Under the pieces are notes generated by a model. That model had not been told where the DNA came from. It saw only the letters and a list, made by a program, of their open reading frames with translations, and did no database searches. The translations under genes and the position numbers were made by a program. Source: a virus. Taken from it: a stretch of DNA of 64,000 nt. Positions 1 to 64,000 of this stretch are shown here, piece after piece. Every line of letters begins with the position of its first letter. Position 1 is the stretch's first letter. The stretch lies in the IMG/VR virus record IMGVR_UViG_3300045988_128133; one strand, given 5' to 3'.

Positions 1-996
1 AAGGCCAAGACCTATCGGAGCCAGAGCAACATCATGGCATTGTCGGCGGCAGTCCAGAAGATTCCCACCATCATGCTTTCGGCCACCCCGTTCATTACGC
101 CGCTGGATATGAGTGTCCCCGCCACCTATGCCGGATGGATTAAAGACCCCCGTATCGGTTTCTGGATGTGGGCCAGACAGCAGGGATGTACCGAATCTTT
201 TTGGGGTGGGTTGGAATTTAAGTTATCCACTAGAACTCAATCCCTTATGGAGAACCTGAAACGCAAGCTGTTCGATGCGGGCGTTATGACGGAGATTGAC
301 AAGGAAAAGCTTGACACTTTCTTCCCGAAGAATAGAATCGAATATCTGTCCGTTGACGTGGACGTGAAGGGTATGAACAAGATTAAGGCATTGCAGAAAG
401 CTCTGACCAGACTGGACAACGCCTGGGACGAATCTATTGAACGCGCCAATGAGAAAGGTATTGAGCTTCCTGCTGTTGTAGAATTGCTTCGCCTTCGCCA
501 GCAGTCGGAGCTTGCCAAACTTCCCACCATGGCAGAGAAGGCAGTTGAACTGTTGGAGAGCGGATATAGCGTTGCCATCTTTGTCTCCTTCATCGACAGC
601 ATCCTTACCCTTTCGGACCTCATTAACCAGAAGGCCGGAGAGGTGGTTCAGTATTCCGAAATTAGCGGACAGCTGACGGGAACCCAGAGACAAGCAGAAG
701 TCGATAAGTTTCAATCGAATACGACACGGCTCGCTCTCGTTCAGATTAGTGCGGGCGGGACCGGAGTGTCCCTTCATGATACGGACGGCAACTATCCCCG
801 CGCGGCTCTCATCTCCCCGGACTACTCCATTCAGAACCTGTTGCAGGCCCAAGGCCGCATTGCCCGACTGGGTACGAAATCCTCCACGATTCAATATATC
901 GTGACTGCCGCGGACACTGTGGAAGAAAAAATCATCAAAGCACTCAACACTAAGGAAATCTGTTTTAACTCACTGACACACAATGCAAACGAATAA
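1..996 (+). CDS. SNF2/DEAD-like helicase, C-terminal fragment (gene starts upstream of window)
   Basis: Reading frame is open from nt 1. Helicase C-terminal motifs are present: GGTGVSLH (motif V-like) and QAQGRIAR (motif VI). Confidence 0.6.
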   Translation, partial: KAKTYRSQSNIMALSAAVQKIPTIMLSATPFITPLDMSVPATYAGWIKDPRIGFWMWARQQGCTESFWGGLEFKLSTRTQSLMENLKRKLFDAGVMTEIDKEKLDTFFPKNRIEYLSVDVDVKGMNKIKALQKALTRLDNAWDESIERANEKGIELPAVVELLRLRQQSELAKLPTMAEKAVELLESGYSVAIFVSFIDSILTLSDLINQKAGEVVQYSEISGQLTGTQRQAEVDKFQSNTTRLALVQISAGGTGVSLHDTDGNYPRAALISPDYSIQNLLQAQGRIARLGTKSSTIQYIVTAADTVEEKIIKALNTKEICFNSLTHNANE

Positions 997-2218
997 CGAA
1001 AAACCAGCAGACAACTCTGAGGCTACGCACAGCAAGTACAGCCCCAGCAAGATAGCACTCCTTGCTACCTGCCCCGGTTACGTGCCCCGCCCCCTGACAC
1101 AGGAAGAAGAGGAAGATGATTTCTCTCCCTCTGCCGTGGGTACCCGAGTCCACGGAGCCCTGGAAACCCAGAACCCGGATATGCTTCTGACCAAGCATGA
1201 ACGTTCCCTCTACACCGCGGCCAACAATATGGTTGGCATCCTGCGGGGGATGATGGAGAAGGAAGTAGGGACGGCAGACTTTGAAGTCCTGCCCGAACAT
1301 AAGTTCCCCGGAATCCTTTTTAACCCGGACGACCCGGAACAGACGGGGACTGCCGACGTGTTATTCCGACATGGGAATACCTCCATGATTATCGACTACA
1401 AGATGGGCATGGTGCCCGTTTCCAACCCTGAGGTCAATAGCCAATTTATTTACTACGGACTGTTGGAATTTGCGGAACGTCCTGAATGTGAAAGGATTAT
1501 ACTTGCAGTAATTCAACCGAGCCAGCAGGATGCGCTTAAAACCGCCGCCTTCTACCGGACGAAGGAATCACCGACATTTTCTTCCGACATGCCCGCGGTA
1601 CCCATGGGTGCCACGGAAGCCATGAAATCCATTGCCTCAGTTATTATCCGTCATGGCCGTGATGCGGACAACCCGTATGCCTACAGCTCATCCCCCCATG
1701 TCTGCCCTTACTGCGACCGACTGGCAACCTGTAAGAAGATTACCAGCATGGCCCGTAACTTCTCCCTCAAAGTATTGAAGGACAAGGATTTAGCGGAGGG
1801 GATGATTGACAGCGTAGGCACTGCCATGGACAACCCGGAAACCCTGGGCTCCCTTCTCTCCTTCGCAAGCATTATTGGGGAGGCGAATAAGGTGCATAAG
1901 GATTATGCCAAGACCCTGTTCGCCTGTGGGGTAGATGTACCCGGATGGAAGTACGCGAGCCGCGGGAATACGATTAAGGTGGACAACGATACGTTCCGCG
2001 CCTATGTCGAACAGCATCTATCCCCGGAAGAGATTCTGGACACTGTTTCCCGGCTTCCCGTAGCTAAGCTCCTTGACATCGTACTGGAACGAACCGCGGT
2101 CGAGGGAGCGAGCAAGGCAGAGAAGAAAGCCGCTAAGGAACTCCTGTTGAAGGACTTGCAGGACCTGGGCATTGTCCGCGAAGTGAAGAGCGCAATGGCT
2201 CTGCTGAAAATGAAGTAA
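983..2218 (+). CDS. PD-(D/E)XK nuclease with 4-Cys cluster (Cas4/RecB-like exonuclease)
   Basis: Motifs D...IDYK and QFIYY (Q-x3-Y). One N-terminal Cys plus C-terminal CPYCDRLATC (CxxCx5C) fits the Fe-S arrangement of Cas4/AddB-type nucleases. Confidence 0.55.
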   Translation: MQTNNEKPADNSEATHSKYSPSKIALLATCPGYVPRPLTQEEEEDDFSPSAVGTRVHGALETQNPDMLLTKHERSLYTAANNMVGILRGMMEKEVGTADFEVLPEHKFPGILFNPDDPEQTGTADVLFRHGNTSMIIDYKMGMVPVSNPEVNSQFIYYGLLEFAERPECERIILAVIQPSQQDALKTAAFYRTKESPTFSSDMPAVPMGATEAMKSIASVIIRHGRDADNPYAYSSSPHVCPYCDRLATCKKITSMARNFSLKVLKDKDLAEGMIDSVGTAMDNPETLGSLLSFASIIGEANKVHKDYAKTLFACGVDVPGWKYASRGNTIKVDNDTFRAYVEQHLSPEEILDTVSRLPVAKLLDIVLERTAVEGASKAEKKAAKELLLKDLQDLGIVREVKSAMALLKMK

Positions 2219-2225
2219 AAAGTTG

Positions 2226-2253
2226 TTGACATTTTCGGAAGTTCTGATATGTT
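2226..2253 (+). promoter_or_regulatory. sigma70-like promoter TTGACA-N16-TATGTT
   Basis: ttgacattttcggaagttctgatatgtt, about 80 nt upstream of the ATG at 2335. Confidence 0.5.
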
Positions 2254-2334
2254 CACTTCCACCGAGAGGTTAAGAGGGCGGTTCACTCGCTAAAGAAATT
2301 CCCTCAACTCGAATACAAGAATACTAGAATACAT

Positions 2335-3096
2335 ATGGCAACCGTAAGAAATACAAGTAACCCCGACACGCAGGACGAAGCCCTTGACCTCTGCACCACT
2401 GAAAAGCAGGAGCTTGCCACTGCCGAAACCTATCAGTCCTTTGAAGGTGAAACGGACGCGTCCGACATCCAGATTCCCTACCTCAAACTCTGGCAGGCCT
2501 CCTGTGAGGAAGCCAAGCTTGAGGAACCTGTAGGTAGCCTTGGTGCCTTCCTCCTTAACGGTCTCGTTGTCGCCGAGCGCAATAATCCTTTGGAATGCAT
2601 TGTGCTGAAAGCCAAAAAGTTTTTCCGGGAATACATCCCGTTCAACGAGCGTCAGCCTGGAGTCTTCGCCAAGTCCTGGAATACCAAGGAAGAATACGAA
2701 GCCGAAGGCTACGACAAGTCCCAGGTCAACCGCGCCCTGGCCATGTGGCTCCTGATTAAGAAGCCCGAAGGTATTAAGGATGCCTCCACCACGGAGGATG
2801 ACCTTGATGCTCTCTTCACGATTGACTTCATGGGTGCCCAGTGGACCCTTGCCCGCTACACCCCGGAAGGTAATCAGTACACAGGTGTTGGGGCTCCCTT
2901 CATTCAGTTCATGATGCTGAAGGGTGCCAAGACGGGTTCTCTCGCTTACCGTGTCCAGATTGGAGCTCAGCGTGCTGTAAGCCGCGATGGTAAGAACAGC
3001 TACGCGAAAGCGTTCCTTAAGTTCAAACCCCATCCCGTTGAAGGCCAGGTGGAGGCCATTCAGGAGATGGGCCTACTCTCCGCAGTCGCCAAGTAA
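2335..3096 (+). CDS. hypothetical protein; possible recombination/annealing partner of the upstream nuclease (position only)
   Basis: 253-aa ORF with coding-like composition, lying between the nuclease and the RuvC-like gene. No motif recognised. Confidence 0.4.
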   Translation: MATVRNTSNPDTQDEALDLCTTEKQELATAETYQSFEGETDASDIQIPYLKLWQASCEEAKLEEPVGSLGAFLLNGLVVAERNNPLECIVLKAKKFFREYIPFNERQPGVFAKSWNTKEEYEAEGYDKSQVNRALAMWLLIKKPEGIKDASTTEDDLDALFTIDFMGAQWTLARYTPEGNQYTGVGAPFIQFMMLKGAKTGSLAYRVQIGAQRAVSRDGKNSYAKAFLKFKPHPVEGQVEAIQEMGLLSAVAK

Positions 3097-3151
3097 GCGG
3101 CTCGCCTCATTGCCTTTGATTTTTCCATAGTTTAGTGTTTAGCACTAGGAG

Positions 3152-3193
3152 TCCCCCTGTTGCGCTGGGAAGCGTGGCAGGGGGTTTTCTTTA
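3152..3193 (+). terminator. rho-independent terminator
   Basis: CCCCCTG...CAGGGGG hairpin followed by TTTTCTTT. Confidence 0.55.
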
Positions 3194-3196
3194 GGC

Positions 3197-3225
3197 TTGA
3201 CTATCCTCCGTTTCTTCGGTATATT
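3197..3225 (+). promoter_or_regulatory. sigma70-like promoter TTGACT-N17-TATATT
   Basis: Ends 5 nt before the ATG at 3231, so the transcript would be leaderless or nearly so. Confidence 0.45.
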
Positions 3226-3230
3226 CCCGA

Positions 3231-3746
3231 ATGCAACTGGTAGCATGTGACCCCGGAGTCCACGGAGCCCTTGTACTCGCGGACACCCAGCAGAAAAAAA
3301 TCTACGTACAAAATATGCCGGAAGATACCCATGAGTTGGAAGGGCTCCTGAATCGGCTTCCTCGCCACAAGCATCGCAAGCTCGTAATTGAGAAGATGAG
3401 CTACGCTATGAGCGGAGGCGGTAAGGTGAGCAACCCCCGAAGCTCTGGAATCCTGGGCTATGCTACTGGGCGCGTTGTCGGTTATGCCGCCGCCTGCGGA
3501 TATGAGCTGACGGAAGTTCCCCCTGTCAAATGGATGCGGGCTGTTGGAGCCTACGATACGGGCCTGACTGCGCGGGATAGAACCCGCTGGAAGAACAACC
3601 TTAAACAGATAGCAATGGAGAACTTTCCGGGAGTGAAGGTAACGCTACAGAACGCGGATGCCCTGCTTATTCTCCTGTGGGCCTACCGCGAACTCAATGG
3701 CGACCACACCCTGACCCTTGACTCCTGGGATATTGTTCGACTCTGA
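3231..3746 (+). CDS. RuvC-like Holliday junction resolvase
   Basis: N-terminal VACDPGVHGALVLAD resembles the RuvC/YqgF catalytic start (G-x-D-P-G). 171 aa. Confidence 0.5.
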   Translation: MQLVACDPGVHGALVLADTQQKKIYVQNMPEDTHELEGLLNRLPRHKHRKLVIEKMSYAMSGGGKVSNPRSSGILGYATGRVVGYAAACGYELTEVPPVKWMRAVGAYDTGLTARDRTRWKNNLKQIAMENFPGVKVTLQNADALLILLWAYRELNGDHTLTLDSWDIVRL

Positions 3747-3749
3747 ATT

Positions 3750-5585
3750 ATGGCAAGACATTTTACACGATATGGGAGGCAATGGGAATACGGAGTCTCC
3801 GAACTGGATATTGAGCTTTGGTGCTTCAAATATGACTGGCCTGTAGAGAAGGGTGGTCTGGGCCGATACGGCCATGCCCACAATGCGATTGACCTGCTCT
3901 GGAATTACGAGGGTAGTCCGACTCCTATTACCTGGACTCCCTGGCTGGAGCAAATGATAGAGACCGCATCGAAGTACAACGTCTGCATTATGGGTGGCGG
4001 TTCCTCCTGTGGGAAGTCCCTGTCCATGGCCATCATGGCCCTGCTCTTCTATCTGGCTGACCCTATTGACACTCTGTGTCTCGTCACCTCTACCACCATT
4101 GAAGGTGCGAAGAAACGTATCTTCAAGGATATTAAGAGGTTATGGCGTAAGGAGTTTCCTGGCAAACTCGTTGATGGTAAGGGCCAGATTAAAGGTATTA
4201 ACGAGGAAGGAGATATTGATGACTCCCGCGGCATCTCCATTATTCCCTGTGCCAACGTTGGCGACCCCAGTTCCCGGTTCATTGGTATTAAAGCAAAGAA
4301 CATGCACGTCTTCTATGACGAGCTTTCCGAATTGCCCATTGAACTGGTGGAAGTCTGGCGCACCAACCTTATCACCAACCGCGCAGACACGCCCCCCACA
4401 CTGATGGCCGCTTCCAACCCCAAGAGCCGCACAGATGCTTTCGGGGTGATGGCCATGCCGAAGGATGGTTGGAACTCCGTTGATATTTTCGAAGAGTACT
4501 CCTGGGAGACTAAGGACGGGATTTACATCCGCTTCGACAACACCCAAAACCCGCGAATCAAATACAAGCGCGAAGACTGGAGCTTCTATACTCCGCTCGA
4601 CATTGTTCAGCAGACTATCGAACAGTACGGGGAAAACAGCCCGTTCGTCCTCCGGTTCCACAAGGCCACCTTCTCTGACGACGCTGAAGAAGGTAGCCTT
4701 ATGTCGGAAGCGGAAATTTACGGGAGTGGAGCGGACGCTATGCCTGTCTGGGGTGAAGGTGAACTTATCACCATTGCGGGCCTCGACCCTGCCTACACTA
4801 ATGGAGGGGACCAGACCTGCCTAAAACTCGCGAAGGTAGGGAAGACCGTGGAAGGTCTCTGGGCCTGTGCCGTTACTCAGACATTCCTGCTCAAATCCAC
4901 CAGAGCCAAGGAGAAGATGAAACAGCGCAACTTCGACATCGCTCAGCAGGTGGGTGAAATTCTTCGTGCCAATAACGTTCAGAGCAAGCACCTTGCCGTT
5001 GACGTTACCGGGGGTACTGGGTTCATCGAGATTCTGGCCCAGCACGTCGGTACGGATTTCCAGACGGTCAGCTTCGCGGGCCAGGCCAGCAAGGTACCGC
5101 TGGGCCTTCTCCAAAATCAGGAAGCGTGTCAGCAGTATTCCAATAAGGTCTCTGAACTGTGGGGGTGCATGAAACTCGCCATTAACGCACGACAGCTGTA
5201 TGGCCTTGACCCTACGACGATTGTGGAGTTGAAGTCCCGCAACTATACCATGAATGGCACCCGTATTTCCGTGGAGCCCAAGGTAGCAATGAAGAAGCGG
5301 ATTCGCAAATCCCCTGACAACGCTGACGCTCTGGCTCTTATTGTCCACGTATGCCGCGGAATCATGGGGCCTGAGTTCGGTAAAATTCGACTTGACATCA
5401 GGAACCAGCAAGTGGTAAAACATGAAGAAGTTATCAAATACCGCACGGACGGCACAGCCTACATCGAAGCCCAGGATATTGGGAGATACCTTGGAGGCTT
5501 TACCCCAGCTACCGAAGCGGACCGACCCAAGCGGGATAATTTCCGCGAGGAAGTGAACCAAGCCATGAATCTGTTATGGACCTGA
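3750..5585 (+). CDS. terminase large subunit
   Basis: 611 aa. Walker A-like GGGSSCGKS, Walker B-like HVFYDELSE, and an acidic C-terminal nuclease-like half. Lies upstream of the portal, scaffold and capsid genes. Confidence 0.6.
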   Translation: MARHFTRYGRQWEYGVSELDIELWCFKYDWPVEKGGLGRYGHAHNAIDLLWNYEGSPTPITWTPWLEQMIETASKYNVCIMGGGSSCGKSLSMAIMALLFYLADPIDTLCLVTSTTIEGAKKRIFKDIKRLWRKEFPGKLVDGKGQIKGINEEGDIDDSRGISIIPCANVGDPSSRFIGIKAKNMHVFYDELSELPIELVEVWRTNLITNRADTPPTLMAASNPKSRTDAFGVMAMPKDGWNSVDIFEEYSWETKDGIYIRFDNTQNPRIKYKREDWSFYTPLDIVQQTIEQYGENSPFVLRFHKATFSDDAEEGSLMSEAEIYGSGADAMPVWGEGELITIAGLDPAYTNGGDQTCLKLAKVGKTVEGLWACAVTQTFLLKSTRAKEKMKQRNFDIAQQVGEILRANNVQSKHLAVDVTGGTGFIEILAQHVGTDFQTVSFAGQASKVPLGLLQNQEACQQYSNKVSELWGCMKLAINARQLYGLDPTTIVELKSRNYTMNGTRISVEPKVAMKKRIRKSPDNADALALIVHVCRGIMGPEFGKIRLDIRNQQVVKHEEVIKYRTDGTAYIEAQDIGRYLGGFTPATEADRPKRDNFREEVNQAMNLLWT

Positions 5586-6250
5586 CAAGCGCATCTAAAA
5601 ACACCACAGCCCCTGTCACTGCCGACTACGACTGGCAGAACACCTTGTACCGCAAAGCATTAAGCCTGTATAAAGCAGGGGCTCCCGTCTCTGTTATTTC
5701 TGAAATCACCGGACTTACGGAGGACAAGGTTAATAAGCTGGTGGACCAGGTGCAACTCTCTCGTGAAGAGTTGACCATAAGGAATCAGCTTCTCAACAGC
5801 TACACCCAGAATACCCAGGCCCGCATCCTGCAACGTCAGGAAGCTCGCACCAAGATTGAGCTTGATATTGTCGAGAACATGAGTGAGCAGTATAAGGGAC
5901 TGATGAACAGTGGGTTTAAGAAGGTTGCCAGCTTCATGGCCGATGCTGACATTGAATCCATTAAGGACGTTCCTCTCTTCCTCTCCATCATGGAACGAAG
6001 CCACGGCTTGTGGGAACGGTTTAACGAAGCCATCGCCAAACGGGATATGGACCTGCTCGCTTCGGTCATTAAACAATTTGAACTTGAACAGACTGAGACG
6101 ATTACCCAGATGGGATTGCAGGGTGGGCCTATAGCTCTCAACAAAGACGGCACTCGTCCAGAGATTAAAGAAAACAGTGCCAGCCGTACTATCACACTTA
6201 AACTCAAGAAGAAAGGTGATAAGCCGGAAGAAGACGTAAAAAATAGTTGA
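5576..6250 (+). CDS. hypothetical protein with N-terminal HTH-like segment
   Basis: KALSLYKAGAPVSVISEITGLTEDKVNKL resembles an HTH. C-terminal half is coiled-coil and charged. Confidence 0.4.
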   Translation: MDLTSASKNTTAPVTADYDWQNTLYRKALSLYKAGAPVSVISEITGLTEDKVNKLVDQVQLSREELTIRNQLLNSYTQNTQARILQRQEARTKIELDIVENMSEQYKGLMNSGFKKVASFMADADIESIKDVPLFLSIMERSHGLWERFNEAIAKRDMDLLASVIKQFELEQTETITQMGLQGGPIALNKDGTRPEIKENSASRTITLKLKKKGDKPEEDVKNS

Positions 6251-6274
6251 CAATTTTGAGGAAGCTCCTATAGT
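6247..6274 (+). promoter_or_regulatory. sigma70-like promoter TTGACA-N16-TATAGT
   Basis: aatagttgacaattttgaggaagctcctatagt, 8 nt upstream of the ATG at 6282. Confidence 0.5.
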
Positions 6275-6281
6275 CAGGTGC

Positions 6282-7034
6282 ATGACCCAAGACGAAAACT
6301 TACACGAACTATTACGTCGTTGGACTCCGGTCACTCTTATCAACCTGCCGGAAGAAATTAAATCACCCGATATTTATCCTGACTACATGGGGAAGGAAAA
6401 GAAACCCCACCCCGTTGGTCAGGAGGTAGGGCTCCTCACTATTGTGGGCTATTCTCACGATGTTAATAAGCCCTACGTATTTAAGTGCGCTTGCGGTAAT
6501 CTGATTAAGGCCTCTTATTCTGGTGCCAGTAAGGTACCTCATTGCGGATGTTTTAGCCAGATTACGCGCACAGCTTATCTCATCCGACTGCGAATTGAGG
6601 CCTTGCGCTCCTGGTGCCAGCAAATGAATGCATGGCTGGACGACCTCAATGCCCTTCGGAATCATGCTAATAAATATAAGGTAAAGTACAGTCAGCATAA
6701 GCAATCCATATCCCCCGTCCTACAGAGGATAGAGTATGCGGATGACCCCCTGACCTTTGACCGGAAAGTCAGCCCGGAGAAGATTACCGACTATGATGTA
6801 TTCATGAAGCTGATAGCTCCCTCTCCCGAATATGAAAAATTCCTCCGGGATATGGTGGACAAACTGGCAAACGTATATGAACCCTGGTCTGCAATACCTA
6901 TGGCAAGTCTTAGTGCCTATGCCAGTTATAAGCGCGAATTGCCAGAATTCGATTCTGCCACCTTCATCAATTTTGTAAATTATCTGATTGACATTAAGAA
7001 CAAACCATGTAAATGTACGTCAGACGATGAGTAA
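6282..7034 (+). CDS. hypothetical Cys-containing protein
   Basis: CACGN...HCGC cysteine pairs. 250 aa. Confidence 0.4.
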   Translation: MTQDENLHELLRRWTPVTLINLPEEIKSPDIYPDYMGKEKKPHPVGQEVGLLTIVGYSHDVNKPYVFKCACGNLIKASYSGASKVPHCGCFSQITRTAYLIRLRIEALRSWCQQMNAWLDDLNALRNHANKYKVKYSQHKQSISPVLQRIEYADDPLTFDRKVSPEKITDYDVFMKLIAPSPEYEKFLRDMVDKLANVYEPWSAIPMASLSAYASYKRELPEFDSATFINFVNYLIDIKNKPCKCTSDDE

Positions 7035-7569
7035 ACCAAAGAAAGGGTCAGGTCCCCTGCGGTCAGAAAACTCGAAACTCTTCACCTCTGTGATGAGGGA
7101 TAAGGAGATATGGGGCAAGTCCTGGAAATATCGACAGTATTATACCTCCTGGATTTCCTCTAGCTCCCTGTCGAAAGCCAATGTTACTGCTACTACTCTA
7201 GTCCCCAAGGCCACTGAAGTGGACAATCCTAGAAAGGATGTCCGTAATGTTCAGCATCTTATGTGCCCCAAGGATATTACGCTTAAAGACGTGCGCCATG
7301 TGTATTTTAGACGAAACATGTTTCAGAACTACATGGGTGTGGCAAAACCTTTAGGAGGGCTGGAGGACCGTAAGTACCCTTACTTCAACTTTCTAATGTA
7401 CGAGCCCATCGTGGAGGCTCAATTCTATTTTCGCTGGTATGCGTTTAGCGCATTGATGACTCACAGGGCTTTCAGCATCCTGCCACCGCAGGCGGCCCTG
7501 TCACTGACGGATGCCGCAGTAGAGGCTTCGTTAGTACCTTCAGAAACTAAACTACACACTGTATTATAA
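7027..7569 (+). CDS. hypothetical basic protein (start moved to ATG 7027 overlapping upstream stop)
   Basis: The ORF-track start at 6988 lies inside the previous gene. ATGAGTAA forms a stop/start overlap. Confidence 0.3.
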   Translation: MSKPKKGSGPLRSENSKLFTSVMRDKEIWGKSWKYRQYYTSWISSSSLSKANVTATTLVPKATEVDNPRKDVRNVQHLMCPKDITLKDVRHVYFRRNMFQNYMGVAKPLGGLEDRKYPYFNFLMYEPIVEAQFYFRWYAFSALMTHRAFSILPPQAALSLTDAAVEASLVPSETKLHTVL

Positions 7570-7575
7570 CCAAAT

Positions 7576-8484
7576 ATGGCAACCATAGTAATCCCGTGTG
7601 AGCCCCGCGTACTCGTTAATGGTACGCGGATTGCTCAAAACCTGCTCGACAGCGTAGCGGTGTCCAGCCGCACTGACCATGAAATCTGGCTTATGCTCCC
7701 GTACCGGGCGAGAGCGGCGGCTGAACCCATGCTCAACCTGTTACGTAATCAGTTCAAGGACCTTCGAACTATCGAACTCCTTACCCCCGTCACTGATAAT
7801 TACAAGCTGGTGACTCACATGTTCGCCCGTCTTCATCAGGCCCTTGCTTACGAGAACGACCTGAACGAGCGTCCCATTATCTGGGTATCTGAACGAGGCA
7901 ATGAAACGTTCCTTCCAGGAGCCATTGATGCCCTGGATGCCGCGTTCTTCCGCAAGAAATGTGATACCGTTGCTGGTAAGTACTTCACTATCCCGGCCAC
8001 GGAATCTTCTAAGGAATCTCACACGCTTGACGGCACGTTCGTCATGTCCAGCCAACTGGCTAAGATTTACCCCCACCGGGTACCTTATGTCACAGTGTCT
8101 CCCCACTTCCGACTCTTCCTTGACAGCGTTCTGACTGAAAAGTGCTACAACGTGGACAACTGGGATGAGCTTATTGAAACCGGAGATATCCCCGACACCA
8201 CCGGGTTTGAACTGCCCCAGGAACTGGGACAAAGCCCAGTAACCACTCTGGCCGAAGTCTCTATTGCCAAGTTTAGCGAAGAGACTGTTAAAATCATGGG
8301 ACAGAGTGAACAGAAGGGAGGACCGACGAAAGCTCGTGAAGACCTCTCTGAGGCCGAAGGCTTAAAGCCCACTGCCCGTGTCGTAGCTCCTAGAGCTGTC
8401 AAGCCTAAAACCAAGAAGGCCATCAAGGAGGATGCCGCAACCGCATCCGTAGATGAAGAAGATTCCGAACCTGAATTCATTTAA
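7576..8484 (+). CDS. hypothetical protein
   Basis: 302-aa ORF with an acidic C-terminus. Confidence 0.4.
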   Translation: MATIVIPCEPRVLVNGTRIAQNLLDSVAVSSRTDHEIWLMLPYRARAAAEPMLNLLRNQFKDLRTIELLTPVTDNYKLVTHMFARLHQALAYENDLNERPIIWVSERGNETFLPGAIDALDAAFFRKKCDTVAGKYFTIPATESSKESHTLDGTFVMSSQLAKIYPHRVPYVTVSPHFRLFLDSVLTEKCYNVDNWDELIETGDIPDTTGFELPQELGQSPVTTLAEVSIAKFSEETVKIMGQSEQKGGPTKAREDLSEAEGLKPTARVVAPRAVKPKTKKAIKEDAATASVDEEDSEPEFI

Positions 8485-8489
8485 CCTCT

Positions 8490-10769
8490 ATGTCTAAGCC
8501 CGATTCCATAGCCCCCGTAGGGCCCGGAGTCATTGGCGTGGTTGACGAGAAGGGGAACCTGCTGAAACAGCGGGTCCCCACCGCCGACCAGGCAAGAGCC
8601 CTTCTGTACTTCTGTCTCACCGCTGACCAGCTCTCTATGCAGGCACGGACGGAAGCGCAGGCTGAACTCGACGGCCAACGCCCTTATGACCCCATGGCTC
8701 TCTCCGCTGTTGGTCAGAACTACCGGACCAACTACAACTTCCGCACCATGCGTATCATTCGCGAAAAGGTTGCGGCAAGTCTGCGTGAAGTTTGGGATAA
8801 CCCCGAATTCATTTCCGTCCAGACCCGTTTTGGCGATGATGCCCGCAGACCCATCTACTCTGACATTCTTTCCTCAGAGATTACCCAGATGGTTAAGTCT
8901 ATGCCGGGATTCACCTCCATCATTACGGACCTCTTGCACTACTTCTCTTTCCACGGCTTTGGCCTTGCCTACTTCGAGGACCCGGATTCCTGGTTCTTTA
9001 AGGCAGGCAGTCTGAATGAGTTTGCGTTTGAGCGCAAGGTTAAGCCGGACAGCAAGACGTTGGAAGTAGTATTCGCAACGCGCACCCTGCGTGCCCATGA
9101 GCTTTACGATTATGTTCGTGACCCGCAGACGGCACGCGAAGCGGGCTGGGATGTGGAAGAAGTCATGAAGGTTCTCCGCACAGCCAGCTACAACCAAACC
9201 GTTCAGCCTCAGCGCGTCTCCTGGGAAACTGAGAAGATGCTCAAGAACGGAGACTACACTCTGACCGATATTATCGGTACCAGCATTCCGATTTCCCACA
9301 TGTGGGTTCGTGAATTCGATGGCACCGTAACCCATTCCATTTTCTTCGTGAACGGCAATGGTGGCAATAGTCAGGATGTGAAGAGCGACAAGGAAGGAAA
9401 CGTTGATGATACCAAATTCCTTTACACGAAGTATGGAGCCTATGACTCCATGGAACAGGCGTTCGTCCTCTTCCCTCTGGGCAGTAGCACCAATGGAGAC
9501 ATCCATGCTCTGCGCGGATATGGCAATGACCTTCTTCCGCATACTCGTGTTATCGACAAGCTCATGAACCAGGCAACGGATGCCGCGTTCCTGGGTATGG
9601 CGTTGAACGTGATGGCCACCAACGAGTCCTCCCGTCTCTCTGCCATGGTTAATCCCATGGGTGCCTACACCATTCTGGACCCCTCTGTTCAGATTCAGAG
9701 CAATGCGACTCCTAACCTTCAGCAGGTTGCGGGTATGCCACTTACCTTATTGCAAAGCCAAATCCGTGAACGTCTTGGTGAAATCGACGTAAACGCGGAT
9801 GGTGGTATGGGCCGCACTCAGCTGGAAGCGGAAATCCGCATGGGTAATGCAAGCAAGGTCAGCAACAACATTATGGATATGTTGCTGGAACACCTGTCCA
9901 TCCTCCTGCGTGAAATCGTCCGTCGCGTCATCCGCAAGGACTACGATGAAGGAATTGCAGGAGCCGAGGAACGCAAGCGCATGATAGCCCGACTGACCGA
10001 AGCCGGAGTACCTGTGGAAGCCTTGTATGAAATCGACCTCGACAGCGTTACGGCTCTTCCTCCCATTGGTGCAGGTAGTAAGGTAAGAAGGACTCTGGCC
10101 CTTCGGCAGTGCCTCAACTACATGCAGTTCATGCCCAGGGCAGGTCAGGAACGTCTGGTTCGCATGGCTATCGCTAACGAAACGAACGGGCGCACTGCTC
10201 GCCTTCTCATGCCCTTGAAGGATGACCCGAACCCGTCCGAAACAATCGCCGCTTCTATTGCATCTATGCAGAACAACCAGCTTCTGGCAGGACAGGAAGT
10301 TCCGGTAATGCCGAACGAGGACCACAGGACGCACGCCGAAGTGCATGCCAATTACATCCTGTCCCTCGTCCCGGATGCCCAGCTTTCCCCTGAAGAAATG
10401 GCTCAACTTGCTCAGCCTCTCCAGCTTCTGGTCAGCCAACTGGCGGGTCATATGGACTATTTGCAGGCCAGTAAGGAAGTCGTCCCCGAATTCGAACAAT
10501 ACGAAAAACTGGTGAAGCGGTGCAACGAAGTCATCACTAACGGCATGCGAGCCCTGGAAGCTATGCAGGCTCAACAGCAGGCTGAGGGTGCTGAAGGTGA
10601 AGGTCCTACGCCGGAACAAATGAAAGCGCAGGCTGACATTGAGTTGAAGCGCATGAAGACCGAAGCCGAAATCAAACTTGCCGAAGAAAAGCAACAGGCA
10701 GAGATAGCGGCTAAGACTGTAGAAGCCAACGCCAAGGCCGCGGCAAACCTGGGAGGTACCAATGTCTAA
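8490..10769 (+). CDS. portal protein (putative)
   Basis: 759 aa. Lies between terminase and scaffold/capsid genes. Coiled-coil charged C-terminus. Confidence 0.5.
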   Translation: MSKPDSIAPVGPGVIGVVDEKGNLLKQRVPTADQARALLYFCLTADQLSMQARTEAQAELDGQRPYDPMALSAVGQNYRTNYNFRTMRIIREKVAASLREVWDNPEFISVQTRFGDDARRPIYSDILSSEITQMVKSMPGFTSIITDLLHYFSFHGFGLAYFEDPDSWFFKAGSLNEFAFERKVKPDSKTLEVVFATRTLRAHELYDYVRDPQTAREAGWDVEEVMKVLRTASYNQTVQPQRVSWETEKMLKNGDYTLTDIIGTSIPISHMWVREFDGTVTHSIFFVNGNGGNSQDVKSDKEGNVDDTKFLYTKYGAYDSMEQAFVLFPLGSSTNGDIHALRGYGNDLLPHTRVIDKLMNQATDAAFLGMALNVMATNESSRLSAMVNPMGAYTILDPSVQIQSNATPNLQQVAGMPLTLLQSQIRERLGEIDVNADGGMGRTQLEAEIRMGNASKVSNNIMDMLLEHLSILLREIVRRVIRKDYDEGIAGAEERKRMIARLTEAGVPVEALYEIDLDSVTALPPIGAGSKVRRTLALRQCLNYMQFMPRAGQERLVRMAIANETNGRTARLLMPLKDDPNPSETIAASIASMQNNQLLAGQEVPVMPNEDHRTHAEVHANYILSLVPDAQLSPEEMAQLAQPLQLLVSQLAGHMDYLQASKEVVPEFEQYEKLVKRCNEVITNGMRALEAMQAQQQAEGAEGEGPTPEQMKAQADIELKRMKTEAEIKLAEEKQQAEIAAKTVEANAKAAANLGGTNV

Positions 10770-11082
10770 AATCTGGCCCATCTATTCCGAAGAAGCCTTC
10801 AGGTCGAACGTTAAAACACAAGGCACTCTGTTCGACCTCTTAAACGACCCGGTGATGCAGGAAGCCCTTCTCATCATCCAATCTAAATTAAACGTCTCGC
10901 TTCCATCAACCATGGAAGCGGCGGCACTCGCCGGAGCTTATGCGGCTGGAGCTAAAGCGGTCATTGCCGGACTGCACACTCTCGCCCAACCCATGGAATC
11001 CATGGAAGCCCCGGTATCTGCGGTTCCTCACGAAACCCTTGAACGAAACGCTTGGATTAACTCACTCAAACCTAATCTCTAA
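10762..11082 (+). CDS. small head-module protein
   Basis: 106 aa. Overlaps the portal stop by 8 nt. Confidence 0.35.
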   Translation: MSKIWPIYSEEAFRSNVKTQGTLFDLLNDPVMQEALLIIQSKLNVSLPSTMEAAALAGAYAAGAKAVIAGLHTLAQPMESMEAPVSAVPHETLERNAWINSLKPNL

Positions 11083-11091
11083 TACACATTT

Positions 11092-12282
11092 ATGTCAGAC
11101 AATCAAATTCCCGCTACTGCGGAGGCCCCCGTATCTAGAGCAATCGACACCGCCATTCATGGCCTTTTTGAACAAGTATTTAATGACTCCCCGGCACCCA
11201 CGGAATCCGTGGCTCCCGTGGGTACAGTTGTTACCTCTGACCAGCCACGCATAGCGGAGGCCGAGGTAGAACAGAAAGTCCCCATTGAATTGTCCAACCC
11301 CAATGGCAATCCCGTAGAACCGGAACCAGAAGAAGGGGACGATGAGAAGGACACGGAAGAAGGGGACGATGAGAAGGACACGGAAGAGGGGGACGATGAG
11401 AAGGACACGGAAGAAGCTCAGCCCAAGGAAAAGCGGGCAAGCAAGGCCGCAAGCAAGGCGTTTGCTGAAATGCGAGTCCAGCTGAAAGAGGCCAAGAAGG
11501 AGATTCAGGAACTGAAACAGCAACTGGATGCGGCTAAGACGGCAACCCCGAATAACGAAGAACTGGAAGCCCTTCGCGAAATTGTCAAGGGATATGCCTT
11601 CACTGCGACAGAGGAATACAAGACCCAAGTCACCAACCCCTACAACAAAGCTAATGCCAGGATTGCCGACATTGCTCGCGAGGCTGGGGTATCTGTCGAT
11701 ATGAACAAGCTGAACGAAGTTGCCCTCAACCCTGAGCTGGATGCCTTCGACAGAGAGGAAGCCTATGAAACAATCGGAACGGACGCTGGATTGAGTGGAG
11801 CTTCCCTCTCCCGTTTTGTTCGGATGGCCAAAGTCCGTGACGCGGCTATCGAAGCTCACGGGAATTTCCAGGCTGACGCTGACAAGTATGTTGAAGAGCT
11901 GAAGGCGAGCAGGGGTAAATCGGGAGATGGCGGCAAGTATGAAGTCAACCTTGACAATTATACGCTGGAAGCCATGAAGGACCGGGCTAAGGAGCTGGGG
12001 ATTACCACCGAAATTACGGAAGAGAATCTTAAACATGCCCGCCATTTGGCTCACAAAATAAATAACAGTTCCTTCATGGATGGAGCCCTTGCGGAAATCA
12101 TGCAGAAGGAACTGCTGGAAGCTCGCGGGCAGATTGAAGCTCTGGAAGCCAAGGTGAAGAAGCTTCGTGGTGTCCGACCCTCCCCAGGGAAGGGCAGTCC
12201 AGAAGCTCCAGAAACGCCGAAAGCCGCTAAGCCTATGAGCGTAAGCGACGCTATCCACAGTGCGTTTGACCTGCTTCATTAA
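11092..12282 (+). CDS. scaffolding protein (putative)
   Basis: Acidic tandem repeat EEGDDEKDT x3, a long coiled-coil, and a position immediately upstream of the capsid gene. Confidence 0.5.
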   Translation: MSDNQIPATAEAPVSRAIDTAIHGLFEQVFNDSPAPTESVAPVGTVVTSDQPRIAEAEVEQKVPIELSNPNGNPVEPEPEEGDDEKDTEEGDDEKDTEEGDDEKDTEEAQPKEKRASKAASKAFAEMRVQLKEAKKEIQELKQQLDAAKTATPNNEELEALREIVKGYAFTATEEYKTQVTNPYNKANARIADIAREAGVSVDMNKLNEVALNPELDAFDREEAYETIGTDAGLSGASLSRFVRMAKVRDAAIEAHGNFQADADKYVEELKASRGKSGDGGKYEVNLDNYTLEAMKDRAKELGITTEITEENLKHARHLAHKINNSSFMDGALAEIMQKELLEARGQIEALEAKVKKLRGVRPSPGKGSPEAPETPKAAKPMSVSDAIHSAFDLLH

Positions 12283-12494
12283 GAATTATTAAATATTTCC
12301 TTGACATTCAGTCGGGAATACTCCAAAAAGGGTGCATCCAAAGCGGTGCATCCTTTTTGCTTTCCCGCGAGCAAACCAAATTCCTATATATTGCAGGTGC
12401 ATAAATCCTGGTCCTGTCCCTGCCATGACCGCCAAAGAACCCCTCAAATTCTTCCAAGAGAATAACGTTGCCATATTAACTACAAAACTACAAA

Positions 12495-13754
12495 ATGGCT
12501 ACTACTTCTCCTAACGACATTCAGGCCCAGGAACTTAAGTTGGTTACGATGACCAACCTTCTCAACGCTACCATGTACAGCACGTTTGCTCGTACATCTC
12601 CGTGGAACTCCCAGATGATTATGTCTGGCGAATGGACGGACGGCGTGGGTGACTCCGGGCGTATCGCAACCTTCGGTGCTACGGACCCCCGTCCCGAATG
12701 GATGAACATCAGTCTCGACTCCACCTCTGACCAGATTCCGATTACGGTCAACCGTACGGGTGCCACCACCTATTCCTACAGCCGCTTCATTACGCGCCTG
12801 GCTTCTGAAAAACTGGACGTGCTTCGTATGCGCCAGTCCTGGCAGGCTCAACAGCAGGCTGAAAACATCGTCAAGCAGTTGGTGCGTGCCGTGGGTAACG
12901 CCTGGTCCCGTTTCTACCGTCAGAGCTACATCAACATTGCGTCCTACAAGCTTATCCCCACGAAGGCTGGTATCGTCGGTCTCGACGTGGTGAGCAACGA
13001 TATTAACTCCATGCCGGAAGTTAAGCCGGAAGCCGCGCTTAACGACGACCTGATGAACCAGGCATGGCAGTTGCTCATTAACGAAGGAGCTGGCGACTCT
13101 GCCGCCTTCATGGACCAGGGTTCCCCTGTGTTCCTGGCCTACACCTCAAAAGATACGGTTGACTTCATCCTGCGTGAAAACCAGGTCATCCATAAGGACT
13201 GGAACTTTGCCGAAGCCGCTGAAGGCAAGGAAGCTACTCTGCTTCGTCAGCTGGGTGTGAAGTGGACGTACAAGGGCTTCACCTACGTCGTGGACAACAT
13301 GAACCCCCGCTACACCTTCGACGACTCCAAGCCGACTGGTCAGAAGTGGGTTGAAGTTCCGCAGTACATCCCGGTCGAAACCACGGTGGGTACCCGCTAT
13401 GTCCCGAACCCTGCCTACATGAACGCCCCGTATGAAGATACCATCATCTTCGTGAAGGACGTGTACAAGTCTCTGGTTCCTCGCCCCGTGTCTGCCTACG
13501 GCCAGGCCAAGTGGGACCCCGTGACCTACGCTGGGGAACTCACCTGGGTGAACAACAAGGACAACGATGCCAACTACATGGGTACTCAGGGTCTGTTCGT
13601 GGCTACGCTGTCTGCGGCCCCGATGCCTGTCTTCCCGCGTCACGGTGTTGTCATTCGTCACATCCGCACGACCTCTGGTCGCAACCTCGTGGGTGCCGAC
13701 GGTCAGCCCATTGGCTCTCTGGTCAGCACTCCGTCCGCTGTTGCTGGTCTGTAA
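12495..13754 (+). CDS. major capsid protein (putative)
   Basis: 419 aa following the scaffold gene. Followed by a strong terminator, which is the usual arrangement for a capsid gene. Confidence 0.5.
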   Translation: MATTSPNDIQAQELKLVTMTNLLNATMYSTFARTSPWNSQMIMSGEWTDGVGDSGRIATFGATDPRPEWMNISLDSTSDQIPITVNRTGATTYSYSRFITRLASEKLDVLRMRQSWQAQQQAENIVKQLVRAVGNAWSRFYRQSYINIASYKLIPTKAGIVGLDVVSNDINSMPEVKPEAALNDDLMNQAWQLLINEGAGDSAAFMDQGSPVFLAYTSKDTVDFILRENQVIHKDWNFAEAAEGKEATLLRQLGVKWTYKGFTYVVDNMNPRYTFDDSKPTGQKWVEVPQYIPVETTVGTRYVPNPAYMNAPYEDTIIFVKDVYKSLVPRPVSAYGQAKWDPVTYAGELTWVNNKDNDANYMGTQGLFVATLSAAPMPVFPRHGVVIRHIRTTSGRNLVGADGQPIGSLVSTPSAVAGL

Positions 13755-13775
13755 TATAAACCCTTAACTCAGTAA

Positions 13776-13815
13776 CCGGGGCGGGTGGGACATTCCTGCC
13801 CGCCCCAATTTTATT
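13776..13815 (+). terminator. rho-independent terminator
   Basis: GGGGCGGG...CCCGCCCC hairpin followed by AATTTTATT. Confidence 0.6.
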
Positions 13816-13821
13816 CTCACA

Positions 13822-14091
13822 ATGAAGATTGCTTACGACCCTGAAAAATTTGGTGAACTTAAACCCGGCGATGACGTACAGGTCATGGGTGTCGGTATAG
13901 TTTCCGACGACGGTAAATCCATCGAAATCGTCTCCATCGAAGACCAGGAACTGGATGAAGAGGGTGACGATAAAGATGGCGATAAAGATGACGAAGAATC
14001 CCCCAAAGACGAAACCCAGGAAGAAACTGATGAAGAAATGGCTGAAGGTGCTGACCTTGATGCAATCATTGCTTCCGGCTTCGGCGCGTAA
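13822..14091 (+). CDS. small highly acidic protein
   Basis: 89 aa with a D/E-rich C-terminal half. Confidence 0.4.
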   Translation: MKIAYDPEKFGELKPGDDVQVMGVGIVSDDGKSIEIVSIEDQELDEEGDDKDGDKDDEESPKDETQEETDEEMAEGADLDAIIASGFGA

Positions 14092-14109
14092 CTTAACCCT
14101 TTTACTCTA

Positions 14110-14637
14110 ATGGAAATCGACCTCCCAACCACTAAACCCATCGTACTGACTCCCGGTGAAGAGAACATGCTCATCCCCGAAAGTGAAGGGGATTTCATCA
14201 TTACCCTCACCAGCGACCGCGGCACGCCTACGGCAACTTTTACTGAGGATGACACTCCGAAGGCCCAAGGCACTTCCCTGTTTAATAGAGAGTTCAAACT
14301 CCATATTAAAACACAGGCAATCCTTGTCGTAAAGGAAACCGTAGCAGACACCGTAATTACTTTGTCGGTAGCAGAAGCTCCCGAAAGCAAGTATGGGACG
14401 GCGGCAGTCGCCCCTGGCGTTGCTCACCAGGTGAACTTTGTCCCAGACAGCAACAAGCCGGAAACCCAGTCTGCCGTCATCTACTTCGGCGAATCTGTAC
14501 AGGCTTCTGTGCAGGAAGTTTTCGTACACGACGGAGATGTTGTCATTCCCGCGCACGCCACAGCCCATGTACCTGTAGGTCACAGTATCACCATTACCCC
14601 GCTGGTTGAACAGACCAAAGCGGTGTCTCAAGCTTAA
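14110..14637 (+). CDS. virion structural protein
   Basis: 175 aa, beta-rich composition, in the structural block. Confidence 0.4.
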   Translation: MEIDLPTTKPIVLTPGEENMLIPESEGDFIITLTSDRGTPTATFTEDDTPKAQGTSLFNREFKLHIKTQAILVVKETVADTVITLSVAEAPESKYGTAAVAPGVAHQVNFVPDSNKPETQSAVIYFGESVQASVQEVFVHDGDVVIPAHATAHVPVGHSITITPLVEQTKAVSQA

Positions 14638-14656
14638 CTCCTAACTCATTTATTTT

Positions 14657-15631
14657 ATGCCTGCAACTAAACTTCCCATTCCTGCAACCAAGGCCGCCAT
14701 CAACCGTGGCGAACTCTATCAACTGACGGGGCTTCAAAACGGTACCCGGTACAAGTTTGAAGTCACCTCCACTAAGAGAGCCTTTGTAACCATTGCTGAA
14801 GATGAACAGCTGAAGAAGGTTCAAGCTGAAGGTTTCCTCGATGGAACCGCTTATCACTTCTCGACAGAGGGCAGTCAAACCTCAGCCTATCTTCGCATTG
14901 ACGCACTGGAAGGTGCCGAGATTGTGCTGAACATGAAAGCTGACCCGGTACCCGCACCTGAAGGAGCCCAGCTCCCGAAGGACCTTTCGCCTGATAAGTG
15001 GTACAGTGTTGAGAACCTTACGGAGAACACTCTGTACGAATTGAAGGTAAGCGCGGATGCTCCTGTAACCGTGTTCGTCAAGACTGGCGACCAGATTATA
15101 AGCGCGATTGAAGAGCCTCCCTTCACCACACAGGAAGGTTCTGTTCGATTCTATGCAACCGGAACGAATGCCTGGATTTACGTGGATGGGGCCGTTCCTG
15201 CAAATGTTGCCCTCGTTCCTGCAACAGGTATCGAAGGATTTACGAAGCCGCAAATTACGGCCCTCTCCAGCACGGTGACAGCCGTATCTCTCATGGGCCC
15301 TGCCCCTGCTGGGTACTACAGTGTTGAGTTCGTAACGCATGCGGACGACCTCTCCTTCAAACAGGACCAGGTTCTTACAGTTGTTTCTCAGAATGTAGCC
15401 TTCTCTCTTCTGAACTCAGTTGCTTCTGACGGGCAGACTATGCAACCTGCTTATCTTGCTAACAGTGAGTTCACTGGGAAAGACGTTCGAGGTAAGATTG
15501 TTTTCTCCCAGACCACGCCGCTTGGTGAAGGGCAGAGCGCACAGGTTCTTACCATTACGCCGCCCACGGGTGGGAACGCACAGCAGTACTCCGGCACGGC
15601 CATCATCACCTTTGCTGGGAATATCGCGTAA
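14657..15631 (+). CDS. virion structural protein (Ig-like/beta-rich)
   Basis: 324 aa, T/V/S-rich with a beta-strand pattern. Confidence 0.4.
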   Translation: MPATKLPIPATKAAINRGELYQLTGLQNGTRYKFEVTSTKRAFVTIAEDEQLKKVQAEGFLDGTAYHFSTEGSQTSAYLRIDALEGAEIVLNMKADPVPAPEGAQLPKDLSPDKWYSVENLTENTLYELKVSADAPVTVFVKTGDQIISAIEEPPFTTQEGSVRFYATGTNAWIYVDGAVPANVALVPATGIEGFTKPQITALSSTVTAVSLMGPAPAGYYSVEFVTHADDLSFKQDQVLTVVSQNVAFSLLNSVASDGQTMQPAYLANSEFTGKDVRGKIVFSQTTPLGEGQSAQVLTITPPTGGNAQQYSGTAIITFAGNIA

Positions 15632-15647
15632 TACAGCAACTTAAACC

Positions 15648-15705
15648 TTGACGGGCCCGACCCCATGAGCTATAAGCTTTACCGGGCCGGGCCCAAATTA
15701 TTTTC
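15648..15705 (+). promoter_or_regulatory. terminator-like hairpin with embedded promoter (TTGACG-N17-TATAAG; -10 in loop)
   Basis: GGGCCCG (15653-59) and CGGGCCC (15688-94) form the arms, followed by AAATTATTTT. The -10 TATAAG (15671-76) lies between the arms. Confidence 0.35.
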
Positions 15706-15709
15706 AATC

Positions 15710-17821
15710 ATGAATATCAAAGAATACGTAAACGGTTCAGCTATCGAGCCGGGTGTAACTTACAAGATTGGAACCGCGGATGCCAATTCTGCGTGGACTC
15801 TAATCTCCGACCGTCCGATTCTCTTTAAGCTGTCAGCCACGGAACCCACGGATTCCGAGTGGTCTAATGTAACTGAAGAGCAATACCTCATCAATGGTGC
15901 GCTCTCCAACCAGGTTCTTAAAATTGAATCACCTGCTGGAAAGTTCTTCGTCGTCCCCACTAATGCACAGGATTCCGCGGCTACCGTGGAATCCGCGTAT
16001 GCCAAGGTCTCTCTCAAGCCCCTGGGGTTTGACTATGAGGACACGTATGAGGCACTGCCGCTGGAGGGCGATGGCCCCGTAGCCGAAGGCTTCTACAAGA
16101 TTTCCAACCTTGAATCCGGCAAGCTCTACTCCATCAATGTATCTCCTGATGCTGGTGGTCTTAGAGCGAACAACCCTATCCCCGAATACGCCTTTGCCCT
16201 TTTCGCTGTAGATGGTTCGAACAATCCCAAGGCTCTTCTGGCCGCGGGGAATTCCGGTAAGCAACTGGTCTTCGTGGCTACCGAAGCTACGGCTATCATC
16301 AACCTCAGCTCCACCATTGAAGAGAGCGAGTTCTTTGTCAGCATCCGAAATTTTAGTGTAGGCTCTGGTGGTGGAAGCGGCTCTGGTTTTGACCCTGCGT
16401 CTGACCAGAACATTACCGGGGCCTGGTCTTTCTCCAATGTAACGGGCTTAACCATGGCTGATAACGCGGCCATTAAGCTGGGCACGGGAGACGACGCTGT
16501 TCAGATTAGAGGGTCGAGCAATGGAGCGGCGGTGATTGAGGGGACAAACAAGTCCCATCTTGACATTGCTGTCCCCCTGAAATTGCAGAACCCGGTGACG
16601 GTAGATGATAGCCTCAACTTCATTGCCACTACTGGTGAGAAGATGAAGGCCATTCAGTTTGGCACAGCCGCGGGCATGGCTCGTTGCATTGTGTTTGAAG
16701 AGGCCAACAAATTCCTCAGCATTGCTAATCCTGCCAACGTTAACCAGAAGACGCTCACCATCGACGGTAGCGGCAATATCTGGTTCTATCTGGTAGAGAA
16801 CCATAATGGACAGTGCAACTTCAACACAGAGGTGCGACTCAATAGCACGGTTTCAGTTGGCGGGGTTGCCTCGTTCAACAAGACCGTCAACGCGAACCAG
16901 GGGATAAACATCCCCCTGACCGTGGGAATCCCTACGGACACCTCCGTAGTGAACCGTGCCTATGCGGCAGGGTTGGGAACCATTGCCAATATTCTGTCCA
17001 CTGAGGCCTATCTTAACACAGAGTCCCTGTCGGCTACACAAAGTGCGGCTATCACCAAGAACGTTCCTTACGCCAGTGCTGATATTCGAGTAAATAACGG
17101 AGCCCATTCTACCATTCAGGGAGAATTTCATGCTCGCAGTTTCCAGTGGAACTATTCCAGTTTTGCGGGTATCTCCTTTATTTGGAGGTGCACGGGGGCA
17201 AGTAAGCTCACCTTTGGCATTGGCCGTGGTAGCAAGGACATTCGCACAGACCTGTCCATCAATTCGTACAGCATGATACCGGGCAGTTCCCTCGCATACA
17301 ATCATGGGGAAATCTTTGACATCACCTTCGACAATTCCAGAGATTCTTCCCGTAATGGATATACTGTGAAGGTCCGGGAGATTTATGCTCTCTCCGCTGA
17401 TACTGGCTGGAAGGTCAAGACGACTACCAGCTTCATTCCTGCAACCAATAACGAACCCATACCGTGGACGGTATGCAAGGTCATTTACATGCAGGAGAAA
17501 GTTGCGGCAATAAATAAATACGAACCCACGGGAGCTATTTATCTCATGGTCACAGGTGGGCAAGGGAATACCCTGTTCAAAATCGCCACCTGCCGGGGTA
17601 TCTCCAACTTCGAGTCGGGTGTAGGCCTGAGCCGCTGGGTGACGGACGTAGTGAATAATACCACCGGAAGTATTTCCGTAAGCGTTGGCAACGGCGACTA
17701 CACCTTCTACCAACCAGGTGGTACCAACCCCGCGTACTACGCACTGAACGCTCTGGCCCGCGACTGTGTGGAAAGTGAAGATACCGCAGACTTCGCGGAC
17801 ATCAATGAACCTATTCAGTAA
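15710..17821 (+). CDS. tail fiber/tailspike-like protein (start moved to ATG 15710)
   Basis: 703 aa. Contains a Gly-rich SGGGSGSG linker and N/T/S-rich beta repeats. The ORF-track start at 15665 lies inside the hairpin. Confidence 0.4.
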   Translation: MNIKEYVNGSAIEPGVTYKIGTADANSAWTLISDRPILFKLSATEPTDSEWSNVTEEQYLINGALSNQVLKIESPAGKFFVVPTNAQDSAATVESAYAKVSLKPLGFDYEDTYEALPLEGDGPVAEGFYKISNLESGKLYSINVSPDAGGLRANNPIPEYAFALFAVDGSNNPKALLAAGNSGKQLVFVATEATAIINLSSTIEESEFFVSIRNFSVGSGGGSGSGFDPASDQNITGAWSFSNVTGLTMADNAAIKLGTGDDAVQIRGSSNGAAVIEGTNKSHLDIAVPLKLQNPVTVDDSLNFIATTGEKMKAIQFGTAAGMARCIVFEEANKFLSIANPANVNQKTLTIDGSGNIWFYLVENHNGQCNFNTEVRLNSTVSVGGVASFNKTVNANQGINIPLTVGIPTDTSVVNRAYAAGLGTIANILSTEAYLNTESLSATQSAAITKNVPYASADIRVNNGAHSTIQGEFHARSFQWNYSSFAGISFIWRCTGASKLTFGIGRGSKDIRTDLSINSYSMIPGSSLAYNHGEIFDITFDNSRDSSRNGYTVKVREIYALSADTGWKVKTTTSFIPATNNEPIPWTVCKVIYMQEKVAAINKYEPTGAIYLMVTGGQGNTLFKIATCRGISNFESGVGLSRWVTDVVNNTTGSISVSVGNGDYTFYQPGGTNPAYYALNALARDCVESEDTADFADINEPIQ

Positions 17822-17826
17822 ACGAC

Positions 17827-18315
17827 ATGAACAACGCAGAGATTCAAATCCAATTCCCCGAACCTGGTATATGGACGGTGATGAGCATGTCCGCGGTTTA
17901 TGCGGATGCCGATGGTTTCAACCGGGTAGATACCTATACACAAGACACTCTCCCTCCTGAACAGATACCAGCCCTGGAAGCCGCGATTACTGCGATAGCC
18001 ACGCTGGAAGAAGACTGGAGGGCAAGGCAGGTCTGGGCCCGACTGGTTACGGAAACCATAGTAACCGCGGAATCCGTGGAATCCGTGGAAACCATTCTTC
18101 TCACTGTCGAGGCTATCAACAAAAACGGAGGGACTCGAATGTTCCGGCCATCCGAATACGAACAATTTCGGCTGACGGACACAGGTTCCCTGTCCTTCTT
18201 TAAATACTTCACAACTAAACAACCATCAACCATTTATGGAGATACAGGAACTTCTGAACCTACTCCTGCTCCTGAAGCGGTAAAGAAGGTTCGAAAGACT
18301 AGAAAGTCCAAGTAA
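17827..18315 (+). CDS. hypothetical structural-module protein
   Basis: 162-aa ORF. Confidence 0.4.
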   Translation: MNNAEIQIQFPEPGIWTVMSMSAVYADADGFNRVDTYTQDTLPPEQIPALEAAITAIATLEEDWRARQVWARLVTETIVTAESVESVETILLTVEAINKNGGTRMFRPSEYEQFRLTDTGSLSFFKYFTTKQPSTIYGDTGTSEPTPAPEAVKKVRKTRKSK

Positions 18316-18320
18316 ACCAT

Positions 18321-18355
18321 GGGGGCCGGGGGAACAATCCTCCGGCCCTCTTTTG
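18321..18355 (+). terminator. rho-independent terminator
   Basis: GGGCCGG...CCGGCCC hairpin followed by TCTTTT. Its loop, gggaacaatcct, resembles the loop of the terminator at 44413. Confidence 0.55.
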
Positions 18356-18374
18356 TCATACTAAAATAAACTTA

Positions 18375-18402
18375 TTGACAAAAGTAAAAATCCCTGTATG
18401 TT
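18375..18402 (+). promoter_or_regulatory. sigma70-like promoter TTGACA-N16-TATGTT
   Basis: Preceded by TTTTGTCATAC at 18351-18361, the same element found in the minus-strand early cassettes. Confidence 0.5.
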
Positions 18403-18409
18403 GATGCAC

Positions 18410-18730
18410 ATGGATAACAACCCATCCACAAAAAACATCGTAGTAGTTCAAGACATGACTAATGGTCTTAGCCATGTCATTGAAAGTGAAACCAACGGGG
18501 GAGAAGATGTGAAGAAGTACGTTTCTGTCGTGTCCCCCACGGCTCCCCGTCCAGTACCTCTGTCCCAAATGACCTGGGAGGAAGCGGAGATTGATGCTTT
18601 CTGTATCGTTCGGCTCCTCGACCCATCACTGTCCCCTGAACGGGAACCTTCGGAGTCGGAATCACAAATTAAGAAAGAAGTGGAATTGACCATTAAATGT
18701 GCTAAGAAACGATTGAACAAACAAAACTAA
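18410..18730 (+). CDS. hypothetical protein (possibly leaderless start)
   Basis: The ORF-track start at 18398 overlaps the -10 element. ATG 18410 lies about 8 nt after the -10. Confidence 0.35.
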   Translation: MDNNPSTKNIVVVQDMTNGLSHVIESETNGGEDVKKYVSVVSPTAPRPVPLSQMTWEEAEIDAFCIVRLLDPSLSPEREPSESESQIKKEVELTIKCAKKRLNKQN

Positions 18731-18731
18731 A

Positions 18732-19139
18732 ATGGAAAAGCAAGATAGATTCTTCCAGAGAGGAGACGAGGTGCGGTTCATCAACCGAGGCAGACCTCTC
18801 CCCAAACAGTTCAAGTATGATAAAACGTATATAGTAACTCGAAATGAAACGGAAACTGGGCTAGTAGCTATTGAGGGTTTAGACTTCTCAAGTTTCATGT
18901 TGGAATTGGTTTCACCCGTTGAAAAGAACTTTCCTTTCGGATTTCAGGAAGCAGTAAAATACATGATGGAAGGACATATTCTGGAAAGATTGTCCCCTAT
19001 ACATAATGCTAGATTTCGGGTACGAATGATTGATGGGCACATTCAAAGCAGGCATAATGAATCTACTGACGACAGGGACTGGTGCTCTTGTGCGCTCGAT
19101 GACGAAGATGTTATGTCCAGGTGGAAAATTGTTGACTAA
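18732..19139 (+). CDS. small SH3/KOW-like beta-barrel domain protein
   Basis: GDEVRF...YIVTR motif, similar to 19182, 45118 and the C-terminal halves of the 20531 and 20882 proteins. Confidence 0.4.
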   Translation: MEKQDRFFQRGDEVRFINRGRPLPKQFKYDKTYIVTRNETETGLVAIEGLDFSSFMLELVSPVEKNFPFGFQEAVKYMMEGHILERLSPIHNARFRVRMIDGHIQSRHNESTDDRDWCSCALDDEDVMSRWKIVD

Positions 19140-19172
19140 TTAACCAATTAACCAATTAACCAATTAACTAAT
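19137..19172. repeat. tandem repeat (AATTAACC) x4
   Basis: taattaaccaattaaccaattaaccaattaac, in the intergenic region. Confidence 0.7.
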
Positions 19173-19181
19173 TGAAACACA

Positions 19182-19754
19182 ATGAAGAGAGAAGATTGTA
19201 AACCGAACAAGATTGTCATGTTGAAAGGAGTCATTGACCATGATGATAAAACTACAGTACGTCCTATTAAAGTGAACTTCATTCGCCCTGATGAGGACGA
19301 ACCGCCTTATGCGTGGTTCGACCCGGACCAGTTGCTCGAAGTTAAGGAACCCACAATTAGCCGGACAAGAAAGTTCTGCAAGGGGGATAAGGTACGGTAC
19401 GTTTCCAGTGGACGTATGGATTATATTAAGGTACCAAAAGCAGATGAAGAGTATGTAGTCACTGTCTCTGAGTTGGATGGCTGGGTTAATATAAAGAACG
19501 ACCAGTATGACAACTGCGTTAAATGGCATGACCTGGAACTCGTGGAACCCGTGGATTCCGTGGGTGAAAGGAACCCCTATGAAATCGGGGACTATGAAGG
19601 TGCTTATTTCCGCATCCAGCGTGATGGACGATATATCCATGAAATCTGGTATAGTTCAAACCTGGGCAGTCCCTATACTAAAGCGGAAGCCCGCCAGATA
19701 GCGCAGGAACTCTGTGATGAATTAAACCGTAAGTACAACCCCTCAAACAATTAA
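19182..19754 (+). CDS. protein with two SH3/KOW-like modules; begins MKREDCK like the 45118 gene
   Basis: NKIVMLKG... and GDKVRYVSSG... modules. N-terminus is paralogous to MKREECK at 45118. Confidence 0.4.
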   Translation: MKREDCKPNKIVMLKGVIDHDDKTTVRPIKVNFIRPDEDEPPYAWFDPDQLLEVKEPTISRTRKFCKGDKVRYVSSGRMDYIKVPKADEEYVVTVSELDGWVNIKNDQYDNCVKWHDLELVEPVDSVGERNPYEIGDYEGAYFRIQRDGRYIHEIWYSSNLGSPYTKAEARQIAQELCDELNRKYNPSNN

Positions 19755-19781
19755 ACCGTAAGTACAACCCCTCAAACAATT
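19722..19781 (+). repeat. 30-bp perfect tandem duplication spanning the stop of the 19182 gene
   Basis: TTAAACCGTAAGTACAACCCCTCAAACAA x2. Confidence 0.7.
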
Positions 19782-19795
19782 AAACCCAACAAGAT

Positions 19796-20257
19796 ATGCC
19801 AATACTCAATCTTACAGTCAGCCAGTATATTGTCGTTGCCCTTCTCATCACCCTGTGGGCTTTCATTGCCCGCTGGGTTATGGCCTGGGTGAATGGCCGT
19901 AAAACGGAAGAGGTGAAAAAACTTTGGAAGAAGCAGGGGATAGAAACCAACTCCTTCCGAACCCGCGGAAGCCAATACACTCTGTACGAGAAGGGAGCCA
20001 TGGAACAAATGCATGATACTCTGGTCAACAGGTTTATGCACATTGTCTATGGAGCCTGCATCTTCTTCATTATGGTGGTCACGGCAGAAAGCATTTACTT
20101 CTTCATGACCCCAACTACTGTTGGTGCTTACTTCGCAGGGCTGGCAGTATGGCTCGCAGGAACTTTCTTCTGGTCTATCTTAGCTACCCAGTTTACTTAC
20201 TACATCACCCTGCTGTGTGAAAAGCGCAGGCTGACAAATAATAAGCTTGACGAATAA
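19796..20257 (+). CDS. integral membrane protein (about 4 TM)
   Basis: Several hydrophobic stretches: IVVALLITLWAFIA, IFFIMVVTA, AGLAVWLAGTFFWSILA. Confidence 0.45.
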   Translation: MPILNLTVSQYIVVALLITLWAFIARWVMAWVNGRKTEEVKKLWKKQGIETNSFRTRGSQYTLYEKGAMEQMHDTLVNRFMHIVYGACIFFIMVVTAESIYFFMTPTTVGAYFAGLAVWLAGTFFWSILATQFTYYITLLCEKRRLTNNKLDE

Positions 20258-20280
20258 AACTCCTATTACATAATAACTGC

Positions 20281-20544
20281 ATGTCACCAACACCAATCAA
20301 AGAGACGCTTAATTGTCCAGTGTGCGGCTTGCCCTTGTACCTATCTGACGACCTGTTTACGAAGGACCATCTGGGATATAGTTGCTATGAAGACCGTAAT
20401 GTCTATTACTACGAATGCCCCGACTGTCCTCTGGCAACCGAATATGGAGATACGGAAGAAGATGCTTGGGAGAAAGCTAAACAACTTGTAGATAAGTGTC
20501 TTGAAAAATTTAACCAGAAGGAGGCTTCCAATGGCGATGCTTAG
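20281..20544 (+). CDS. Zn-ribbon protein, paralog 1 of 3
   Basis: CPVCG...C...CPDC: two CxxC pairs. Confidence 0.45.
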   Translation: MSPTPIKETLNCPVCGLPLYLSDDLFTKDHLGYSCYEDRNVYYYECPDCPLATEYGDTEEDAWEKAKQLVDKCLEKFNQKEASNGDA

Positions 20545-20863
20545 ATGCCCTGTATGTAACACTCCCCTAAAAGAATTCGAGGATTCCGCATACGAACTTA
20601 GTTCTGTAGGCTGTCCCCGGTGCGAATGGACTACGTTTAAAGCGTACCCGGAAGAAGCGTGGAAGGCCGCTGAAAAATTTATCAACGAGTTCCCGCCCGC
20701 TATGCGGGTGCATCCAGGAGATAAGATTATCTACTTCGATAACCTGTATCATAGGGTAGGAGGAACCGTTATGGGGAAAGACCCGGTTACCATGCGAATC
20801 ATACTCGAAGACGGAAGCACTACAGCTGACATGGTGTACAAATGGCCCTGGCAACTGAACTAG
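20531..20863 (+). CDS. Zn-ribbon + SH3-like protein, paralog 2 (start at ATG 20531 with AAGGAGG SD)
   Basis: CPVCN...CPRC, PGDKIIYF, and a C-terminal KWPWQL. Confidence 0.45.
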   Translation: MAMLRCPVCNTPLKEFEDSAYELSSVGCPRCEWTTFKAYPEEAWKAAEKFINEFPPAMRVHPGDKIIYFDNLYHRVGGTVMGKDPVTMRIILEDGSTTADMVYKWPWQLN

Positions 20864-20881
20864 AAAGGAGAAAGGAGAATA

Positions 20882-21379
20882 GTGAAAACGTTTAAATGTC
20901 CCGTGTGCGGAGGCACCTTCGAACTGCAATCCGATTTGGCCTTCTACGATTACCATGAAGCAACCTACGAACAGGTGCATTACTATGTCTGCGACACCTG
21001 TGCCCTCACTTCGGACTGGCAGTATATCGAAGATGAGGCGAGGAAAAAGCTGGAAGCCCTTATCCGCAGGTTTCCCCCTCTCATGAGGGTCTGGCCCGGG
21101 GATGTAGTTTCATGGGGAGTCCATCCCGTTACGGTTCTGGATAAGGATGTCCAGTGCGGAGAACTGCTGGTACTAGATTCTTATGGAAATAAACAGCTTC
21201 TTGAACAACGCGTCATTGATAAATGGCCATGGGAACTTGAACAGGAAAAGGAAGAGAGAAACTGCTATAACTGCAAATATAGCGCACTGTCTTGCAGGGA
21301 CCATCCCTGTAACGCATGTTCGTCACCGGAAGCACCTGAGTGTTATAAGTATTGGGAAGCTGAACCGAAAGAAAACTAA
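20882..21379 (+). CDS. Zn-ribbon + SH3-like protein, paralog 3 (GTG start, AAGGAG SD)
   Basis: CPVCG...CDTC, PGDVVSWG, and KWPWEL. Extra Cys-rich tail. Confidence 0.45.
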   Translation: MKTFKCPVCGGTFELQSDLAFYDYHEATYEQVHYYVCDTCALTSDWQYIEDEARKKLEALIRRFPPLMRVWPGDVVSWGVHPVTVLDKDVQCGELLVLDSYGNKQLLEQRVIDKWPWELEQEKEERNCYNCKYSALSCRDHPCNACSSPEAPECYKYWEAEPKEN

Positions 21380-21534
21380 TGCTATTCGACATCATATATT
21401 TGTTCGTCATATTGGCCACCATCGCTGTCTTTGGGTATTACTACTACATGGCAGGCAAGGTGCAAGGAGTTCTTATGGCCCTCGAAATTTATCTGACGCA
21501 CAACGACGAAAAGGAAAATGAAACTGACACCTGA
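21379..21534 (+). CDS. small single-TM protein (51 aa), not in ORF track
   Basis: Starts at a TAATG overlap with the upstream stop. Has a hydrophobic core, ILATIAVFGYYYY. Overlaps the start of the 21518 gene. Confidence 0.25.
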   Translation: MLFDIIYLFVILATIAVFGYYYYMAGKVQGVLMALEIYLTHNDEKENETDT

Positions 21535-21871
21535 ACAGCAGGCCTTTTACCGATATGGGTTTGTCAAAGCCTGTTTATGTCTTAAAATCCAAGAGGCTCG
21601 TGATTATGCGCGATACACCTACGGGACAACCTACGCTAAATTAACACCGAAGGAACGGGCAGACTGTCGAAAGCAATTTCAAATTGAATTTCTTCTCGAC
21701 CTGGTAAGGGACCGAAGAGTCACGTGCCGGGCGTGGGTACCGCCGCGACAACGCGGTTGCTCAACCTGTAGGCATGACGGAACTCATTACAAGCTTTGTG
21801 CACTCTGCCACGGTGAAGGATGGCCTGTCAGCTGGGTACCGAAAAGGAATTCCCTAGGTAAGATGAAATGA
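21518..21871 (+). CDS. Cys/His-rich small protein
   Basis: CSTCRHDGTHYKLCALCHGEGW. AAGGAAA lies upstream of the start. Confidence 0.4.
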   Translation: MKLTPEQQAFYRYGFVKACLCLKIQEARDYARYTYGTTYAKLTPKERADCRKQFQIEFLLDLVRDRRVTCRAWVPPRQRGCSTCRHDGTHYKLCALCHGEGWPVSWVPKRNSLGKMK

Positions 21872-21945
21872 CAAATTCTACTAAATAATATTCTTGACAA
21901 AACAACCGGGGGTACTACAATACCTCCGAACTCCAATCAAATTCA

Positions 21946-22167
21946 ATGATGAAGTTAGACCCTATCGTACCCTCCTGCGCTCACTGCCATTACAGCGACC
22001 TGCCTTCGGAGTCGTTCCCGTGTTCAGATTGTGACAAAGACTATAGCCAATTTACAGCCAAGTCTATCTGCCGTATCTGTTCACTCGCAAGCATGTCACT
22101 CTGCCAACCTGATTGTTTCACCTGCAATTCATCCTGGGCAGAGATTAAGAACAACAAAAAGAAATAA
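21946..22167 (+). CDS. Cys-rich Zn-ribbon protein (paralogous N-terminus to the next gene)
   Basis: SCAHCHYSDLPSESFPCSDC, compared with SCDHCVYNELRGNDYPCSDC in the 22175 gene. Confidence 0.4.
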   Translation: MMKLDPIVPSCAHCHYSDLPSESFPCSDCDKDYSQFTAKSICRICSLASMSLCQPDCFTCNSSWAEIKNNKKK

Positions 22168-22174
22168 CCACCCC

Positions 22175-22747
22175 ATGTCTCAAACCAAACTTACAGAATC
22201 CTGTGACCATTGTGTCTATAATGAATTGAGAGGGAATGATTATCCCTGCTCAGATTGTTCATCCCAAGGGACCCATTTCACCCCGGACCCCATATGTCAA
22301 AAATGTGAACATGCGGACACCCCTGTGGCAGATTATCCTTGTTCAACCTGCCGCATCGAATCTGATAGGGGACATTACGTAGAATCCACGGAATCCACGG
22401 AACCTGTGTCTCCGTGCCAGTCCTGCCCGCACGCGGGGACCCCTCCGCTCCAACAGCCATGCGCGGACTGCGGTCACAATGGGCTTAGTGCGGGCATTCA
22501 AAGGAACAGAGAAGCAGAGTACCAGCGGTTCGTGGAGGAAATGAATGCACGCCCAGCCGCCTGTATCTGCGGGGAGAATCCCGAATATGTGGAAGACAAC
22601 ATCTATCCCGGAGAAGTCCACCGCTATGTGGTCTGCAACGGGAGTCACCCCGTCCCCCATTCCCTGTCGGTCCACGGCGGCAATAGCCGGGAGGAAACCA
22701 TTGGACGATGGAACGCTTTTATTTTCAATCTTAAAAACAATAAATAA
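22175..22747 (+). CDS. multi-Zn-ribbon Cys-rich protein (start moved to ATG 22175)
   Basis: Four or more C-x2-C...C-x2-C modules. Contains the GAATCCACGGAATCCACGGAACC tandem motif. Confidence 0.4.
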   Translation: MSQTKLTESCDHCVYNELRGNDYPCSDCSSQGTHFTPDPICQKCEHADTPVADYPCSTCRIESDRGHYVESTESTEPVSPCQSCPHAGTPPLQQPCADCGHNGLSAGIQRNREAEYQRFVEEMNARPAACICGENPEYVEDNIYPGEVHRYVVCNGSHPVPHSLSVHGGNSREETIGRWNAFIFNLKNNK

Positions 22748-22749
22748 TT

Positions 22750-22983
22750 ATGTATATGGCAAACACACCGCTCTATCATAATCAGGTCCGACAAATGCGT
22801 AAACTACTTCAGATTAACTTCGGCATACCCTGGGAAGAACTTGCGCTCATGACAGACAATGAAGCCGAAGAAACTCTGTCCTCCCTGGGGTACACCCTCG
22901 TCAAAACCGCCTCTGTGGATGACGGCACTCTGTACGTCGTCCCCAAAGACCTGCTCGAAAACGCTTTCACTCTAAACCGATGA
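22750..22983 (+). CDS. hypothetical small protein
   Basis: 77-aa ORF. Confidence 0.35.
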   Translation: MYMANTPLYHNQVRQMRKLLQINFGIPWEELALMTDNEAEETLSSLGYTLVKTASVDDGTLYVVPKDLLENAFTLNR

Positions 22984-23063
22984 TTATGTTTCTAATCGGC
23001 GCGGCCATGGCTCTCTGCCTAATCTACATCATTGAGAATAACGAACCACTTTTACCTGCATGA
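22980..23063 (+). CDS. 27-aa hydrophobic micro-ORF bridging two genes by ATGA overlaps
   Basis: MIMFLIGAAMALCLIYIIENNEPLLPA. Both its start and its stop overlap the neighbouring genes. Confidence 0.2.
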   Translation: MIMFLIGAAMALCLIYIIENNEPLLPA

Positions 23064-23542
23064 AGAATCAAGGAAAACTCATCCAGCACCCAGGGCTCAA
23101 GTACCCACGGAAACCACGGAATTGTACACCCGCTGTAAAGAAGATTCCCTATGGCTACATGTCCACCCAGGAAATCGCGGAAGCCGTGGGTAGAACTCCC
23201 ACCTGTGTTCTCGTTACTCTGGAACGCCGCAAGGTGCCGAAGGTACGTTCCGGCAAGATGGTTTACTGGGACGGAGACATAGCACGGGAATATATTAAAA
23301 CACTTAACTCAGACGTGTACGAGGGAATTCCTAACGGATATACGGATATGGAAGGAGCCCTGGAACTCACTGGTTTTAAGAATGGAGCGACCCTCTCCAC
23401 CATGTTTAAGCGCGGGCGGGTCCGGCGTGTCCGGTACCGTGATGACATGGGTGCCGGGAGAAAGACGCGATTCGCGTATAATATTCTTGACCTGGAACGG
23501 CATATGGGCTTAACTAATGTCACCGAAGATGACGACGAATAA
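23060..23542 (+). CDS. HTH DNA-binding protein
   Basis: MSTQEIAEAVGRTPTCVLVTLER is an HTH-like segment. Confidence 0.4.
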   Translation: MKNQGKLIQHPGLKYPRKPRNCTPAVKKIPYGYMSTQEIAEAVGRTPTCVLVTLERRKVPKVRSGKMVYWDGDIAREYIKTLNSDVYEGIPNGYTDMEGALELTGFKNGATLSTMFKRGRVRRVRYRDDMGAGRKTRFAYNILDLERHMGLTNVTEDDDE

Positions 23543-23873
23543 TAACCATCAAATGGCAAAAGTCAGCAATCAGGAGGCATTACTGACAATTCTGTCCTGG
23601 GTCGATTTATTCGACCCTGACATGAGCCTGACCCGACTCCGCATCCTGCTTGCCCTTCACGGTGCGGGGGGCACCCCCACGCTGACGGTCAAGGTTTTGT
23701 CTCGCTATCTGTCTCTTTCCACGTCCAACCTTAACTATAATCTCAAGAAACTGATGGAGGATGGATGGGTGGAGATTGTAGAGGATAGCGAACCTGCTCT
23801 CTATCAACTGACAAGACGTGGCAGAACCTTCTGCCGCGATATATTCAAACCCCGAAAGTACATCAACAAATGA
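23517..23873 (+). CDS. winged-helix transcriptional regulator (MarR/ArsR-like)
   Basis: LRILLALHGAGGTPTLTVKVLSRYLSLSTSNLNYNLKKLMEDGWVE. Confidence 0.4.
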   Translation: MSPKMTTNNNHQMAKVSNQEALLTILSWVDLFDPDMSLTRLRILLALHGAGGTPTLTVKVLSRYLSLSTSNLNYNLKKLMEDGWVEIVEDSEPALYQLTRRGRTFCRDIFKPRKYINK

Positions 23874-24292
23874 CTCACGAAGAAATTGAAAAGGTAGCTG
23901 AACAGCTATACACCCTGACAGAATCCCGTACTGCATGGTCTGAACTTGACACTGCGGGCCAATACCCCTACGTCAAACTGGCACTCAATCTGGGAGAAAA
24001 GAAACCGGAAATTCTTGGTGAACTGGTTTCAAAGTACTGCGTCGATTTCGGAATGCCCAGCAAGTACAAGGCGATTGTCGCTGGGATTATTTCCGGGATT
24101 CTTACGGTACTGGCCGCTTTCGGTCTCATCTCCCAGAACAGCTGTACCCGTGTCGATATGACGGAAGACCATGCAATTATTTGTCGTGGCGATTCCTGCA
24201 TTGTCCTTGAGCCGGGCCGGATTTCCTACAGCCAGGCCCAGCCGGAAACGGACGTGCCTCCGGTGGTTCAGGTAAAACCCAGCAAGAAGTAA
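23870..24292 (+). CDS. membrane-anchored protein
   Basis: One TM segment, AIVAGIISGILTVLAAFGLI. Confidence 0.4.
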   Translation: MTHEEIEKVAEQLYTLTESRTAWSELDTAGQYPYVKLALNLGEKKPEILGELVSKYCVDFGMPSKYKAIVAGIISGILTVLAAFGLISQNSCTRVDMTEDHAIICRGDSCIVLEPGRISYSQAQPETDVPPVVQVKPSKK

Positions 24293-24293
24293 T

Positions 24294-25331
24294 ATGGCCG
24301 ACAACGAGGTTCAATATTCAGAACTGCCCTCAGCCCCGGACCTCTTTAATCATCCGGTACCCACGGTTCCCGTGGGTACCGAATTGTTTAATGACATGCC
24401 GCCGTTCGATTCCCTCCCTGACCCCATTGCCCCAGTTTACGGTGAAAGCGATGTCATGGTACATACTCCGTCGCCGTACAACGACGACCCCCTGATGCGG
24501 AACCGACCGGAGAATATGTTCGCTATCGTCTATGACCCAACGAACAGCGGAGCCAACGCGGCCGTCCAGTACGTTGCCGGGGTAATCATCGACAGCAATG
24601 AGGTTACTAAAATAGGTGGGGAACCGGGAACCCTGCACAATGTCGATTCCAAAGAGCAGGCACCGCTGGACGAGGACATCACCTGGTACCTCAATGTGAA
24701 AAGCGACCGGGCCAGTTCCACGGTGACAAGCGTAAAGGACGAGAGTGCTGACTTCTCTGTCCCTCTGGCCAAGATGACTCGCGGCAATAACGGGTACATT
24801 CAGCAGTTACACCGTGGTGCTGTGTTCATTGGTGGCGGTAGCGGAGGCGGCACGTTCCCGTTTAAAGTCACTACCTCTAAGGAACAGGATGGTTCTGGCG
24901 TATGGCATACCTACGCAGTAATCGTTGAGGGCGGCTTCCGGGACACCGACCGGAAGAAGGCTACCATAGATGGGTTCAAGGACGGGAAGGCTAAAGTGGA
25001 AATTGTCACGGATGGTGAACTCCCTATCCTGTTGGAGTGGGAATATGCATGGCCCTATACGGGGCTGACCCAAGCTAAGGTGGTTGTCGATGATAAGCCC
25101 TGGGATGGGAAGGAAGTCATTACACCCATTACCAGTGAAGAGGGGAATGGTAAAAGTAAATGCGCTTTAGCCATCCTTACTGTCACCCGTGCCAAAGATG
25201 GGACGCTCGACGCAGTTGTTAAATCCCAGCTGGTCAATACCGGGTTAATCGCCATGTGGTATAGCGGCTACGTTGACGGGGTATCGGGCAACGTCGGCCA
25301 GTATGCAGAAGCCAGTACTGTATCACCATGA
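24294..25331 (+). CDS. structural (fiber-like) protein
   Basis: 345 aa, beta-rich, with a GGGSGGG linker. Contains a 24-bp perfect palindrome. Confidence 0.4.
   Translation: MADNEVQYSELPSAPDLFNHPVPTVPVGTELFNDMPPFDSLPDPIAPVYGESDVMVHTPSPYNDDPLMRNRPENMFAIVYDPTNSGANAAVQYVAGVIIDSNEVTKIGGEPGTLHNVDSKEQAPLDEDITWYLNVKSDRASSTVTSVKDESADFSVPLAKMTRGNNGYIQQLHRGAVFIGGGSGGGTFPFKVTTSKEQDGSGVWHTYAVIVEGGFRDTDRKKATIDGFKDGKAKVEIVTDGELPILLEWEYAWPYTGLTQAKVVVDDKPWDGKEVITPITSEEGNGKSKCALAILTVTRAKDGTLDAVVKSQLVNTGLIAMWYSGYVDGVSGNVGQYAEASTVSP
24356..24380. repeat. perfect palindrome GGTACCCACGG-TT-CCGTGGGTACC inside coding sequence
   Basis: 11-bp arms that contain the CCACGG core in both orientations. Confidence 0.8.
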
Positions 25332-26143
25332 GTTCTCTTCTTCTCTACCCCAAGCCATTGCAGGGGAATAGACCTGCATCCTTCCTGCAACAGTGGCACC
25401 AGAAGCTGACACATCCCTTCAATGAGATGTACTGGTATGGGACACCCGGACCTACACTCCATGGCATGCCAACTCCGAACGGGCTTGCTATTCCCATTAA
25501 AGCAGATGCAACTTATCGACCGGGAGTCCGGTGCAAAAATATCAGTGATGCGTGGAAGATATACAATACCCTGAAAGGATTAAAGACTCCAGAAATGACA
25601 CCTGTATTGCCGAGCCAGGCAGGATGGAAGACCCATATCTACCCTACGGAATCTGTACGTGTCTTTGACTACGAAGTCTGGAAAGTGTGGCACCCGAATC
25701 AGCCACAGCATGAGATGACGCTGGATGAGGTCAAGACCTGGCCCATACCTACAGAGGGTGGCCTGGGAGGTTCCATTTACGTGGTGACGTATAATGAGAA
25801 CGGGGTTCTCATCGATAACACAGCCCGGTTCCTAATTGACCAGGTATGGTACATTGAAGAAGAGACGGGAGCTGTTTACCTGGACCTTCGCTACAATATC
25901 ACAGGCCAGTATGAACAGAGGGTTTCCGGTGTTGGCCGAACCTTCAACGTATCAGCTGACTTCGGAAGACGACAGCACATCAATGGAACACAGTCCCGTA
26001 TCATCCAGTGGACTGGCGAGATATGCGGCGTGACAGTCGATTTCCTTGCTTCCTACTTCAGCTATGCTCCTTCCACGGTAACAGTCCCCCAGGTGCCTGT
26101 TCTTACCACATTCTTCAAAGGAATCCAGTTTACTACCCTTTGA
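25328..26143 (+). CDS. structural protein
   Basis: 271 aa. Overlaps the upstream stop by ATGA. Confidence 0.4.
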   Translation: MSSLLLYPKPLQGNRPASFLQQWHQKLTHPFNEMYWYGTPGPTLHGMPTPNGLAIPIKADATYRPGVRCKNISDAWKIYNTLKGLKTPEMTPVLPSQAGWKTHIYPTESVRVFDYEVWKVWHPNQPQHEMTLDEVKTWPIPTEGGLGGSIYVVTYNENGVLIDNTARFLIDQVWYIEEETGAVYLDLRYNITGQYEQRVSGVGRTFNVSADFGRRQHINGTQSRIIQWTGEICGVTVDFLASYFSYAPSTVTVPQVPVLTTFFKGIQFTTL

Positions 26144-26258
26144 ACATTTCAATACAGCTGTACAATCCCCCAGCGGATTTCGTACATTGAAATGTCAGAG
26201 CGTTTAGATTGCGAGAATATACGGAAAATGTATATTCTCGCAATCATTTTATGGAGGA

Positions 26259-27011
26259 ATGACGAGGAAAGTAGTTGACAGAAACAAACTCTCCACTATG
26301 ATGGGGGTCATGTCCGAACCATTACCCAATCACGAATTCGATGATTTTGTTTTCATCATCTTTGCGTACAACGCTACGCTTGACTGGCCGGAACGAGAGT
26401 CCCTGCTTGTCCACTACTCCGTCAACTACCTGCTCAACCACGGAATCCACGGAACCCGTATCACCGTTCTGGCCAATGACCTGTCGGTATGTTCCTGGGC
26501 AAATTTGCAGGGATTGAAGTTTATTCAGCTTAAAGCCACTGACAAGGAAACTGTTACGGAAGCCATATCCACCGTGATGCGGGAAAACCCTGAGAAGAAT
26601 GTTGCATGCCTCAATACTGTATTCCCTGTACGTGAATCCGACCTCCTGTCTCTGATATGTAGCCAAACCCGAACGGAAAAGGATAAGCTCTTTATCTCTG
26701 CCCACATGGGTGCCAAGTATGAGAAGGACGACAGGACAACATCCTGGGGCACTACTCTGAACGGAAGTATCATAGGCTTTCGTCATGACTCTGATATTAA
26801 AGCTCTCTTCCATCCTAAGAACATTTACCCCGTACTTCACACTGCTGAATGCGGAAATTATAAGGTCTGTTTCAGGTATGAGTACATGAAGGAACCCCTG
26901 GAATCCGCGGTTGCCGTGGGATATAAGATGTCCGCATGGTCTGCCCCCTGTCCATCAGAATATCCTCGCAGGGTGGAAATAAAGCTGGACAACGGAACGG
27001 ATGCCCGCTAA
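26259..27011 (+). CDS. hypothetical protein
   Basis: 250-aa ORF. Confidence 0.4.
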   Translation: MTRKVVDRNKLSTMMGVMSEPLPNHEFDDFVFIIFAYNATLDWPERESLLVHYSVNYLLNHGIHGTRITVLANDLSVCSWANLQGLKFIQLKATDKETVTEAISTVMRENPEKNVACLNTVFPVRESDLLSLICSQTRTEKDKLFISAHMGAKYEKDDRTTSWGTTLNGSIIGFRHDSDIKALFHPKNIYPVLHTAECGNYKVCFRYEYMKEPLESAVAVGYKMSAWSAPCPSEYPRRVEIKLDNGTDAR

Positions 27012-27465
27012 CCTGAAGCCCATGAACAACACCAACTTATACTTTGACGGTGCGCTTGGCCAGTTCATAGGAAAGCACAACTATGACCTCATCAGCGTTG
27101 ACCCAGACCTCGAAGTCCAGCACGCCACGTCGTCTAAGACAATCTGCCTTGGAGCCGACTTCCAGGGAAACATCAACCTGTACATCTCCCATGCCGCCGC
27201 GCTGGGGTTGACGGGCCGTGCTTTCTCCTGGGATATTTATCTGGCTCCATACAACAATGCCAATCTCCCTGTCTGGGAGAATATAGCATCCGGCAATACC
27301 TCCGCAGAGAAACCGGGAGGGACTACAGATACAGTTCTCCTGGCCACTGACATGTTTACCCTGGGCCTCGAAAACTATCCGCGAGGCGTTTACTGGATGA
27401 AACTGCATTTCAGCAATATGTCTGACTGGATGCGTTCCTTCCCCTTCATTCTTCACATCATTTAA
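27001..27465 (+). CDS. hypothetical structural protein
   Basis: 154 aa. Confidence 0.35.
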   Translation: MPANLKPMNNTNLYFDGALGQFIGKHNYDLISVDPDLEVQHATSSKTICLGADFQGNINLYISHAAALGLTGRAFSWDIYLAPYNNANLPVWENIASGNTSAEKPGGTTDTVLLATDMFTLGLENYPRGVYWMKLHFSNMSDWMRSFPFILHII

Positions 27466-27470
27466 CCGAC

Positions 27471-27845
27471 ATGAAATTAGACCTCAACAAAATACTCCGG
27501 CTCTACCCTCTCCTTAAAATCCTCCACTATCAAACAGGGGCGGGGTTCCATCATGAGAAATATGACGATGCCCTCGACTGTCTGGGGGAGATAGCAGACA
27601 AGTACATCGAGACTTACATGGGGCTGAACGGACGGGACTGGGTTGCAGGGACTTCCCCCATGCCCAAGCTCGTAACTGGTACGCGCCCCTGTGTTGTGCA
27701 GTTCCGCATGGAAATCGTCGAGACACTTGTTCCCTACCTCTATCAACTGGCCAAGGGACAGAAGGCTCTGAACAAACTGGCAGAAGACTTTGACGAAGCC
27801 GCCCACGGAATCCTTGGTCTCCTGGAAAACTACAGCAATCAATAA
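27471..27845 (+). CDS. hypothetical protein
   Basis: 124 aa. Confidence 0.35.
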   Translation: MKLDLNKILRLYPLLKILHYQTGAGFHHEKYDDALDCLGEIADKYIETYMGLNGRDWVAGTSPMPKLVTGTRPCVVQFRMEIVETLVPYLYQLAKGQKALNKLAEDFDEAAHGILGLLENYSNQ

Positions 27846-27861
27846 ATCAACCAAACACACT

Positions 27862-28371
27862 ATGCCCTGCAACGTACAGCGCGGAGAATTCTATATTGCC
27901 AACGACGGACCGGAAAGCAATTCCGAAATCATAGCAAACGTACTTCCCAGGATGGACGGGATTCTGTCGCGGTCCCGCTCCATGACCTGGGGTATGATTA
28001 GCTACACCCTGTCCCACCTGAACAATCCGTTCGGCATTGCTCTGGAACATATGCGGGTAGGTTTCGCGGCGCGTACCGCATCCCTGCCGGACGCTATGGG
28101 GGTGGTCGATGTATCTCACTGGATTATCATTGAGAAGGTACCTATCTCTTTTGAGGACTTCCGCTGTGTCTTCAAGATTCTGGAACCCACGGATTCCCCG
28201 GATGAGCGGAAGGATTATCTCCTTCATGGCAAGTGGTTTACACCTACCAAGGAAATCAAACTGAGCAACGATATGATTACCCGGTTCCACTGGGAACTGG
28301 GCTATCCTGAAAACGAACGAATCAACCTGCTGGAAGACAGCACAGAAGAAGACGATGACACAGAAAGCTAA
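27862..28371 (+). CDS. hypothetical protein (start moved to first ATG after upstream stop)
   Basis: In the same frame as ORF-track 27790. Confidence 0.35.
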   Translation: MPCNVQRGEFYIANDGPESNSEIIANVLPRMDGILSRSRSMTWGMISYTLSHLNNPFGIALEHMRVGFAARTASLPDAMGVVDVSHWIIIEKVPISFEDFRCVFKILEPTDSPDERKDYLLHGKWFTPTKEIKLSNDMITRFHWELGYPENERINLLEDSTEEDDDTES

Positions 28372-29104
28372 AATCAAAAAGATTCAACAGCTGGTCGGCG
28401 TGACCGCTGACGGCATTATCGGACCGAAGACCATTGATGCAATTCTTAAACGGCTGACCCCGGAATCCACGGGTACCGGGGATTCCGCGGGTACCGTGGA
28501 TGCTCATGAAATCCGCAACCGGATGGCCGCTAAAATCCTGAACATGGAGGACTACAAGATTACGGGGCCAGAATCCCTGCGGGTTACGCGCCTCCCCTCC
28601 GGCGATGGTGGCGGCACCTGGGAGATTGCAGGTATCTGTGACGGGATTGAACCGAAGGTGTTTAACCGGATTAAATCCCTGCTGGACAAGGGACTGCGGG
28701 ATGAAGCATGGGAAGAATGCCTTAGCTACGTACTGGAGAACACCTCCAAGATTGTAAGCTATCTTCCGAACTATGGTTTCGGCTACGAATTCATGGTACG
28801 CGACCTCGCGTTCAACATGGGTACCGGAGGTGCCGTCAATGTCATCCAACGCATGCTCAACTCTGTGGGAGATGCTGGCCTTACAGTGGATGGCAAATGG
28901 GGACCTAAGACTCAAGCCGCCCTACGAAGCGTAACGGATGTTATTCCAGAAGCTGAAGTTGTCAGGGGGCTGGACAGGGCGGCCCGTGCAAGGTATGAAA
29001 GCATTGTCAAGGCCAACCCTGTTAAGAAGAAGTTCCTTAAAGGTTGGTTTAACCGATGCGAAGCTCGTGTTAAGTTTGCCGAGACTATTATGTCAAGAAA
29101 ATAA
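28355..29104 (+). CDS. peptidoglycan-binding-domain lytic enzyme (endolysin-like)
   Basis: Two D-G-x-x-G-P-K-T PG-binding-like repeats, ADGIIGPKT and VDGKWGPKTQAAL. A terminator follows. Confidence 0.45.
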   Translation: MTQKAKIKKIQQLVGVTADGIIGPKTIDAILKRLTPESTGTGDSAGTVDAHEIRNRMAAKILNMEDYKITGPESLRVTRLPSGDGGGTWEIAGICDGIEPKVFNRIKSLLDKGLRDEAWEECLSYVLENTSKIVSYLPNYGFGYEFMVRDLAFNMGTGGAVNVIQRMLNSVGDAGLTVDGKWGPKTQAALRSVTDVIPEAEVVRGLDRAARARYESIVKANPVKKKFLKGWFNRCEARVKFAETIMSRK

Positions 29105-29133
29105 TTCTTTACAGCAATAAATTCATTTAGTAC

Positions 29134-29169
29134 CATGGCGGTGAGGTAAACCTTGCCGCCATGTTTTTG
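29134..29169 (+). terminator. rho-independent terminator
   Basis: CATGGCGG...CCGCCATG hairpin followed by TTTTTG. Confidence 0.55.
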
Positions 29170-29205
29170 TATAGTCTCGCAAGCGTGGATGCAAATGTCT
29201 GGACG

Positions 29206-29517
29206 ATGTTCCTGACGCGCATCGTTGATGAGATGAGCCCTGCGTATCTGGTGTTCGTAGGGCTTATTTACGTGGCGGCGAAGCTTGCCTATAAGTACCT
29301 TAGTAAAAAAATTGATTATACTCTTGACAAGGAGAAATCTTTTTTAGTACTTCTACAGGAGGCACTGCGGGTTATCTCTGAACTGGATGAAACTCTGGAC
29401 CAGCTCCACGGTAAACTGGATTCCCTGCGGAGTGGCCACGAAGAACTGTTAGAAATCGTCAAACACAGCGGCATGAACAATGAAGCTACTCCCAAAACTA
29501 TTCCGAAAAGAACCTGA
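29206..29517 (+). CDS. single-TM coiled-coil protein (holin/i-spanin-like), start at second ATG
   Basis: One TM, YLVFVGLIYVAA, then a coiled coil. Adjacent to the endolysin-like gene. Confidence 0.3.
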   Translation: MFLTRIVDEMSPAYLVFVGLIYVAAKLAYKYLSKKIDYTLDKEKSFLVLLQEALRVISELDETLDQLHGKLDSLRSGHEELLEIVKHSGMNNEATPKTIPKRT

Positions 29518-29992
29518 ACCAGAAGGAGTGATTAAGAACATCACCAGTCTGGCTGATGAGTTGCAGGTTAAATTACACACCTGCGGCGAACGCATTGCCA
29601 AGCGGAATCAGTTCTACGCGACTCTGCCCCTGGGCCGTGAAGGTGAAAGAAAGCTACCCAAGAATCAGTGGGTTTACTTTCTGCGTGGTTCGGTAGGTAT
29701 CAAGTATGTTGGAGAAAACCTCACAAGCTCTGTTACTTACATCCGAACACATGAAGAGATTAAGCTTCCCAATTTTATTGACAGCGAACGCTCACATAAA
29801 CTTCGTGTCATAAACGGATATATTATTGACAGAAGAACAAACCGGAAGTATTCTGCGGGTGAGTCGATAGACTTTCAGCGGGGAGAACCTATGCACTTAA
29901 CCATAAACGGATATGTGTGGATGACCTGGACACCCCCGCTTCCGGGTTCAACACTTCCGTTCTACCACTCAAATCATGCCTCTAATTCCTAA
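29480..29992 (+). CDS. hypothetical protein
   Basis: 170 aa. Confidence 0.3.
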   Translation: MKLLPKLFRKEPEPEGVIKNITSLADELQVKLHTCGERIAKRNQFYATLPLGREGERKLPKNQWVYFLRGSVGIKYVGENLTSSVTYIRTHEEIKLPNFIDSERSHKLRVINGYIIDRRTNRKYSAGESIDFQRGEPMHLTINGYVWMTWTPPLPGSTLPFYHSNHASNS

Positions 29993-32855
29993 TACAGGAG
30001 CATCAAACCCACAACCTCCGATAATTCCGATAGGAACCACGGACAGTTCATGGCGTAACGGGCATAACCCGGACCGTCCCATGGGGGAACCCATCATCAA
30101 TTTCCCCTATGCCGTAGTCAAGAACGTCATGTTCTTCGTGGAAAGGATTGTCAAGAATCCCAACGAATTGTCGGCAGAACTGGGTACTCCCTACAACCCC
30201 ACAGCGGGGACTACTTTCCTCCCCTTCATGCGTGAAGCTGTGCTTGTCCATGTCGAACCCGTAGCGGAAGACACGCGCCGCCACATCTATCGGTTCTACT
30301 ACATGGTCCCACCGCAGGAGCAGTATCGGTATAACATCCAGGATATGAAGAAGATTCAGGATGGCTATACACTCAAGGACACTGCCGCGGACGGGAACTT
30401 CATGAGCAGTGCCGCTGACGCTGAAGACCTCAAGGACTTCTATGAAATCATTCGTGAATGGGTTGAACCCACGGATTCCGCGTACACCCCGTTAGCCCTA
30501 GGGTCTTTCGACCCCAGCAACGAGAAGCTTGACCCTGACTTCTATGACCTCCATGATTATACGGCCTACGATGCCCAGCTGGTCTATGAAGAAGTTGGCC
30601 GCTTCGAGCAGGAACATCTCAACAAGTACTTCCGTAAAGTTACACGGGTGTATAAAACTCTGCCCGGCCCTGTCGTTAAGGAGTTCATGCCCAATAACAT
30701 GTGGGTAAAGGGAGACACTGTATGGGAAAACGGTGGGCCCGGAACTTCCGTACCGGAGAACGAATGGGTATCTCAGAACGCTATCAAACTTTCCCGCGAG
30801 GTGTGGGCCGCCCCACTGTGGGAGGGTGAAGGTGGAGCAGAGCCCGGACAGGCACGCATCCCTTTCATGCCCACCAAAGAGTTCGAAGGTAAACCTCTTA
30901 GCACTGGATGGGATAAGGGCACGTACCCCAGCCTCCAGAACTATACGGTGGTTACGATGTTCAAGCGCAATTCCTCCATCGTGGAGAATGAACAGCAGAA
31001 CAGCCTTTCCGGCAACTGTTGCAACCCGGACTCCCGGTTTGTGCGTTGCATCAATACCACGGTGACGACCAGCCAGTCAGTGGACTGGACGGCCAACGGA
31101 GACCTTCCATCCATTGAACCCCCGGAACCCGGTGAGAACTGTAGCCAGTGGAGAGTGGATAGTAGTGTCGTTGTCCGGGAAGGCTATAGCCAGAAGGAGA
31201 CGAGAAAGCAGTGTACCACTTACGAACAGATTGACGAGTTCTGGGAGAGCCAGTTCGACCGGATAACGAATCAGGTTTATCCGGTGCTTCGTAAAATCGT
31301 GCATGAACCCTCCACCGAGTTCGATAAGGACTGGCAGGAAGAAGGGTTCAAGAAATACACGGACTCCGTGGGTAACGTCTATTACGGACGCAAACTGGAA
31401 TCCCCGGTAACTGAGGTTTCCATATCCATCCCTGACACTGTGTGGGTTAAAGAGAACTACAGCCTCAGCGATTTCTCCGTTGGCGAGGACAACCCCAGCC
31501 CTACGGGATTGCTTTCTAACCTTAATGTCATCAACGGATGGAACGACCCCAGCTATCCTTCGTTCTCCAACTACTTCGCATTCACCTGCGAATTCACTTC
31601 CAACAATCCGGGGAGAGACAGGGGAACCGTGGTAACGGTCTATTACAAGAACAAACGCTGGTGGCCCATGTATGTGCAGAATAGCATGCCCGTGGAGCAA
31701 TCTCCTGGCACCATCTCTACGGCCAACCATTACTACAATGTCAACCCGGATGGCCCATGGTACACTGCGGACGGCCTTTATCGGATTAGCATGGAGGGGA
31801 TTATCTCCGACACGCTGTACGGTGAAGGAGTATCTGGCCAGACCTGGACGCTTCCCATAGGTTATATGGATGGTTCAGGGATATATAAGCGGGGAACCTA
31901 CAACCCCGAAATGAAGTTTACGGTTGGTTCTCTCCCCACGGGGATTAGCAAGGTATTCCTTGATGTCACTAACGGTCAGCTCAATATGCTGGTCTGGGTA
32001 GAGAACCCCAATGGCATCTCCATTAACGGGAACATTCCCATTAAGCTCAACGGCACCAAGATATTCGACATTGCAGTAACCTCTTCCGTGTCCTCATCTA
32101 ATGAGCCTCCTTCTGTTGTGACCCGCAATGGCGAGAAGAGCGAATACACGGATGGAACCTACTCATTGAAGGCGGCAGTAGCAAACCGGATTGAACTCTC
32201 CTACAATGGAACGAGATACCCTTACTTCCAGTTTGGTGCGACCGTAGCTACCTTGACCGGGAATACATTCAAGCTCCAGAAGAATACCAACGTGTCCCGC
32301 GTCGTACTCCGGCAGTGGGTGAACCCCTGTTACGCTGTTGATAGCTACATGCAGATTCCCGGCATTGGCTATTACCGAAAGTACACCACCACCATGAACT
32401 ACAGTTTCCCCGCAGTGCTGGGAAATGTTTCATGGATGGCCTGGAATACGAGGCCCGACATGTCGGGTAAACAGGGTGGCCAATACTTCCCGTCCACGAA
32501 CATGAAACGGGATTCCTACTCAGGCCCCTGCCGTGCCGTGGTGGAAGAGCTTTTCAGCCCGGACGGCTCCTGGCCCAGCACCTGGGGCCTGGGAACTTCT
32601 CCCCAGTTCACTACGGCCAGCGGATATTTCTCTACGCCGTTAGTGGACTTCCGTCTTCCGGCCTGCCTCCACACCCAGTTGAACTTTACGGTCACTATTG
32701 GAAACCAGGATGCCAAGTGGACTCCCGGAGTCTTCAATGCAACCTTCCCGGCAACCAGTGTTACCGACTGGACCTCCGTGACATCCTACTATGCATCCCC
32801 GTGGAACGGCGGCATGCTGTGCAAGAAAGTAACCATCTATCCTCCAACCGCATAA
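29976..32855 (+). CDS. large tail/baseplate or receptor-binding protein
   Basis: 959 aa, W/Y/N/T-rich and beta-rich. Confidence 0.4.
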   Translation: MPLIPNTGASNPQPPIIPIGTTDSSWRNGHNPDRPMGEPIINFPYAVVKNVMFFVERIVKNPNELSAELGTPYNPTAGTTFLPFMREAVLVHVEPVAEDTRRHIYRFYYMVPPQEQYRYNIQDMKKIQDGYTLKDTAADGNFMSSAADAEDLKDFYEIIREWVEPTDSAYTPLALGSFDPSNEKLDPDFYDLHDYTAYDAQLVYEEVGRFEQEHLNKYFRKVTRVYKTLPGPVVKEFMPNNMWVKGDTVWENGGPGTSVPENEWVSQNAIKLSREVWAAPLWEGEGGAEPGQARIPFMPTKEFEGKPLSTGWDKGTYPSLQNYTVVTMFKRNSSIVENEQQNSLSGNCCNPDSRFVRCINTTVTTSQSVDWTANGDLPSIEPPEPGENCSQWRVDSSVVVREGYSQKETRKQCTTYEQIDEFWESQFDRITNQVYPVLRKIVHEPSTEFDKDWQEEGFKKYTDSVGNVYYGRKLESPVTEVSISIPDTVWVKENYSLSDFSVGEDNPSPTGLLSNLNVINGWNDPSYPSFSNYFAFTCEFTSNNPGRDRGTVVTVYYKNKRWWPMYVQNSMPVEQSPGTISTANHYYNVNPDGPWYTADGLYRISMEGIISDTLYGEGVSGQTWTLPIGYMDGSGIYKRGTYNPEMKFTVGSLPTGISKVFLDVTNGQLNMLVWVENPNGISINGNIPIKLNGTKIFDIAVTSSVSSSNEPPSVVTRNGEKSEYTDGTYSLKAAVANRIELSYNGTRYPYFQFGATVATLTGNTFKLQKNTNVSRVVLRQWVNPCYAVDSYMQIPGIGYYRKYTTTMNYSFPAVLGNVSWMAWNTRPDMSGKQGGQYFPSTNMKRDSYSGPCRAVVEELFSPDGSWPSTWGLGTSPQFTTASGYFSTPLVDFRLPACLHTQLNFTVTIGNQDAKWTPGVFNATFPATSVTDWTSVTSYYASPWNGGMLCKKVTIYPPTA

Positions 32856-32859
32856 TCTC

Positions 32860-33597
32860 ATGGCGTTCATTACTAAATCCTATTTGACGTATCGAAACGT
32901 ATGCGACGAATTGTGTATGCTCATTACCAATACGCCGCCCTCCAAATCCAATGTTGACTTCCGCAGGATTCTGAAGGAAGCCCAGAACCTCCTGCTTAAC
33001 GAGGCCACGGTTTCCCCGGATTCCATGGCAATCCTTGATTTCGAAGGAGTTGAACGGAATGGAATCATTGCCCTCCCTGATGAGTACGATAGTATCGTTG
33101 CGGCATGGACACCGGGGGGACAACGGTATAACATCGTTGACCGGGCCATGTTCGAATCCAACACCTGGTTCCGTAGCGAGTACCCCCGCAGGCCGCACGG
33201 CTCACCCCCTCTCATGGTGGACATGGGGCTGAACGAGATGAACCTCCGTACCTATGCCGTACTGTCTGGTAGCAATGGCATCAATGACAAGGATATGGGC
33301 ATGACCGTTTCCGCGCGTTGCGCTCTCCGCGGTCTCTCCCTCAATGTCTATGATGATAAGGCATGGGAAGATAAGGAGGTTCGTATCTATCCCGGATGCC
33401 TCCCCGCCCTCAAGGCCATGATGCTGTCAGTGGTCTATAATGAACAGGGCAATACCCAGATGGGCACCGACAGCTATGGACTTGCGGTCAAGTACCTGAA
33501 CGACCACCTCCGCAAATATCGTCAGGGAACTTATCAGGCTCCCAACATTGTACAGAACGGCGGGCTGATGCAGAGCCCCGGCCTTAACCTCATGTAA
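32860..33597 (+). CDS. tail-associated protein
   Basis: 245 aa. Confidence 0.4.
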   Translation: MAFITKSYLTYRNVCDELCMLITNTPPSKSNVDFRRILKEAQNLLLNEATVSPDSMAILDFEGVERNGIIALPDEYDSIVAAWTPGGQRYNIVDRAMFESNTWFRSEYPRRPHGSPPLMVDMGLNEMNLRTYAVLSGSNGINDKDMGMTVSARCALRGLSLNVYDDKAWEDKEVRIYPGCLPALKAMMLSVVYNEQGNTQMGTDSYGLAVKYLNDHLRKYRQGTYQAPNIVQNGGLMQSPGLNLM

Positions 33598-33603
33598 ACC
33601 ATC

Positions 33604-34674
33604 ATGGCAACTCAATCCACAGATATCAGCAGTGAAGGGAAGAACCCGGCAACCAAGTCTCCCCGGCAGAAGATAACCGAAGAAGTCCTGCCCAAGGTGA
33701 ACCCGGATGTTCCCCTTCGTCCCGTAACCAATAACGACCCGAACAAACCAGTGGACGCTAAGGCATTGAACGAGGTAGCCGCGGCTAACAGCAACCGGGG
33801 GATTCAACGTCCCCCGGCATCCCCGGCACCCGCGAATCAGTATGGCCGCGGCATTACGGAACCTACGGTTCCGGGTGCCGTGGACCCGAACAGTCAGGCC
33901 TATGCGGAAGCACAACGTGCCAATTACCAGAAGCTCATGGCCCAGGGACCCACTGCGGAGGATAGGCTTCTCATGCGAGGGGTGGACCAGAATGTAAGCA
34001 GAGGGCAGATGCCCGTTGGTAGGGTACCAGGAGCCACGGCATCCCCGGTACCCACGGGTTCCGGTGCCACCCGTCCCACGGGTTCCGCTACTCCGGCATC
34101 GCTATCGCAGGAAGCTTTCGGCACAGACATTAAGAACAGGCTCAGCCCTGACGACTATAAGCTATATCAATCACTGAACCCGGCCAAGCAGACTGAGCTC
34201 TACAATAAATGGAAGGAACAGCAGGTAAAGCAGAACCCCTCCCTGCTCACAGCACCGACAGGTTCTCCGGCGGCCCCGGCGGCCCCCGCTGGTGCCCTAC
34301 CCTCCGGCGGCTCCCCTATACCCACGGCGCAGGTATCGCCGCCCGGACGTGATGAGAAAATGCTGGAGGTACTGCGTGACCCTACGGCAGACCCGCAGGC
34401 AAGGTCTCAGGCCAGCACCTATCTGAAGGTCAAAACCATGTACGCACAGAAGGCGAAATTCGGCAACGAGATTAAAGCTCTGGAACGGGCCAGCCGCGCA
34501 TATACACGCCAGCTGGGGAACATGTTTAAGAATCCCCTGAACAGGAGAGACCCGAAGTACCAGCAACAGTACGAGCACTGGAAGGCTCTCCGAAAAGGAA
34601 ATCCACAGGCGAAGCTCATCATGTTCAATGAGTTAATGAAGCGACCGGAGTTTGCTTCCCTCAGTTTCAAATAA
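33604..34674 (+). CDS. Pro/Ala-rich low-complexity protein
   Basis: 356 aa, P/A/G/T-rich. Confidence 0.4.
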   Translation: MATQSTDISSEGKNPATKSPRQKITEEVLPKVNPDVPLRPVTNNDPNKPVDAKALNEVAAANSNRGIQRPPASPAPANQYGRGITEPTVPGAVDPNSQAYAEAQRANYQKLMAQGPTAEDRLLMRGVDQNVSRGQMPVGRVPGATASPVPTGSGATRPTGSATPASLSQEAFGTDIKNRLSPDDYKLYQSLNPAKQTELYNKWKEQQVKQNPSLLTAPTGSPAAPAAPAGALPSGGSPIPTAQVSPPGRDEKMLEVLRDPTADPQARSQASTYLKVKTMYAQKAKFGNEIKALERASRAYTRQLGNMFKNPLNRRDPKYQQQYEHWKALRKGNPQAKLIMFNELMKRPEFASLSFK

Positions 34675-34704
34675 TATTGCTGACAGAAAAAGTTAGTATT
34701 TCTC

Positions 34705-34756
34705 TTGACCTTAGCCCCTGCTTTGATAGACTTAGGCAGTCCCTCGAAGCAGGGGC
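34705..34756 (+). promoter_or_regulatory. promoter TTGACC-N16-TAGACT interleaved with 10-bp-stem hairpin
   Basis: Arms GCCCCTGCTT (34714-23) and AAGCAGGGGC (34747-56). The -10 lies in the loop. About 30 nt upstream of the giant gene. Confidence 0.35.
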
Positions 34757-34787
34757 GCATTGTATTAGAAACCAACCTATTAAGTAA

Positions 34788-37700
34788 ATGGCTATTGACT
34801 TTACTACAGCTAGCCCGGCAGACTGGAACCCCAGTTCTGAAATCACCGGAATCCGAGAAGCCCGCGCCGCAGAAAAGCATGCGGCATGGCAACGGGGTCA
34901 GGAGCAGAAAGCTCTCGACCGTCAGAAGAAGGAAGCAGAAGAAGCACAGAAACAGGCCGTTAAAGGCGTAGAAGCGGAAGCGGATTTCTTCACTCACCTG
35001 TCCGGCGTACTGGACACCGAACGCAAGGAACAGGAAAAACGAGCCAAGGAACAGAAGACGGAAGCAAGGAAAGAAGTTACCGAGGCCCGTGCCGACATTC
35101 AGTTTGAGCAAGGGCAGGCTGACCGTGCGCGTGCTGAACGCGACCGGGATGTCAAATCCCTGTCCCGCCGCAACATGGGGCTCAACTTCGAAGCCCTTGA
35201 GGACATGACCGACTACGTTGGCCGCAGTGCCGATAGCTTTGTTGACCTGAAAGAAGGGGCCAAGGCTAACCCGCAGGTGATGGAAAAGCTTGGCAACTCT
35301 CTGGGTCTCAATGTCGTAAGCTCCAACTCCCTTACGCCTACCGACCCTGCATTCACTTCCCGGTTCGGCTTCTCTGTCGGTGCGGATGGACAGCCAGTTA
35401 TTACTGAAAAGTTCCTCGCTATTGCCGCCGACCGGAACCGTAGCAGTAAGGATGTAAGCACGGCGATTGCCCGGACTCTGGCCGCTGAACGGAAGAGCTA
35501 CATTAAAGCGAATACGACTGTGGCTCCTGACAGTGCCGCGAAAGCGGAAGCGGAAGCCCCGGAAACCATGGAAGCCGAAGAGATTAAGGCAATCATCGAC
35601 AGCATTCGCCGCGAGGATGTAAATACCTTCAATGCGGCACGCAAGGTTTACGACAAATATAATACGGCATCCACGGAATCCATTCAGGGTAAAGCCGCTA
35701 AACCCCGCGAGGCTAGCGTGGGGGAGCTTGGCGTTGGCGAATCCTTTGACACGGCACCTTCATTCACTGGGAATGTATTTGCTGAGCTCGCCAACTTGTC
35801 CAAGTCCCCCAGCACCATGTTCCGTCTCGTCCGCGACTACGGCAAATACGTAGCTGACACGGCATCCACGGTAGCCGCGGATGCCCGTGCCGCTGAGGCC
35901 GGGAAGCGGGCCGTCACTGCCGCGAAGACGATTGACAATCTAGTTAAGCAGATGGAGGACGAGTATGAGGGCATCAACTCCGTAGCCCTCCGGGATGCTT
36001 TGATGAACGAAGCCAAGGTTGCCGAGGCCGCCGTGAAACGGTTGGCCCCCATGGTTGACCTCGACGAGATGCGGGCCATGGCTGACAAGAAGAGCCATGA
36101 ACTGGGCCGCACCATTGAATCGGATTACCGCCGCGATTATGCTGACACGCTGTATGCCGAACTGGAGAAGCGCAATCCAGGATTGAGCCGTGACCTGATT
36201 CGCACGCTGGGAACTACGGAACTTCTCGACAAACATACCGTTGGACTGAAGAAGAGAGGAAGTCTGGATGACGCAGTAGCGGGAGCTATGAGCCAGTACA
36301 GAAGTGCGGCAGGCCAGGTTGCCGACGTTCTCACCTTCCAGCCGAAGGCTTCGGTAGGCAAAACCAGTGACCCCCTGAGTGCTATGGAATGGCGGCAGGG
36401 TGCGCGTGGCTGGGAATATGGCGTAGTTGGCGGTCCTACCTTTGAGGTCAGCACCGAACAGCTCCGCGACTACATGAAGAACTATGGGATTAAGAGTACG
36501 AAGGACGCGCTTAATTCCCTCAGTCATGCGGCGAGGCAGGGGGACCTCAACCTTGGCAGGGGTACGCTGTTTGCATACAACCCCCATACTAAGGAGGTAG
36601 ATACAAACGCCACGCTTCAATACAACCCCAACGCCCTGTACGATGATGACCTATTTAACCGTAGCGTCAATCAATTACAGGAATCCGGGGCGAATCCCGA
36701 ACTCATCGAGAGAACGATTGAACAGTGGAAGAAGGCCCGCACCAAATCCGCAAGCGAAATGGTCAAGCAGAACATGGAACTGGAAGAAACTCTGGGCGCG
36801 CTCCGCGATACCTGGATGGGAACTGGTGCCGGGTTTGCTGGAGGCTGGGTTATGGACCGTCTGGACAAGATGCTGTCCTTCAAGGAGTTCTATAACAGCG
36901 GCAAGGAGAATGGCCAGAGTGATGAGCAGATTCTTGCCGCATGGCAGAAGGAAGGACAGGGGGCTATTAACTCCATCCTGCGTGGCCTTCAAATCGGCGC
37001 ACACAAATTTGCTGACATTGGGACGGGTGCTGTTGCGGGCTCCCTTCTTTTCGCCTCCAACCTTATAGGCAGTGACACTGGCCGGGAAAAAGCCCGCACC
37101 ATGTGGAACACGCTGAATGAAAAACAGCAGGCAGAAGGTGAACTGGTCAAGGGGAATCTCATGGCTGACATGTCTGCGGAGATTGTCAACCTGGGATATC
37201 AAATGGTAGCGACCCATGTCGGTGGTACGGTTGGCAGTGTTGCGGGCCGTGCTCTGGAACGGACTGCGGTCAATGGTCTCATTAAGGCCAGTGCCAAAGT
37301 CATCGCCCGAAAGACGGAAGCCCTTGTCCCTGCCGCGCGTCCCGGCCTTGCTAGTGGTATTAGCGGCGGTGTCCAGCGTGTATTAAACCAAGCCGCCGCG
37401 ATTGACCTCCAGCGGGTTGGAGCTGGTGCCGGGGTTAATACCGTCATTGCCAGCCAGATAGTTCCGCAGGCATACTCCGAAATCTTCTATGCGGTTTACG
37501 ACCGTGAAATGGATGGTAAGGAACACACTGCGGAAAACCTCGAAGCCGCTCAGGCAAAGGCTAATCGCCGGGCCATGATGGGTGCAGGTATCGCGGGTGG
37601 CATGTCCGTCCTGATTAACAACCGTATGGGTATGGAATCCTTTATCCGTAAAGCAGTTGGAGCTAAAAACCTTCGCAGGGAAAACTGGTTCAACCGTGTG

Positions 37701-40700
37701 GATGACCGTCTTTCCAACTGGCGCAGGAAGAACTGGAAGGACATGACCAATGTGGAGAAGGTGAAAGCTGTATCTTCCTACCTGTACAGCTGTGCCAAGG
37801 TGTCCGCTGAAGGCGCAACCGAAGAACTCGCGGATGAGTTTCAGGAATGGGCCGTCACGGAACTGGCCAAGAACGGAGAGATTTCTGAACAGTCTATCGG
37901 TACGTTCGAAGGAGTCGTTGAAGTAGGAGCAAAGGTTGCTTTCCTTGGTGCGCTTGGCGGTGTCTATGGAGCGCGGATTGCAGGGGAGACCCCGGCCCAG
38001 TTCCAGTTGCCCGCTATCGAACCCACGGAATCCAAGGTATTCAGGGATGCGAGTCAGCTGGTGGATAGCACGGGCAAAGCCCTGGAATCCGTGGACCCCA
38101 CGGGACCCGCGGCACCCTTGCTTGAAACAGGAATGCGGACGATTGAAATCGCAGGGGATAGGGGAGACGTGGAACTGGTGGCAACTGAATGGGTAAACAA
38201 GACCATAACTGACGAGGCCCTACAGCTGACGGATGAGCAGAGAAAGCAATGGATATCTAGGGCACCTGCCCTGGGTATGACCAACTTCCAGTCTTTCCGT
38301 GGCTACGTGCAGGAAGCTTCCGACAGGTATCAGTACGAAGGCGAATCCGCCGCGGCTGAATACCTTGCGGGCGTTATTCGCGACCTGCCCAACACGATGG
38401 CCTATGCCAACGATACAAACGTCAGTGTCATGCGCTCCATGCTGACCGAAGCATTCGACGCAATGAAGAGCCGCGAAGCCAACGTTCCCCTTGATGACCA
38501 CCTCGACCTTCAGGGTACGGGGGATGAAAGCCTTGATGAAGCATCCGTCGTAATCAATACGCTGACCAATGAACCCACGGAAACCACGGAAGCCGTAGCT
38601 CCCACGGAAACCACGGAGACCGCGGCCCGTGAGGAAGCCAATAAGATAGTAGCTCCTGTGCAGAACTTCCTCGACAATGGTACGGGGAGAGAAGCCGCCG
38701 AGGAAACCGTAAATACTTTGGCCGCAGGGACGGCTACGTTTGACCCCAACACCGGGGCATGGCTAGCCAGCGGCTCCTTGGAACAGCGGGCAGAAAAGCT
38801 GGTGGTGCTTAATAGCATGACCAGTCCCACGGGCCCCGTAGTTACCACGAACACCGGGGAGAGTATTGTCATGACTCCCAACGCCAGTATGTATGCGCCA
38901 AGTGCCAACGCCAAAGCGGAAGAAGCTCCTACTACCAAATGGGGGAACGCCGTCATGAGCCTTGACCTGCCTACGGACGGGACTGGAGTCAATGGTATTA
39001 ACCTCCTGAACAGGTTGAGCGTCAACGCTACACCTGCTCAGAAGAAAGCCATTGAAGGATTGACGCAGGCTCTCAATGCCGCGGGCCTTGACCTCGCAGT
39101 CCGTATGAGCACAGCGACTGACGGTAACTTCTCCCCTGCCATGATTACCTACAATCAAGGTGCGGATGGTGAACTGGCTGGTGGCGTTATTGACCTCTTC
39201 ACCAACAGGGAGAACGCGGTGGAAGGCACTACGGGTACACTCATCCATGAAGCTATCCACCTGCTGGACCGACACCTGCGGAAGAACAATGCAGAATATG
39301 GCCGGGAAATGAGCAAGCTTCGCTCAGCTATGGCGGCTCGCTTCAACGACATCCATGCAGTCTTGCGGGAGGCTTACGACAATAGCCTTGACCCCAACGA
39401 GATGAACGCAATCGCCGCTGTCATGAACGACCTGGCCTACGGGATTAAGGGTGCTGACGAGTTCGCCTCTGTGGTCTTCTCCAACCCCGTCATCAATTCT
39501 CTGGTAATGGGATTCACCGGGAAGAATGCGGATATGGACATGCTTACCCGGTATGCGGAAACGACAGGTAAACGTAAGCCGATTCACAATCGTATCATCG
39601 ACTGGTTGCGCGACCTCTTTCATGAGGTTCGCAATGAAATGCAGAATGCGCCTGTTCTCGATGAGGCAGAATGGAACGCCTATGTCCAGCGCGTGGCCGA
39701 CGTAGCCCCGGAAGGTGCCTGGTATAGTCTTGACCGACCGGAAACCTATGCAGTAAATGTGACGGACTACACCGGGAATAAGCTGGGTAAATCCTATTTC
39801 AACCCCATGGCCTATGAGAGCGGCCTCTCCCAGCGCATGAGCTTCGGTGTGGCCGCAGAAATTGTAGGCTCTTCCTCCGGCAACTGGGCGACCATGTTCC
39901 GCAACGGTTGGCGCATGACCCGCTGGGGGCAGGGAGGTATCAACGTTCCCACCCCGGAACAGCGTCTCGTCCTACAAGAACAAATGGTCAACCTGAGCGC
40001 ATCCTATGAGCGCGTCAATAAGCGTCTGGGTAAGGTGAAGGAGCTTGCGGATAAGTATGTCCAGAAGAACAACCTCACCACTGATGCCCGGCAGAAACTT
40101 GCCTCTGCCATCATTGACACGGCAGGTAATCTGGACAATGACATCGACCCGGAAACCGTGGAACGTATTAACCGTGAAACGAATGCGGAGATTGCTCAGC
40201 TCAAGGAAACCCGTGACTACCGTATCAATGCGGCGAAGCAACACGTACAGAGGGTGGTTAATCAGAACGCTGAACTGATTCGTGCCGCCAACCTCATGGC
40301 CAACACCAGTGAAGGACGTGCATCCATCAATGAAATGATTCGTCTCCTTAACGAAGTTGGCCGGGAAGGATATGCATCTACGGTCAATGCCGAAACTATG
40401 GCTCCCGCTATGAACCAAAGGCTCACGGAATCCATGGATTCCCTGGGTTCACGGGTTCGTGACCTGGGGAATGCGGCTCTCGCCTCCCGCTACTATGCAC
40501 TGGCACGGGACACCAAGAGCTACATTCTGGACCAGGTGAATGGGGTGGAATCTCCCTTCACTCTGGATGAATTGCAGGAGGGCTGGGATAATCTGCGCTC
40601 CGACTACCTGCGTGACGAGCTGTCCAAGAACGTTGAAACGGCCAACATGCTCCGTGACATTAAGGAGGCTAAGGCTCAAGCTCGTGAATGGATTAAAGAG

Positions 40701-43700
40701 GCTAACGCGGAATACGCGCAAGCCACACGCCATACGGGTATTAAGGCAGACGGTACGGTCGTTGAATCCGGCATCGTTTGGAAGAAGCGTGATGCCGCCC
40801 TGCTGGAAGCCCGAAGGAAGAAGCAGGCTGAATTCATGGCTCGTCGTGAAGCTGGTGAAAAATACCTGAAGGAGCAAGGCGTAATCGGAAACCTCATCTA
40901 CAATGCAGTTGTCGATGCCCGCAAGGAAATCGCAGTAACGCAAATGGCTATCGCCCGCATCACGGGTGACAGCAAGATGGAAGACAATGCCAAGCGCATG
41001 GACTACCTGCATCGCACCTATCTGGCTGTGGGTAAGCACGCTGGGGACTACACGAAGACGATGCGGGAAATCATCGCCAATCCTAACGGTGAAACCGCAC
41101 AAGCCTTTAAGGGGCTTACCGTTCTGTTGAATGAAGCCGCGACGGCTCATGCCGAAACCCATCAGAGGGAGATGGCCGAAACCGTAAGCACCGTGCTGGA
41201 CAATATGCAGGCACTTGCAACCCTGCATGATGAACTGAACCTTGAGGTAGTGCCCGCAGGGGACACGGCTAACGAGAACAACGCACTCCTGTTCAATGGT
41301 GTTGCCAAGAACTTCAGAAGTCGCAATATTCTTGACTTCATCCATGACAACTATGGGGAAATTCAGTTGGCTTCTGACCTCAAGAACGGAATGAATATGT
41401 CCAGCATCTACGATAAGGCCATGTCCATGATTGTGCAGAGCGACAGGTACACGGCCAAACGTCTGGACAAAGTGAAGCGCAGGCTTCGCACGGAAGCCCA
41501 GGATAAATACATTGAATCCCTCCTACAAGGTGTGCCGGGCGATACGCTTCTGGACAAGCTGGGTTCCTTCAATTCAGGAGATGCTTTGGCCCACAGGATA
41601 AATGAAATCCTCCCCATGGTTCCGGTCAATGCCATCAACCAAATCTGGAATACCCCGCACCTGGATATTGAAGAGAAGCTGAACGACGTGGTGGACCTTC
41701 TCCGTAAGCAGGCAGAGATTCAGATGAACCTCAATGGTCTGGGCAATGTCATTAACGCTCAGGACATTAAGACGTTGGAATACCCCCAGCTCGCGGAACT
41801 GGCCATGGCTCATGCCAAGGAAGCCATTGACGAAGTACTGTCCAAGAAACGCACCCGTGAAGACGTAACGTCTATGCGGAAACGTGAACCGGAATGGAAG
41901 CGCAAGGCCATGCACGAACTCCACGATACTACCATTGGTGAAGCCATTGGCGTATTGCAGAACACTGTTTCCCTCCAGTCTAAACTGGCAGTGAATCAGG
42001 TGCTGTCTGATGAATATGCAACAGTGCTTAAGGACCAGGGGGTTGTAGTCGCGGAGGACAGTGCGGACCGTACCCCCGACATGGTGGAAGTCATGTTGAA
42101 GAATAAGCGTAATTCCCTGAACGGACTCTACACTACGCCGGATGTGGCTCGTGCCATTTACAAAATCTACATGCCCTCCGACGAAATCATGGACTCCAAG
42201 ACCAGCACGTATGAGGATGTCCGCAAGTACTGGAAGAGCCACACAGGAAGACCTGGCTTCCTCTCAAAGACGGGCGGCTACATCAACATGGCCACTCTTA
42301 TCGCCAGCCCAGGTTCCACCTTCCGTAACGCCTATGGTACTGCGGCTCAGATGCTTCATGCTGGTGCGTTCCCTGTGAAGGGGCTTAAGGACATTGGTTC
42401 CCTCGTGAAAGAATGGGGCCAGATGCACAAGCTCTACCTTAAAGCACAGGAAGGAGGCATTGGTGCGGAGTCTTCTGCTCAGAAGCTCCTACAGGCTGAG
42501 TCTAAATACAATGAGAAGATTCGCTACTGGCAGGAGATTGGTCTTCTTGATGCGGGGCAGGGTGAATTCCTTCGGAATATTTGGAAGTCCGAAGAGTTCG
42601 CGACAATGCAGGGAGAACTGGAATCCACGGATTCCGAGGATTCCTTCTATGCCTTTGCCGAAGCGTTAGAGGATAAGAGGTCCAAGACCACCATCAAAGA
42701 TGTGGCCAAGAAGGCAGGACATGGTGTTGCATACCCCGTGAAATTGGCCGCCTTTGCTTACGGGATGCCGGATGCCGCGGCTAAGATTGCGTTGTTCGGT
42801 AATCAGCAGGCACTCAGCCGCAAGCAGTTGGAGGTCCAGCTGGAACGGGCGACCATGAGAGCGGCCGCTGGGGAAGAACTCAATGCAAGGCAGAAGGCCC
42901 TTGTCCGCGCGGCAGGTAATGGTGAAGTGGCATGGAATGCGTATGTCGATAGGCATGCGGCTTCCAAGGTGAAAACCCTGCTTCCGACAGGTACGCGCAC
43001 CCCGAAGTGGGTGAAGTACATGGGGCAGTATGTTGCGCCCTACTTCATGTTCCAGTACCATACCTTCCAGTCCGCTATGTATAACGTGGGCTACGGCATG
43101 GAAGAAATTAGCGATGGTGTATGGGCTATGAAGAACGGCATGAGTAAGGACGGTGCCTACCTCGTAACCCGCGGGCTTGGCCGATTCATGGGTTCCGCGG
43201 CGGCTCTGACTGCCATGCCCATGCTTTCCCGCTGGGCTCTCATCACAGCGTTGCATACTCTTTATGGTGATGATGAGGACAAGATGCAATTCATTACGAA
43301 TGAGGGGGCACTCCGTAAGATGGCAGAGGCTGGACTCTTCCCGGAATATGACAAGTACGGTGACTTACTCGCCGTAGTGGACAAGGAAAGGAACGAGTTT
43401 ACCTACTTTAATCTTGACTATGTGAACCCCTACAAGAACGTGGTCAAGAGCTTTGGTACACTCTACAGACTAGCAGTCAAGTATGACGAAGACAAGTGGT
43501 CCAGCAATCCTATGGGTGAACTTCACAACCTGTTGGAAGGCACTGTGTTATCTCCGTCCATGGGGCTCGCTACCTTGTTTGAAGTGTTAGATGCTGAAGG
43601 ATTCCATTATCAGTATGCGACTACGGGCAATGAGAACGTGGACTTCATACCTGCGGTCGTCAATGCTCTAACCCTCACGGCGGGCTTCGAACCGTCCATG

Positions 43701-44387
43701 AGTGGCGGCCATACCTGGGAATGGGCTGAACGTCTGGCAACTACAGCGAATAGCAAACTCCCGGTCTATAGTTGGGGTGTCAAGTCTATCCGTTCTCTGG
43801 GTGGAGATACCCCCGACCTTAGCTGGGGAGCATTCGCCGCGCAGACGATTGGTACGGGGATGCGTAGGCCGAAGGACCTGACGGAAACCTTCGCTCAAGG
43901 GTTGAAGAATTCCCAAGCTTCGCTCAACCGAGCCAAGCGTATGACGATTCTCAAGCCGAACTACTATAAGCGAATGGAGTCCGGGGCTGACGTGGATGCC
44001 GTGGTTGCCGAGGAATCCGAGGCTATCATTAAGAGCTATACCAACGTGGTGAACGGGGTGCGCTTCGTCTATGGACTGAGCCGAACCTTGCCAGAGAATA
44101 TGAGGGATGCTGTCCTTGCCTCCGCTATTGAACGTTCCGGCATGAGTGCCAACAGGTTCAAGGCGGCCATGAGTGGCATCCTCCCTGAACTGATTAGCAA
44201 GGAGTCTGCCAAGGAAGCCATTGCTCGTCTCCAACTGGAAGATAAAAAGGCAAGCACGACGGAACGTGGTCATGAACTGATTCAGAAACAGATTGACCTC
44301 ATCCTCCAGCAGGCTGGAAGCGGTTCCGTGGATGTCAATGACAGAGCCTTGAGCCAGAAGGAAATTGATGGTTCTCTTCGACAGTAG
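34788..44387 (+). CDS. giant (3199 aa) multidomain virion/injection protein; tape-measure-like hydrophobic Gly-rich segments plus HExxH zincin motif
   Basis: N-terminal coiled coils, Gly-rich hydrophobic segments, and HEAIH at nt 39246-39260. Sits at the end of the tail block. Confidence 0.55.
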   Translation: MAIDFTTASPADWNPSSEITGIREARAAEKHAAWQRGQEQKALDRQKKEAEEAQKQAVKGVEAEADFFTHLSGVLDTERKEQEKRAKEQKTEARKEVTEARADIQFEQGQADRARAERDRDVKSLSRRNMGLNFEALEDMTDYVGRSADSFVDLKEGAKANPQVMEKLGNSLGLNVVSSNSLTPTDPAFTSRFGFSVGADGQPVITEKFLAIAADRNRSSKDVSTAIARTLAAERKSYIKANTTVAPDSAAKAEAEAPETMEAEEIKAIIDSIRREDVNTFNAARKVYDKYNTASTESIQGKAAKPREASVGELGVGESFDTAPSFTGNVFAELANLSKSPSTMFRLVRDYGKYVADTASTVAADARAAEAGKRAVTAAKTIDNLVKQMEDEYEGINSVALRDALMNEAKVAEAAVKRLAPMVDLDEMRAMADKKSHELGRTIESDYRRDYADTLYAELEKRNPGLSRDLIRTLGTTELLDKHTVGLKKRGSLDDAVAGAMSQYRSAAGQVADVLTFQPKASVGKTSDPLSAMEWRQGARGWEYGVVGGPTFEVSTEQLRDYMKNYGIKSTKDALNSLSHAARQGDLNLGRGTLFAYNPHTKEVDTNATLQYNPNALYDDDLFNRSVNQLQESGANPELIERTIEQWKKARTKSASEMVKQNMELEETLGALRDTWMGTGAGFAGGWVMDRLDKMLSFKEFYNSGKENGQSDEQILAAWQKEGQGAINSILRGLQIGAHKFADIGTGAVAGSLLFASNLIGSDTGREKARTMWNTLNEKQQAEGELVKGNLMADMSAEIVNLGYQMVATHVGGTVGSVAGRALERTAVNGLIKASAKVIARKTEALVPAARPGLASGISGGVQRVLNQAAAIDLQRVGAGAGVNTVIASQIVPQAYSEIFYAVYDREMDGKEHTAENLEAAQAKANRRAMMGAGIAGGMSVLINNRMGMESFIRKAVGAKNLRRENWFNRVDDRLSNWRRKNWKDMTNVEKVKAVSSYLYSCAKVSAEGATEELADEFQEWAVTELAKNGEISEQSIGTFEGVVEVGAKVAFLGALGGVYGARIAGETPAQFQLPAIEPTESKVFRDASQLVDSTGKALESVDPTGPAAPLLETGMRTIEIAGDRGDVELVATEWVNKTITDEALQLTDEQRKQWISRAPALGMTNFQSFRGYVQEASDRYQYEGESAAAEYLAGVIRDLPNTMAYANDTNVSVMRSMLTEAFDAMKSREANVPLDDHLDLQGTGDESLDEASVVINTLTNEPTETTEAVAPTETTETAAREEANKIVAPVQNFLDNGTGREAAEETVNTLAAGTATFDPNTGAWLASGSLEQRAEKLVVLNSMTSPTGPVVTTNTGESIVMTPNASMYAPSANAKAEEAPTTKWGNAVMSLDLPTDGTGVNGINLLNRLSVNATPAQKKAIEGLTQALNAAGLDLAVRMSTATDGNFSPAMITYNQGADGELAGGVIDLFTNRENAVEGTTGTLIHEAIHLLDRHLRKNNAEYGREMSKLRSAMAARFNDIHAVLREAYDNSLDPNEMNAIAAVMNDLAYGIKGADEFASVVFSNPVINSLVMGFTGKNADMDMLTRYAETTGKRKPIHNRIIDWLRDLFHEVRNEMQNAPVLDEAEWNAYVQRVADVAPEGAWYSLDRPETYAVNVTDYTGNKLGKSYFNPMAYESGLSQRMSFGVAAEIVGSSSGNWATMFRNGWRMTRWGQGGINVPTPEQRLVLQEQMVNLSASYERVNKRLGKVKELADKYVQKNNLTTDARQKLASAIIDTAGNLDNDIDPETVERINRETNAEIAQLKETRDYRINAAKQHVQRVVNQNAELIRAANLMANTSEGRASINEMIRLLNEVGREGYASTVNAETMAPAMNQRLTESMDSLGSRVRDLGNAALASRYYALARDTKSYILDQVNGVESPFTLDELQEGWDNLRSDYLRDELSKNVETANMLRDIKEAKAQAREWIKEANAEYAQATRHTGIKADGTVVESGIVWKKRDAALLEARRKKQAEFMARREAGEKYLKEQGVIGNLIYNAVVDARKEIAVTQMAIARITGDSKMEDNAKRMDYLHRTYLAVGKHAGDYTKTMREIIANPNGETAQAFKGLTVLLNEAATAHAETHQREMAETVSTVLDNMQALATLHDELNLEVVPAGDTANENNALLFNGVAKNFRSRNILDFIHDNYGEIQLASDLKNGMNMSSIYDKAMSMIVQSDRYTAKRLDKVKRRLRTEAQDKYIESLLQGVPGDTLLDKLGSFNSGDALAHRINEILPMVPVNAINQIWNTPHLDIEEKLNDVVDLLRKQAEIQMNLNGLGNVINAQDIKTLEYPQLAELAMAHAKEAIDEVLSKKRTREDVTSMRKREPEWKRKAMHELHDTTIGEAIGVLQNTVSLQSKLAVNQVLSDEYATVLKDQGVVVAEDSADRTPDMVEVMLKNKRNSLNGLYTTPDVARAIYKIYMPSDEIMDSKTSTYEDVRKYWKSHTGRPGFLSKTGGYINMATLIASPGSTFRNAYGTAAQMLHAGAFPVKGLKDIGSLVKEWGQMHKLYLKAQEGGIGAESSAQKLLQAESKYNEKIRYWQEIGLLDAGQGEFLRNIWKSEEFATMQGELESTDSEDSFYAFAEALEDKRSKTTIKDVAKKAGHGVAYPVKLAAFAYGMPDAAAKIALFGNQQALSRKQLEVQLERATMRAAAGEELNARQKALVRAAGNGEVAWNAYVDRHAASKVKTLLPTGTRTPKWVKYMGQYVAPYFMFQYHTFQSAMYNVGYGMEEISDGVWAMKNGMSKDGAYLVTRGLGRFMGSAAALTAMPMLSRWALITALHTLYGDDEDKMQFITNEGALRKMAEAGLFPEYDKYGDLLAVVDKERNEFTYFNLDYVNPYKNVVKSFGTLYRLAVKYDEDKWSSNPMGELHNLLEGTVLSPSMGLATLFEVLDAEGFHYQYATTGNENVDFIPAVVNALTLTAGFEPSMSGGHTWEWAERLATTANSKLPVYSWGVKSIRSLGGDTPDLSWGAFAAQTIGTGMRRPKDLTETFAQGLKNSQASLNRAKRMTILKPNYYKRMESGADVDAVVAEESEAIIKSYTNVVNGVRFVYGLSRTLPENMRDAVLASAIERSGMSANRFKAAMSGILPELISKESAKEAIARLQLEDKKASTTERGHELIQKQIDLILQQAGSGSVDVNDRALSQKEIDGSLRQ

Positions 44388-44401
44388 GCTACATTAAATC
44401 C

Positions 44402-44450
44402 TTGACTTACAGAGGGCATGGGGGGTACAATCCTCCCATGCCCTCTTTTC
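44402..44450 (+). promoter_or_regulatory. terminator hairpin with embedded promoter TTGACT-N17-TACAAT
   Basis: Arms GAGGGCATGGG (44413-23) and CCCATGCCCTC (44435-45), followed by TTTTCG. The -10 (44425-30) lies in the loop. Confidence 0.4.
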
Positions 44451-45049
44451 GTATAGTACCCAATCATGTCAGAGCCACCCCTCCCGGTGGCTGGAAATTT
44501 ATTGTCCCGGAATCTATGAGCGTTCGACTGAAAGGTGTTAAGGTTGAAGGACCTACGCTTGAACAGCTCAGGAAAAACGTTACCCGCCTCTTCATCAACA
44601 ACGGGGAACCTTTCCGAAATGAAGCTTTCGAATCTGAACTATGCTCCTATCTCCCCCCGGAGTATTGTCAGACGTGCGGAGATAAGGGTATCGAGTGGCG
44701 GGAATATGAACCCATGTCTGCACGCAAAGTCCTGTCCTTCTTTGCCACGATGGTATTGTGGTATAGACAGGGGCACAGGTTTGTAAGCAGTGAAGAGGCT
44801 CGACGACGCTACGATATTTGCAGGAACTGCCCTCGTGCTACGGACGTACCTCCCCCAGGTTTGGATAAGGAAGGGTGTGCTACCTGCGGTGCCGAAGGGG
44901 CTGGAAGAAAATTCTTAAAAGAGAAAACACAAAATCTTGTGGACCTCTCTGGCGGGCGGCCTCCCTTATACTGCACCTTGTGTGGTTGTGACCTGACGGT
45001 GAAGGCCCACTTTGATATAGACTCTGACTGTTGGAAGAAAAATTCTTGA
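44438..45049 (+). CDS. Cys-rich (multi CxxC) protein; start uncertain
   Basis: YCQTCGDKG, CRNCP, CATCG and YCTLCGC pairs. The ORF-track start at 44402 lies in the terminator. Confidence 0.35.
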   Translation: MPSFRIVPNHVRATPPGGWKFIVPESMSVRLKGVKVEGPTLEQLRKNVTRLFINNGEPFRNEAFESELCSYLPPEYCQTCGDKGIEWREYEPMSARKVLSFFATMVLWYRQGHRFVSSEEARRRYDICRNCPRATDVPPPGLDKEGCATCGAEGAGRKFLKEKTQNLVDLSGGRPPLYCTLCGCDLTVKAHFDIDSDCWKKNS

Positions 45050-45117
45050 CAATAATAAAACAACAGTCATACTGGCGTTGCTATGAAAGAGCAACGAACT
45101 AGAAAGAAACTAACACA

Positions 45118-45684
45118 ATGAAGAGAGAAGAATGCAAAGTAGGAACAATGGTCCGGGTTACTTGTGGCGAACACAAATCTGCTATAGGTATTATCAAGGA
45201 AGATGATGGAACCGGAACATTGCCTATCAGAGTCAGATACATTGATGAGACAGGCTACGATTTCTACGAACCCTTTGAGTTAGAACCTTACTCATGCACA
45301 GACATTAACCACAACGAATCCAAAATGAAAACCACCTTTGAACCTGAAGAACTTAAAAACATAACCCTGCATAAGGGAAGCACCGCATATATCAAATCTT
45401 CACAGGGCGGGGTCCCTGTCGTCCTTGGCGTTGAAGTGGACCATATCTCCTACGATATTGAACGCAAAACTGTTGAAGTGACATACACCAACCACCATTT
45501 CAGGACTCAGGAATGCGGCACTTTGAATCTGGAAGTATTCTTCTGTGCAGACGATGCCAACATGTCAGCTATTCGAGAATACGAACGTGTAGTCCAGAGC
45601 CTCAAGCGCGGCTGGGAATCAGCAGAAGCTCATTTAGAACAGCTCAAAAAAAATCATAAGGATAAAAACTATATCGTCAAATAA
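45118..45684 (+). CDS. SH3/KOW-like domain protein, MKREECK N-terminus
   Basis: GTMVRVTCGE...IRVRYIDETG, paralogous to the 19182 gene. Confidence 0.4.
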   Translation: MKREECKVGTMVRVTCGEHKSAIGIIKEDDGTGTLPIRVRYIDETGYDFYEPFELEPYSCTDINHNESKMKTTFEPEELKNITLHKGSTAYIKSSQGGVPVVLGVEVDHISYDIERKTVEVTYTNHHFRTQECGTLNLEVFFCADDANMSAIREYERVVQSLKRGWESAEAHLEQLKKNHKDKNYIVK

Positions 45685-45776
45685 AGATTGACAGCTTGAA
45701 TGGTAACATGGTATAAAACCCTTGCAACGATAGACATTCTGTTTGGACTGTAAGTTGTGTTTGGGTTCTTAGCATC

Positions 45777-45807
45777 GGCCCCCGTAGGTTAATTCCTACG
45801 GGGGCCA
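45777..45807. terminator. bidirectional terminator between convergent gene blocks
   Basis: Perfect 12-bp stem, GGCCCCCGTAGG-ttaattc-CCTACGGGGGCC. Confidence 0.6.
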
Positions 45808-45812
45808 TGTGC

Positions 45813-46313
45813 TTATTTAGATTCAAGGTGGGCGACAAGTTGTGTAATCGCTCCAATGCAGGCTTGCAATTCGGAAGCTGGATTAACATCCGCTAGCCTG
45901 TCATGTGTCCAGATGTTGAAGAGTCGTACAAGAATCCTGTCCTCTTCACATTCTTTATAGCTTTTAGCCATCACTGTGCGCTGAAACTGTTTCAAGATTA
46001 GGTGAAGCTCATAGGTCTCAAATACTTTCGCCCAGTTTTTGGCATGGTATTCGAGGTACCACTTAGCCTTCTTGAGGTCTTCAATGCGGTTCTTCTTGTA
46101 CCGTGAACGCATCAAATATTTTACGGCGTTGCCAAGGGCAAAGGGAAGCTTGCCTGTAATCTGGATAGCTTCAATTCCGCTGGGGTGTGATGTATAATGG
46201 GAGGGATGATTAACTGCATCATGGGTAATGGAATCCTCTTCAGGAATATCTGCAAAAGCCTGGGTCTTTACCCGGCTTGCCACTACCGCATTGATTACTT
46301 CGTGTTCTTGCAT
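45813..46313 (-). CDS. DUF3310-like phage protein
   Basis: NHPSHY...GIEAI...NAVKYL(M)R fits the DUF3310 signature as I recall it. Confidence 0.4.
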   Translation of the reverse strand: MQEHEVINAVVASRVKTQAFADIPEEDSITHDAVNHPSHYTSHPSGIEAIQITGKLPFALGNAVKYLMRSRYKKNRIEDLKKAKWYLEYHAKNWAKVFETYELHLILKQFQRTVMAKSYKECEEDRILVRLFNIWTHDRLADVNPASELQACIGAITQLVAHLESK

Positions 46314-46879
46314 TGATTTATAAGAGCTTTATAGATTAAACGTTGTTGATATTTTTGAACAAAGTGTTGGATGTTTAGAATGAAATCCGCAGGGACTGCG
46401 ACTAGAGTATATTTTCTAGCGTATCTTCGTAGCAGATACCGCACCATTCCATTTGTTTTTCCTACGATTTCTTTAGCTTTAACAGCATCTCCCACCAGTG
46501 TCACTACCATGGAAATATGGTGCTGAACACCGTTAAGATAATAACCGACCGAAAAGGCGTTGCTGTCTGCCTTCCACATTATAGCACACTCTGAGTCCTC
46601 ACCGTAGCGAGGACCTTTGGATGCCTTCGGTCTATCACTGGCGAGAATTGCGCCATAGTTTAATTGACTGCTGGTTAAGGGTTTGGCACTGGATAGGTCC
46701 GTATCTACCCACTTGTCGTGTTTAGGGTATAAGTCTGTTATAATACGCCTGCGGGCTTCAAGCTGGTCTCTCCCCAGGCGCACACCCCATGCGTGGTATG
46801 TCTCTTTAATTCGCCGATAGGAATCCGGGGTATTATTGAACAGCTGATAGCGGCCAGGGCCGTAGTATAGGCGAGGCAT
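46295..46879 (-). CDS. hypothetical protein
   Basis: 194 aa. Confidence 0.4.
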   Translation of the reverse strand: MPRLYYGPGRYQLFNNTPDSYRRIKETYHAWGVRLGRDQLEARRRIITDLYPKHDKWVDTDLSSAKPLTSSQLNYGAILASDRPKASKGPRYGEDSECAIMWKADSNAFSVGYYLNGVQHHISMVVTLVGDAVKAKEIVGKTNGMVRYLLRRYARKYTLVAVPADFILNIQHFVQKYQQRLIYKALINQCKNTK

Positions 46880-47550
46880 TAGTCCAGATATATAGCTGAG
46901 TTATGGATGCGATTTGGGCAGTGGGGGATATCCTCGAATGCCCAGCTTAAGCCGTATTTGTAGCTCATGGCTATCTTCAATGTAGTGAAGAGACTCCGTA
47001 TCTGAGGCTGAGCCGCGCCATCAAGACGCATACGGAAGATATGCCTCCACTCCCGGAGGTTAGCAGTCATAGCAATGGTTGTGGCTGTGCAGTTAGGGAG
47101 AAGACCGCGGGCTTCTTCAGGGGGCAGTCCTTCTTCACTAATCAGCTCAGCATAAGTGTACACCAGAGATAGGCACTTACCTTTGAACAGCCTGACAACT
47201 GTGGAAGGGGTTGAAGGGTCTCCAAAGAACTGAGGCTTAACCAGTTGAATAATTCCCTTCTTGTTGTAGTTCACGTACCTCTGAGACTCCATAGAGAAGG
47301 CGCAGTGGCGGTGACGTACCAGCTGGTGAGTTACACTCCTGTCCGTAGTTAGAACGGCAGAGATATTGATGTGTTCCAGTACGCTTTCATGTCCCCTATG
47401 GAGAATTTTAGACAGGAAAGCTACCGGGTCTCCTTTAGGTTCGCTTTTGTAGCAGGTGCGTCCGGCTTCTTCTGCCATAGATATGGCCTCAGAAACAGTT
47501 TCCTTACTAAGGGGGAGTCTTACCTGCTGGTCAATCCATTCGATGTCCAT
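46879..47550 (-). CDS. thyX: FAD-dependent thymidylate synthase ThyX
   Basis: ThyX signature RHRHCAFSMES (RHR-x7-S) and HESVLEH. Confidence 0.7.
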   Translation of the reverse strand: MDIEWIDQQVRLPLSKETVSEAISMAEEAGRTCYKSEPKGDPVAFLSKILHRGHESVLEHINISAVLTTDRSVTHQLVRHRHCAFSMESQRYVNYNKKGIIQLVKPQFFGDPSTPSTVVRLFKGKCLSLVYTYAELISEEGLPPEEARGLLPNCTATTIAMTANLREWRHIFRMRLDGAAQPQIRSLFTTLKIAMSYKYGLSWAFEDIPHCPNRIHNSAIYLD

Positions 47551-47562
47551 TGTTGTCTGTGT

Positions 47563-47880
47563 TTAAGAGTTCTTTAATTCATTTTCCATTCTTCTCAATG
47601 CTGTTCTGGATAAGAGTTCTTTAACTCTTTCCTCAGCATCTTCAATGCTGGTGTAAGTCCAACCGTAAGTTCCCCATTCTTCAGGGCTTGGCAAGTATTC
47701 ATCCCCAGCTTTAGTACCAGTGAAGTCATTGTCTTTTGTTCTGGTTCGGACAACGACCACTTCATACCTCCGGGTCTTCCCTTCGGGGTGGGTTTGTGAA
47801 TAAAGGGCTACGTGTTTTTCCCTCCTTATCAGAGTACATGTGAAGGGTTTGCGGATGTATTCGTCAGGAATCTTTTTCAT
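47563..47880 (-). CDS. hypothetical protein
   Basis: 105 aa. Confidence 0.35.
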   Translation of the reverse strand: MKKIPDEYIRKPFTCTLIRREKHVALYSQTHPEGKTRRYEVVVVRTRTKDNDFTGTKAGDEYLPSPEEWGTYGWTYTSIEDAEERVKELLSRTALRRMENELKNS

Positions 47881-49852
47881 TTTGTTTGAGCATGTTTAGG
47901 AATTCTTTCTCACTAATCACCGGGACTTTATGGAGTGCCGCAACCTTTTGCTTGTGTTCTCCGGGGGAGTCTCCGACAACTAGATAGCTGGTCTTTCTGG
48001 ATATATTCTCCTTAACACTGCCACCCATCCGTTTTACCAGCATAGCATACACAGAGCGGGGCTGGTTCAGCGTTCCCGTGATAACGAAGTTAATGCCTTT
48101 CAGGGTCTGGTTCTCTGGAAGGTTGCCCTTAACATCAACAATATCTTCACGCAGAACTGCGTAGTACATATCATTCCATGCAGGGTGCTGTTCAATCCAG
48201 TTCAGGATTTCCTCCGTCATTGCGCTTCCGAAACCTTCAATGTTCCCCTTCTTCAAATCGTCAGGGAAGAGGGTAAAGAAAGCTGACAGGGAAGAATATC
48301 TCCAGGACAGGTTTACGGCTCTGGTTTTGCCTATGTGGGGAATACCCATTGCCGTAATCCATTGCTCCAGTTTAGCGTCCTTTCTCCGCTTGTCAAGACA
48401 TTCCTTCAACCTTTTAGTCCCCGGTATCTGTGTAATCATGTCATCATAATCTCCAAGCATCAGAGGGAGCCACGGGTACTGGGCATCCGAAGGTATCTCT
48501 GCACACAGGTCAAGGCTGTCGTCAACGTATTCACGGAACCGGGCAACGAGGTTGCGGGCTACCGCAGGCCCCATGCCGTCAATGTCCAGAGCGTTCTTCC
48601 CACAGGCGTAAACGAGACTAGCCGCCATGCGTCCCCAGCAGTTGGGGTTAGGGCATACGAGGTTATCCGCTTCCAGACCTTTCTGCACGATGAGAGAGTG
48701 CTGACATTCCGGGCAGGATGCAGGGGACTTCGTACTAGTATTTGCAAGCTGAACCACCTTTCGGATAAAGGGAATGATTTCTCCTGCTTTCACCACTTCA
48801 ACCACGTCCCCGACATGATAGAGCTGGGCGTTGGAGTAGTTGGAAAGCGTGGCACGCCGGACTTCGGTACCTCCAATGATAACTGGGTCAAACTCTGCCA
48901 CTGGGGTCAATACTCCGGTTCTTCCTACCTGCCAGACAATCTTTCGGATGGTGGTATCTACCCCTCGCGGGTGGAACTTGAACGCAATAGCATCCTTCGG
49001 GTGATGAGCCGTAGGTTCTCCGGCCTCTTCAATATCCTGCAACGAAATCAGTTTAAGGACAAGGCCGTCCGTAGGATATTCCGTATCATACTGAAGTCCC
49101 TTTTGAAGAGCCTCCAGAAAATCCTGGGTAATTTCCCCATCAGTCAGGGGATTCCATATGCGTTGAGGGGGAACTACTCCGAACTGGCGTTCCATATAGA
49201 CACCCGCATAAGCGCGAGATACGGGGGCTTCCATGTCGAAGGGCATGAAACGGATAAGGAGGTCTTCCGCATTGAGGCGATTGTTCCTGAGCTGTCCCAC
49301 AGCACAGGCCCGGAGATTAGAGTAGCCCATAGCCAGAGCTTTCGCTTCATTCTCCACAGCTACCACCACTTCACCGCGAATGGTACCAGAGAAGGGGGAG
49401 TCCAACGCAAAGGCCGTATCGGGAAGGAAGGATTTAAGCCGGGACATGGGAACAATTTCTCCACGGGTTCCGTTGCCACGGGTGACACCGCGGATGAGCA
49501 AACCATCCTCATAATAGAGAACGAGAGTTAGCCCATCGTATTTAGGCTCAATGTACACCTTGCGTCCATTTATCCAGCTGTTAAGCTGGGCCACCCCGCT
49601 ACCATCCTCCCCCTCATGAATCTTGTCGAGGGAGAGGATGCGGTGGGTATGGACTACAGTCTTCGCTCCCCGCTGTGCGTCGTCACCGAGGGAACAGAGA
49701 AGCGGGGACTCAGGGTTACGGCTTCGGAGTTCAGCAATAAGTGCATCGTATTCACAATCGGGAACAACAGATAACCCTTCCCCATAATACTTCTGGTTCA
49801 GGAATTCAATCCGCTTTTCGAGTTCTGGTGTACTGTAGTCTTGAGGTTTCAT
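47864..49852 (-). CDS. ligA: NAD-dependent DNA ligase
   Basis: KYDG adenylation motif, C4 Zn finger CPECQ...CPNPNC, and a C-terminal BRCT-like segment. 662 aa. Confidence 0.75.
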   Translation of the reverse strand: MKPQDYSTPELEKRIEFLNQKYYGEGLSVVPDCEYDALIAELRSRNPESPLLCSLGDDAQRGAKTVVHTHRILSLDKIHEGEDGSGVAQLNSWINGRKVYIEPKYDGLTLVLYYEDGLLIRGVTRGNGTRGEIVPMSRLKSFLPDTAFALDSPFSGTIRGEVVVAVENEAKALAMGYSNLRACAVGQLRNNRLNAEDLLIRFMPFDMEAPVSRAYAGVYMERQFGVVPPQRIWNPLTDGEITQDFLEALQKGLQYDTEYPTDGLVLKLISLQDIEEAGEPTAHHPKDAIAFKFHPRGVDTTIRKIVWQVGRTGVLTPVAEFDPVIIGGTEVRRATLSNYSNAQLYHVGDVVEVVKAGEIIPFIRKVVQLANTSTKSPASCPECQHSLIVQKGLEADNLVCPNPNCWGRMAASLVYACGKNALDIDGMGPAVARNLVARFREYVDDSLDLCAEIPSDAQYPWLPLMLGDYDDMITQIPGTKRLKECLDKRRKDAKLEQWITAMGIPHIGKTRAVNLSWRYSSLSAFFTLFPDDLKKGNIEGFGSAMTEEILNWIEQHPAWNDMYYAVLREDIVDVKGNLPENQTLKGINFVITGTLNQPRSVYAMLVKRMGGSVKENISRKTSYLVVGDSPGEHKQKVAALHKVPVISEKEFLNMLKQNEKDS

Positions 49853-49853
49853 G

Positions 49854-50090
49854 TTAATTCAAGTTTTGAGGATTTCTTAAAATAGTACCGGGGCGTGGTA
49901 TAGCCATCCGTTCCACGGCCAGCTGGACTTCCTCCCGCACAATGGATTTAATACCCCGGATGCCTGTGTTATAGAACGCCAGTCCGATATAGTGGTCCAT
50001 ATTCATGGGGATTCCTTTCTTACTGGCCGCCTTATACCACAGTGGGATATGCTTTCGGAGGTATTCCCGGATTGATGCTTCGTCTTTCAT
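49854..50090 (-). CDS. hypothetical small protein
   Basis: 78 aa. Confidence 0.35.
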   Translation of the reverse strand: MKDEASIREYLRKHIPLWYKAASKKGIPMNMDHYIGLAFYNTGIRGIKSIVREEVQLAVERMAIPRPGTILRNPQNLN

Positions 50091-50092
50091 GA

Positions 50093-50659
50093 TTACCAGG
50101 TGGTCATAACAGACACATTATGTCCCTGCCAGTGGTGATATTTAACCGCCCGGCCCTGCTCATCCCGCTCTATCACGGATATATGGGTTCCATGGGTGTT
50201 GGTTAGCATATCCAAATCGGAGACCTTGAGTTTATCGAACCCCTTGATGCAGGTGCCACCGACAAAGATAAGGCATTGAGTATAAACATCATCCACTTTT
50301 GTGGGACGTTCGGGGGAGTCGCAGGATGAGAGGCATACCACGGCAATCAGACCCGCCACGAGGGCCAGAACCAGTGTGAGAATCCTATGGGTTAAATGCT
50401 TCATATATTTTCGTTGTCTTCTCCGTTTGAGTTTAAGCTGTTTCTTAATTCTTTTCCGATTGTTCTTTACCAGACAACGTATGTTGTCGGGCAGAGGTTT
50501 AAGGGAAGAGCGCATCCTTTCCAGTTCATAGAAAAACAGGAGGACATACCCGCAGGTAGCGCATACTATTTGTGGATTGGAACCATCAGTAACCTGATAG
50601 GGGCCTCCGCAAACAGGGCATACCGGAGTATTAGGCGAGGATGATTTTGGACTTGGCAT
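50093..50659 (-). CDS. Zn-ribbon / basic / single-TM / extracytoplasmic-domain protein
   Basis: CPVCG...CATCG ribbon, a K/R-rich stretch, one TM, then a lipobox-like LSSCDS. This architecture resembles anti-sigma or superinfection-exclusion proteins. Confidence 0.4.
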   Translation of the reverse strand: MPSPKSSSPNTPVCPVCGGPYQVTDGSNPQIVCATCGYVLLFFYELERMRSSLKPLPDNIRCLVKNNRKRIKKQLKLKRRRQRKYMKHLTHRILTLVLALVAGLIAVVCLSSCDSPERPTKVDDVYTQCLIFVGGTCIKGFDKLKVSDLDMLTNTHGTHISVIERDEQGRAVKYHHWQGHNVSVMTTW

Positions 50660-51224
50660 CTTCTACTTGCTGTTGCAGAACTTCTTTACTGATGAAGGAG
50701 TATTTGGAAAGCCTCAACAGCTTCATGCTTACGACGTTGGACAGTACGGTGAAATACCTGAACGCGTTAATCTTTCCTTCACCCTCACCCACGAGGTCAG
50801 GCTTGTTCAGGGTGGTGTAGGAAATGAGCATATGCACTGCCATGACCATGATAATGGCACGAACCATTGTGTTCGTATCAGTGTACATAGCGCATGCCTG
50901 TCCCGCATTCTCAATCTCCTGCGTGAACATGATAGAATCCCGGAGGTTGGACACCAGTTCAATAGCCTTCTCCAGCATGAACTTGACACCATGAGTTGTG
51001 GGAAGTTCTATACCTGGGAAAATAGAAGCCGCATGTTCCCCAATCTCCGTAGCCTTTTCAGCCACGGCTTCCGCGGATGCATCGGGTGCCAGACCGAAGG
51101 TGGGAATGGATTCCCAGGCCAGTTCCATTTCCTCTTTGAGCTTAATGGATTCCGGTTCCTTCAACAGGGCGGCCACTGCTTCTTCAACTGCGTCGAGCTT
51201 GATTTCTTTAGTAGATTCGTTCAT
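50631..51224 (-). CDS. acidic hypothetical protein (start moved to ATG 51224 downstream of internal promoter)
   Basis: The ORF-track start at 51278 is TTG. A TTGACA-N16-TATCAT promoter at 51251-51278 precedes ATG 51224. Confidence 0.35.
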   Translation of the reverse strand: MNESTKEIKLDAVEEAVAALLKEPESIKLKEEMELAWESIPTFGLAPDASAEAVAEKATEIGEHAASIFPGIELPTTHGVKFMLEKAIELVSNLRDSIMFTQEIENAGQACAMYTDTNTMVRAIIMVMAVHMLISYTTLNKPDLVGEGEGKINAFRYFTVLSNVVSMKLLRLSKYSFISKEVLQQQVEDAKSKIILA

Positions 51225-51250
51225 TTGTGTAGGTTGGTTAATGGGTTTAA

Positions 51251-51278
51251 ATGATACCGTGGGTTCCGTGGATGTCAA
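51251..51278 (-). promoter_or_regulatory. sigma70-like promoter TTGACA-N16-TATCAT embedded in the 3' end of the upstream gene
   Basis: The spacer is tccacggaacccacgg, that is, two CCACGG motifs. Confidence 0.4.
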
Positions 51279-51757
51279 TGAAAATCATCGAACATTTTAG
51301 GGACACAGGAAACTGCATTACAGATGGAAAACCGGGGGATAGATGCACCCGAAGGGGCCTCAATCTCCAGCTGGTTCTCAACCTGGGAGAGCAGAGCTAA
51401 AACATCCTTGCAGAATATCTGCTCCTTCCCCGATTCAATATTTTTACAGCGGTACTGGAGAGTGTCTGCGATAAAGGATGAAATTACAACGTAGTCCCTA
51501 CATGGGCACGAATCCAGCGAACAATATCCAATGTATCGAACTACATCCCCCACTTGCAGTTCGCGGTCGGGATAATAAAACATCGGCGTAAGGTCTAGAG
51601 GATTAGCCAGAATCGGTTTCGTGTTCGAGGCCTTCAACAGCTTAATCAGGTAGTTCCGGTCCTGTGCAAGAACCACTCCGGGGGTTATCCCATCAAAGAG
51701 AACGTGGTCTCCGATTACTGGATGTCTTAACTGGTCGAGAAGTATGTTAATGGTCAT
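51275..51757 (-). CDS. hypothetical protein
   Basis: 160 aa. Confidence 0.4.
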   Translation of the reverse strand: MTINILLDQLRHPVIGDHVLFDGITPGVVLAQDRNYLIKLLKASNTKPILANPLDLTPMFYYPDRELQVGDVVRYIGYCSLDSCPCRDYVVISSFIADTLQYRCKNIESGKEQIFCKDVLALLSQVENQLEIEAPSGASIPRFSICNAVSCVPKMFDDFH

Positions 51758-51761
51758 TGTT

Positions 51762-51903
51762 TCTGATTGGTTTTATAATTTCTTTCGTCGTCAAAGCGTT
51801 TCCATTCTTCCTTGTACTGGTGGTAGGCATCCCACAGGATGATGAAGACGCACAGAGATAGGATGAAGGAAAAAATGATACCAAGATATAACAGAATTTG
51901 CAT
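51762..51903 (-). CDS. small single-TM protein (46 aa), not in ORF track
   Basis: MQILLYLGIIFSFILSLCVFIILWDAYHQ... Its stop overlaps the downstream ATG as ATGA. Confidence 0.3.
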
Positions 51904-51937
51904 AGAACTTATTAGTAGCGTTATATGAGGGTTCTAG

Positions 51938-52504
51938 TTAGGCGCGGGTGTTGTCCTGAAGAGAACCACCAAGGATGAGACTTTCTATATCCAGCGGGTG
52001 TGCCGGGTCGAGGCTGATAGCTAAAGCGTCCACGTTAAAATCTACCAACGTTTCCCCGTAGGGTTCAATGTCCGCGGGCCTGTATTTAACCTCACGGGTC
52101 AGGGCCGGGCGAGCCTTGAATAGTGCGGAGAAGAGGTTCGTAGAGTAGCGTACTGCATTGAAGCCCATTTGATATGGCGTGTAGAAGAGTGTCGCATAGT
52201 AGTGTTCTTGTCCGCGCTTAATTATGGGAGTGTTTAGCCGCATAATCTGAACACATCTCCGGTCATGGTCGTTGCGGTAGGTGGCCGTCAGGGTTACTTG
52301 CTTTTTCTGCCACCAGGCGGGACCAAGCCCGAAGCCTTCCAGTTCAATGACATTTGGAGTCACTGGCTTCCGGGGAATAACTATCTGGGTCGGCTCATCT
52401 ACCATAAACAGAAGACCTTTCGGAAGTCCTTCGTAAACCGTCGGGTTCTTCTTCACGTAGTCAGCGAGAAGCCAAATCTGCTGGGCGAGTGCGATTGATT
52501 TCAT
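51938..52504 (-). CDS. hypothetical protein
   Basis: 188 aa. Confidence 0.4.
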   Translation of the reverse strand: MKSIALAQQIWLLADYVKKNPTVYEGLPKGLLFMVDEPTQIVIPRKPVTPNVIELEGFGLGPAWWQKKQVTLTATYRNDHDRRCVQIMRLNTPIIKRGQEHYYATLFYTPYQMGFNAVRYSTNLFSALFKARPALTREVKYRPADIEPYGETLVDFNVDALAISLDPAHPLDIESLILGGSLQDNTRA

Positions 52505-52541
52505 TATCTTATTGATTAGTAGGGTTATATGAGGGTTCTAG

Positions 52542-52889
52542 TTAGAGAATAGGTGGGTTAATTCCGAAGTCCTTCATCCAGCGGGCCAGTACTGCGGCCT
52601 GGCTGATATGTTTACGCATGCGCTTCCTGCATATGTTGGTTGCAATCTCAATCAGGAAGGAGGGAAGGAACCAAACCAAGATGAGAGCGCACCATACATG
52701 GAAACCCAGGTCAAACTTTCCAACCACACCCGCAACAAGCATGGCGGTGGAGAGAAGGAATCCCACAACAGTGGTTGCAATCGTAGATTTTTCGAGCAAG
52801 TCCCATGCGGTGTGGTACCTATCCGCAAGGCCCATGTGCTTCAAATACTGGGCACGGGTATTAAGCACGGCTTCCTTAAACGTGTTCAT
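52542..52889 (-). CDS. small membrane protein (2-3 TM)
   Basis: Hydrophobic segments. Confidence 0.4.
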   Translation of the reverse strand: MNTFKEAVLNTRAQYLKHMGLADRYHTAWDLLEKSTIATTVVGFLLSTAMLVAGVVGKFDLGFHVWCALILVWFLPSFLIEIATNICRKRMRKHISQAAVLARWMKDFGINPPIL

Positions 52890-52912
52890 AGCGTTCTATG
52901 AGGGTTCTAGAA

Positions 52913-53521
52913 TTAACGGAAAACTACCTTAATTTCAGTCACATCTGAATCACCCTTCTTCTCAACCACCGTGCTAAACTTCACCATGCAGGGGAGGAAC
53001 ATCTTTTCGGCCATGCGGCGAGCCTTAATAGAGTTCAGCTTCTGAGCCTGTGGTTCGTCGGCGTTCAGTACCCTGAATTTCATGTAGGTCAGGCTTTGGT
53101 CTACCATGAAGTCAACGGCTTGAATCTCATTTGCAATTCTGAATGCCACATCCTGCCAGTTCTGGGTTATCACCTCCATGAAGGTACGTGCCCACTGCAC
53201 GGCATCCTTGAGTGACAGGGAAGCCACTTCCAAAATCGTCAGCACCTGCCCATTCCACTTCATCTTGTGAATACGGGTAATGTACGAAGTAAGGGAAATG
53301 CGTTGCAGTTCAACGGCATAAGGTCTCCGATACGGTTTGATGAATACCGAGCCTTCACCATTCCAAAGTTCCGGCTTCTCAATGCGTACAGACTCTTCAT
53401 CCTTATGTAGGAGCAGGGTGTTAGGCTGAATTTTATTTACATAGGTGGTCAATCTAATCCATTCAGGGCGAGAAAGTTCTTCACGGCTCTTGCATTCAGT
53501 ATTTACGAAAAAGGCTTTCAT
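52913..53521 (-). CDS. hypothetical protein
   Basis: 202 aa. Confidence 0.4.
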   Translation of the reverse strand: MKAFFVNTECKSREELSRPEWIRLTTYVNKIQPNTLLLHKDEESVRIEKPELWNGEGSVFIKPYRRPYAVELQRISLTSYITRIHKMKWNGQVLTILEVASLSLKDAVQWARTFMEVITQNWQDVAFRIANEIQAVDFMVDQSLTYMKFRVLNADEPQAQKLNSIKARRMAEKMFLPCMVKFSTVVEKKGDSDVTEIKVVFR

Positions 53522-53623
53522 GATTTATAGCGTTCTATGAGGTTTCTAGTATTTTGGTTGATGTTAATTTAGGTTAATTATCTTTTTTCTTTTGGATTGT
53601 TAGGGTAGCCTAATTTGTTAGTT

Positions 53624-54700
53624 CTATCTAAGGGAAGAAGTATCAAGCACCGGGTGCACTGGGTTAGTCTCCGAGTTGACAAGATAGGAAGAATGGGAAG
53701 ACATGAGGACGTGAAGCCGTTGATGCACCGCCTGATAGTGGCGGTGAGCATCTAACCATTCCGTCAAGAGACTGCGTAGGTACCGCTCACTTTTAGCACT
53801 AGTCAAAGCCGCTTCCACCTTTTCAAGCTCGCTTTTAATACGGTTCTCCTGCTCTTTCAAGACTTGCGCCAATTCCGCTTGCGCCCCTTCATCCAGTCGG
53901 AAGCTGACGGAACCACGGCATACATTGAAGGCACTTGCAGGGAAAGAAATAAGCTCAATAGCTTCCGCATCCGTTGAACAGTCTTCGCACCTTACCCAGA
54001 CTTGCACGGCTAATCTCTCCATATCCACAAGAACATCAAGGCCATGTTTGTCATGCAGATTGCGAAGGGCCTCAATTTCGCCGGACGCACGGTTGAATAA
54101 ATGTTCAGCAAGGTAGGGTGTGAAGCGATACCCTGCTAATGCCTTCAAATCAAGGCGTAATGCGGTCAGGAGATACTGGGAAACTGTCAAAGCTATCCGG
54201 CGATTGATTAGATAAGACTGTGTGCGCTTGATATCATGGAGAATAGACCACGCCGCATTGTGACATGCGGCCCCTTCATCAGGAGAGAGCAGGGGAAGAA
54301 AAGTACTCATGGCTCCAGCGCAAGCATTATCCACCTGCTTTAAATGGTTGTCTATTTGGTCATACCCGTTCACGCTCAAGAAGTTGAACAGGTTTGCATG
54401 GGGAGAAGCGGCTAAAGTTTTTCCGTTGGTAATATGAACTCCGTACGTTGGCATGAAATGGGAGGTTGCCAGCGTTACGCCGTTTCTCCGGCGCATTTGC
54501 GCCCCTTCTGCGTCATACGTCCAATTATAATCTGCATAGTTTATCCCATTGAACAGGAAAGCTTTCTGGATATCGTCCGGTTCCGGGTTGTCCAAATATT
54601 TCACAGGTCGAAGGCAATCCAAATCACCGCAGAATTGAATGAGAGAAAGGGTGTTGTCCTTGAAACTCTTGACAAGTTTAGTTGCGGAAATGTTTGTCAT
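53624..54700 (-). CDS. hypothetical protein
   Basis: 358 aa. Confidence 0.4.
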   Translation of the reverse strand: MTNISATKLVKSFKDNTLSLIQFCGDLDCLRPVKYLDNPEPDDIQKAFLFNGINYADYNWTYDAEGAQMRRRNGVTLATSHFMPTYGVHITNGKTLAASPHANLFNFLSVNGYDQIDNHLKQVDNACAGAMSTFLPLLSPDEGAACHNAAWSILHDIKRTQSYLINRRIALTVSQYLLTALRLDLKALAGYRFTPYLAEHLFNRASGEIEALRNLHDKHGLDVLVDMERLAVQVWVRCEDCSTDAEAIELISFPASAFNVCRGSVSFRLDEGAQAELAQVLKEQENRIKSELEKVEAALTSAKSERYLRSLLTEWLDAHRHYQAVHQRLHVLMSSHSSYLVNSETNPVHPVLDTSSLR

Positions 54701-54735
54701 ACTTAAATAATTGCTTAGGGTTAATGAGTTAGGAA

Positions 54736-55536
54736 TTAGCGGTTGTACTTAGGAAGGGCGGCGTTGTAGTCCGTGCGCTTGTAGTGATATGTTTTCGGTG
54801 ACGTAATGGACGCAATAAGGGCATCCTGCTTCACCAGTTCACGCTTTACTTTAATTGTAGATTGCACAATCTTTCGCAAGATGCTTTCTTTCTGCATGTT
54901 GTGGAGAGATGTAAGAGCACTTTCCGCCTTAGATTCCAGATATTCCACAGTTGCGTTTAGCTTGTCAATCACGGGTTGCATGTCATCTACGCTAACAATG
55001 CGCCCAGTTTCCGGACTCACTAACACCTTAAAATCCAACGGGAAAGAAATATGTTCCTCCAATCCTAGGCTTCCGTGGAATCGGAGGCAATGCAAATCGT
55101 AATTGCTGAAATCTACATAGCCTTTAATTGTACGGAGAGTCTCTTTTTTCCGGGCATCATCCAAAGAGTCGGAGAAGCAAGCCTTTATGGCATTGTCCAA
55201 CCGGGCGTTGTAGACCTTACCCGCAAAACTGGGAAGCTTAGCAATTAGCCGCCTGATGAAGTCAATGGAGATATTGGCGGCGTAATAATAATTAAAAAGT
55301 TTCACTCGTGTAACATTCAAATCATCCAAAAAGGTACGGATTGATGCACCCAGTTCCCGCCAGTCATCTTTACCGAGGCCTTCCCCCGGTTCACCGTTGA
55401 ACTGGTTCCAGACTTCTTCCCGAACCGTTTTAATAGCGGCATCACTTTTCGTCATGTATGCAATCGTTTCGTTATGTGTGGTATATTTCATTTTCTTATT
55501 CTTTCTATTGGTTTTGTTAATATCCTTAAATATCAA
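54736..55536 (-). CDS. hypothetical protein
   Basis: 266 aa. Confidence 0.4.
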   Translation of the reverse strand: MIFKDINKTNRKNKKMKYTTHNETIAYMTKSDAAIKTVREEVWNQFNGEPGEGLGKDDWRELGASIRTFLDDLNVTRVKLFNYYYAANISIDFIRRLIAKLPSFAGKVYNARLDNAIKACFSDSLDDARKKETLRTIKGYVDFSNYDLHCLRFHGSLGLEEHISFPLDFKVLVSPETGRIVSVDDMQPVIDKLNATVEYLESKAESALTSLHNMQKESILRKIVQSTIKVKRELVKQDALIASITSPKTYHYKRTDYNAALPKYNR

Positions 55537-56084
55537 TCAATTATGCGTAACACCCTTGCTTCTGCGTCATCCGTACTGGGTGCCATATAACGCCCGCAAC
55601 CGTCAAAAGTTTCCGTTGCGGATGCGTCCATGAAATTAGTATGGACGTAATAGCTAAGATAAGGGCGGCCGTGCTTCGCATAATTCCACCCTACGGGAGC
55701 ATATTCATCATTCCAACGCATATCTGCAACACGCTTAAAACCTGCGTTTTTATATATTTTCGATAAATGGGGCGTATCGAGGCACATCAGCCACCCGGCA
55801 CCGTGAGCAACCGCATCACAGACTAGCCCGCTTCCGAGTATGATACTTTTCGGAGACTTAATGAGAGATACTAGCTCAAGATTTTCCGTGATTGCATAAA
55901 CTGCAACCGGGTTTGACGGTGTGCCTATCAAGTGGCAGTGCGCTTTCTTTTGGACATACCAGCTTTCTTCATGCACATCCACCGCGCCGCGCGTTCCTTC
56001 GTCAATCTTATTACGCAATTTATGCGCGGCGGTCAGCCATTCATTAAGGTCTTCGGTTTCGGCGTTGTAGCAATATCTATTCAT
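55533..56084 (-). CDS. possible GNAT-fold acetyltransferase
   Basis: ILGSGLVCDAVAHGAGW...YKNAGFKRV is a weak match to the acetyl-CoA-binding motif A. Confidence 0.3.
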   Translation of the reverse strand: MNRYCYNAETEDLNEWLTAAHKLRNKIDEGTRGAVDVHEESWYVQKKAHCHLIGTPSNPVAVYAITENLELVSLIKSPKSIILGSGLVCDAVAHGAGWLMCLDTPHLSKIYKNAGFKRVADMRWNDEYAPVGWNYAKHGRPYLSYYVHTNFMDASATETFDGCGRYMAPSTDDAEARVLRIID

Positions 56085-56149
56085 AATCTATTGTCTTTCT
56101 ATTGTTCGGTTGTTTTGTTCACCGCCCCTTATTGGCGGCTGATGTGGCT

Positions 56150-56177
56150 ATTTTAGCGGATTTGCGGATGTTGTCAA
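56150..56177 (-). promoter_or_regulatory. early promoter TTGACA-N16-TAAAAT (cassette A)
   Basis: Minus-strand read. TTTTGTCATACA lies at 56192-56203, an AT-rich UP-like tract, and a conserved leader hairpin CCGCC/GGCGG. Confidence 0.55.
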
Positions 56178-56185
56178 ATTATTTT

Positions 56186-56576
56186 TTAGACTGTATGACA
56201 AAACGGAGATTTATTTAGTAGTTTTGCTATCTGTATTTTTGCAATTCTGTGAGAAGGAAACACCCTAGAACATTTTCTTTTATATGTTGATAAGGTGCAA
56301 GGTGTTAGACAATTTGCCCGAACGTAATAAATTGTTGAATCTTCTTCTCCACCGTAAGGACGTACTAAACCTATTTCAATATATCCGGCTGAAATAAGTT
56401 CTTCAATGGGTCTTTTTGTTGCAATAGCCAGCCAGCTATACTTCTCCAACTGTACCGCATCTTTAATAGGTACGGAAGAAGCCTTTTCATCCGATACGGG
56501 AATCAATTCACTATTTACTACCTTATACCGGAACACCAAATCGTCAGCCAAAGGTAAAAATTTTATTCTTTTCATA
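56186..56576 (-). CDS. hypothetical early protein (ATG 56576)
   Basis: TTGTCATACAA at 56590-56602 abuts its start region. Confidence 0.35.
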
Positions 56577-56601
56577 TTATTTTTCAAGGTTGTATGACAA
56601 A

Positions 56602-57150
56602 TTACAAATAATTAACATGAGAGAGATACTTACTCCAATTCAGATTTTCCGGCTCTACTTCCTGCCCTTTCACCTGACGGAAGCGCATAAAGAGCTCCAC
56701 CTTTTTTCCTTTGGTATCATATCCGGGTGCGCTCCACTCTTCCAGATATTCTTCCCCCTCCCCCGCGTGGTGAATACTACCCGGAAAAAATCGGTTGGAA
56801 AGGGTCATTTGACGGGTGGCGCAATAGACGTGCCCTTGATAGACATACCCGCCGAACTGTTTTCGGAGTCCGTGAAAATCAACAGGGCATTGACCTTGCA
56901 CAAAGTAAAAATTATTGTTAACTACCAACCCTAAACGGAGGGAAACTGCACCGAGAGCACGGGCAATCAAACCTTCCAAAGATTTGACGGAATCGGAGGC
57001 GGTCAAATAGACTACCCATGCTTGGCCATGCCTCCAACAAATATGTTCCCGTTGGAGTGCGTTCTTAACACGTTTTTTAGCGTTGCGCCCTTCGGCACCT
57101 TGTGCATTGAGGCAGTCAAATAAAATTACGATTGTTTTTGCAGTTTTCAT
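56602..57150 (-). CDS. hypothetical early protein
   Basis: 182 aa. Confidence 0.35.
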   Translation of the reverse strand: MKTAKTIVILFDCLNAQGAEGRNAKKRVKNALQREHICWRHGQAWVVYLTASDSVKSLEGLIARALGAVSLRLGLVVNNNFYFVQGQCPVDFHGLRKQFGGYVYQGHVYCATRQMTLSNRFFPGSIHHAGEGEEYLEEWSAPGYDTKGKKVELFMRFRQVKGQEVEPENLNWSKYLSHVNYL

Positions 57151-57204
57151 ATTTAGTTTTTCTATTTGGTTTGTTCACCACCCTTGTGGGTGGCTGATGA
57201 AGTT

Positions 57205-57232
57205 AATCTAGCAGATTTTGCTACCTTGTCAA
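57205..57232 (-). promoter_or_regulatory. early promoter TTGACA-N16-TAGATT (cassette B)
   Basis: Leader hairpin is CCACCC-ACAA-GGGTGG. Confidence 0.5.
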
Positions 57233-57266
57233 ATTATTTTTTACTTTGTATGACAAAATGGATAAA

Positions 57267-57587
57267 TTATTGATTGATAATGGCTTGTGCGTAGTCCATA
57301 ATATTGCTTACGTGTACAACCCGGAAGCGTTCCTGTTCCGCAATCAGGGCAATGTCTTTTTGCTGACGGGAAGTTGTCTGGGAGTATTTGCGGGAAGAAA
57401 GATAAAGGATTTTATTTGCTCTATCTACTGCCGCAATTATGGTGGCATATGAGTACAAGAGCGGCCCCTCAAATTTCATTGAGCGAAGGCTTCCATAGTT
57501 GGTGCGGCGCAATGGTGCTTTCCCGCTGGTTGCGGTTCCGTCCAGATACGGGTACATAAGTTTTTCAACGTAGTTTCGGGTATTCAT
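57267..57587 (-). CDS. hypothetical early protein
   Basis: 106 aa. Confidence 0.35.
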   Translation of the reverse strand: MNTRNYVEKLMYPYLDGTATSGKAPLRRTNYGSLRSMKFEGPLLYSYATIIAAVDRANKILYLSSRKYSQTTSRQQKDIALIAEQERFRVVHVSNIMDYAQAIINQ

Positions 57588-57643
57588 ATTCTGTTTTCTT
57601 TCTATTTGATTTGTTTGCCGTCCTATCGGTGGCTGATGAAGCT

Positions 57644-57671
57644 AGTTTATCGGATTTGATGATGTTGTCAA
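57644..57671 (-). promoter_or_regulatory. early promoter TTGACA-N16-TAAACT (cassette C)
   Basis: TTTTGTCATACAA lies at 57699-57711. Confidence 0.5.
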
Positions 57672-57717
57672 CTATTTTATTTAAAATTTTTCATCTTTGT
57701 ATGACAAAAGTTGAAAC

Positions 57718-57951
57718 CTATTTATTTTCAGTGCGTTTCACGTTTGTAAATATTAGGCAGGTTAAGGGGCCGCTGGTAGGGCATATGCCTGATAAAACCC
57801 ATTCACCGGGAAATTTCCGCTTGTCAATTCTTTTTTCTCTTTTTTGCGGTGTATCTGATTTCGGCCCTAGCGTCATCACCCTTTCCGGCGTTCCCCTCAT
57901 TCTGCCTATCCGAAATGTTTCGGTGGTTATCTCGTCCATATTAAGCGGCAT
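57718..57951 (-). CDS. possible small basic protein in 228-nt gap
   Basis: 77-aa ORF that overlaps the upstream stop by 11 nt. Composition is only moderately coding-like. Confidence 0.2.
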   Translation of the reverse strand: MPLNMDEITTETFRIGRMRGTPERVMTLGPKSDTPQKREKRIDKRKFPGEWVLSGICPTSGPLTCLIFTNVKRTENK

Positions 57952-58264
57952 TCATTCCGGCATCTTCCAGCATCAAGCAAAGCGGGTCAGAAATGTGCAC
58001 CCGTGAAACTTTCCAATCGGCTTCATTTCGGCGGTACTCGTCAATCGTCATTTCCCGGTGCGGTACGTTTTTGAGCAGGCCCCGCTTTTTTGCGATAATG
58101 GTAAGAGTTGCACCGCATTTTTCCGCTAGGTTAGTAAGATAGACTAGTTCCGTTGCGGCATTTTTTGATAGTTGCAGGGTATATGGTTCAACCTGCCTCA
58201 CATTAGCGGCTAGATTTTTAATCATCACCCGTTCATAAGGTTTGAGTTCGGCAATGGTATTCAT
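57941..58264 (-). CDS. hypothetical early protein
   Basis: 107 aa. No promoter of its own, so probably co-transcribed with the 58289 gene. Confidence 0.35.
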   Translation of the reverse strand: MNTIAELKPYERVMIKNLAANVRQVEPYTLQLSKNAATELVYLTNLAEKCGATLTIIAKKRGLLKNVPHREMTIDEYRRNEADWKVSRVHISDPLCLMLEDAGMNAA

Positions 58265-58288
58265 GATTGATTGTTAGTAGGTTAAAGA

Positions 58289-58528
58289 TTAGTCAAAAAG
58301 CAGTTCAAAGCCGTCTTCATACTTGCTCAATTCCGCATCCCATGAATCCGCAACTTCTTTGATAAGTGATTCAATGGCTTCCGGGTTTTCGGTAATTACG
58401 TAGATAATGCAAGTGTTGGTGGTGCGGAAACTTTGCCCCGTGATGCGGTTGATATGCTGGTGTATGTTTTGCTGATGCGCCTTTTCCCAGATTTCGCTTG
58501 CAATTATTGCCATAGTTTCTTCTCTCAT
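58289..58528 (-). CDS. small acidic early protein
   Basis: 79 aa, acidic. Confidence 0.35.
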   Translation of the reverse strand: MREETMAIIASEIWEKAHQQNIHQHINRITGQSFRTTNTCIIYVITENPEAIESLIKEVADSWDAELSKYEDGFELLFD

Positions 58529-58607
58529 AATCTATTGTCTTTCTATTTGGTTTGTTCACCGCCCCTTGTGGGTGGCTGATACCGCTATCGCGGCGGGTTA
58601 TGCGGCT

Positions 58608-58635
58608 ATTTTATCGGGTGTTCTAATGTTGTCAA
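58608..58635 (-). promoter_or_regulatory. early promoter TTGACA-N16-TAAAAT (cassette D)
   Basis: Consensus -35 and -10 elements, with TTTTGTCATACAA at 58664-58676. Confidence 0.55.
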
Positions 58636-58690
58636 CTATTTTATTTAAAATTTTTCGAGGTTGTATGACAAAATCGTAAATTGTTGATTA

Positions 58691-59185
58691 TTAGTTAGAT
58701 AGTTTGAAGTGAGGGCGGGCAATACTGGTTGGCAGGTAAATATCATCATGGGTGGCAAAGAGCACACGCCCATTGCGGATGACCGCAAACGCCGTCCACC
58801 CGTCATTGCGGGCAAGTACTGATGTCAGGGCGTTAAGATAGGTTCCTATCGTCCTGCGTCCGTCCGGTTTGTGTGCACCAACGGGCGGCTCGCTTTTATC
58901 GCACCAGAAATAGACGGTGCAGTTATGAAGTGAAGTAGATAATGGGGCCGGAATGATGCCCGTGTATCTATAGCGGCTCTCCACATACCAAGGTGTACAA
59001 GGTGCCGGGCCACCAAAGGCAGGGGAGTTTTCGAACCGGGAGTCTGGGGCGGTAGGGGAGACAAGCAAAAAATGACGGGAAAACTCGTCAGCTTGTGCCC
59101 GTTCTTCGGCGGTCGTATCTCCAAAGTCTCCTGTACGGAGGTAATTGACAAGGCGGGTAGGAATATATGCAATATCTGTGTTCAT
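58691..59185 (-). CDS. hypothetical early protein
   Basis: 164 aa. Confidence 0.35.
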   Translation of the reverse strand: MNTDIAYIPTRLVNYLRTGDFGDTTAEERAQADEFSRHFLLVSPTAPDSRFENSPAFGGPAPCTPWYVESRYRYTGIIPAPLSTSLHNCTVYFWCDKSEPPVGAHKPDGRRTIGTYLNALTSVLARNDGWTAFAVIRNGRVLFATHDDIYLPTSIARPHFKLSN

Positions 59186-59233
59186 ATGTTTATTTTGGTT
59201 GCGGGGGAGGTACCGCCCCCCGGTGATTGATAT

Positions 59234-59575
59234 TTAGTCATTAACGCCGAAGGCCAAACGGGCGGCGGCTCCCATGACGGAGGTATTAAGCTCATGCCGG
59301 GTTGCTACGATATTATTGCCCTGACGGGTGGCCACATCCGTGAAATAGAGATTGCGGGCCTTGCGGGCATCCTTATCATTGCGGATATCATGGCCCAGAT
59401 AGTTTTCCAGTAGGTCTTTATCCTCATTCCAACATGCCGCAACGTCGATATTATCGATGCAGGGCCTAATGGATTCTGTGGGCACCGGGGATGCAAAGAC
59501 TGTCCGGCTTCCGTGGGTTACAAACATGTGTAAGGTTCCGGCGTTATCTTCAATCACAATGTAGTTCATATTCAT
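59234..59575 (-). CDS. hypothetical early protein
   Basis: 113 aa. Confidence 0.35.
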   Translation of the reverse strand: MNMNYIVIEDNAGTLHMFVTHGSRTVFASPVPTESIRPCIDNIDVAACWNEDKDLLENYLGHDIRNDKDARKARNLYFTDVATRQGNNIVATRHELNTSVMGAAARLAFGVND

Positions 59576-59637
59576 AATATATTGTCTTTTTCTATTTTGG
59601 TTTGTTATTCACCGCCTTATTGGCGGTTGATGCGGCT

Positions 59638-59665
59638 ATTTTATCGGGTATGATGACGTTGTCAA
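59638..59665 (-). promoter_or_regulatory. early promoter TTGACA-N16-TAAAAT (cassette E)
   Basis: Leader hairpin is ACCGCC-AATAA-GGCGGT. Confidence 0.55.
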
Positions 59666-59731
59666 CTATTTTTTTTTTAAAATTTTTTCAGCTTGTATGA
59701 CAAAAGTTGCAATGCCCTCACTACGTGTGAC

Positions 59732-60313
59732 TTATCGCACGGGAAAAACTTCGCATCCTACCACAACCACCCGGCAATATTCCCGGCCGTCATTCTTGGC
59801 TTCCCGGATTGTGGTGACTAGCCGGGTTAAATCGTCCGGGTTTTTGAGGGTGAGGGCAAGAGCCGAGCAAGTGACGGTACCAAGTTCCATTGCTTCAAAA
59901 TTGGATTTAATGGCGGCGAGTACCCGGGTGCGGGTCTCTTTGTTTTTGATAAGACTAGCCATGACGATTACTTTTTTCCCGGCATACTTTGCAGACAGTT
60001 CGGCGGGCGTGGGGGAAATGGCACTAAAGGCATGGCGGCCCGCATTCCTCATATTTTCCCACAAGGGGCGGCGGCAATAAACTAGTTCTGTCCCCGGCGT
60101 TGCGGCCGTTGCAGTCCACCACTTGCGGGCATCGATGATATCTACGGGCATTTTCCAGCTCTTCACCTCATGCAAATTGTTGAGCATGTGTGGCAAGTAT
60201 TCAGCCGATACCGGGCCAGCAAATCTGATATCACCTAGATTATCAACCACAACTAAACGGAGTTCACCCGTCTTTGTTTCGTACACTAGCACATGGAGTT
60301 CTTTCTTATTCAT
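59732..60313 (-). CDS. hypothetical early protein
   Basis: 193 aa. Its N-terminus is duplicated in the adjacent pseudogene. Confidence 0.4.
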   Translation of the reverse strand: MNKKELHVLVYETKTGELRLVVVDNLGDIRFAGPVSAEYLPHMLNNLHEVKSWKMPVDIIDARKWWTATAATPGTELVYCRRPLWENMRNAGRHAFSAISPTPAELSAKYAGKKVIVMASLIKNKETRTRVLAAIKSNFEAMELGTVTCSALALTLKNPDDLTRLVTTIREAKNDGREYCRVVVVGCEVFPVR

Positions 60314-60326
60314 ATCTTATATCTTT

Positions 60327-60522
60327 CTATCGTTTGGTTTGATTTGTTTTGTGGTAGTTATTAAGCGTTTTCGGTATCGTTCAAATTACGTAGGAGGGTG
60401 AGCAAGGATTCTGTGGGTACAATAGGGGCGATTGCCTGATTCCCCTTATCGTCCATGACTATCATACGGAGTTCACCCGTCCGGGTTTCGTAAATATGTG
60501 CGGTCACTTTGGCCATGTTCAT
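60327..60522 (-). pseudogene. frameshifted partial duplicate of the 5' end of gene 59732..60313
   Basis: MNMAKVTAHIYETR, then a +1 shift, then TGELRMIVMDDKGNQAIAPIVPTESLLTLLRNLND aligns with HVLVYETKTGELRLVVVDNLGD...LNNLHE. DNA shares the 15-mer ACGGGTGAACTCCGT, and the shift comes from a 1-nt insertion. Confidence 0.45.
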
Positions 60523-60572
60523 ATTCTATTGTTTTTCTATCGTTTAGCCGCCAATGAGGGTGACGGTTACAA

Positions 60573-60602
60573 GTATTATTTAGTATTTTCGGAGGTTGTC
60601 AA
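60573..60602 (-). promoter_or_regulatory. early promoter TTGACA-N18-TAATAC (cassette F, variant leader)
   Basis: Leader shares the 33-nt block ggttacaagtattatttagtattttcggaggtt with the 61017 region. Confidence 0.35.
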
Positions 60603-60626
60603 TAAGTTTTTTCGGAGTATGACAAA

Positions 60627-61019
60627 TTAAAGCAAACGGTCATCGATGACGCTAACCCATTGATTATTTGCCGCATCATAGCGGGGTGCAACAAAGAGAG
60701 CGGAATCAACCCCTAGCGGCATCCATGCAATGCGCTCATGCATGGGCAGATTGTTGAGGAGACTCGCCGGGGGTGTGCCGTCAGGGGAAATGAGCATCAC
60801 GCCATTTTCGGAGGCCCGTACAACAGTCACACCCGGATAATTCCGGGAAACGTTCGGCCATGCGTACCGGGTCATGAGGTCTAAAATCAGCAAGGCATCT
60901 TTAGCAGTCATGCCCGTATACCAACGTACCCGGTCATCTACCGTTGACCACATAATAAGAGTAGATTCTTGCAGTTCGTAGCTTATATGCAGGTTTTCAA
61001 TAATTCCTTTCAGCTTCAT
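60627..61019 (-). CDS. hypothetical early protein
   Basis: 130 aa. Its upstream cassette lacks TTGACA, so it is probably co-transcribed with the 61093 gene. Confidence 0.35.
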   Translation of the reverse strand: MKLKGIIENLHISYELQESTLIMWSTVDDRVRWYTGMTAKDALLILDLMTRYAWPNVSRNYPGVTVVRASENGVMLISPDGTPPASLLNNLPMHERIAWMPLGVDSALFVAPRYDAANNQWVSVIDDRLL

Positions 61020-61092
61020 AAGTTATTGTCTTTCTATTGTTTGGCCTTCCTTTCGGCGGTGGTTACAAGTATTATTTAGTATTTTCGGAGGT

Positions 61093-61323
61093 TTAGGCAC
61101 GGAGCCGGACTTTCCAATCTTCAACGGTGGCGGGCAAGCCGAAAGCCGGGAAGCGGGTGAAGTAGTGCTCTTCACCGCAACGAGCCACAAGGTAATAGTC
61201 AGCTTTAAACCCATTGGCAAGCGCAATGTCCTCAAGGGTTAGGCCGTCCGTATCTCCGTATTCCAAATAACAAAGGGCCCATTCAGGAATTGCGGCGATT
61301 TCGTATTCTTCCAGTTCGTTCAT
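61093..61323 (-). CDS. small acidic early protein
   Basis: 76 aa. First gene of the array. Confidence 0.35.
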   Translation of the reverse strand: MNELEEYEIAAIPEWALCYLEYGDTDGLTLEDIALANGFKADYYLVARCGEEHYFTRFPAFGLPATVEDWKVRLRA

Positions 61324-61379
61324 ATCTATTATCTTTCTATTGTTTGGTTTAACCTCCCTTGTGGGCGGTTGATGTGCTC

Positions 61380-61407
61380 ATTTTACAAGAGAGTAGGGTA
61401 CTGTCAA
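61380..61407 (-). promoter_or_regulatory. early promoter TTGACA-N16-TAAAAT (cassette G)
   Basis: Here the TTTTGTCATACA element (61476-61487) is in inverted orientation. Confidence 0.5.
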
Positions 61408-61529
61408 TAGATTTATTTGATAATTGTTGATACTCATTGGCGAAAGCGGTGTAACTCGTTGAACCTGTGGCAATTATGATTTTGTCATACATCTCCGCTT
61501 CGCTATGATGCGGGCCGTACATCTCCGCT

Positions 61530-61742
61530 CCCACGGTTCCCACGGTTCCCACGGTTCCCACGGTTCCCACGGTCGCCATATGTGCGTGCGCGCGTGTGCG
61601 TGCATATGTATATAGTGGTTGCCGTGGGTTCCGTGGAGTCCGTGGAGTGTATGGGTAGCATGGGAACCGTGGAGTGTATGGGTAGCATGGGAACCGTGGA
61701 GTCAATGGGAACCGTGGAGTCAATGGGAACCGTGGGTTCCGG
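61530..61742. repeat. large imperfect inverted-repeat cluster of CCACGG-type units (candidate ori/pac/partition site)
   Basis: 5x tandem CCCACGGTT (61530-61574), then an alternating Pu/Py tract (61577-61614), then inverted units GGAACCGTGGAGT: 2x a 27-bp unit plus 2x an 18-bp unit (61621-61742). Confidence 0.85.
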
Positions 61743-61810
61743 CCGCGCCTCATGTATGGTAACTCCCTGATGCTAAGTCTGTTACATTTCTTATACAACT
61801 GTATAACTTT

Positions 61811-61845
61811 TAGTTTAGGTTTCTTAATAGTTTAGGTTTCTTAAT
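61811..61845. repeat. direct repeat AGTTTAGGTTTCTTAAT x2; nearby AAAATTTATAC x3 (61847, 61879, 61971)
   Basis: Seen directly in the sequence. Confidence 0.7.
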
Positions 61846-62321
61846 TAAAAATTTATACCGTTCGCATACCTTCACATAAAATTTTATACGAAGTGCATGC
61901 GAAGGGTGCAAATTAGAGCACGGAAATCACGGAAACAGTGTAAAATAGTCCAATATCAGACCATCCCACATAAAAATTTATACGCCTGTATAGGAAATGT
62001 GCCAACCTTTTACAATTTTGTAAAATGAAGCATGCTTCGGATAATTTAAGACCTTCATCCTCAACGTATTCCCCTTATTCTGACAGGATTAGTAGGATTA
62101 AAAAGATGAGGCCAGTTCTCAAATAACATTCCTACCAATTAGGCATTATATGTATTATGCGAAGTATGGAACTGTAACCCATTGATTCTATGGTACTTAT
62201 AGCAAACAGGGTGCCAATAGGAAACAGGGGAGAGTGGAAGCATGCACCAATTGCGTGAAGGGGCAGGCTACCCTATACCTTATTGAGTATCTGACGGTTA
62301 GGGGAAGCGGAAGCCGGAAAG

Positions 62322-62364
62322 CCACGGATTCCACGGATGCCGGGAGGCCACGGATGCCGGGAGG
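62322..62364. repeat. tandem CCACGGATGCCGGGAGG x2 preceded by CCACGGATT
   Basis: gccacggattccacggatgccgggaggccacggatgccgggagg. Confidence 0.8.
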
Positions 62365-62612
62365 CCCTAATATGTTAGGCGCAACTAACTTTTGGAAAAA
62401 ATTGGCGGCATGGGGAAATTTTTTCGGCCAAAAAAGTCCAAATACCACCACGGTTTCCGGGGCTTCGGGGCAACACATGCGCTATTGTAAAAGATTGACA
62501 CAAATTTTTCGGCAGGGGTGCGGGGGTAGGGGTACCCTTCTGGGCAGACAGGGGAGAGGCTTGTCAAGAGAAATCGACGCGCGGCTGGGCTTCATTTTCA
62601 TCTATTTTATGC

Positions 62613-62640
62613 TTGACAGAAAAAAGATTTCTGCTATAAA
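62613..62640 (+). promoter_or_regulatory. sigma70-like promoter TTGACA-N16-TATAAA in non-coding region
   Basis: gcttgacagaaaaaagatttctgctataaa. Confidence 0.45.
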
Positions 62641-62646
62641 AGCCTC

Positions 62647-62827
62647 CGGTTCTCGAAGAGGTCTGCAAGGGCTCACTCCCCAACTGTAGACCCACTCTTT
62701 ACTCAGGTAGCCGCAACAGATAATGTCGAGTAAAACTGTTGGCCGGGCAGACCTGGTTTCGAGTTCGAGAACCCAACTTCCATTGGATTCCCCGGAGGTC
62801 GCGGCAACGGCTTCCGGGGTTTTTGTT
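62647..62827 (+). ncRNA. candidate ~180-nt non-coding transcript (promoter-to-terminator unit)
   Basis: Bounded by the 62613 promoter and the 62790 terminator. No convincing ORF inside. Confidence 0.3.
62790..62827 (+). terminator. rho-independent terminator
   Basis: CCCCGGAGG...CTTCCGGGG hairpin followed by TTTTTGTT. Confidence 0.5.
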
Positions 62828-63860
62828 GTCAAGAGAAATCGACGCGCGGCGAGGGTTCCAAGAGGCATATTAAATCCTACTAGTTTGGTAGGGATTAAGA
62901 GGGACCAGATTAGAGTTACTGAAACCCCATGGAGCAGTCCATGTCAAGCAAAATCGACATGCGGCCATTACCATGCACAGGGCACTGTCAGATAAACAGC
63001 AACATCTACAGCGTCGCAACATGAAAGAACCCCTCCGAAGTACCGTGAAGGCGATACCTGGAGGGGCTGAAAGATACGACTAAACCAGTAGAAAGGAAGG
63101 CCCGTGCGGAGAACCTTAGCCAGGGAAGGGTTTCTGAACTCGCGTCGCGTAGCGGTGTCAGCCGTTGTCTCCGTGGGGACCGGGGGCAATTTATCACGGG
63201 GAGGAAACCCTGTCAAGCAAAAACGGTTTACGTGGGAGCAATGGCTTCCGAGGGTACCGGGGGTACATGTCAAGCAAAAACGACGCGCGGCGGGTACCCA
63301 GGCCCACAGTAGGGAGTTCCATCATACAGGAGGTAGCTCTTGCTCTTATAGCTTCCACCCAAGGTTGCCCATTCCTGACATGTTACCCCACCACTCCACG
63401 CGCTTGCACAGTGTGTTGGCTATCGTTAACCACTGAAGGAGGTCAAGGCCGTTTTAGCCGGGGGTAACTTTGTTCTACCTTATTAGGCCTACTTACAATG
63501 TTACCCATACCTAAAAGAGAGGTTTGAGAGCGGGATGGACAATCACAAGGGGGAGGGTAGGTAAGCTCGTGGAAGGTAGGGGTAACATGACAAGAATGGG
63601 ACTGTGCGTAGCCACCCGTGATGCAGGTGTTCATGCGTAGGTACGCGCGGGGGTGAGCAGGAGGGGGAAAGAGGAGGAACCCGCTTGACAGAGGCTGTGA
63701 CTGGCCTAGAACAGTGGAACAACGTAACTTTGGTAGTGGGTTAACTCCCTTATCATCAAGAAGTTACTACAGAGTGGAACAGAGTGGAACAAGATGAGAA
63801 TGTGACAAATTTTCACTGACTATCAACGAGTTGCAGGGTTAGGAACAACGAACAGCTTTA

Positions 63861-63902
63861 CGCGCGCGGTGTATATGTGTGTATGTGTGTATGTGCGTAT
63901 AT
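63861..63902. repeat. alternating purine-pyrimidine (GT/GC) Z-DNA-prone tract
   Basis: cgcgcgcggtgtatatgtgtgtatgtgtgtatgtgcgtatat. Resembles the tract at 61577-61614. Confidence 0.7.
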
Positions 63903-64000
63903 TTTTTATTACTCTCTCACACATTAAATAAATTATATATATTCATTGTTATAGGGGATGTAACTCATTAACACTCAATAAAAATTTGTACCAATCTTAC

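Follow-up and report, generated by a model that had tools for sequence, protein, structure and literature searches.

An uncultivated human-gut phage of ~72 kb has its non-coding control region in the ORF-free stretch from 61324 to 64156, with leftward early genes on one side and rightward replication genes on the other. All coordinates refer to the window, i.e., the whole 64,000-nt stretch of DNA that was analysed. We tentatively read this region, at a probability of about 0.38, as one that combines a candidate replication origin, a probable small-RNA gene (RNA1) and a set of 24-nt repeats (24-mers) that would serve as transcription signals for rightward non-coding units. The sequences show the anatomy of the region, its conservation throughout the family, the independence of the 24-mers from the primase-helicase allele, and the promoter, terminator and structure of RNA1; origin function and the transcriptional role of the 24-mers are inferred, and to the latter we commit only weakly.

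A first-pass annotation had described an ORF-poor region of ~2.3 kb and had proposed an origin, regulatory hub or non-coding RNA locus rather than decayed coding sequence. The region turned out to be larger. Its right end lies 156 bp past the window end and was read on contig L129 (71,872 nt; ENA ERZ1689595 NODE_1), which showed 0 mismatches to the window over 5767 nt and is free of ORFs up to the window-equivalent position 64156, so that the region spans ~2.83 kb. The contig break of L129 falls at a tandem repeat unrelated to the 24-mer. The absence of a convincing ORF was confirmed: all three types of stop codon occur in all six frames, so that stop-codon recoding rescues no ORF, and the longest + strand ORFs are disrupted in the relative L005 by indels of 1 nt and 53 nt. 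The - strand ORF at 61349-61798, previously set aside as a repeat artefact, indeed runs through arrays of 9-mers and takes in the promoter for the first leftward gene, but its dismissal overlooked the large palindromic array at 61529-61741. Also missed were a promoter of host type and a terminator, which together delimit the small RNA. The broad proposal on the nature of the locus is borne out: the sequence is non-coding, its layout is conserved in the family, a primase-helicase gene adjoins an origin-like module, and one small-RNA gene is probably present. Searches for tRNA, tmRNA and Rfam 15 families at gathering score gave zero matches in the window or in seven relatives. In sliding-window folding, only the 9-mer palindrome and RNA1 stood out by z-score, and the purine fraction of the + strand was 0.56 from ~62.05 to 63.7 kb vs 0.52 in the + strand gene block.

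Table 1. Features of the control region in window coordinates (a dot marks features without an assigned strand).
Feature	Position	Strand	Remarks
Sigma70-like promoter TTGACA-16-TAAAAT	61380..61407	-	First leftward early gene, ATG at 61323
Imperfect palindrome	61529..61741	.	Fold z-score about -6.5 on either strand
AT-rich stretch with 17-mer x2 and TAAAAATTTATAC x3	61811..61983	.	
Two palindromes, operator-like	62008..62045	+	Overlap weak rightward promoter-like site TTGTAA-16-GATAAT (62018-62045)
Block A, family-conserved island	62118..62230	+	65-75% identity to all lineages; flanks unalignable
CCACGG-containing repeat cluster	62320..62366	.	17-mer CCACGGATGCCGGGAGG x2 at 62331-62366
Block B, family-wide conserved island	62412..62546	+	3' end GGGGTACCCTTCTGGGCA
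24-mer copy 1	62562..62585	+	Full
RNA1 promoter, sigma70-like TTGACA-16-TATAAA	62613..62640	+	T-rich upstream element
RNA1, probable ~180-nt small RNA	62645..62826	+	Intrinsic terminator 62790-62819 and T-run
24-mer copy 2	62827..62850	+	Full; abuts RNA1 terminator T-run
24-mer copy 3	62942..62965	+	Full; consensus form, 6-bp inverted arms CATGTC-N10-GACATG
24-mer copy 4	63211..63227	+	Truncated, first ~16 nt only
24-mer copy 5	63268..63291	+	Full
Module RNA-X, conserved non-coding	63330..63610	+	Complementary segments GTTACCCC/GGGGTAAC
Origin-like module, left half and centre	63715..64000	.	GGAACA x4, alternating purine-pyrimidine tract, AT-rich tract

Motif scans identified ~60 related human-gut phage contigs with a common layout. 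The shared order runs from leftward early genes and tandem-repeat arrays through Block A, Block B, the 24-mer(s) with their modules and the AT-rich repeats or origin-like module to the primase-helicase gene. The family is common in human-gut metagenomes, and a search with the giant orphan protein of 3199 aa retrieved hundreds of homologues; neither similar DNA nor a similar terminase was found in the deposited phage genomes searched, and most genes of the family lack annotation. About 20 sigma70-like promoters already serve the protein-coding genes of the phage, and promoters of the Bacteroides type (TTTG/TAnnTTTG) showed no enrichment and none was located ahead of genes. More distant relatives, reached via the exonuclease gene (L122-L126), have origin-proximal DNA with other repeats and without the 24-mer.

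The left part of the region is dominated by repeats and by two conserved islands. The leftward promoter is one of six of its class, each of which is positioned ahead of a small leftward gene, and it is conserved in L005. The imperfect palindrome consists of a left arm with five copies of TCCCACGGT (61529-61573), a core of alternating purines and pyrimidines (61578-61614) and a right arm of inverted CCGTGG-containing 9-, 18- and 27-mers (61617-61741); relatives carry different tandem arrays at this place. The AT-rich stretch comprises two copies of the 17-mer TAGTTTAGGTTTCTTAA (61811-61844) and three of TAAAA(A/T)TTTATAC (61846, 61877 and 61971), with a fourth, variant copy at 63979, and together with the two copies of CCACGGATGCCGGGAGG these correspond to the direct repeats listed earlier. 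The operator-like site (palindrome 1, TTTTACA-N4-TGTAAAA at 62008-62025; palindrome 2, GAAGCATGCTTC at 62027-62038) is 100% conserved in L005 amid diverged flanks, and M-type relatives carry the same palindrome type; the purine bias of the + strand begins near this site. In all lineages examined, Block B lies ahead of the first 24-mer, by 14-53 nt in most and by ~190 nt in L062, and IMG/VR contigs contain the two together. Neither Block B nor Block B plus 24-mer showed a conserved RNA structure.

The 24-mers follow the consensus TGTCAAG(A/C)(A/G)AAA(T/A)CGAC(G/A)(C/T)GCGGC and are all located on the + strand between 62562 and 63291. The five copies noted before are real, but one of them is incomplete: as copy 4 is complete in L046, a near-identical relative, the window contains four full copies and a truncated one. 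Start-to-start distances of 265, 115, 269 and 57 bp agree with the spacing of ~57-270 bp given previously, and the inverted arms reported for copy 3 are present. When a 17-nt core was searched with up to three mismatches, eight matches were obtained in the window vs 0.94 expected, and none of 100 shuffled sequences reached eight. A weight matrix built from 19 distinct family 24-mers (maximum 43 bits) gave a bimodal score distribution on the ~71-kb composite of window and L008, with 34.5-41.7 bits for the full copies, 13.1 for the truncated one and 9.3 for the next best site; no copy resides elsewhere in the composite. Bacterial genomes yielded chance single matches only.

Comparison with related genomes, which the first-pass annotation had recommended for number and spacing of the repeats, revealed that the 24-mer itself is conserved family-wide, whereas copy number ranges from one to five and spacing is irregular (91 or 148 bp in relatives; 57-326 bp overall). 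In every genome examined all copies point rightward, and they are accompanied by swappable non-coding modules. The sequences upstream of the copies are unrelated to one another, those downstream share no common start sequence, and each conserved module (RNA1, beta, gamma and RNA-X) is headed by a 24-mer. The T-run of the RNA1 terminator is separated by 2-3 nt from the start of a copy in three lineages, and the junction between this terminator and copy 2 is conserved in L005, L009 and L062. Modules have been gained or lost between copies, e.g., L043 lacks the RNA1 module, and their content and number vary with junctions inside the 24-mer. L013, L048 and L093 have a single 24-mer, and extra copies decay in L005. 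M-type genomes have kept, across many members, two near-perfect copies 91 bp apart, with a strong terminator between both copies and the origin. Within the 24-mer, pairing is universal only for the 3 bp of GTC/GAC, which enclose a 10-nt loop; compensatory change does not maintain any longer arms. An apparent covariation of ATG..CAT with ACG..CGT after the 24-mer was rejected as a helix, as all four combinations occur.

RNA1 is a probable terminator-bounded small-RNA gene, as suggested by its own promoter, terminator and compensatory structure. The promoter hexamers are kept in the divergent homologue of L062 (TTGACA-16-TACAGT), the terminator is a GC-rich 12-bp stem, and the fold z-score is -3.2. 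Four compensatory pairs were found, and a 28-nt insertion in L062 is confined to a loop; the structural support is moderate because the comparison rests on one truly divergent homologue. Covariance-model matches were restricted to lineages W, L009/L091 and L062. M-type relatives possess an analogous small RNA with a promoter and a fold z-score of -6, whose terminator arms resemble those of RNA1 by eye, without alignment. Both candidates contain 24-mer-like sequences, which in RNA1 lie within a hairpin loop (62713-62738). RNA-X is possibly a structured RNA as well: ten pairs show compensatory changes, yet one helix is broken in L005/L088, and structural support is weak for all modules other than RNA1. 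A 24-mer is located ahead of RNA-X in every lineage having this module. Between 62613 and the first rightward gene no further sigma70-like promoter was identified, and the modules past the RNA1 terminator therefore have no other visible start signal.

The replication origin most likely corresponds to the module at 63.7-64.1 kb beside the primase-helicase gene. GGAACA occurs four times (63716, 63776, 63786 and 63842), followed by an alternating purine-pyrimidine tract (63860-63901); three opposed TGTTC(C/G) repeats follow at 2-150 nt beyond the end of the window, together with a pair of CCCACGGAA units and the promoter that serves the first rightward gene. The adjacent downstream gene product has VapE/D5-type helicase and BT4734-type N-terminal domains. 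Four alleles of this primase-helicase share 30-49% identity, and the short repeats vary with the allele: GGAACA/TGTTCC in the W lineage, GTTGTTA/TAACAAC in the L005 contig and the M type, a GTACC type in L062 and GGGACAT in L122. The cluster of opposed repeats is modest in the window genome and stronger in relatives. In SaPI origins, an AT-rich tract is flanked by short repeats that face in opposite directions (PMC9371898). The module shares with SaPI/P4-type origins opposed repeats of 5-7 nt that flank an AT-rich tract, at least two per side, the adjacent primase-helicase gene and the specificity of the repeats for the helicase allele (PMC9371898), a comparison that covers 63.7-64.1 kb and not the 24-mers. 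In contrast to those origins, the module is situated upstream of the gene rather than downstream, and the alternating purine-pyrimidine tract in its centre contains GC.

The label iteron-like in the first-pass annotation points to a reading in which the 24-mers are origin iterons bound by a phage initiator. The 24-mers are direct repeats of iteron-like length, have partial dyad symmetry and a central A-tract, and are located 0.4-1.5 kb from the primase-helicase gene. The iterons of the lambda origin resemble them in length (~19-24 bp), partial dyad symmetry and A-rich centre. Lambda iterons, however, stand close together at regular distances, adjoin an AT-rich region and have evolved jointly with the O protein, all features that the 24-mers lack. 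The spacing of the 24-mers (57 to 326 bp) is out of helical phase, a single copy suffices in some genomes, and conserved modules, even a complete small-RNA gene, separate the copies. Moreover, the 24-mer is uncoupled from the initiator-type gene: it is identical across genomes whose primase-helicases share 30-49% identity, and over 62100-62990 the window matches L005 at 97-100% identity although their primase-helicases are only 36% identical. The repeats that do co-vary with the allele are the 6-7-mers that adjoin the primase-helicase gene and flank the AT-rich tract, and these suit the role of an origin better. The label iteron-like is therefore not supported; the 24-mer is probably not the repeat of the origin, and we regard the iteron reading as very improbable.

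In the reading that we prefer, a self-loading primase-helicase would open the DNA at the opposed GGAACA/TGTTCC repeats, and host polymerase would transcribe RNA1 from its sigma70-like promoter and stop at the intrinsic terminator. The 24-mers would be specialised promoters or promoter-proximal factor sites that launch or control rightward non-coding transcription toward the origin, and the factor reading them would be conserved family-wide, unlike the replication proteins. As in promoter-type elements, the 24-mer is asymmetric, ~20-25 bp long, conserved and co-oriented. The 23-bp promoters of the T7 class and the early promoters of N4, three of which lie at one end of its genome, are likewise ~23-nt asymmetric, co-oriented, clustered elements in which a terminator is followed by the next element. 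They differ in that no cognate polymerase gene was found in this phage, that the 24-mers head non-coding modules only and, for N4, that the 24-mer lacks a hairpin with a 5-7-bp stem and a 3-nt loop; an N4-type hairpin promoter was rejected as the 24-mer contains no short-loop hairpin. Several observations speak against a transcriptional role: the 24-mer directly precedes no protein gene, the flanks downstream of the copies lack a common start, and in M-type genomes the strong terminator cuts both copies off from the origin. A sigma70 promoter, with -35 and -10 hexamers 16-18 nt apart, was rejected in either orientation, as the reverse strand has TTGACA but no -10 element and the forward strand has neither. 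TTGACA reads in reverse complement over the first 6 nt of the 24-mer, and the first 10-14 nt mirror the -35 and upstream part of the RNA1 promoter. A CRISPR array was also discarded, since the putative spacers are 33-300 nt long and conserved between genomes instead of unique and ~30-40 nt.

When most ORFs of at least 100 aa were scanned against Pfam and PHROG, neither an RNA polymerase nor a sigma factor was identified, a result that includes an orphan protein for which absence of a match is not proof. This protein of 3199 aa gave no Pfam, PHROG or PDB match. Its identity as a virion RNA polymerase was rejected, as it lacks DFDxD and T7-type motifs and its single DxDxD is not invariant; two segments modelled with AlphaFold2 were nearly all helix at pLDDT 40-43, too poor for a fold search. 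A bolder version, which we consider quite unlikely, holds that the 24-mers are start signals of a profile-invisible phage transcription system and head a cassette array of exchangeable non-coding RNA genes before the origin. In that version the orphan protein might take part, or else a small factor, as yet unannotated, by which host polymerase is redirected.

Two further roles would place the 24-mers outside transcription initiation. As recognition sites in DNA, they would serve a terminase as a pac/cos-type site, which is the most plausible variant, or a conserved DNA-binding protein that organises the region. The asymmetry, the length of ~23 bp, the very high information content, the confinement to this region of the genome, the sufficiency of one copy in some genomes and the decay of extra copies in L005 are all consistent with such a site. 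The large terminase is 93% identical across lineages and its neighbouring 253-aa protein 86%, compared to 23-49% for early and replication proteins; the invariance of the 24-mer parallels the former, so that a packaging site fits equally well. The circular assembly is compatible with terminal redundancy. The pac of phage P22 is a single asymmetric 22-bp site, similar in size, specificity and the sufficiency of one copy, but is located inside the small-terminase gene, whereas the 24-mers occur in one to five copies and are ~11 kb away from the gene for the large terminase. The ORFs scanned included no recognisable small terminase, and a PDB similarity search for the terminase type gave no match. 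Contig ends cluster in tandem-repeat arrays and not at the 24-mer; they accordingly represent assembly breaks and are uninformative on the physical genome ends. The two copies maintained in M-type genomes speak against this role, and as DNA sites the 24-mers would leave the copy-headed modules and the terminator junction unexplained. We consider this possible but unlikely. If the 24-mers instead acted in RNA, as processing or protein-binding sites in a long rightward precursor from upstream of Block A, their strict co-orientation, the copy at the head of every module, the purine-rich + strand from ~62.05 kb, the promoter-like site with operator palindromes at 62018-62045 and the 24-mer-like sequences within both small-RNA candidates would be accounted for. 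However, the universal pairing is restricted to 3 bp around a 10-nt loop, no conserved structure joins Block B and the 24-mer, copies 2-5 lie beyond the GC-rich 12-bp terminator, and no nuclease candidate was found, rendering this role distinctly unlikely.

The variable modules with junctions inside the 24-mer, together with its partial inverted arms, might also indicate site-specific recombination sites that bound mobile non-coding cassettes in an integron-like array. Searches of the scanned ORFs for recombinases, sigma factors and ParB gave no match, and homologous recombination between direct repeats of 24-35 nt accounts for the deletions; we hold this to be very improbable.

Non-coding transcription from large intergenic regions has a precedent in the crAss-like phage phi14:2, where abundant long non-coding RNAs of unknown function are produced rightward at high level from the intergenic regions g004-g006 (bioRxiv 10.1101/2020.03.07.982082). 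Both phages have large intergenic regions and sigma70-like promoters, and the host of phi14:2 makes no use of Shine-Dalgarno sequences. The two phages are not similar in sequence, and the present phage lacks the DFDxD signature of a virion polymerase. The control region offers several handles on this family, among them a promoter class, one or two small RNAs and a candidate origin whose repeats are specific to the allele. The 24-mer itself is a 43-bit signature that could serve as a family marker and as bait for the factor reading it. If the 24-mer is a promoter, an unrecognised transcription factor or polymerase would be revealed; if it is a packaging site, the genome ends of the family would be defined; and if the reading as an array of non-coding RNA cassettes were true, it would constitute a new organisation for phage regulatory RNAs. 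Either way, the result is a useful annotation of a typical yet unusually elaborate phage control region that involves no break with known biology.

The window covers 64 kb of a phage genome in which a rightward block of genes is followed by a leftward block, and no credible ORF was found in the window beyond 61323. The first-pass annotation had described an ORF-poor region of ~2.3 kb; the scarcity of ORFs holds, but the stretch is longer. Contig L129 (71,872 nt), which shares an identical 5767 nt with the window, places the start of the first rightward gene 157 nt beyond the window end, with a 954-aa primase-helicase gene next on this contig; the ORF-free stretch thus extends over ~2.83 kb. 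It contains all three stop codons in each frame, and its longest ORFs are disrupted in relatives by indels of 1 nt and 53 nt. Searches of the stretch for tRNA, tmRNA and Rfam families gave no match, and no GGAGG ribosome-binding site occurs across the entire window. Elsewhere, the orphan 3199-aa ORF is restricted to this phage family, with 51% identity between lineages; it had no match in Pfam, PHROG or PDB, and RNA-polymerase motifs are absent. The identical 71.9-kb contig breaks at about a 27-nt tandem repeat (x3.3), suggesting a circular assembly, and a more distant relative (L124) carries an IS605-family TnpB (OrfB_IS605/Cas12f-like) gene inserted among the structural genes.

Coordinates of features in the window and, where a contig is named, in relatives
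Feature	Position	Strand	Remark
Rightward gene block	34-45684	+	PD-(D/E)XK exonuclease, resolvase, large terminase, structural genes, orphan 3199-aa ORF
3199-aa ORF	34788-44387	+	
27-nt tandem repeat	11329-11416		within ORF 11092-12282 (acidic repeat protein)
Leftward gene block	45813-61323	-	ThyX, NAD-dependent ligase, many small genes
Promoters of small leftward genes	61407, 59665, 58635, 57671, 57232, 56177	-	one before each gene
ORF-free stretch	61324-64156		
CCACGG/CCGTGG pairs (examples)	15837/15846, 22386/22395, 23105/23114, 26438/26447, 38575-38611, 11207/11216, 18074/18083, 51257/51266		
CCACGG/CCGTGG arrays	61529-61741, 62322-62366		
Palindromes	62008-62038		TTTTACA-N4-TGTAAAA and GAAGCATGCTTC
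Blocks A and B	62118-62230, 62412-62546		
RNA1	62645-62826		promoter 62613; terminator 62790-62826
24-mers, full	62562, 62827, 62942, 63268	+	start positions
24-mer, truncated	63211	+	start position
Primase-helicase alleles compared	L008 4464-7328, L121 5785-8646, L066 2561-5410, L062		L062 on reverse strand
~70-bp TTGTTCC unit	L008 3283-3355, 3490-3562		copies 207 bp apart
TnpB gene	L124 16233-17078		

Scans for exact patterns yielded 19 viral contigs and 76 metagenome stretches. Of the loci fetched in total, about 60 proved to be true relatives, almost all from human-gut assemblies and many of them 67-72 kb long; matches to the motif in bacterial genomes were dismissed as chance. The elements are arranged alike in all relatives, in an order that begins with the last leftward gene and continues with tandem-repeat arrays flanking an AT-rich or alternating purine-pyrimidine core, Block A, a repeat cluster, Block B, one to five copies of a 24-nt repeat (24-mer) with non-coding modules between them, and an AT-rich repeat region, to end with the primase-helicase gene. 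Only the 24-mer and the non-coding islands Block A and Block B are conserved across all lineages; the left-hand arrays differ wholly from lineage to lineage. The region is a real, family-conserved control region of several parts, more elaborate than usual and with parts mostly of known kinds, the 24-mer being the one exception. In having a long intergenic stretch next to its replication genes and no Shine-Dalgarno sites, the phage resembles the crAss-like phage phi14:2, which has unexplained long non-coding RNAs (bioRxiv 10.1101/2020.03.07.982082).

The genome shows a distinct promoter class, (A-rich)TTGACA-N16-17-TAnnnT, which precedes each small leftward gene, recurs several times in the rightward block and once before the first rightward gene, and also occurs once inside the flagged region. 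The small early genes each have their own near-consensus TTGACA-16-TAAAAT promoter, then a leader hairpin that is conserved (…CAACCGCC-AATAA-GGCGG…), with the box AAACAATAGAAAGACAATA directly 5' of the ATG. Downstream of the promoter at 62613 comes a segment of ~180 nt, RNA1, closed by a 12-bp GC-rich hairpin and a T-run, the fold of which beats 200 of 200 shuffles (z = -3.2). The divergent homologue in L062 has retained both promoter hexamers and terminator, shows four compensatory pairs, and confines a 28-nt insertion to a loop. A covariance model matched in three lineages only; M-type relatives carry, at the corresponding position, a different candidate of ~150 nt, with a promoter, a fold z-score of -6, and terminator arms that look similar to those of RNA1 by eye, unaligned. 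RNA1 is probably a small-RNA gene, of the ordinary terminator-bounded kind and of a new sequence family. The palindromes to its left, 100% kept in L005 amid diverged flanks and, for the TTTTACA type, also found in M-type relatives, are probably operators at the point of transcription divergence.

The hexamer CCACGG/CCGTGG occurs 108 times in the whole window versus about 31 expected, often as tandem pairs spaced 9 bp apart within protein-coding genes, where this spacing, divisible by 3, may make them tolerable, and more densely in the late-gene block. Its core also lies in Block B and, among relatives, immediately 3' of each 24-mer, and it looks like a putative genome-wide binding site.

The 24-mers reported in the first-pass annotation were recovered, all in one orientation and with the consensus TGTCAAG(A/C)(A/G)AAA(T/A)CGAC(G/A)(C/T)GCGGC, as were the other short repeats it listed. 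With a weight matrix from family copies, full copies scored 34-42 bits and the truncated one 13, and the rest of a ~71-kb composite of the window and its 97%-identical relative L008 at most 9. The blocks GTCAAG, AAA, CGAC and GCGGC are conserved and six positions tolerate change. Only one dyad, GTC-N10-GAC, is universal; some copies have longer arms, of up to 7 bp, without compensatory maintenance. The 5' flanks are mutually unrelated, and the 3' flanks sort into few classes, with CATTCCACGGG, which includes the same CCACGG core as the 9-mer arrays, after each copy in most relatives. In L010, L018, L020, L027 and others, (TGTCGGT)0-5 ahead of copy 1 and a stretch of 4-9 G, 10 nt after copy 2, vary in length, which may reflect phase-variable spacing or assembly noise. 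Comparison with those described elements that could be tested gave no match.

Weighing the points for and against each reading, we prefer, tentatively (probability about 0.35-0.4), that the 24-mer is a transcription signal heading non-coding units. A copy stands at the head of every conserved module; one begins 2-3 nt past the RNA1 terminator in three lineages, and in L043, which lacks the RNA1 module, the junction falls inside the 24-mer. The + strand is purine-rich over ~62.05-63.7 kb, exceeding the + strand gene block, and no host-type promoter was found between 62613 and the first rightward gene. Together these features link the repeat to rightward transcription units. However, the 24-mer lacks a two-block promoter shape and no polymerase or sigma factor was detectable; the giant ORF has no catalytic signatures, and AlphaFold2 models of two of its segments are of low confidence and predicted to be nearly all helix. 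A packaging or other DNA site would accord with the high information content, with one copy being sufficient, and with an invariance paralleling that of the large terminase (93% identity, versus 23-49% for early and replication proteins), but the terminase gene is 11 kb away and the module-header pattern is left unaccounted for, and we consider this reading unlikely. An element acting at the RNA level is without structural support and appears quite improbable.

The repeats had also been called iteron-like, a view that is not supported, given their irregular spacing, the single copy in some genomes, and the complete sRNA gene situated between copies. Over 62100-62990, 24-mers included, the window and L005 share 97-100% identity, whereas identity is 36% between their primase-helicases, and to the right of ~63600 the DNA is unrelated; the motif is thus kept while the primase-helicases differ, and a role as origin iterons is very unlikely. 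The origin itself is probably next to the primase-helicase. There are at least four alleles of this protein, 30-49% identical to one another, and directly upstream of each lies an AT-rich tract between short opposed repeats whose sequence follows the allele: GGAACA left and TGTTC(C/G) right for the window's own, TAACAAC/GTTGTTA for those of L005 and the M-type, GTACC-type for L062, and GGGACAT in a more distant lineage. The placement is based mainly on this cross-lineage pattern, not on the modest cluster of the window's own genome, which has four copies to the left and three to the right. Just past the window end, a ~70-bp unit with TTGTTCC repeats is present twice in L008 and once in L129, which represents the window's own genome. 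The layout of opposed repeats around an AT-rich tract has been described for staphylococcal island origins with self-loading primase-helicases (PMC9371898), and the origin-like module resembles SaPI/P4-type origins. As primase-helicase alleles have been exchanged among phages whose adjoining DNA is near-identical, these comparisons point to modular exchange of a putative origin along with its initiator.
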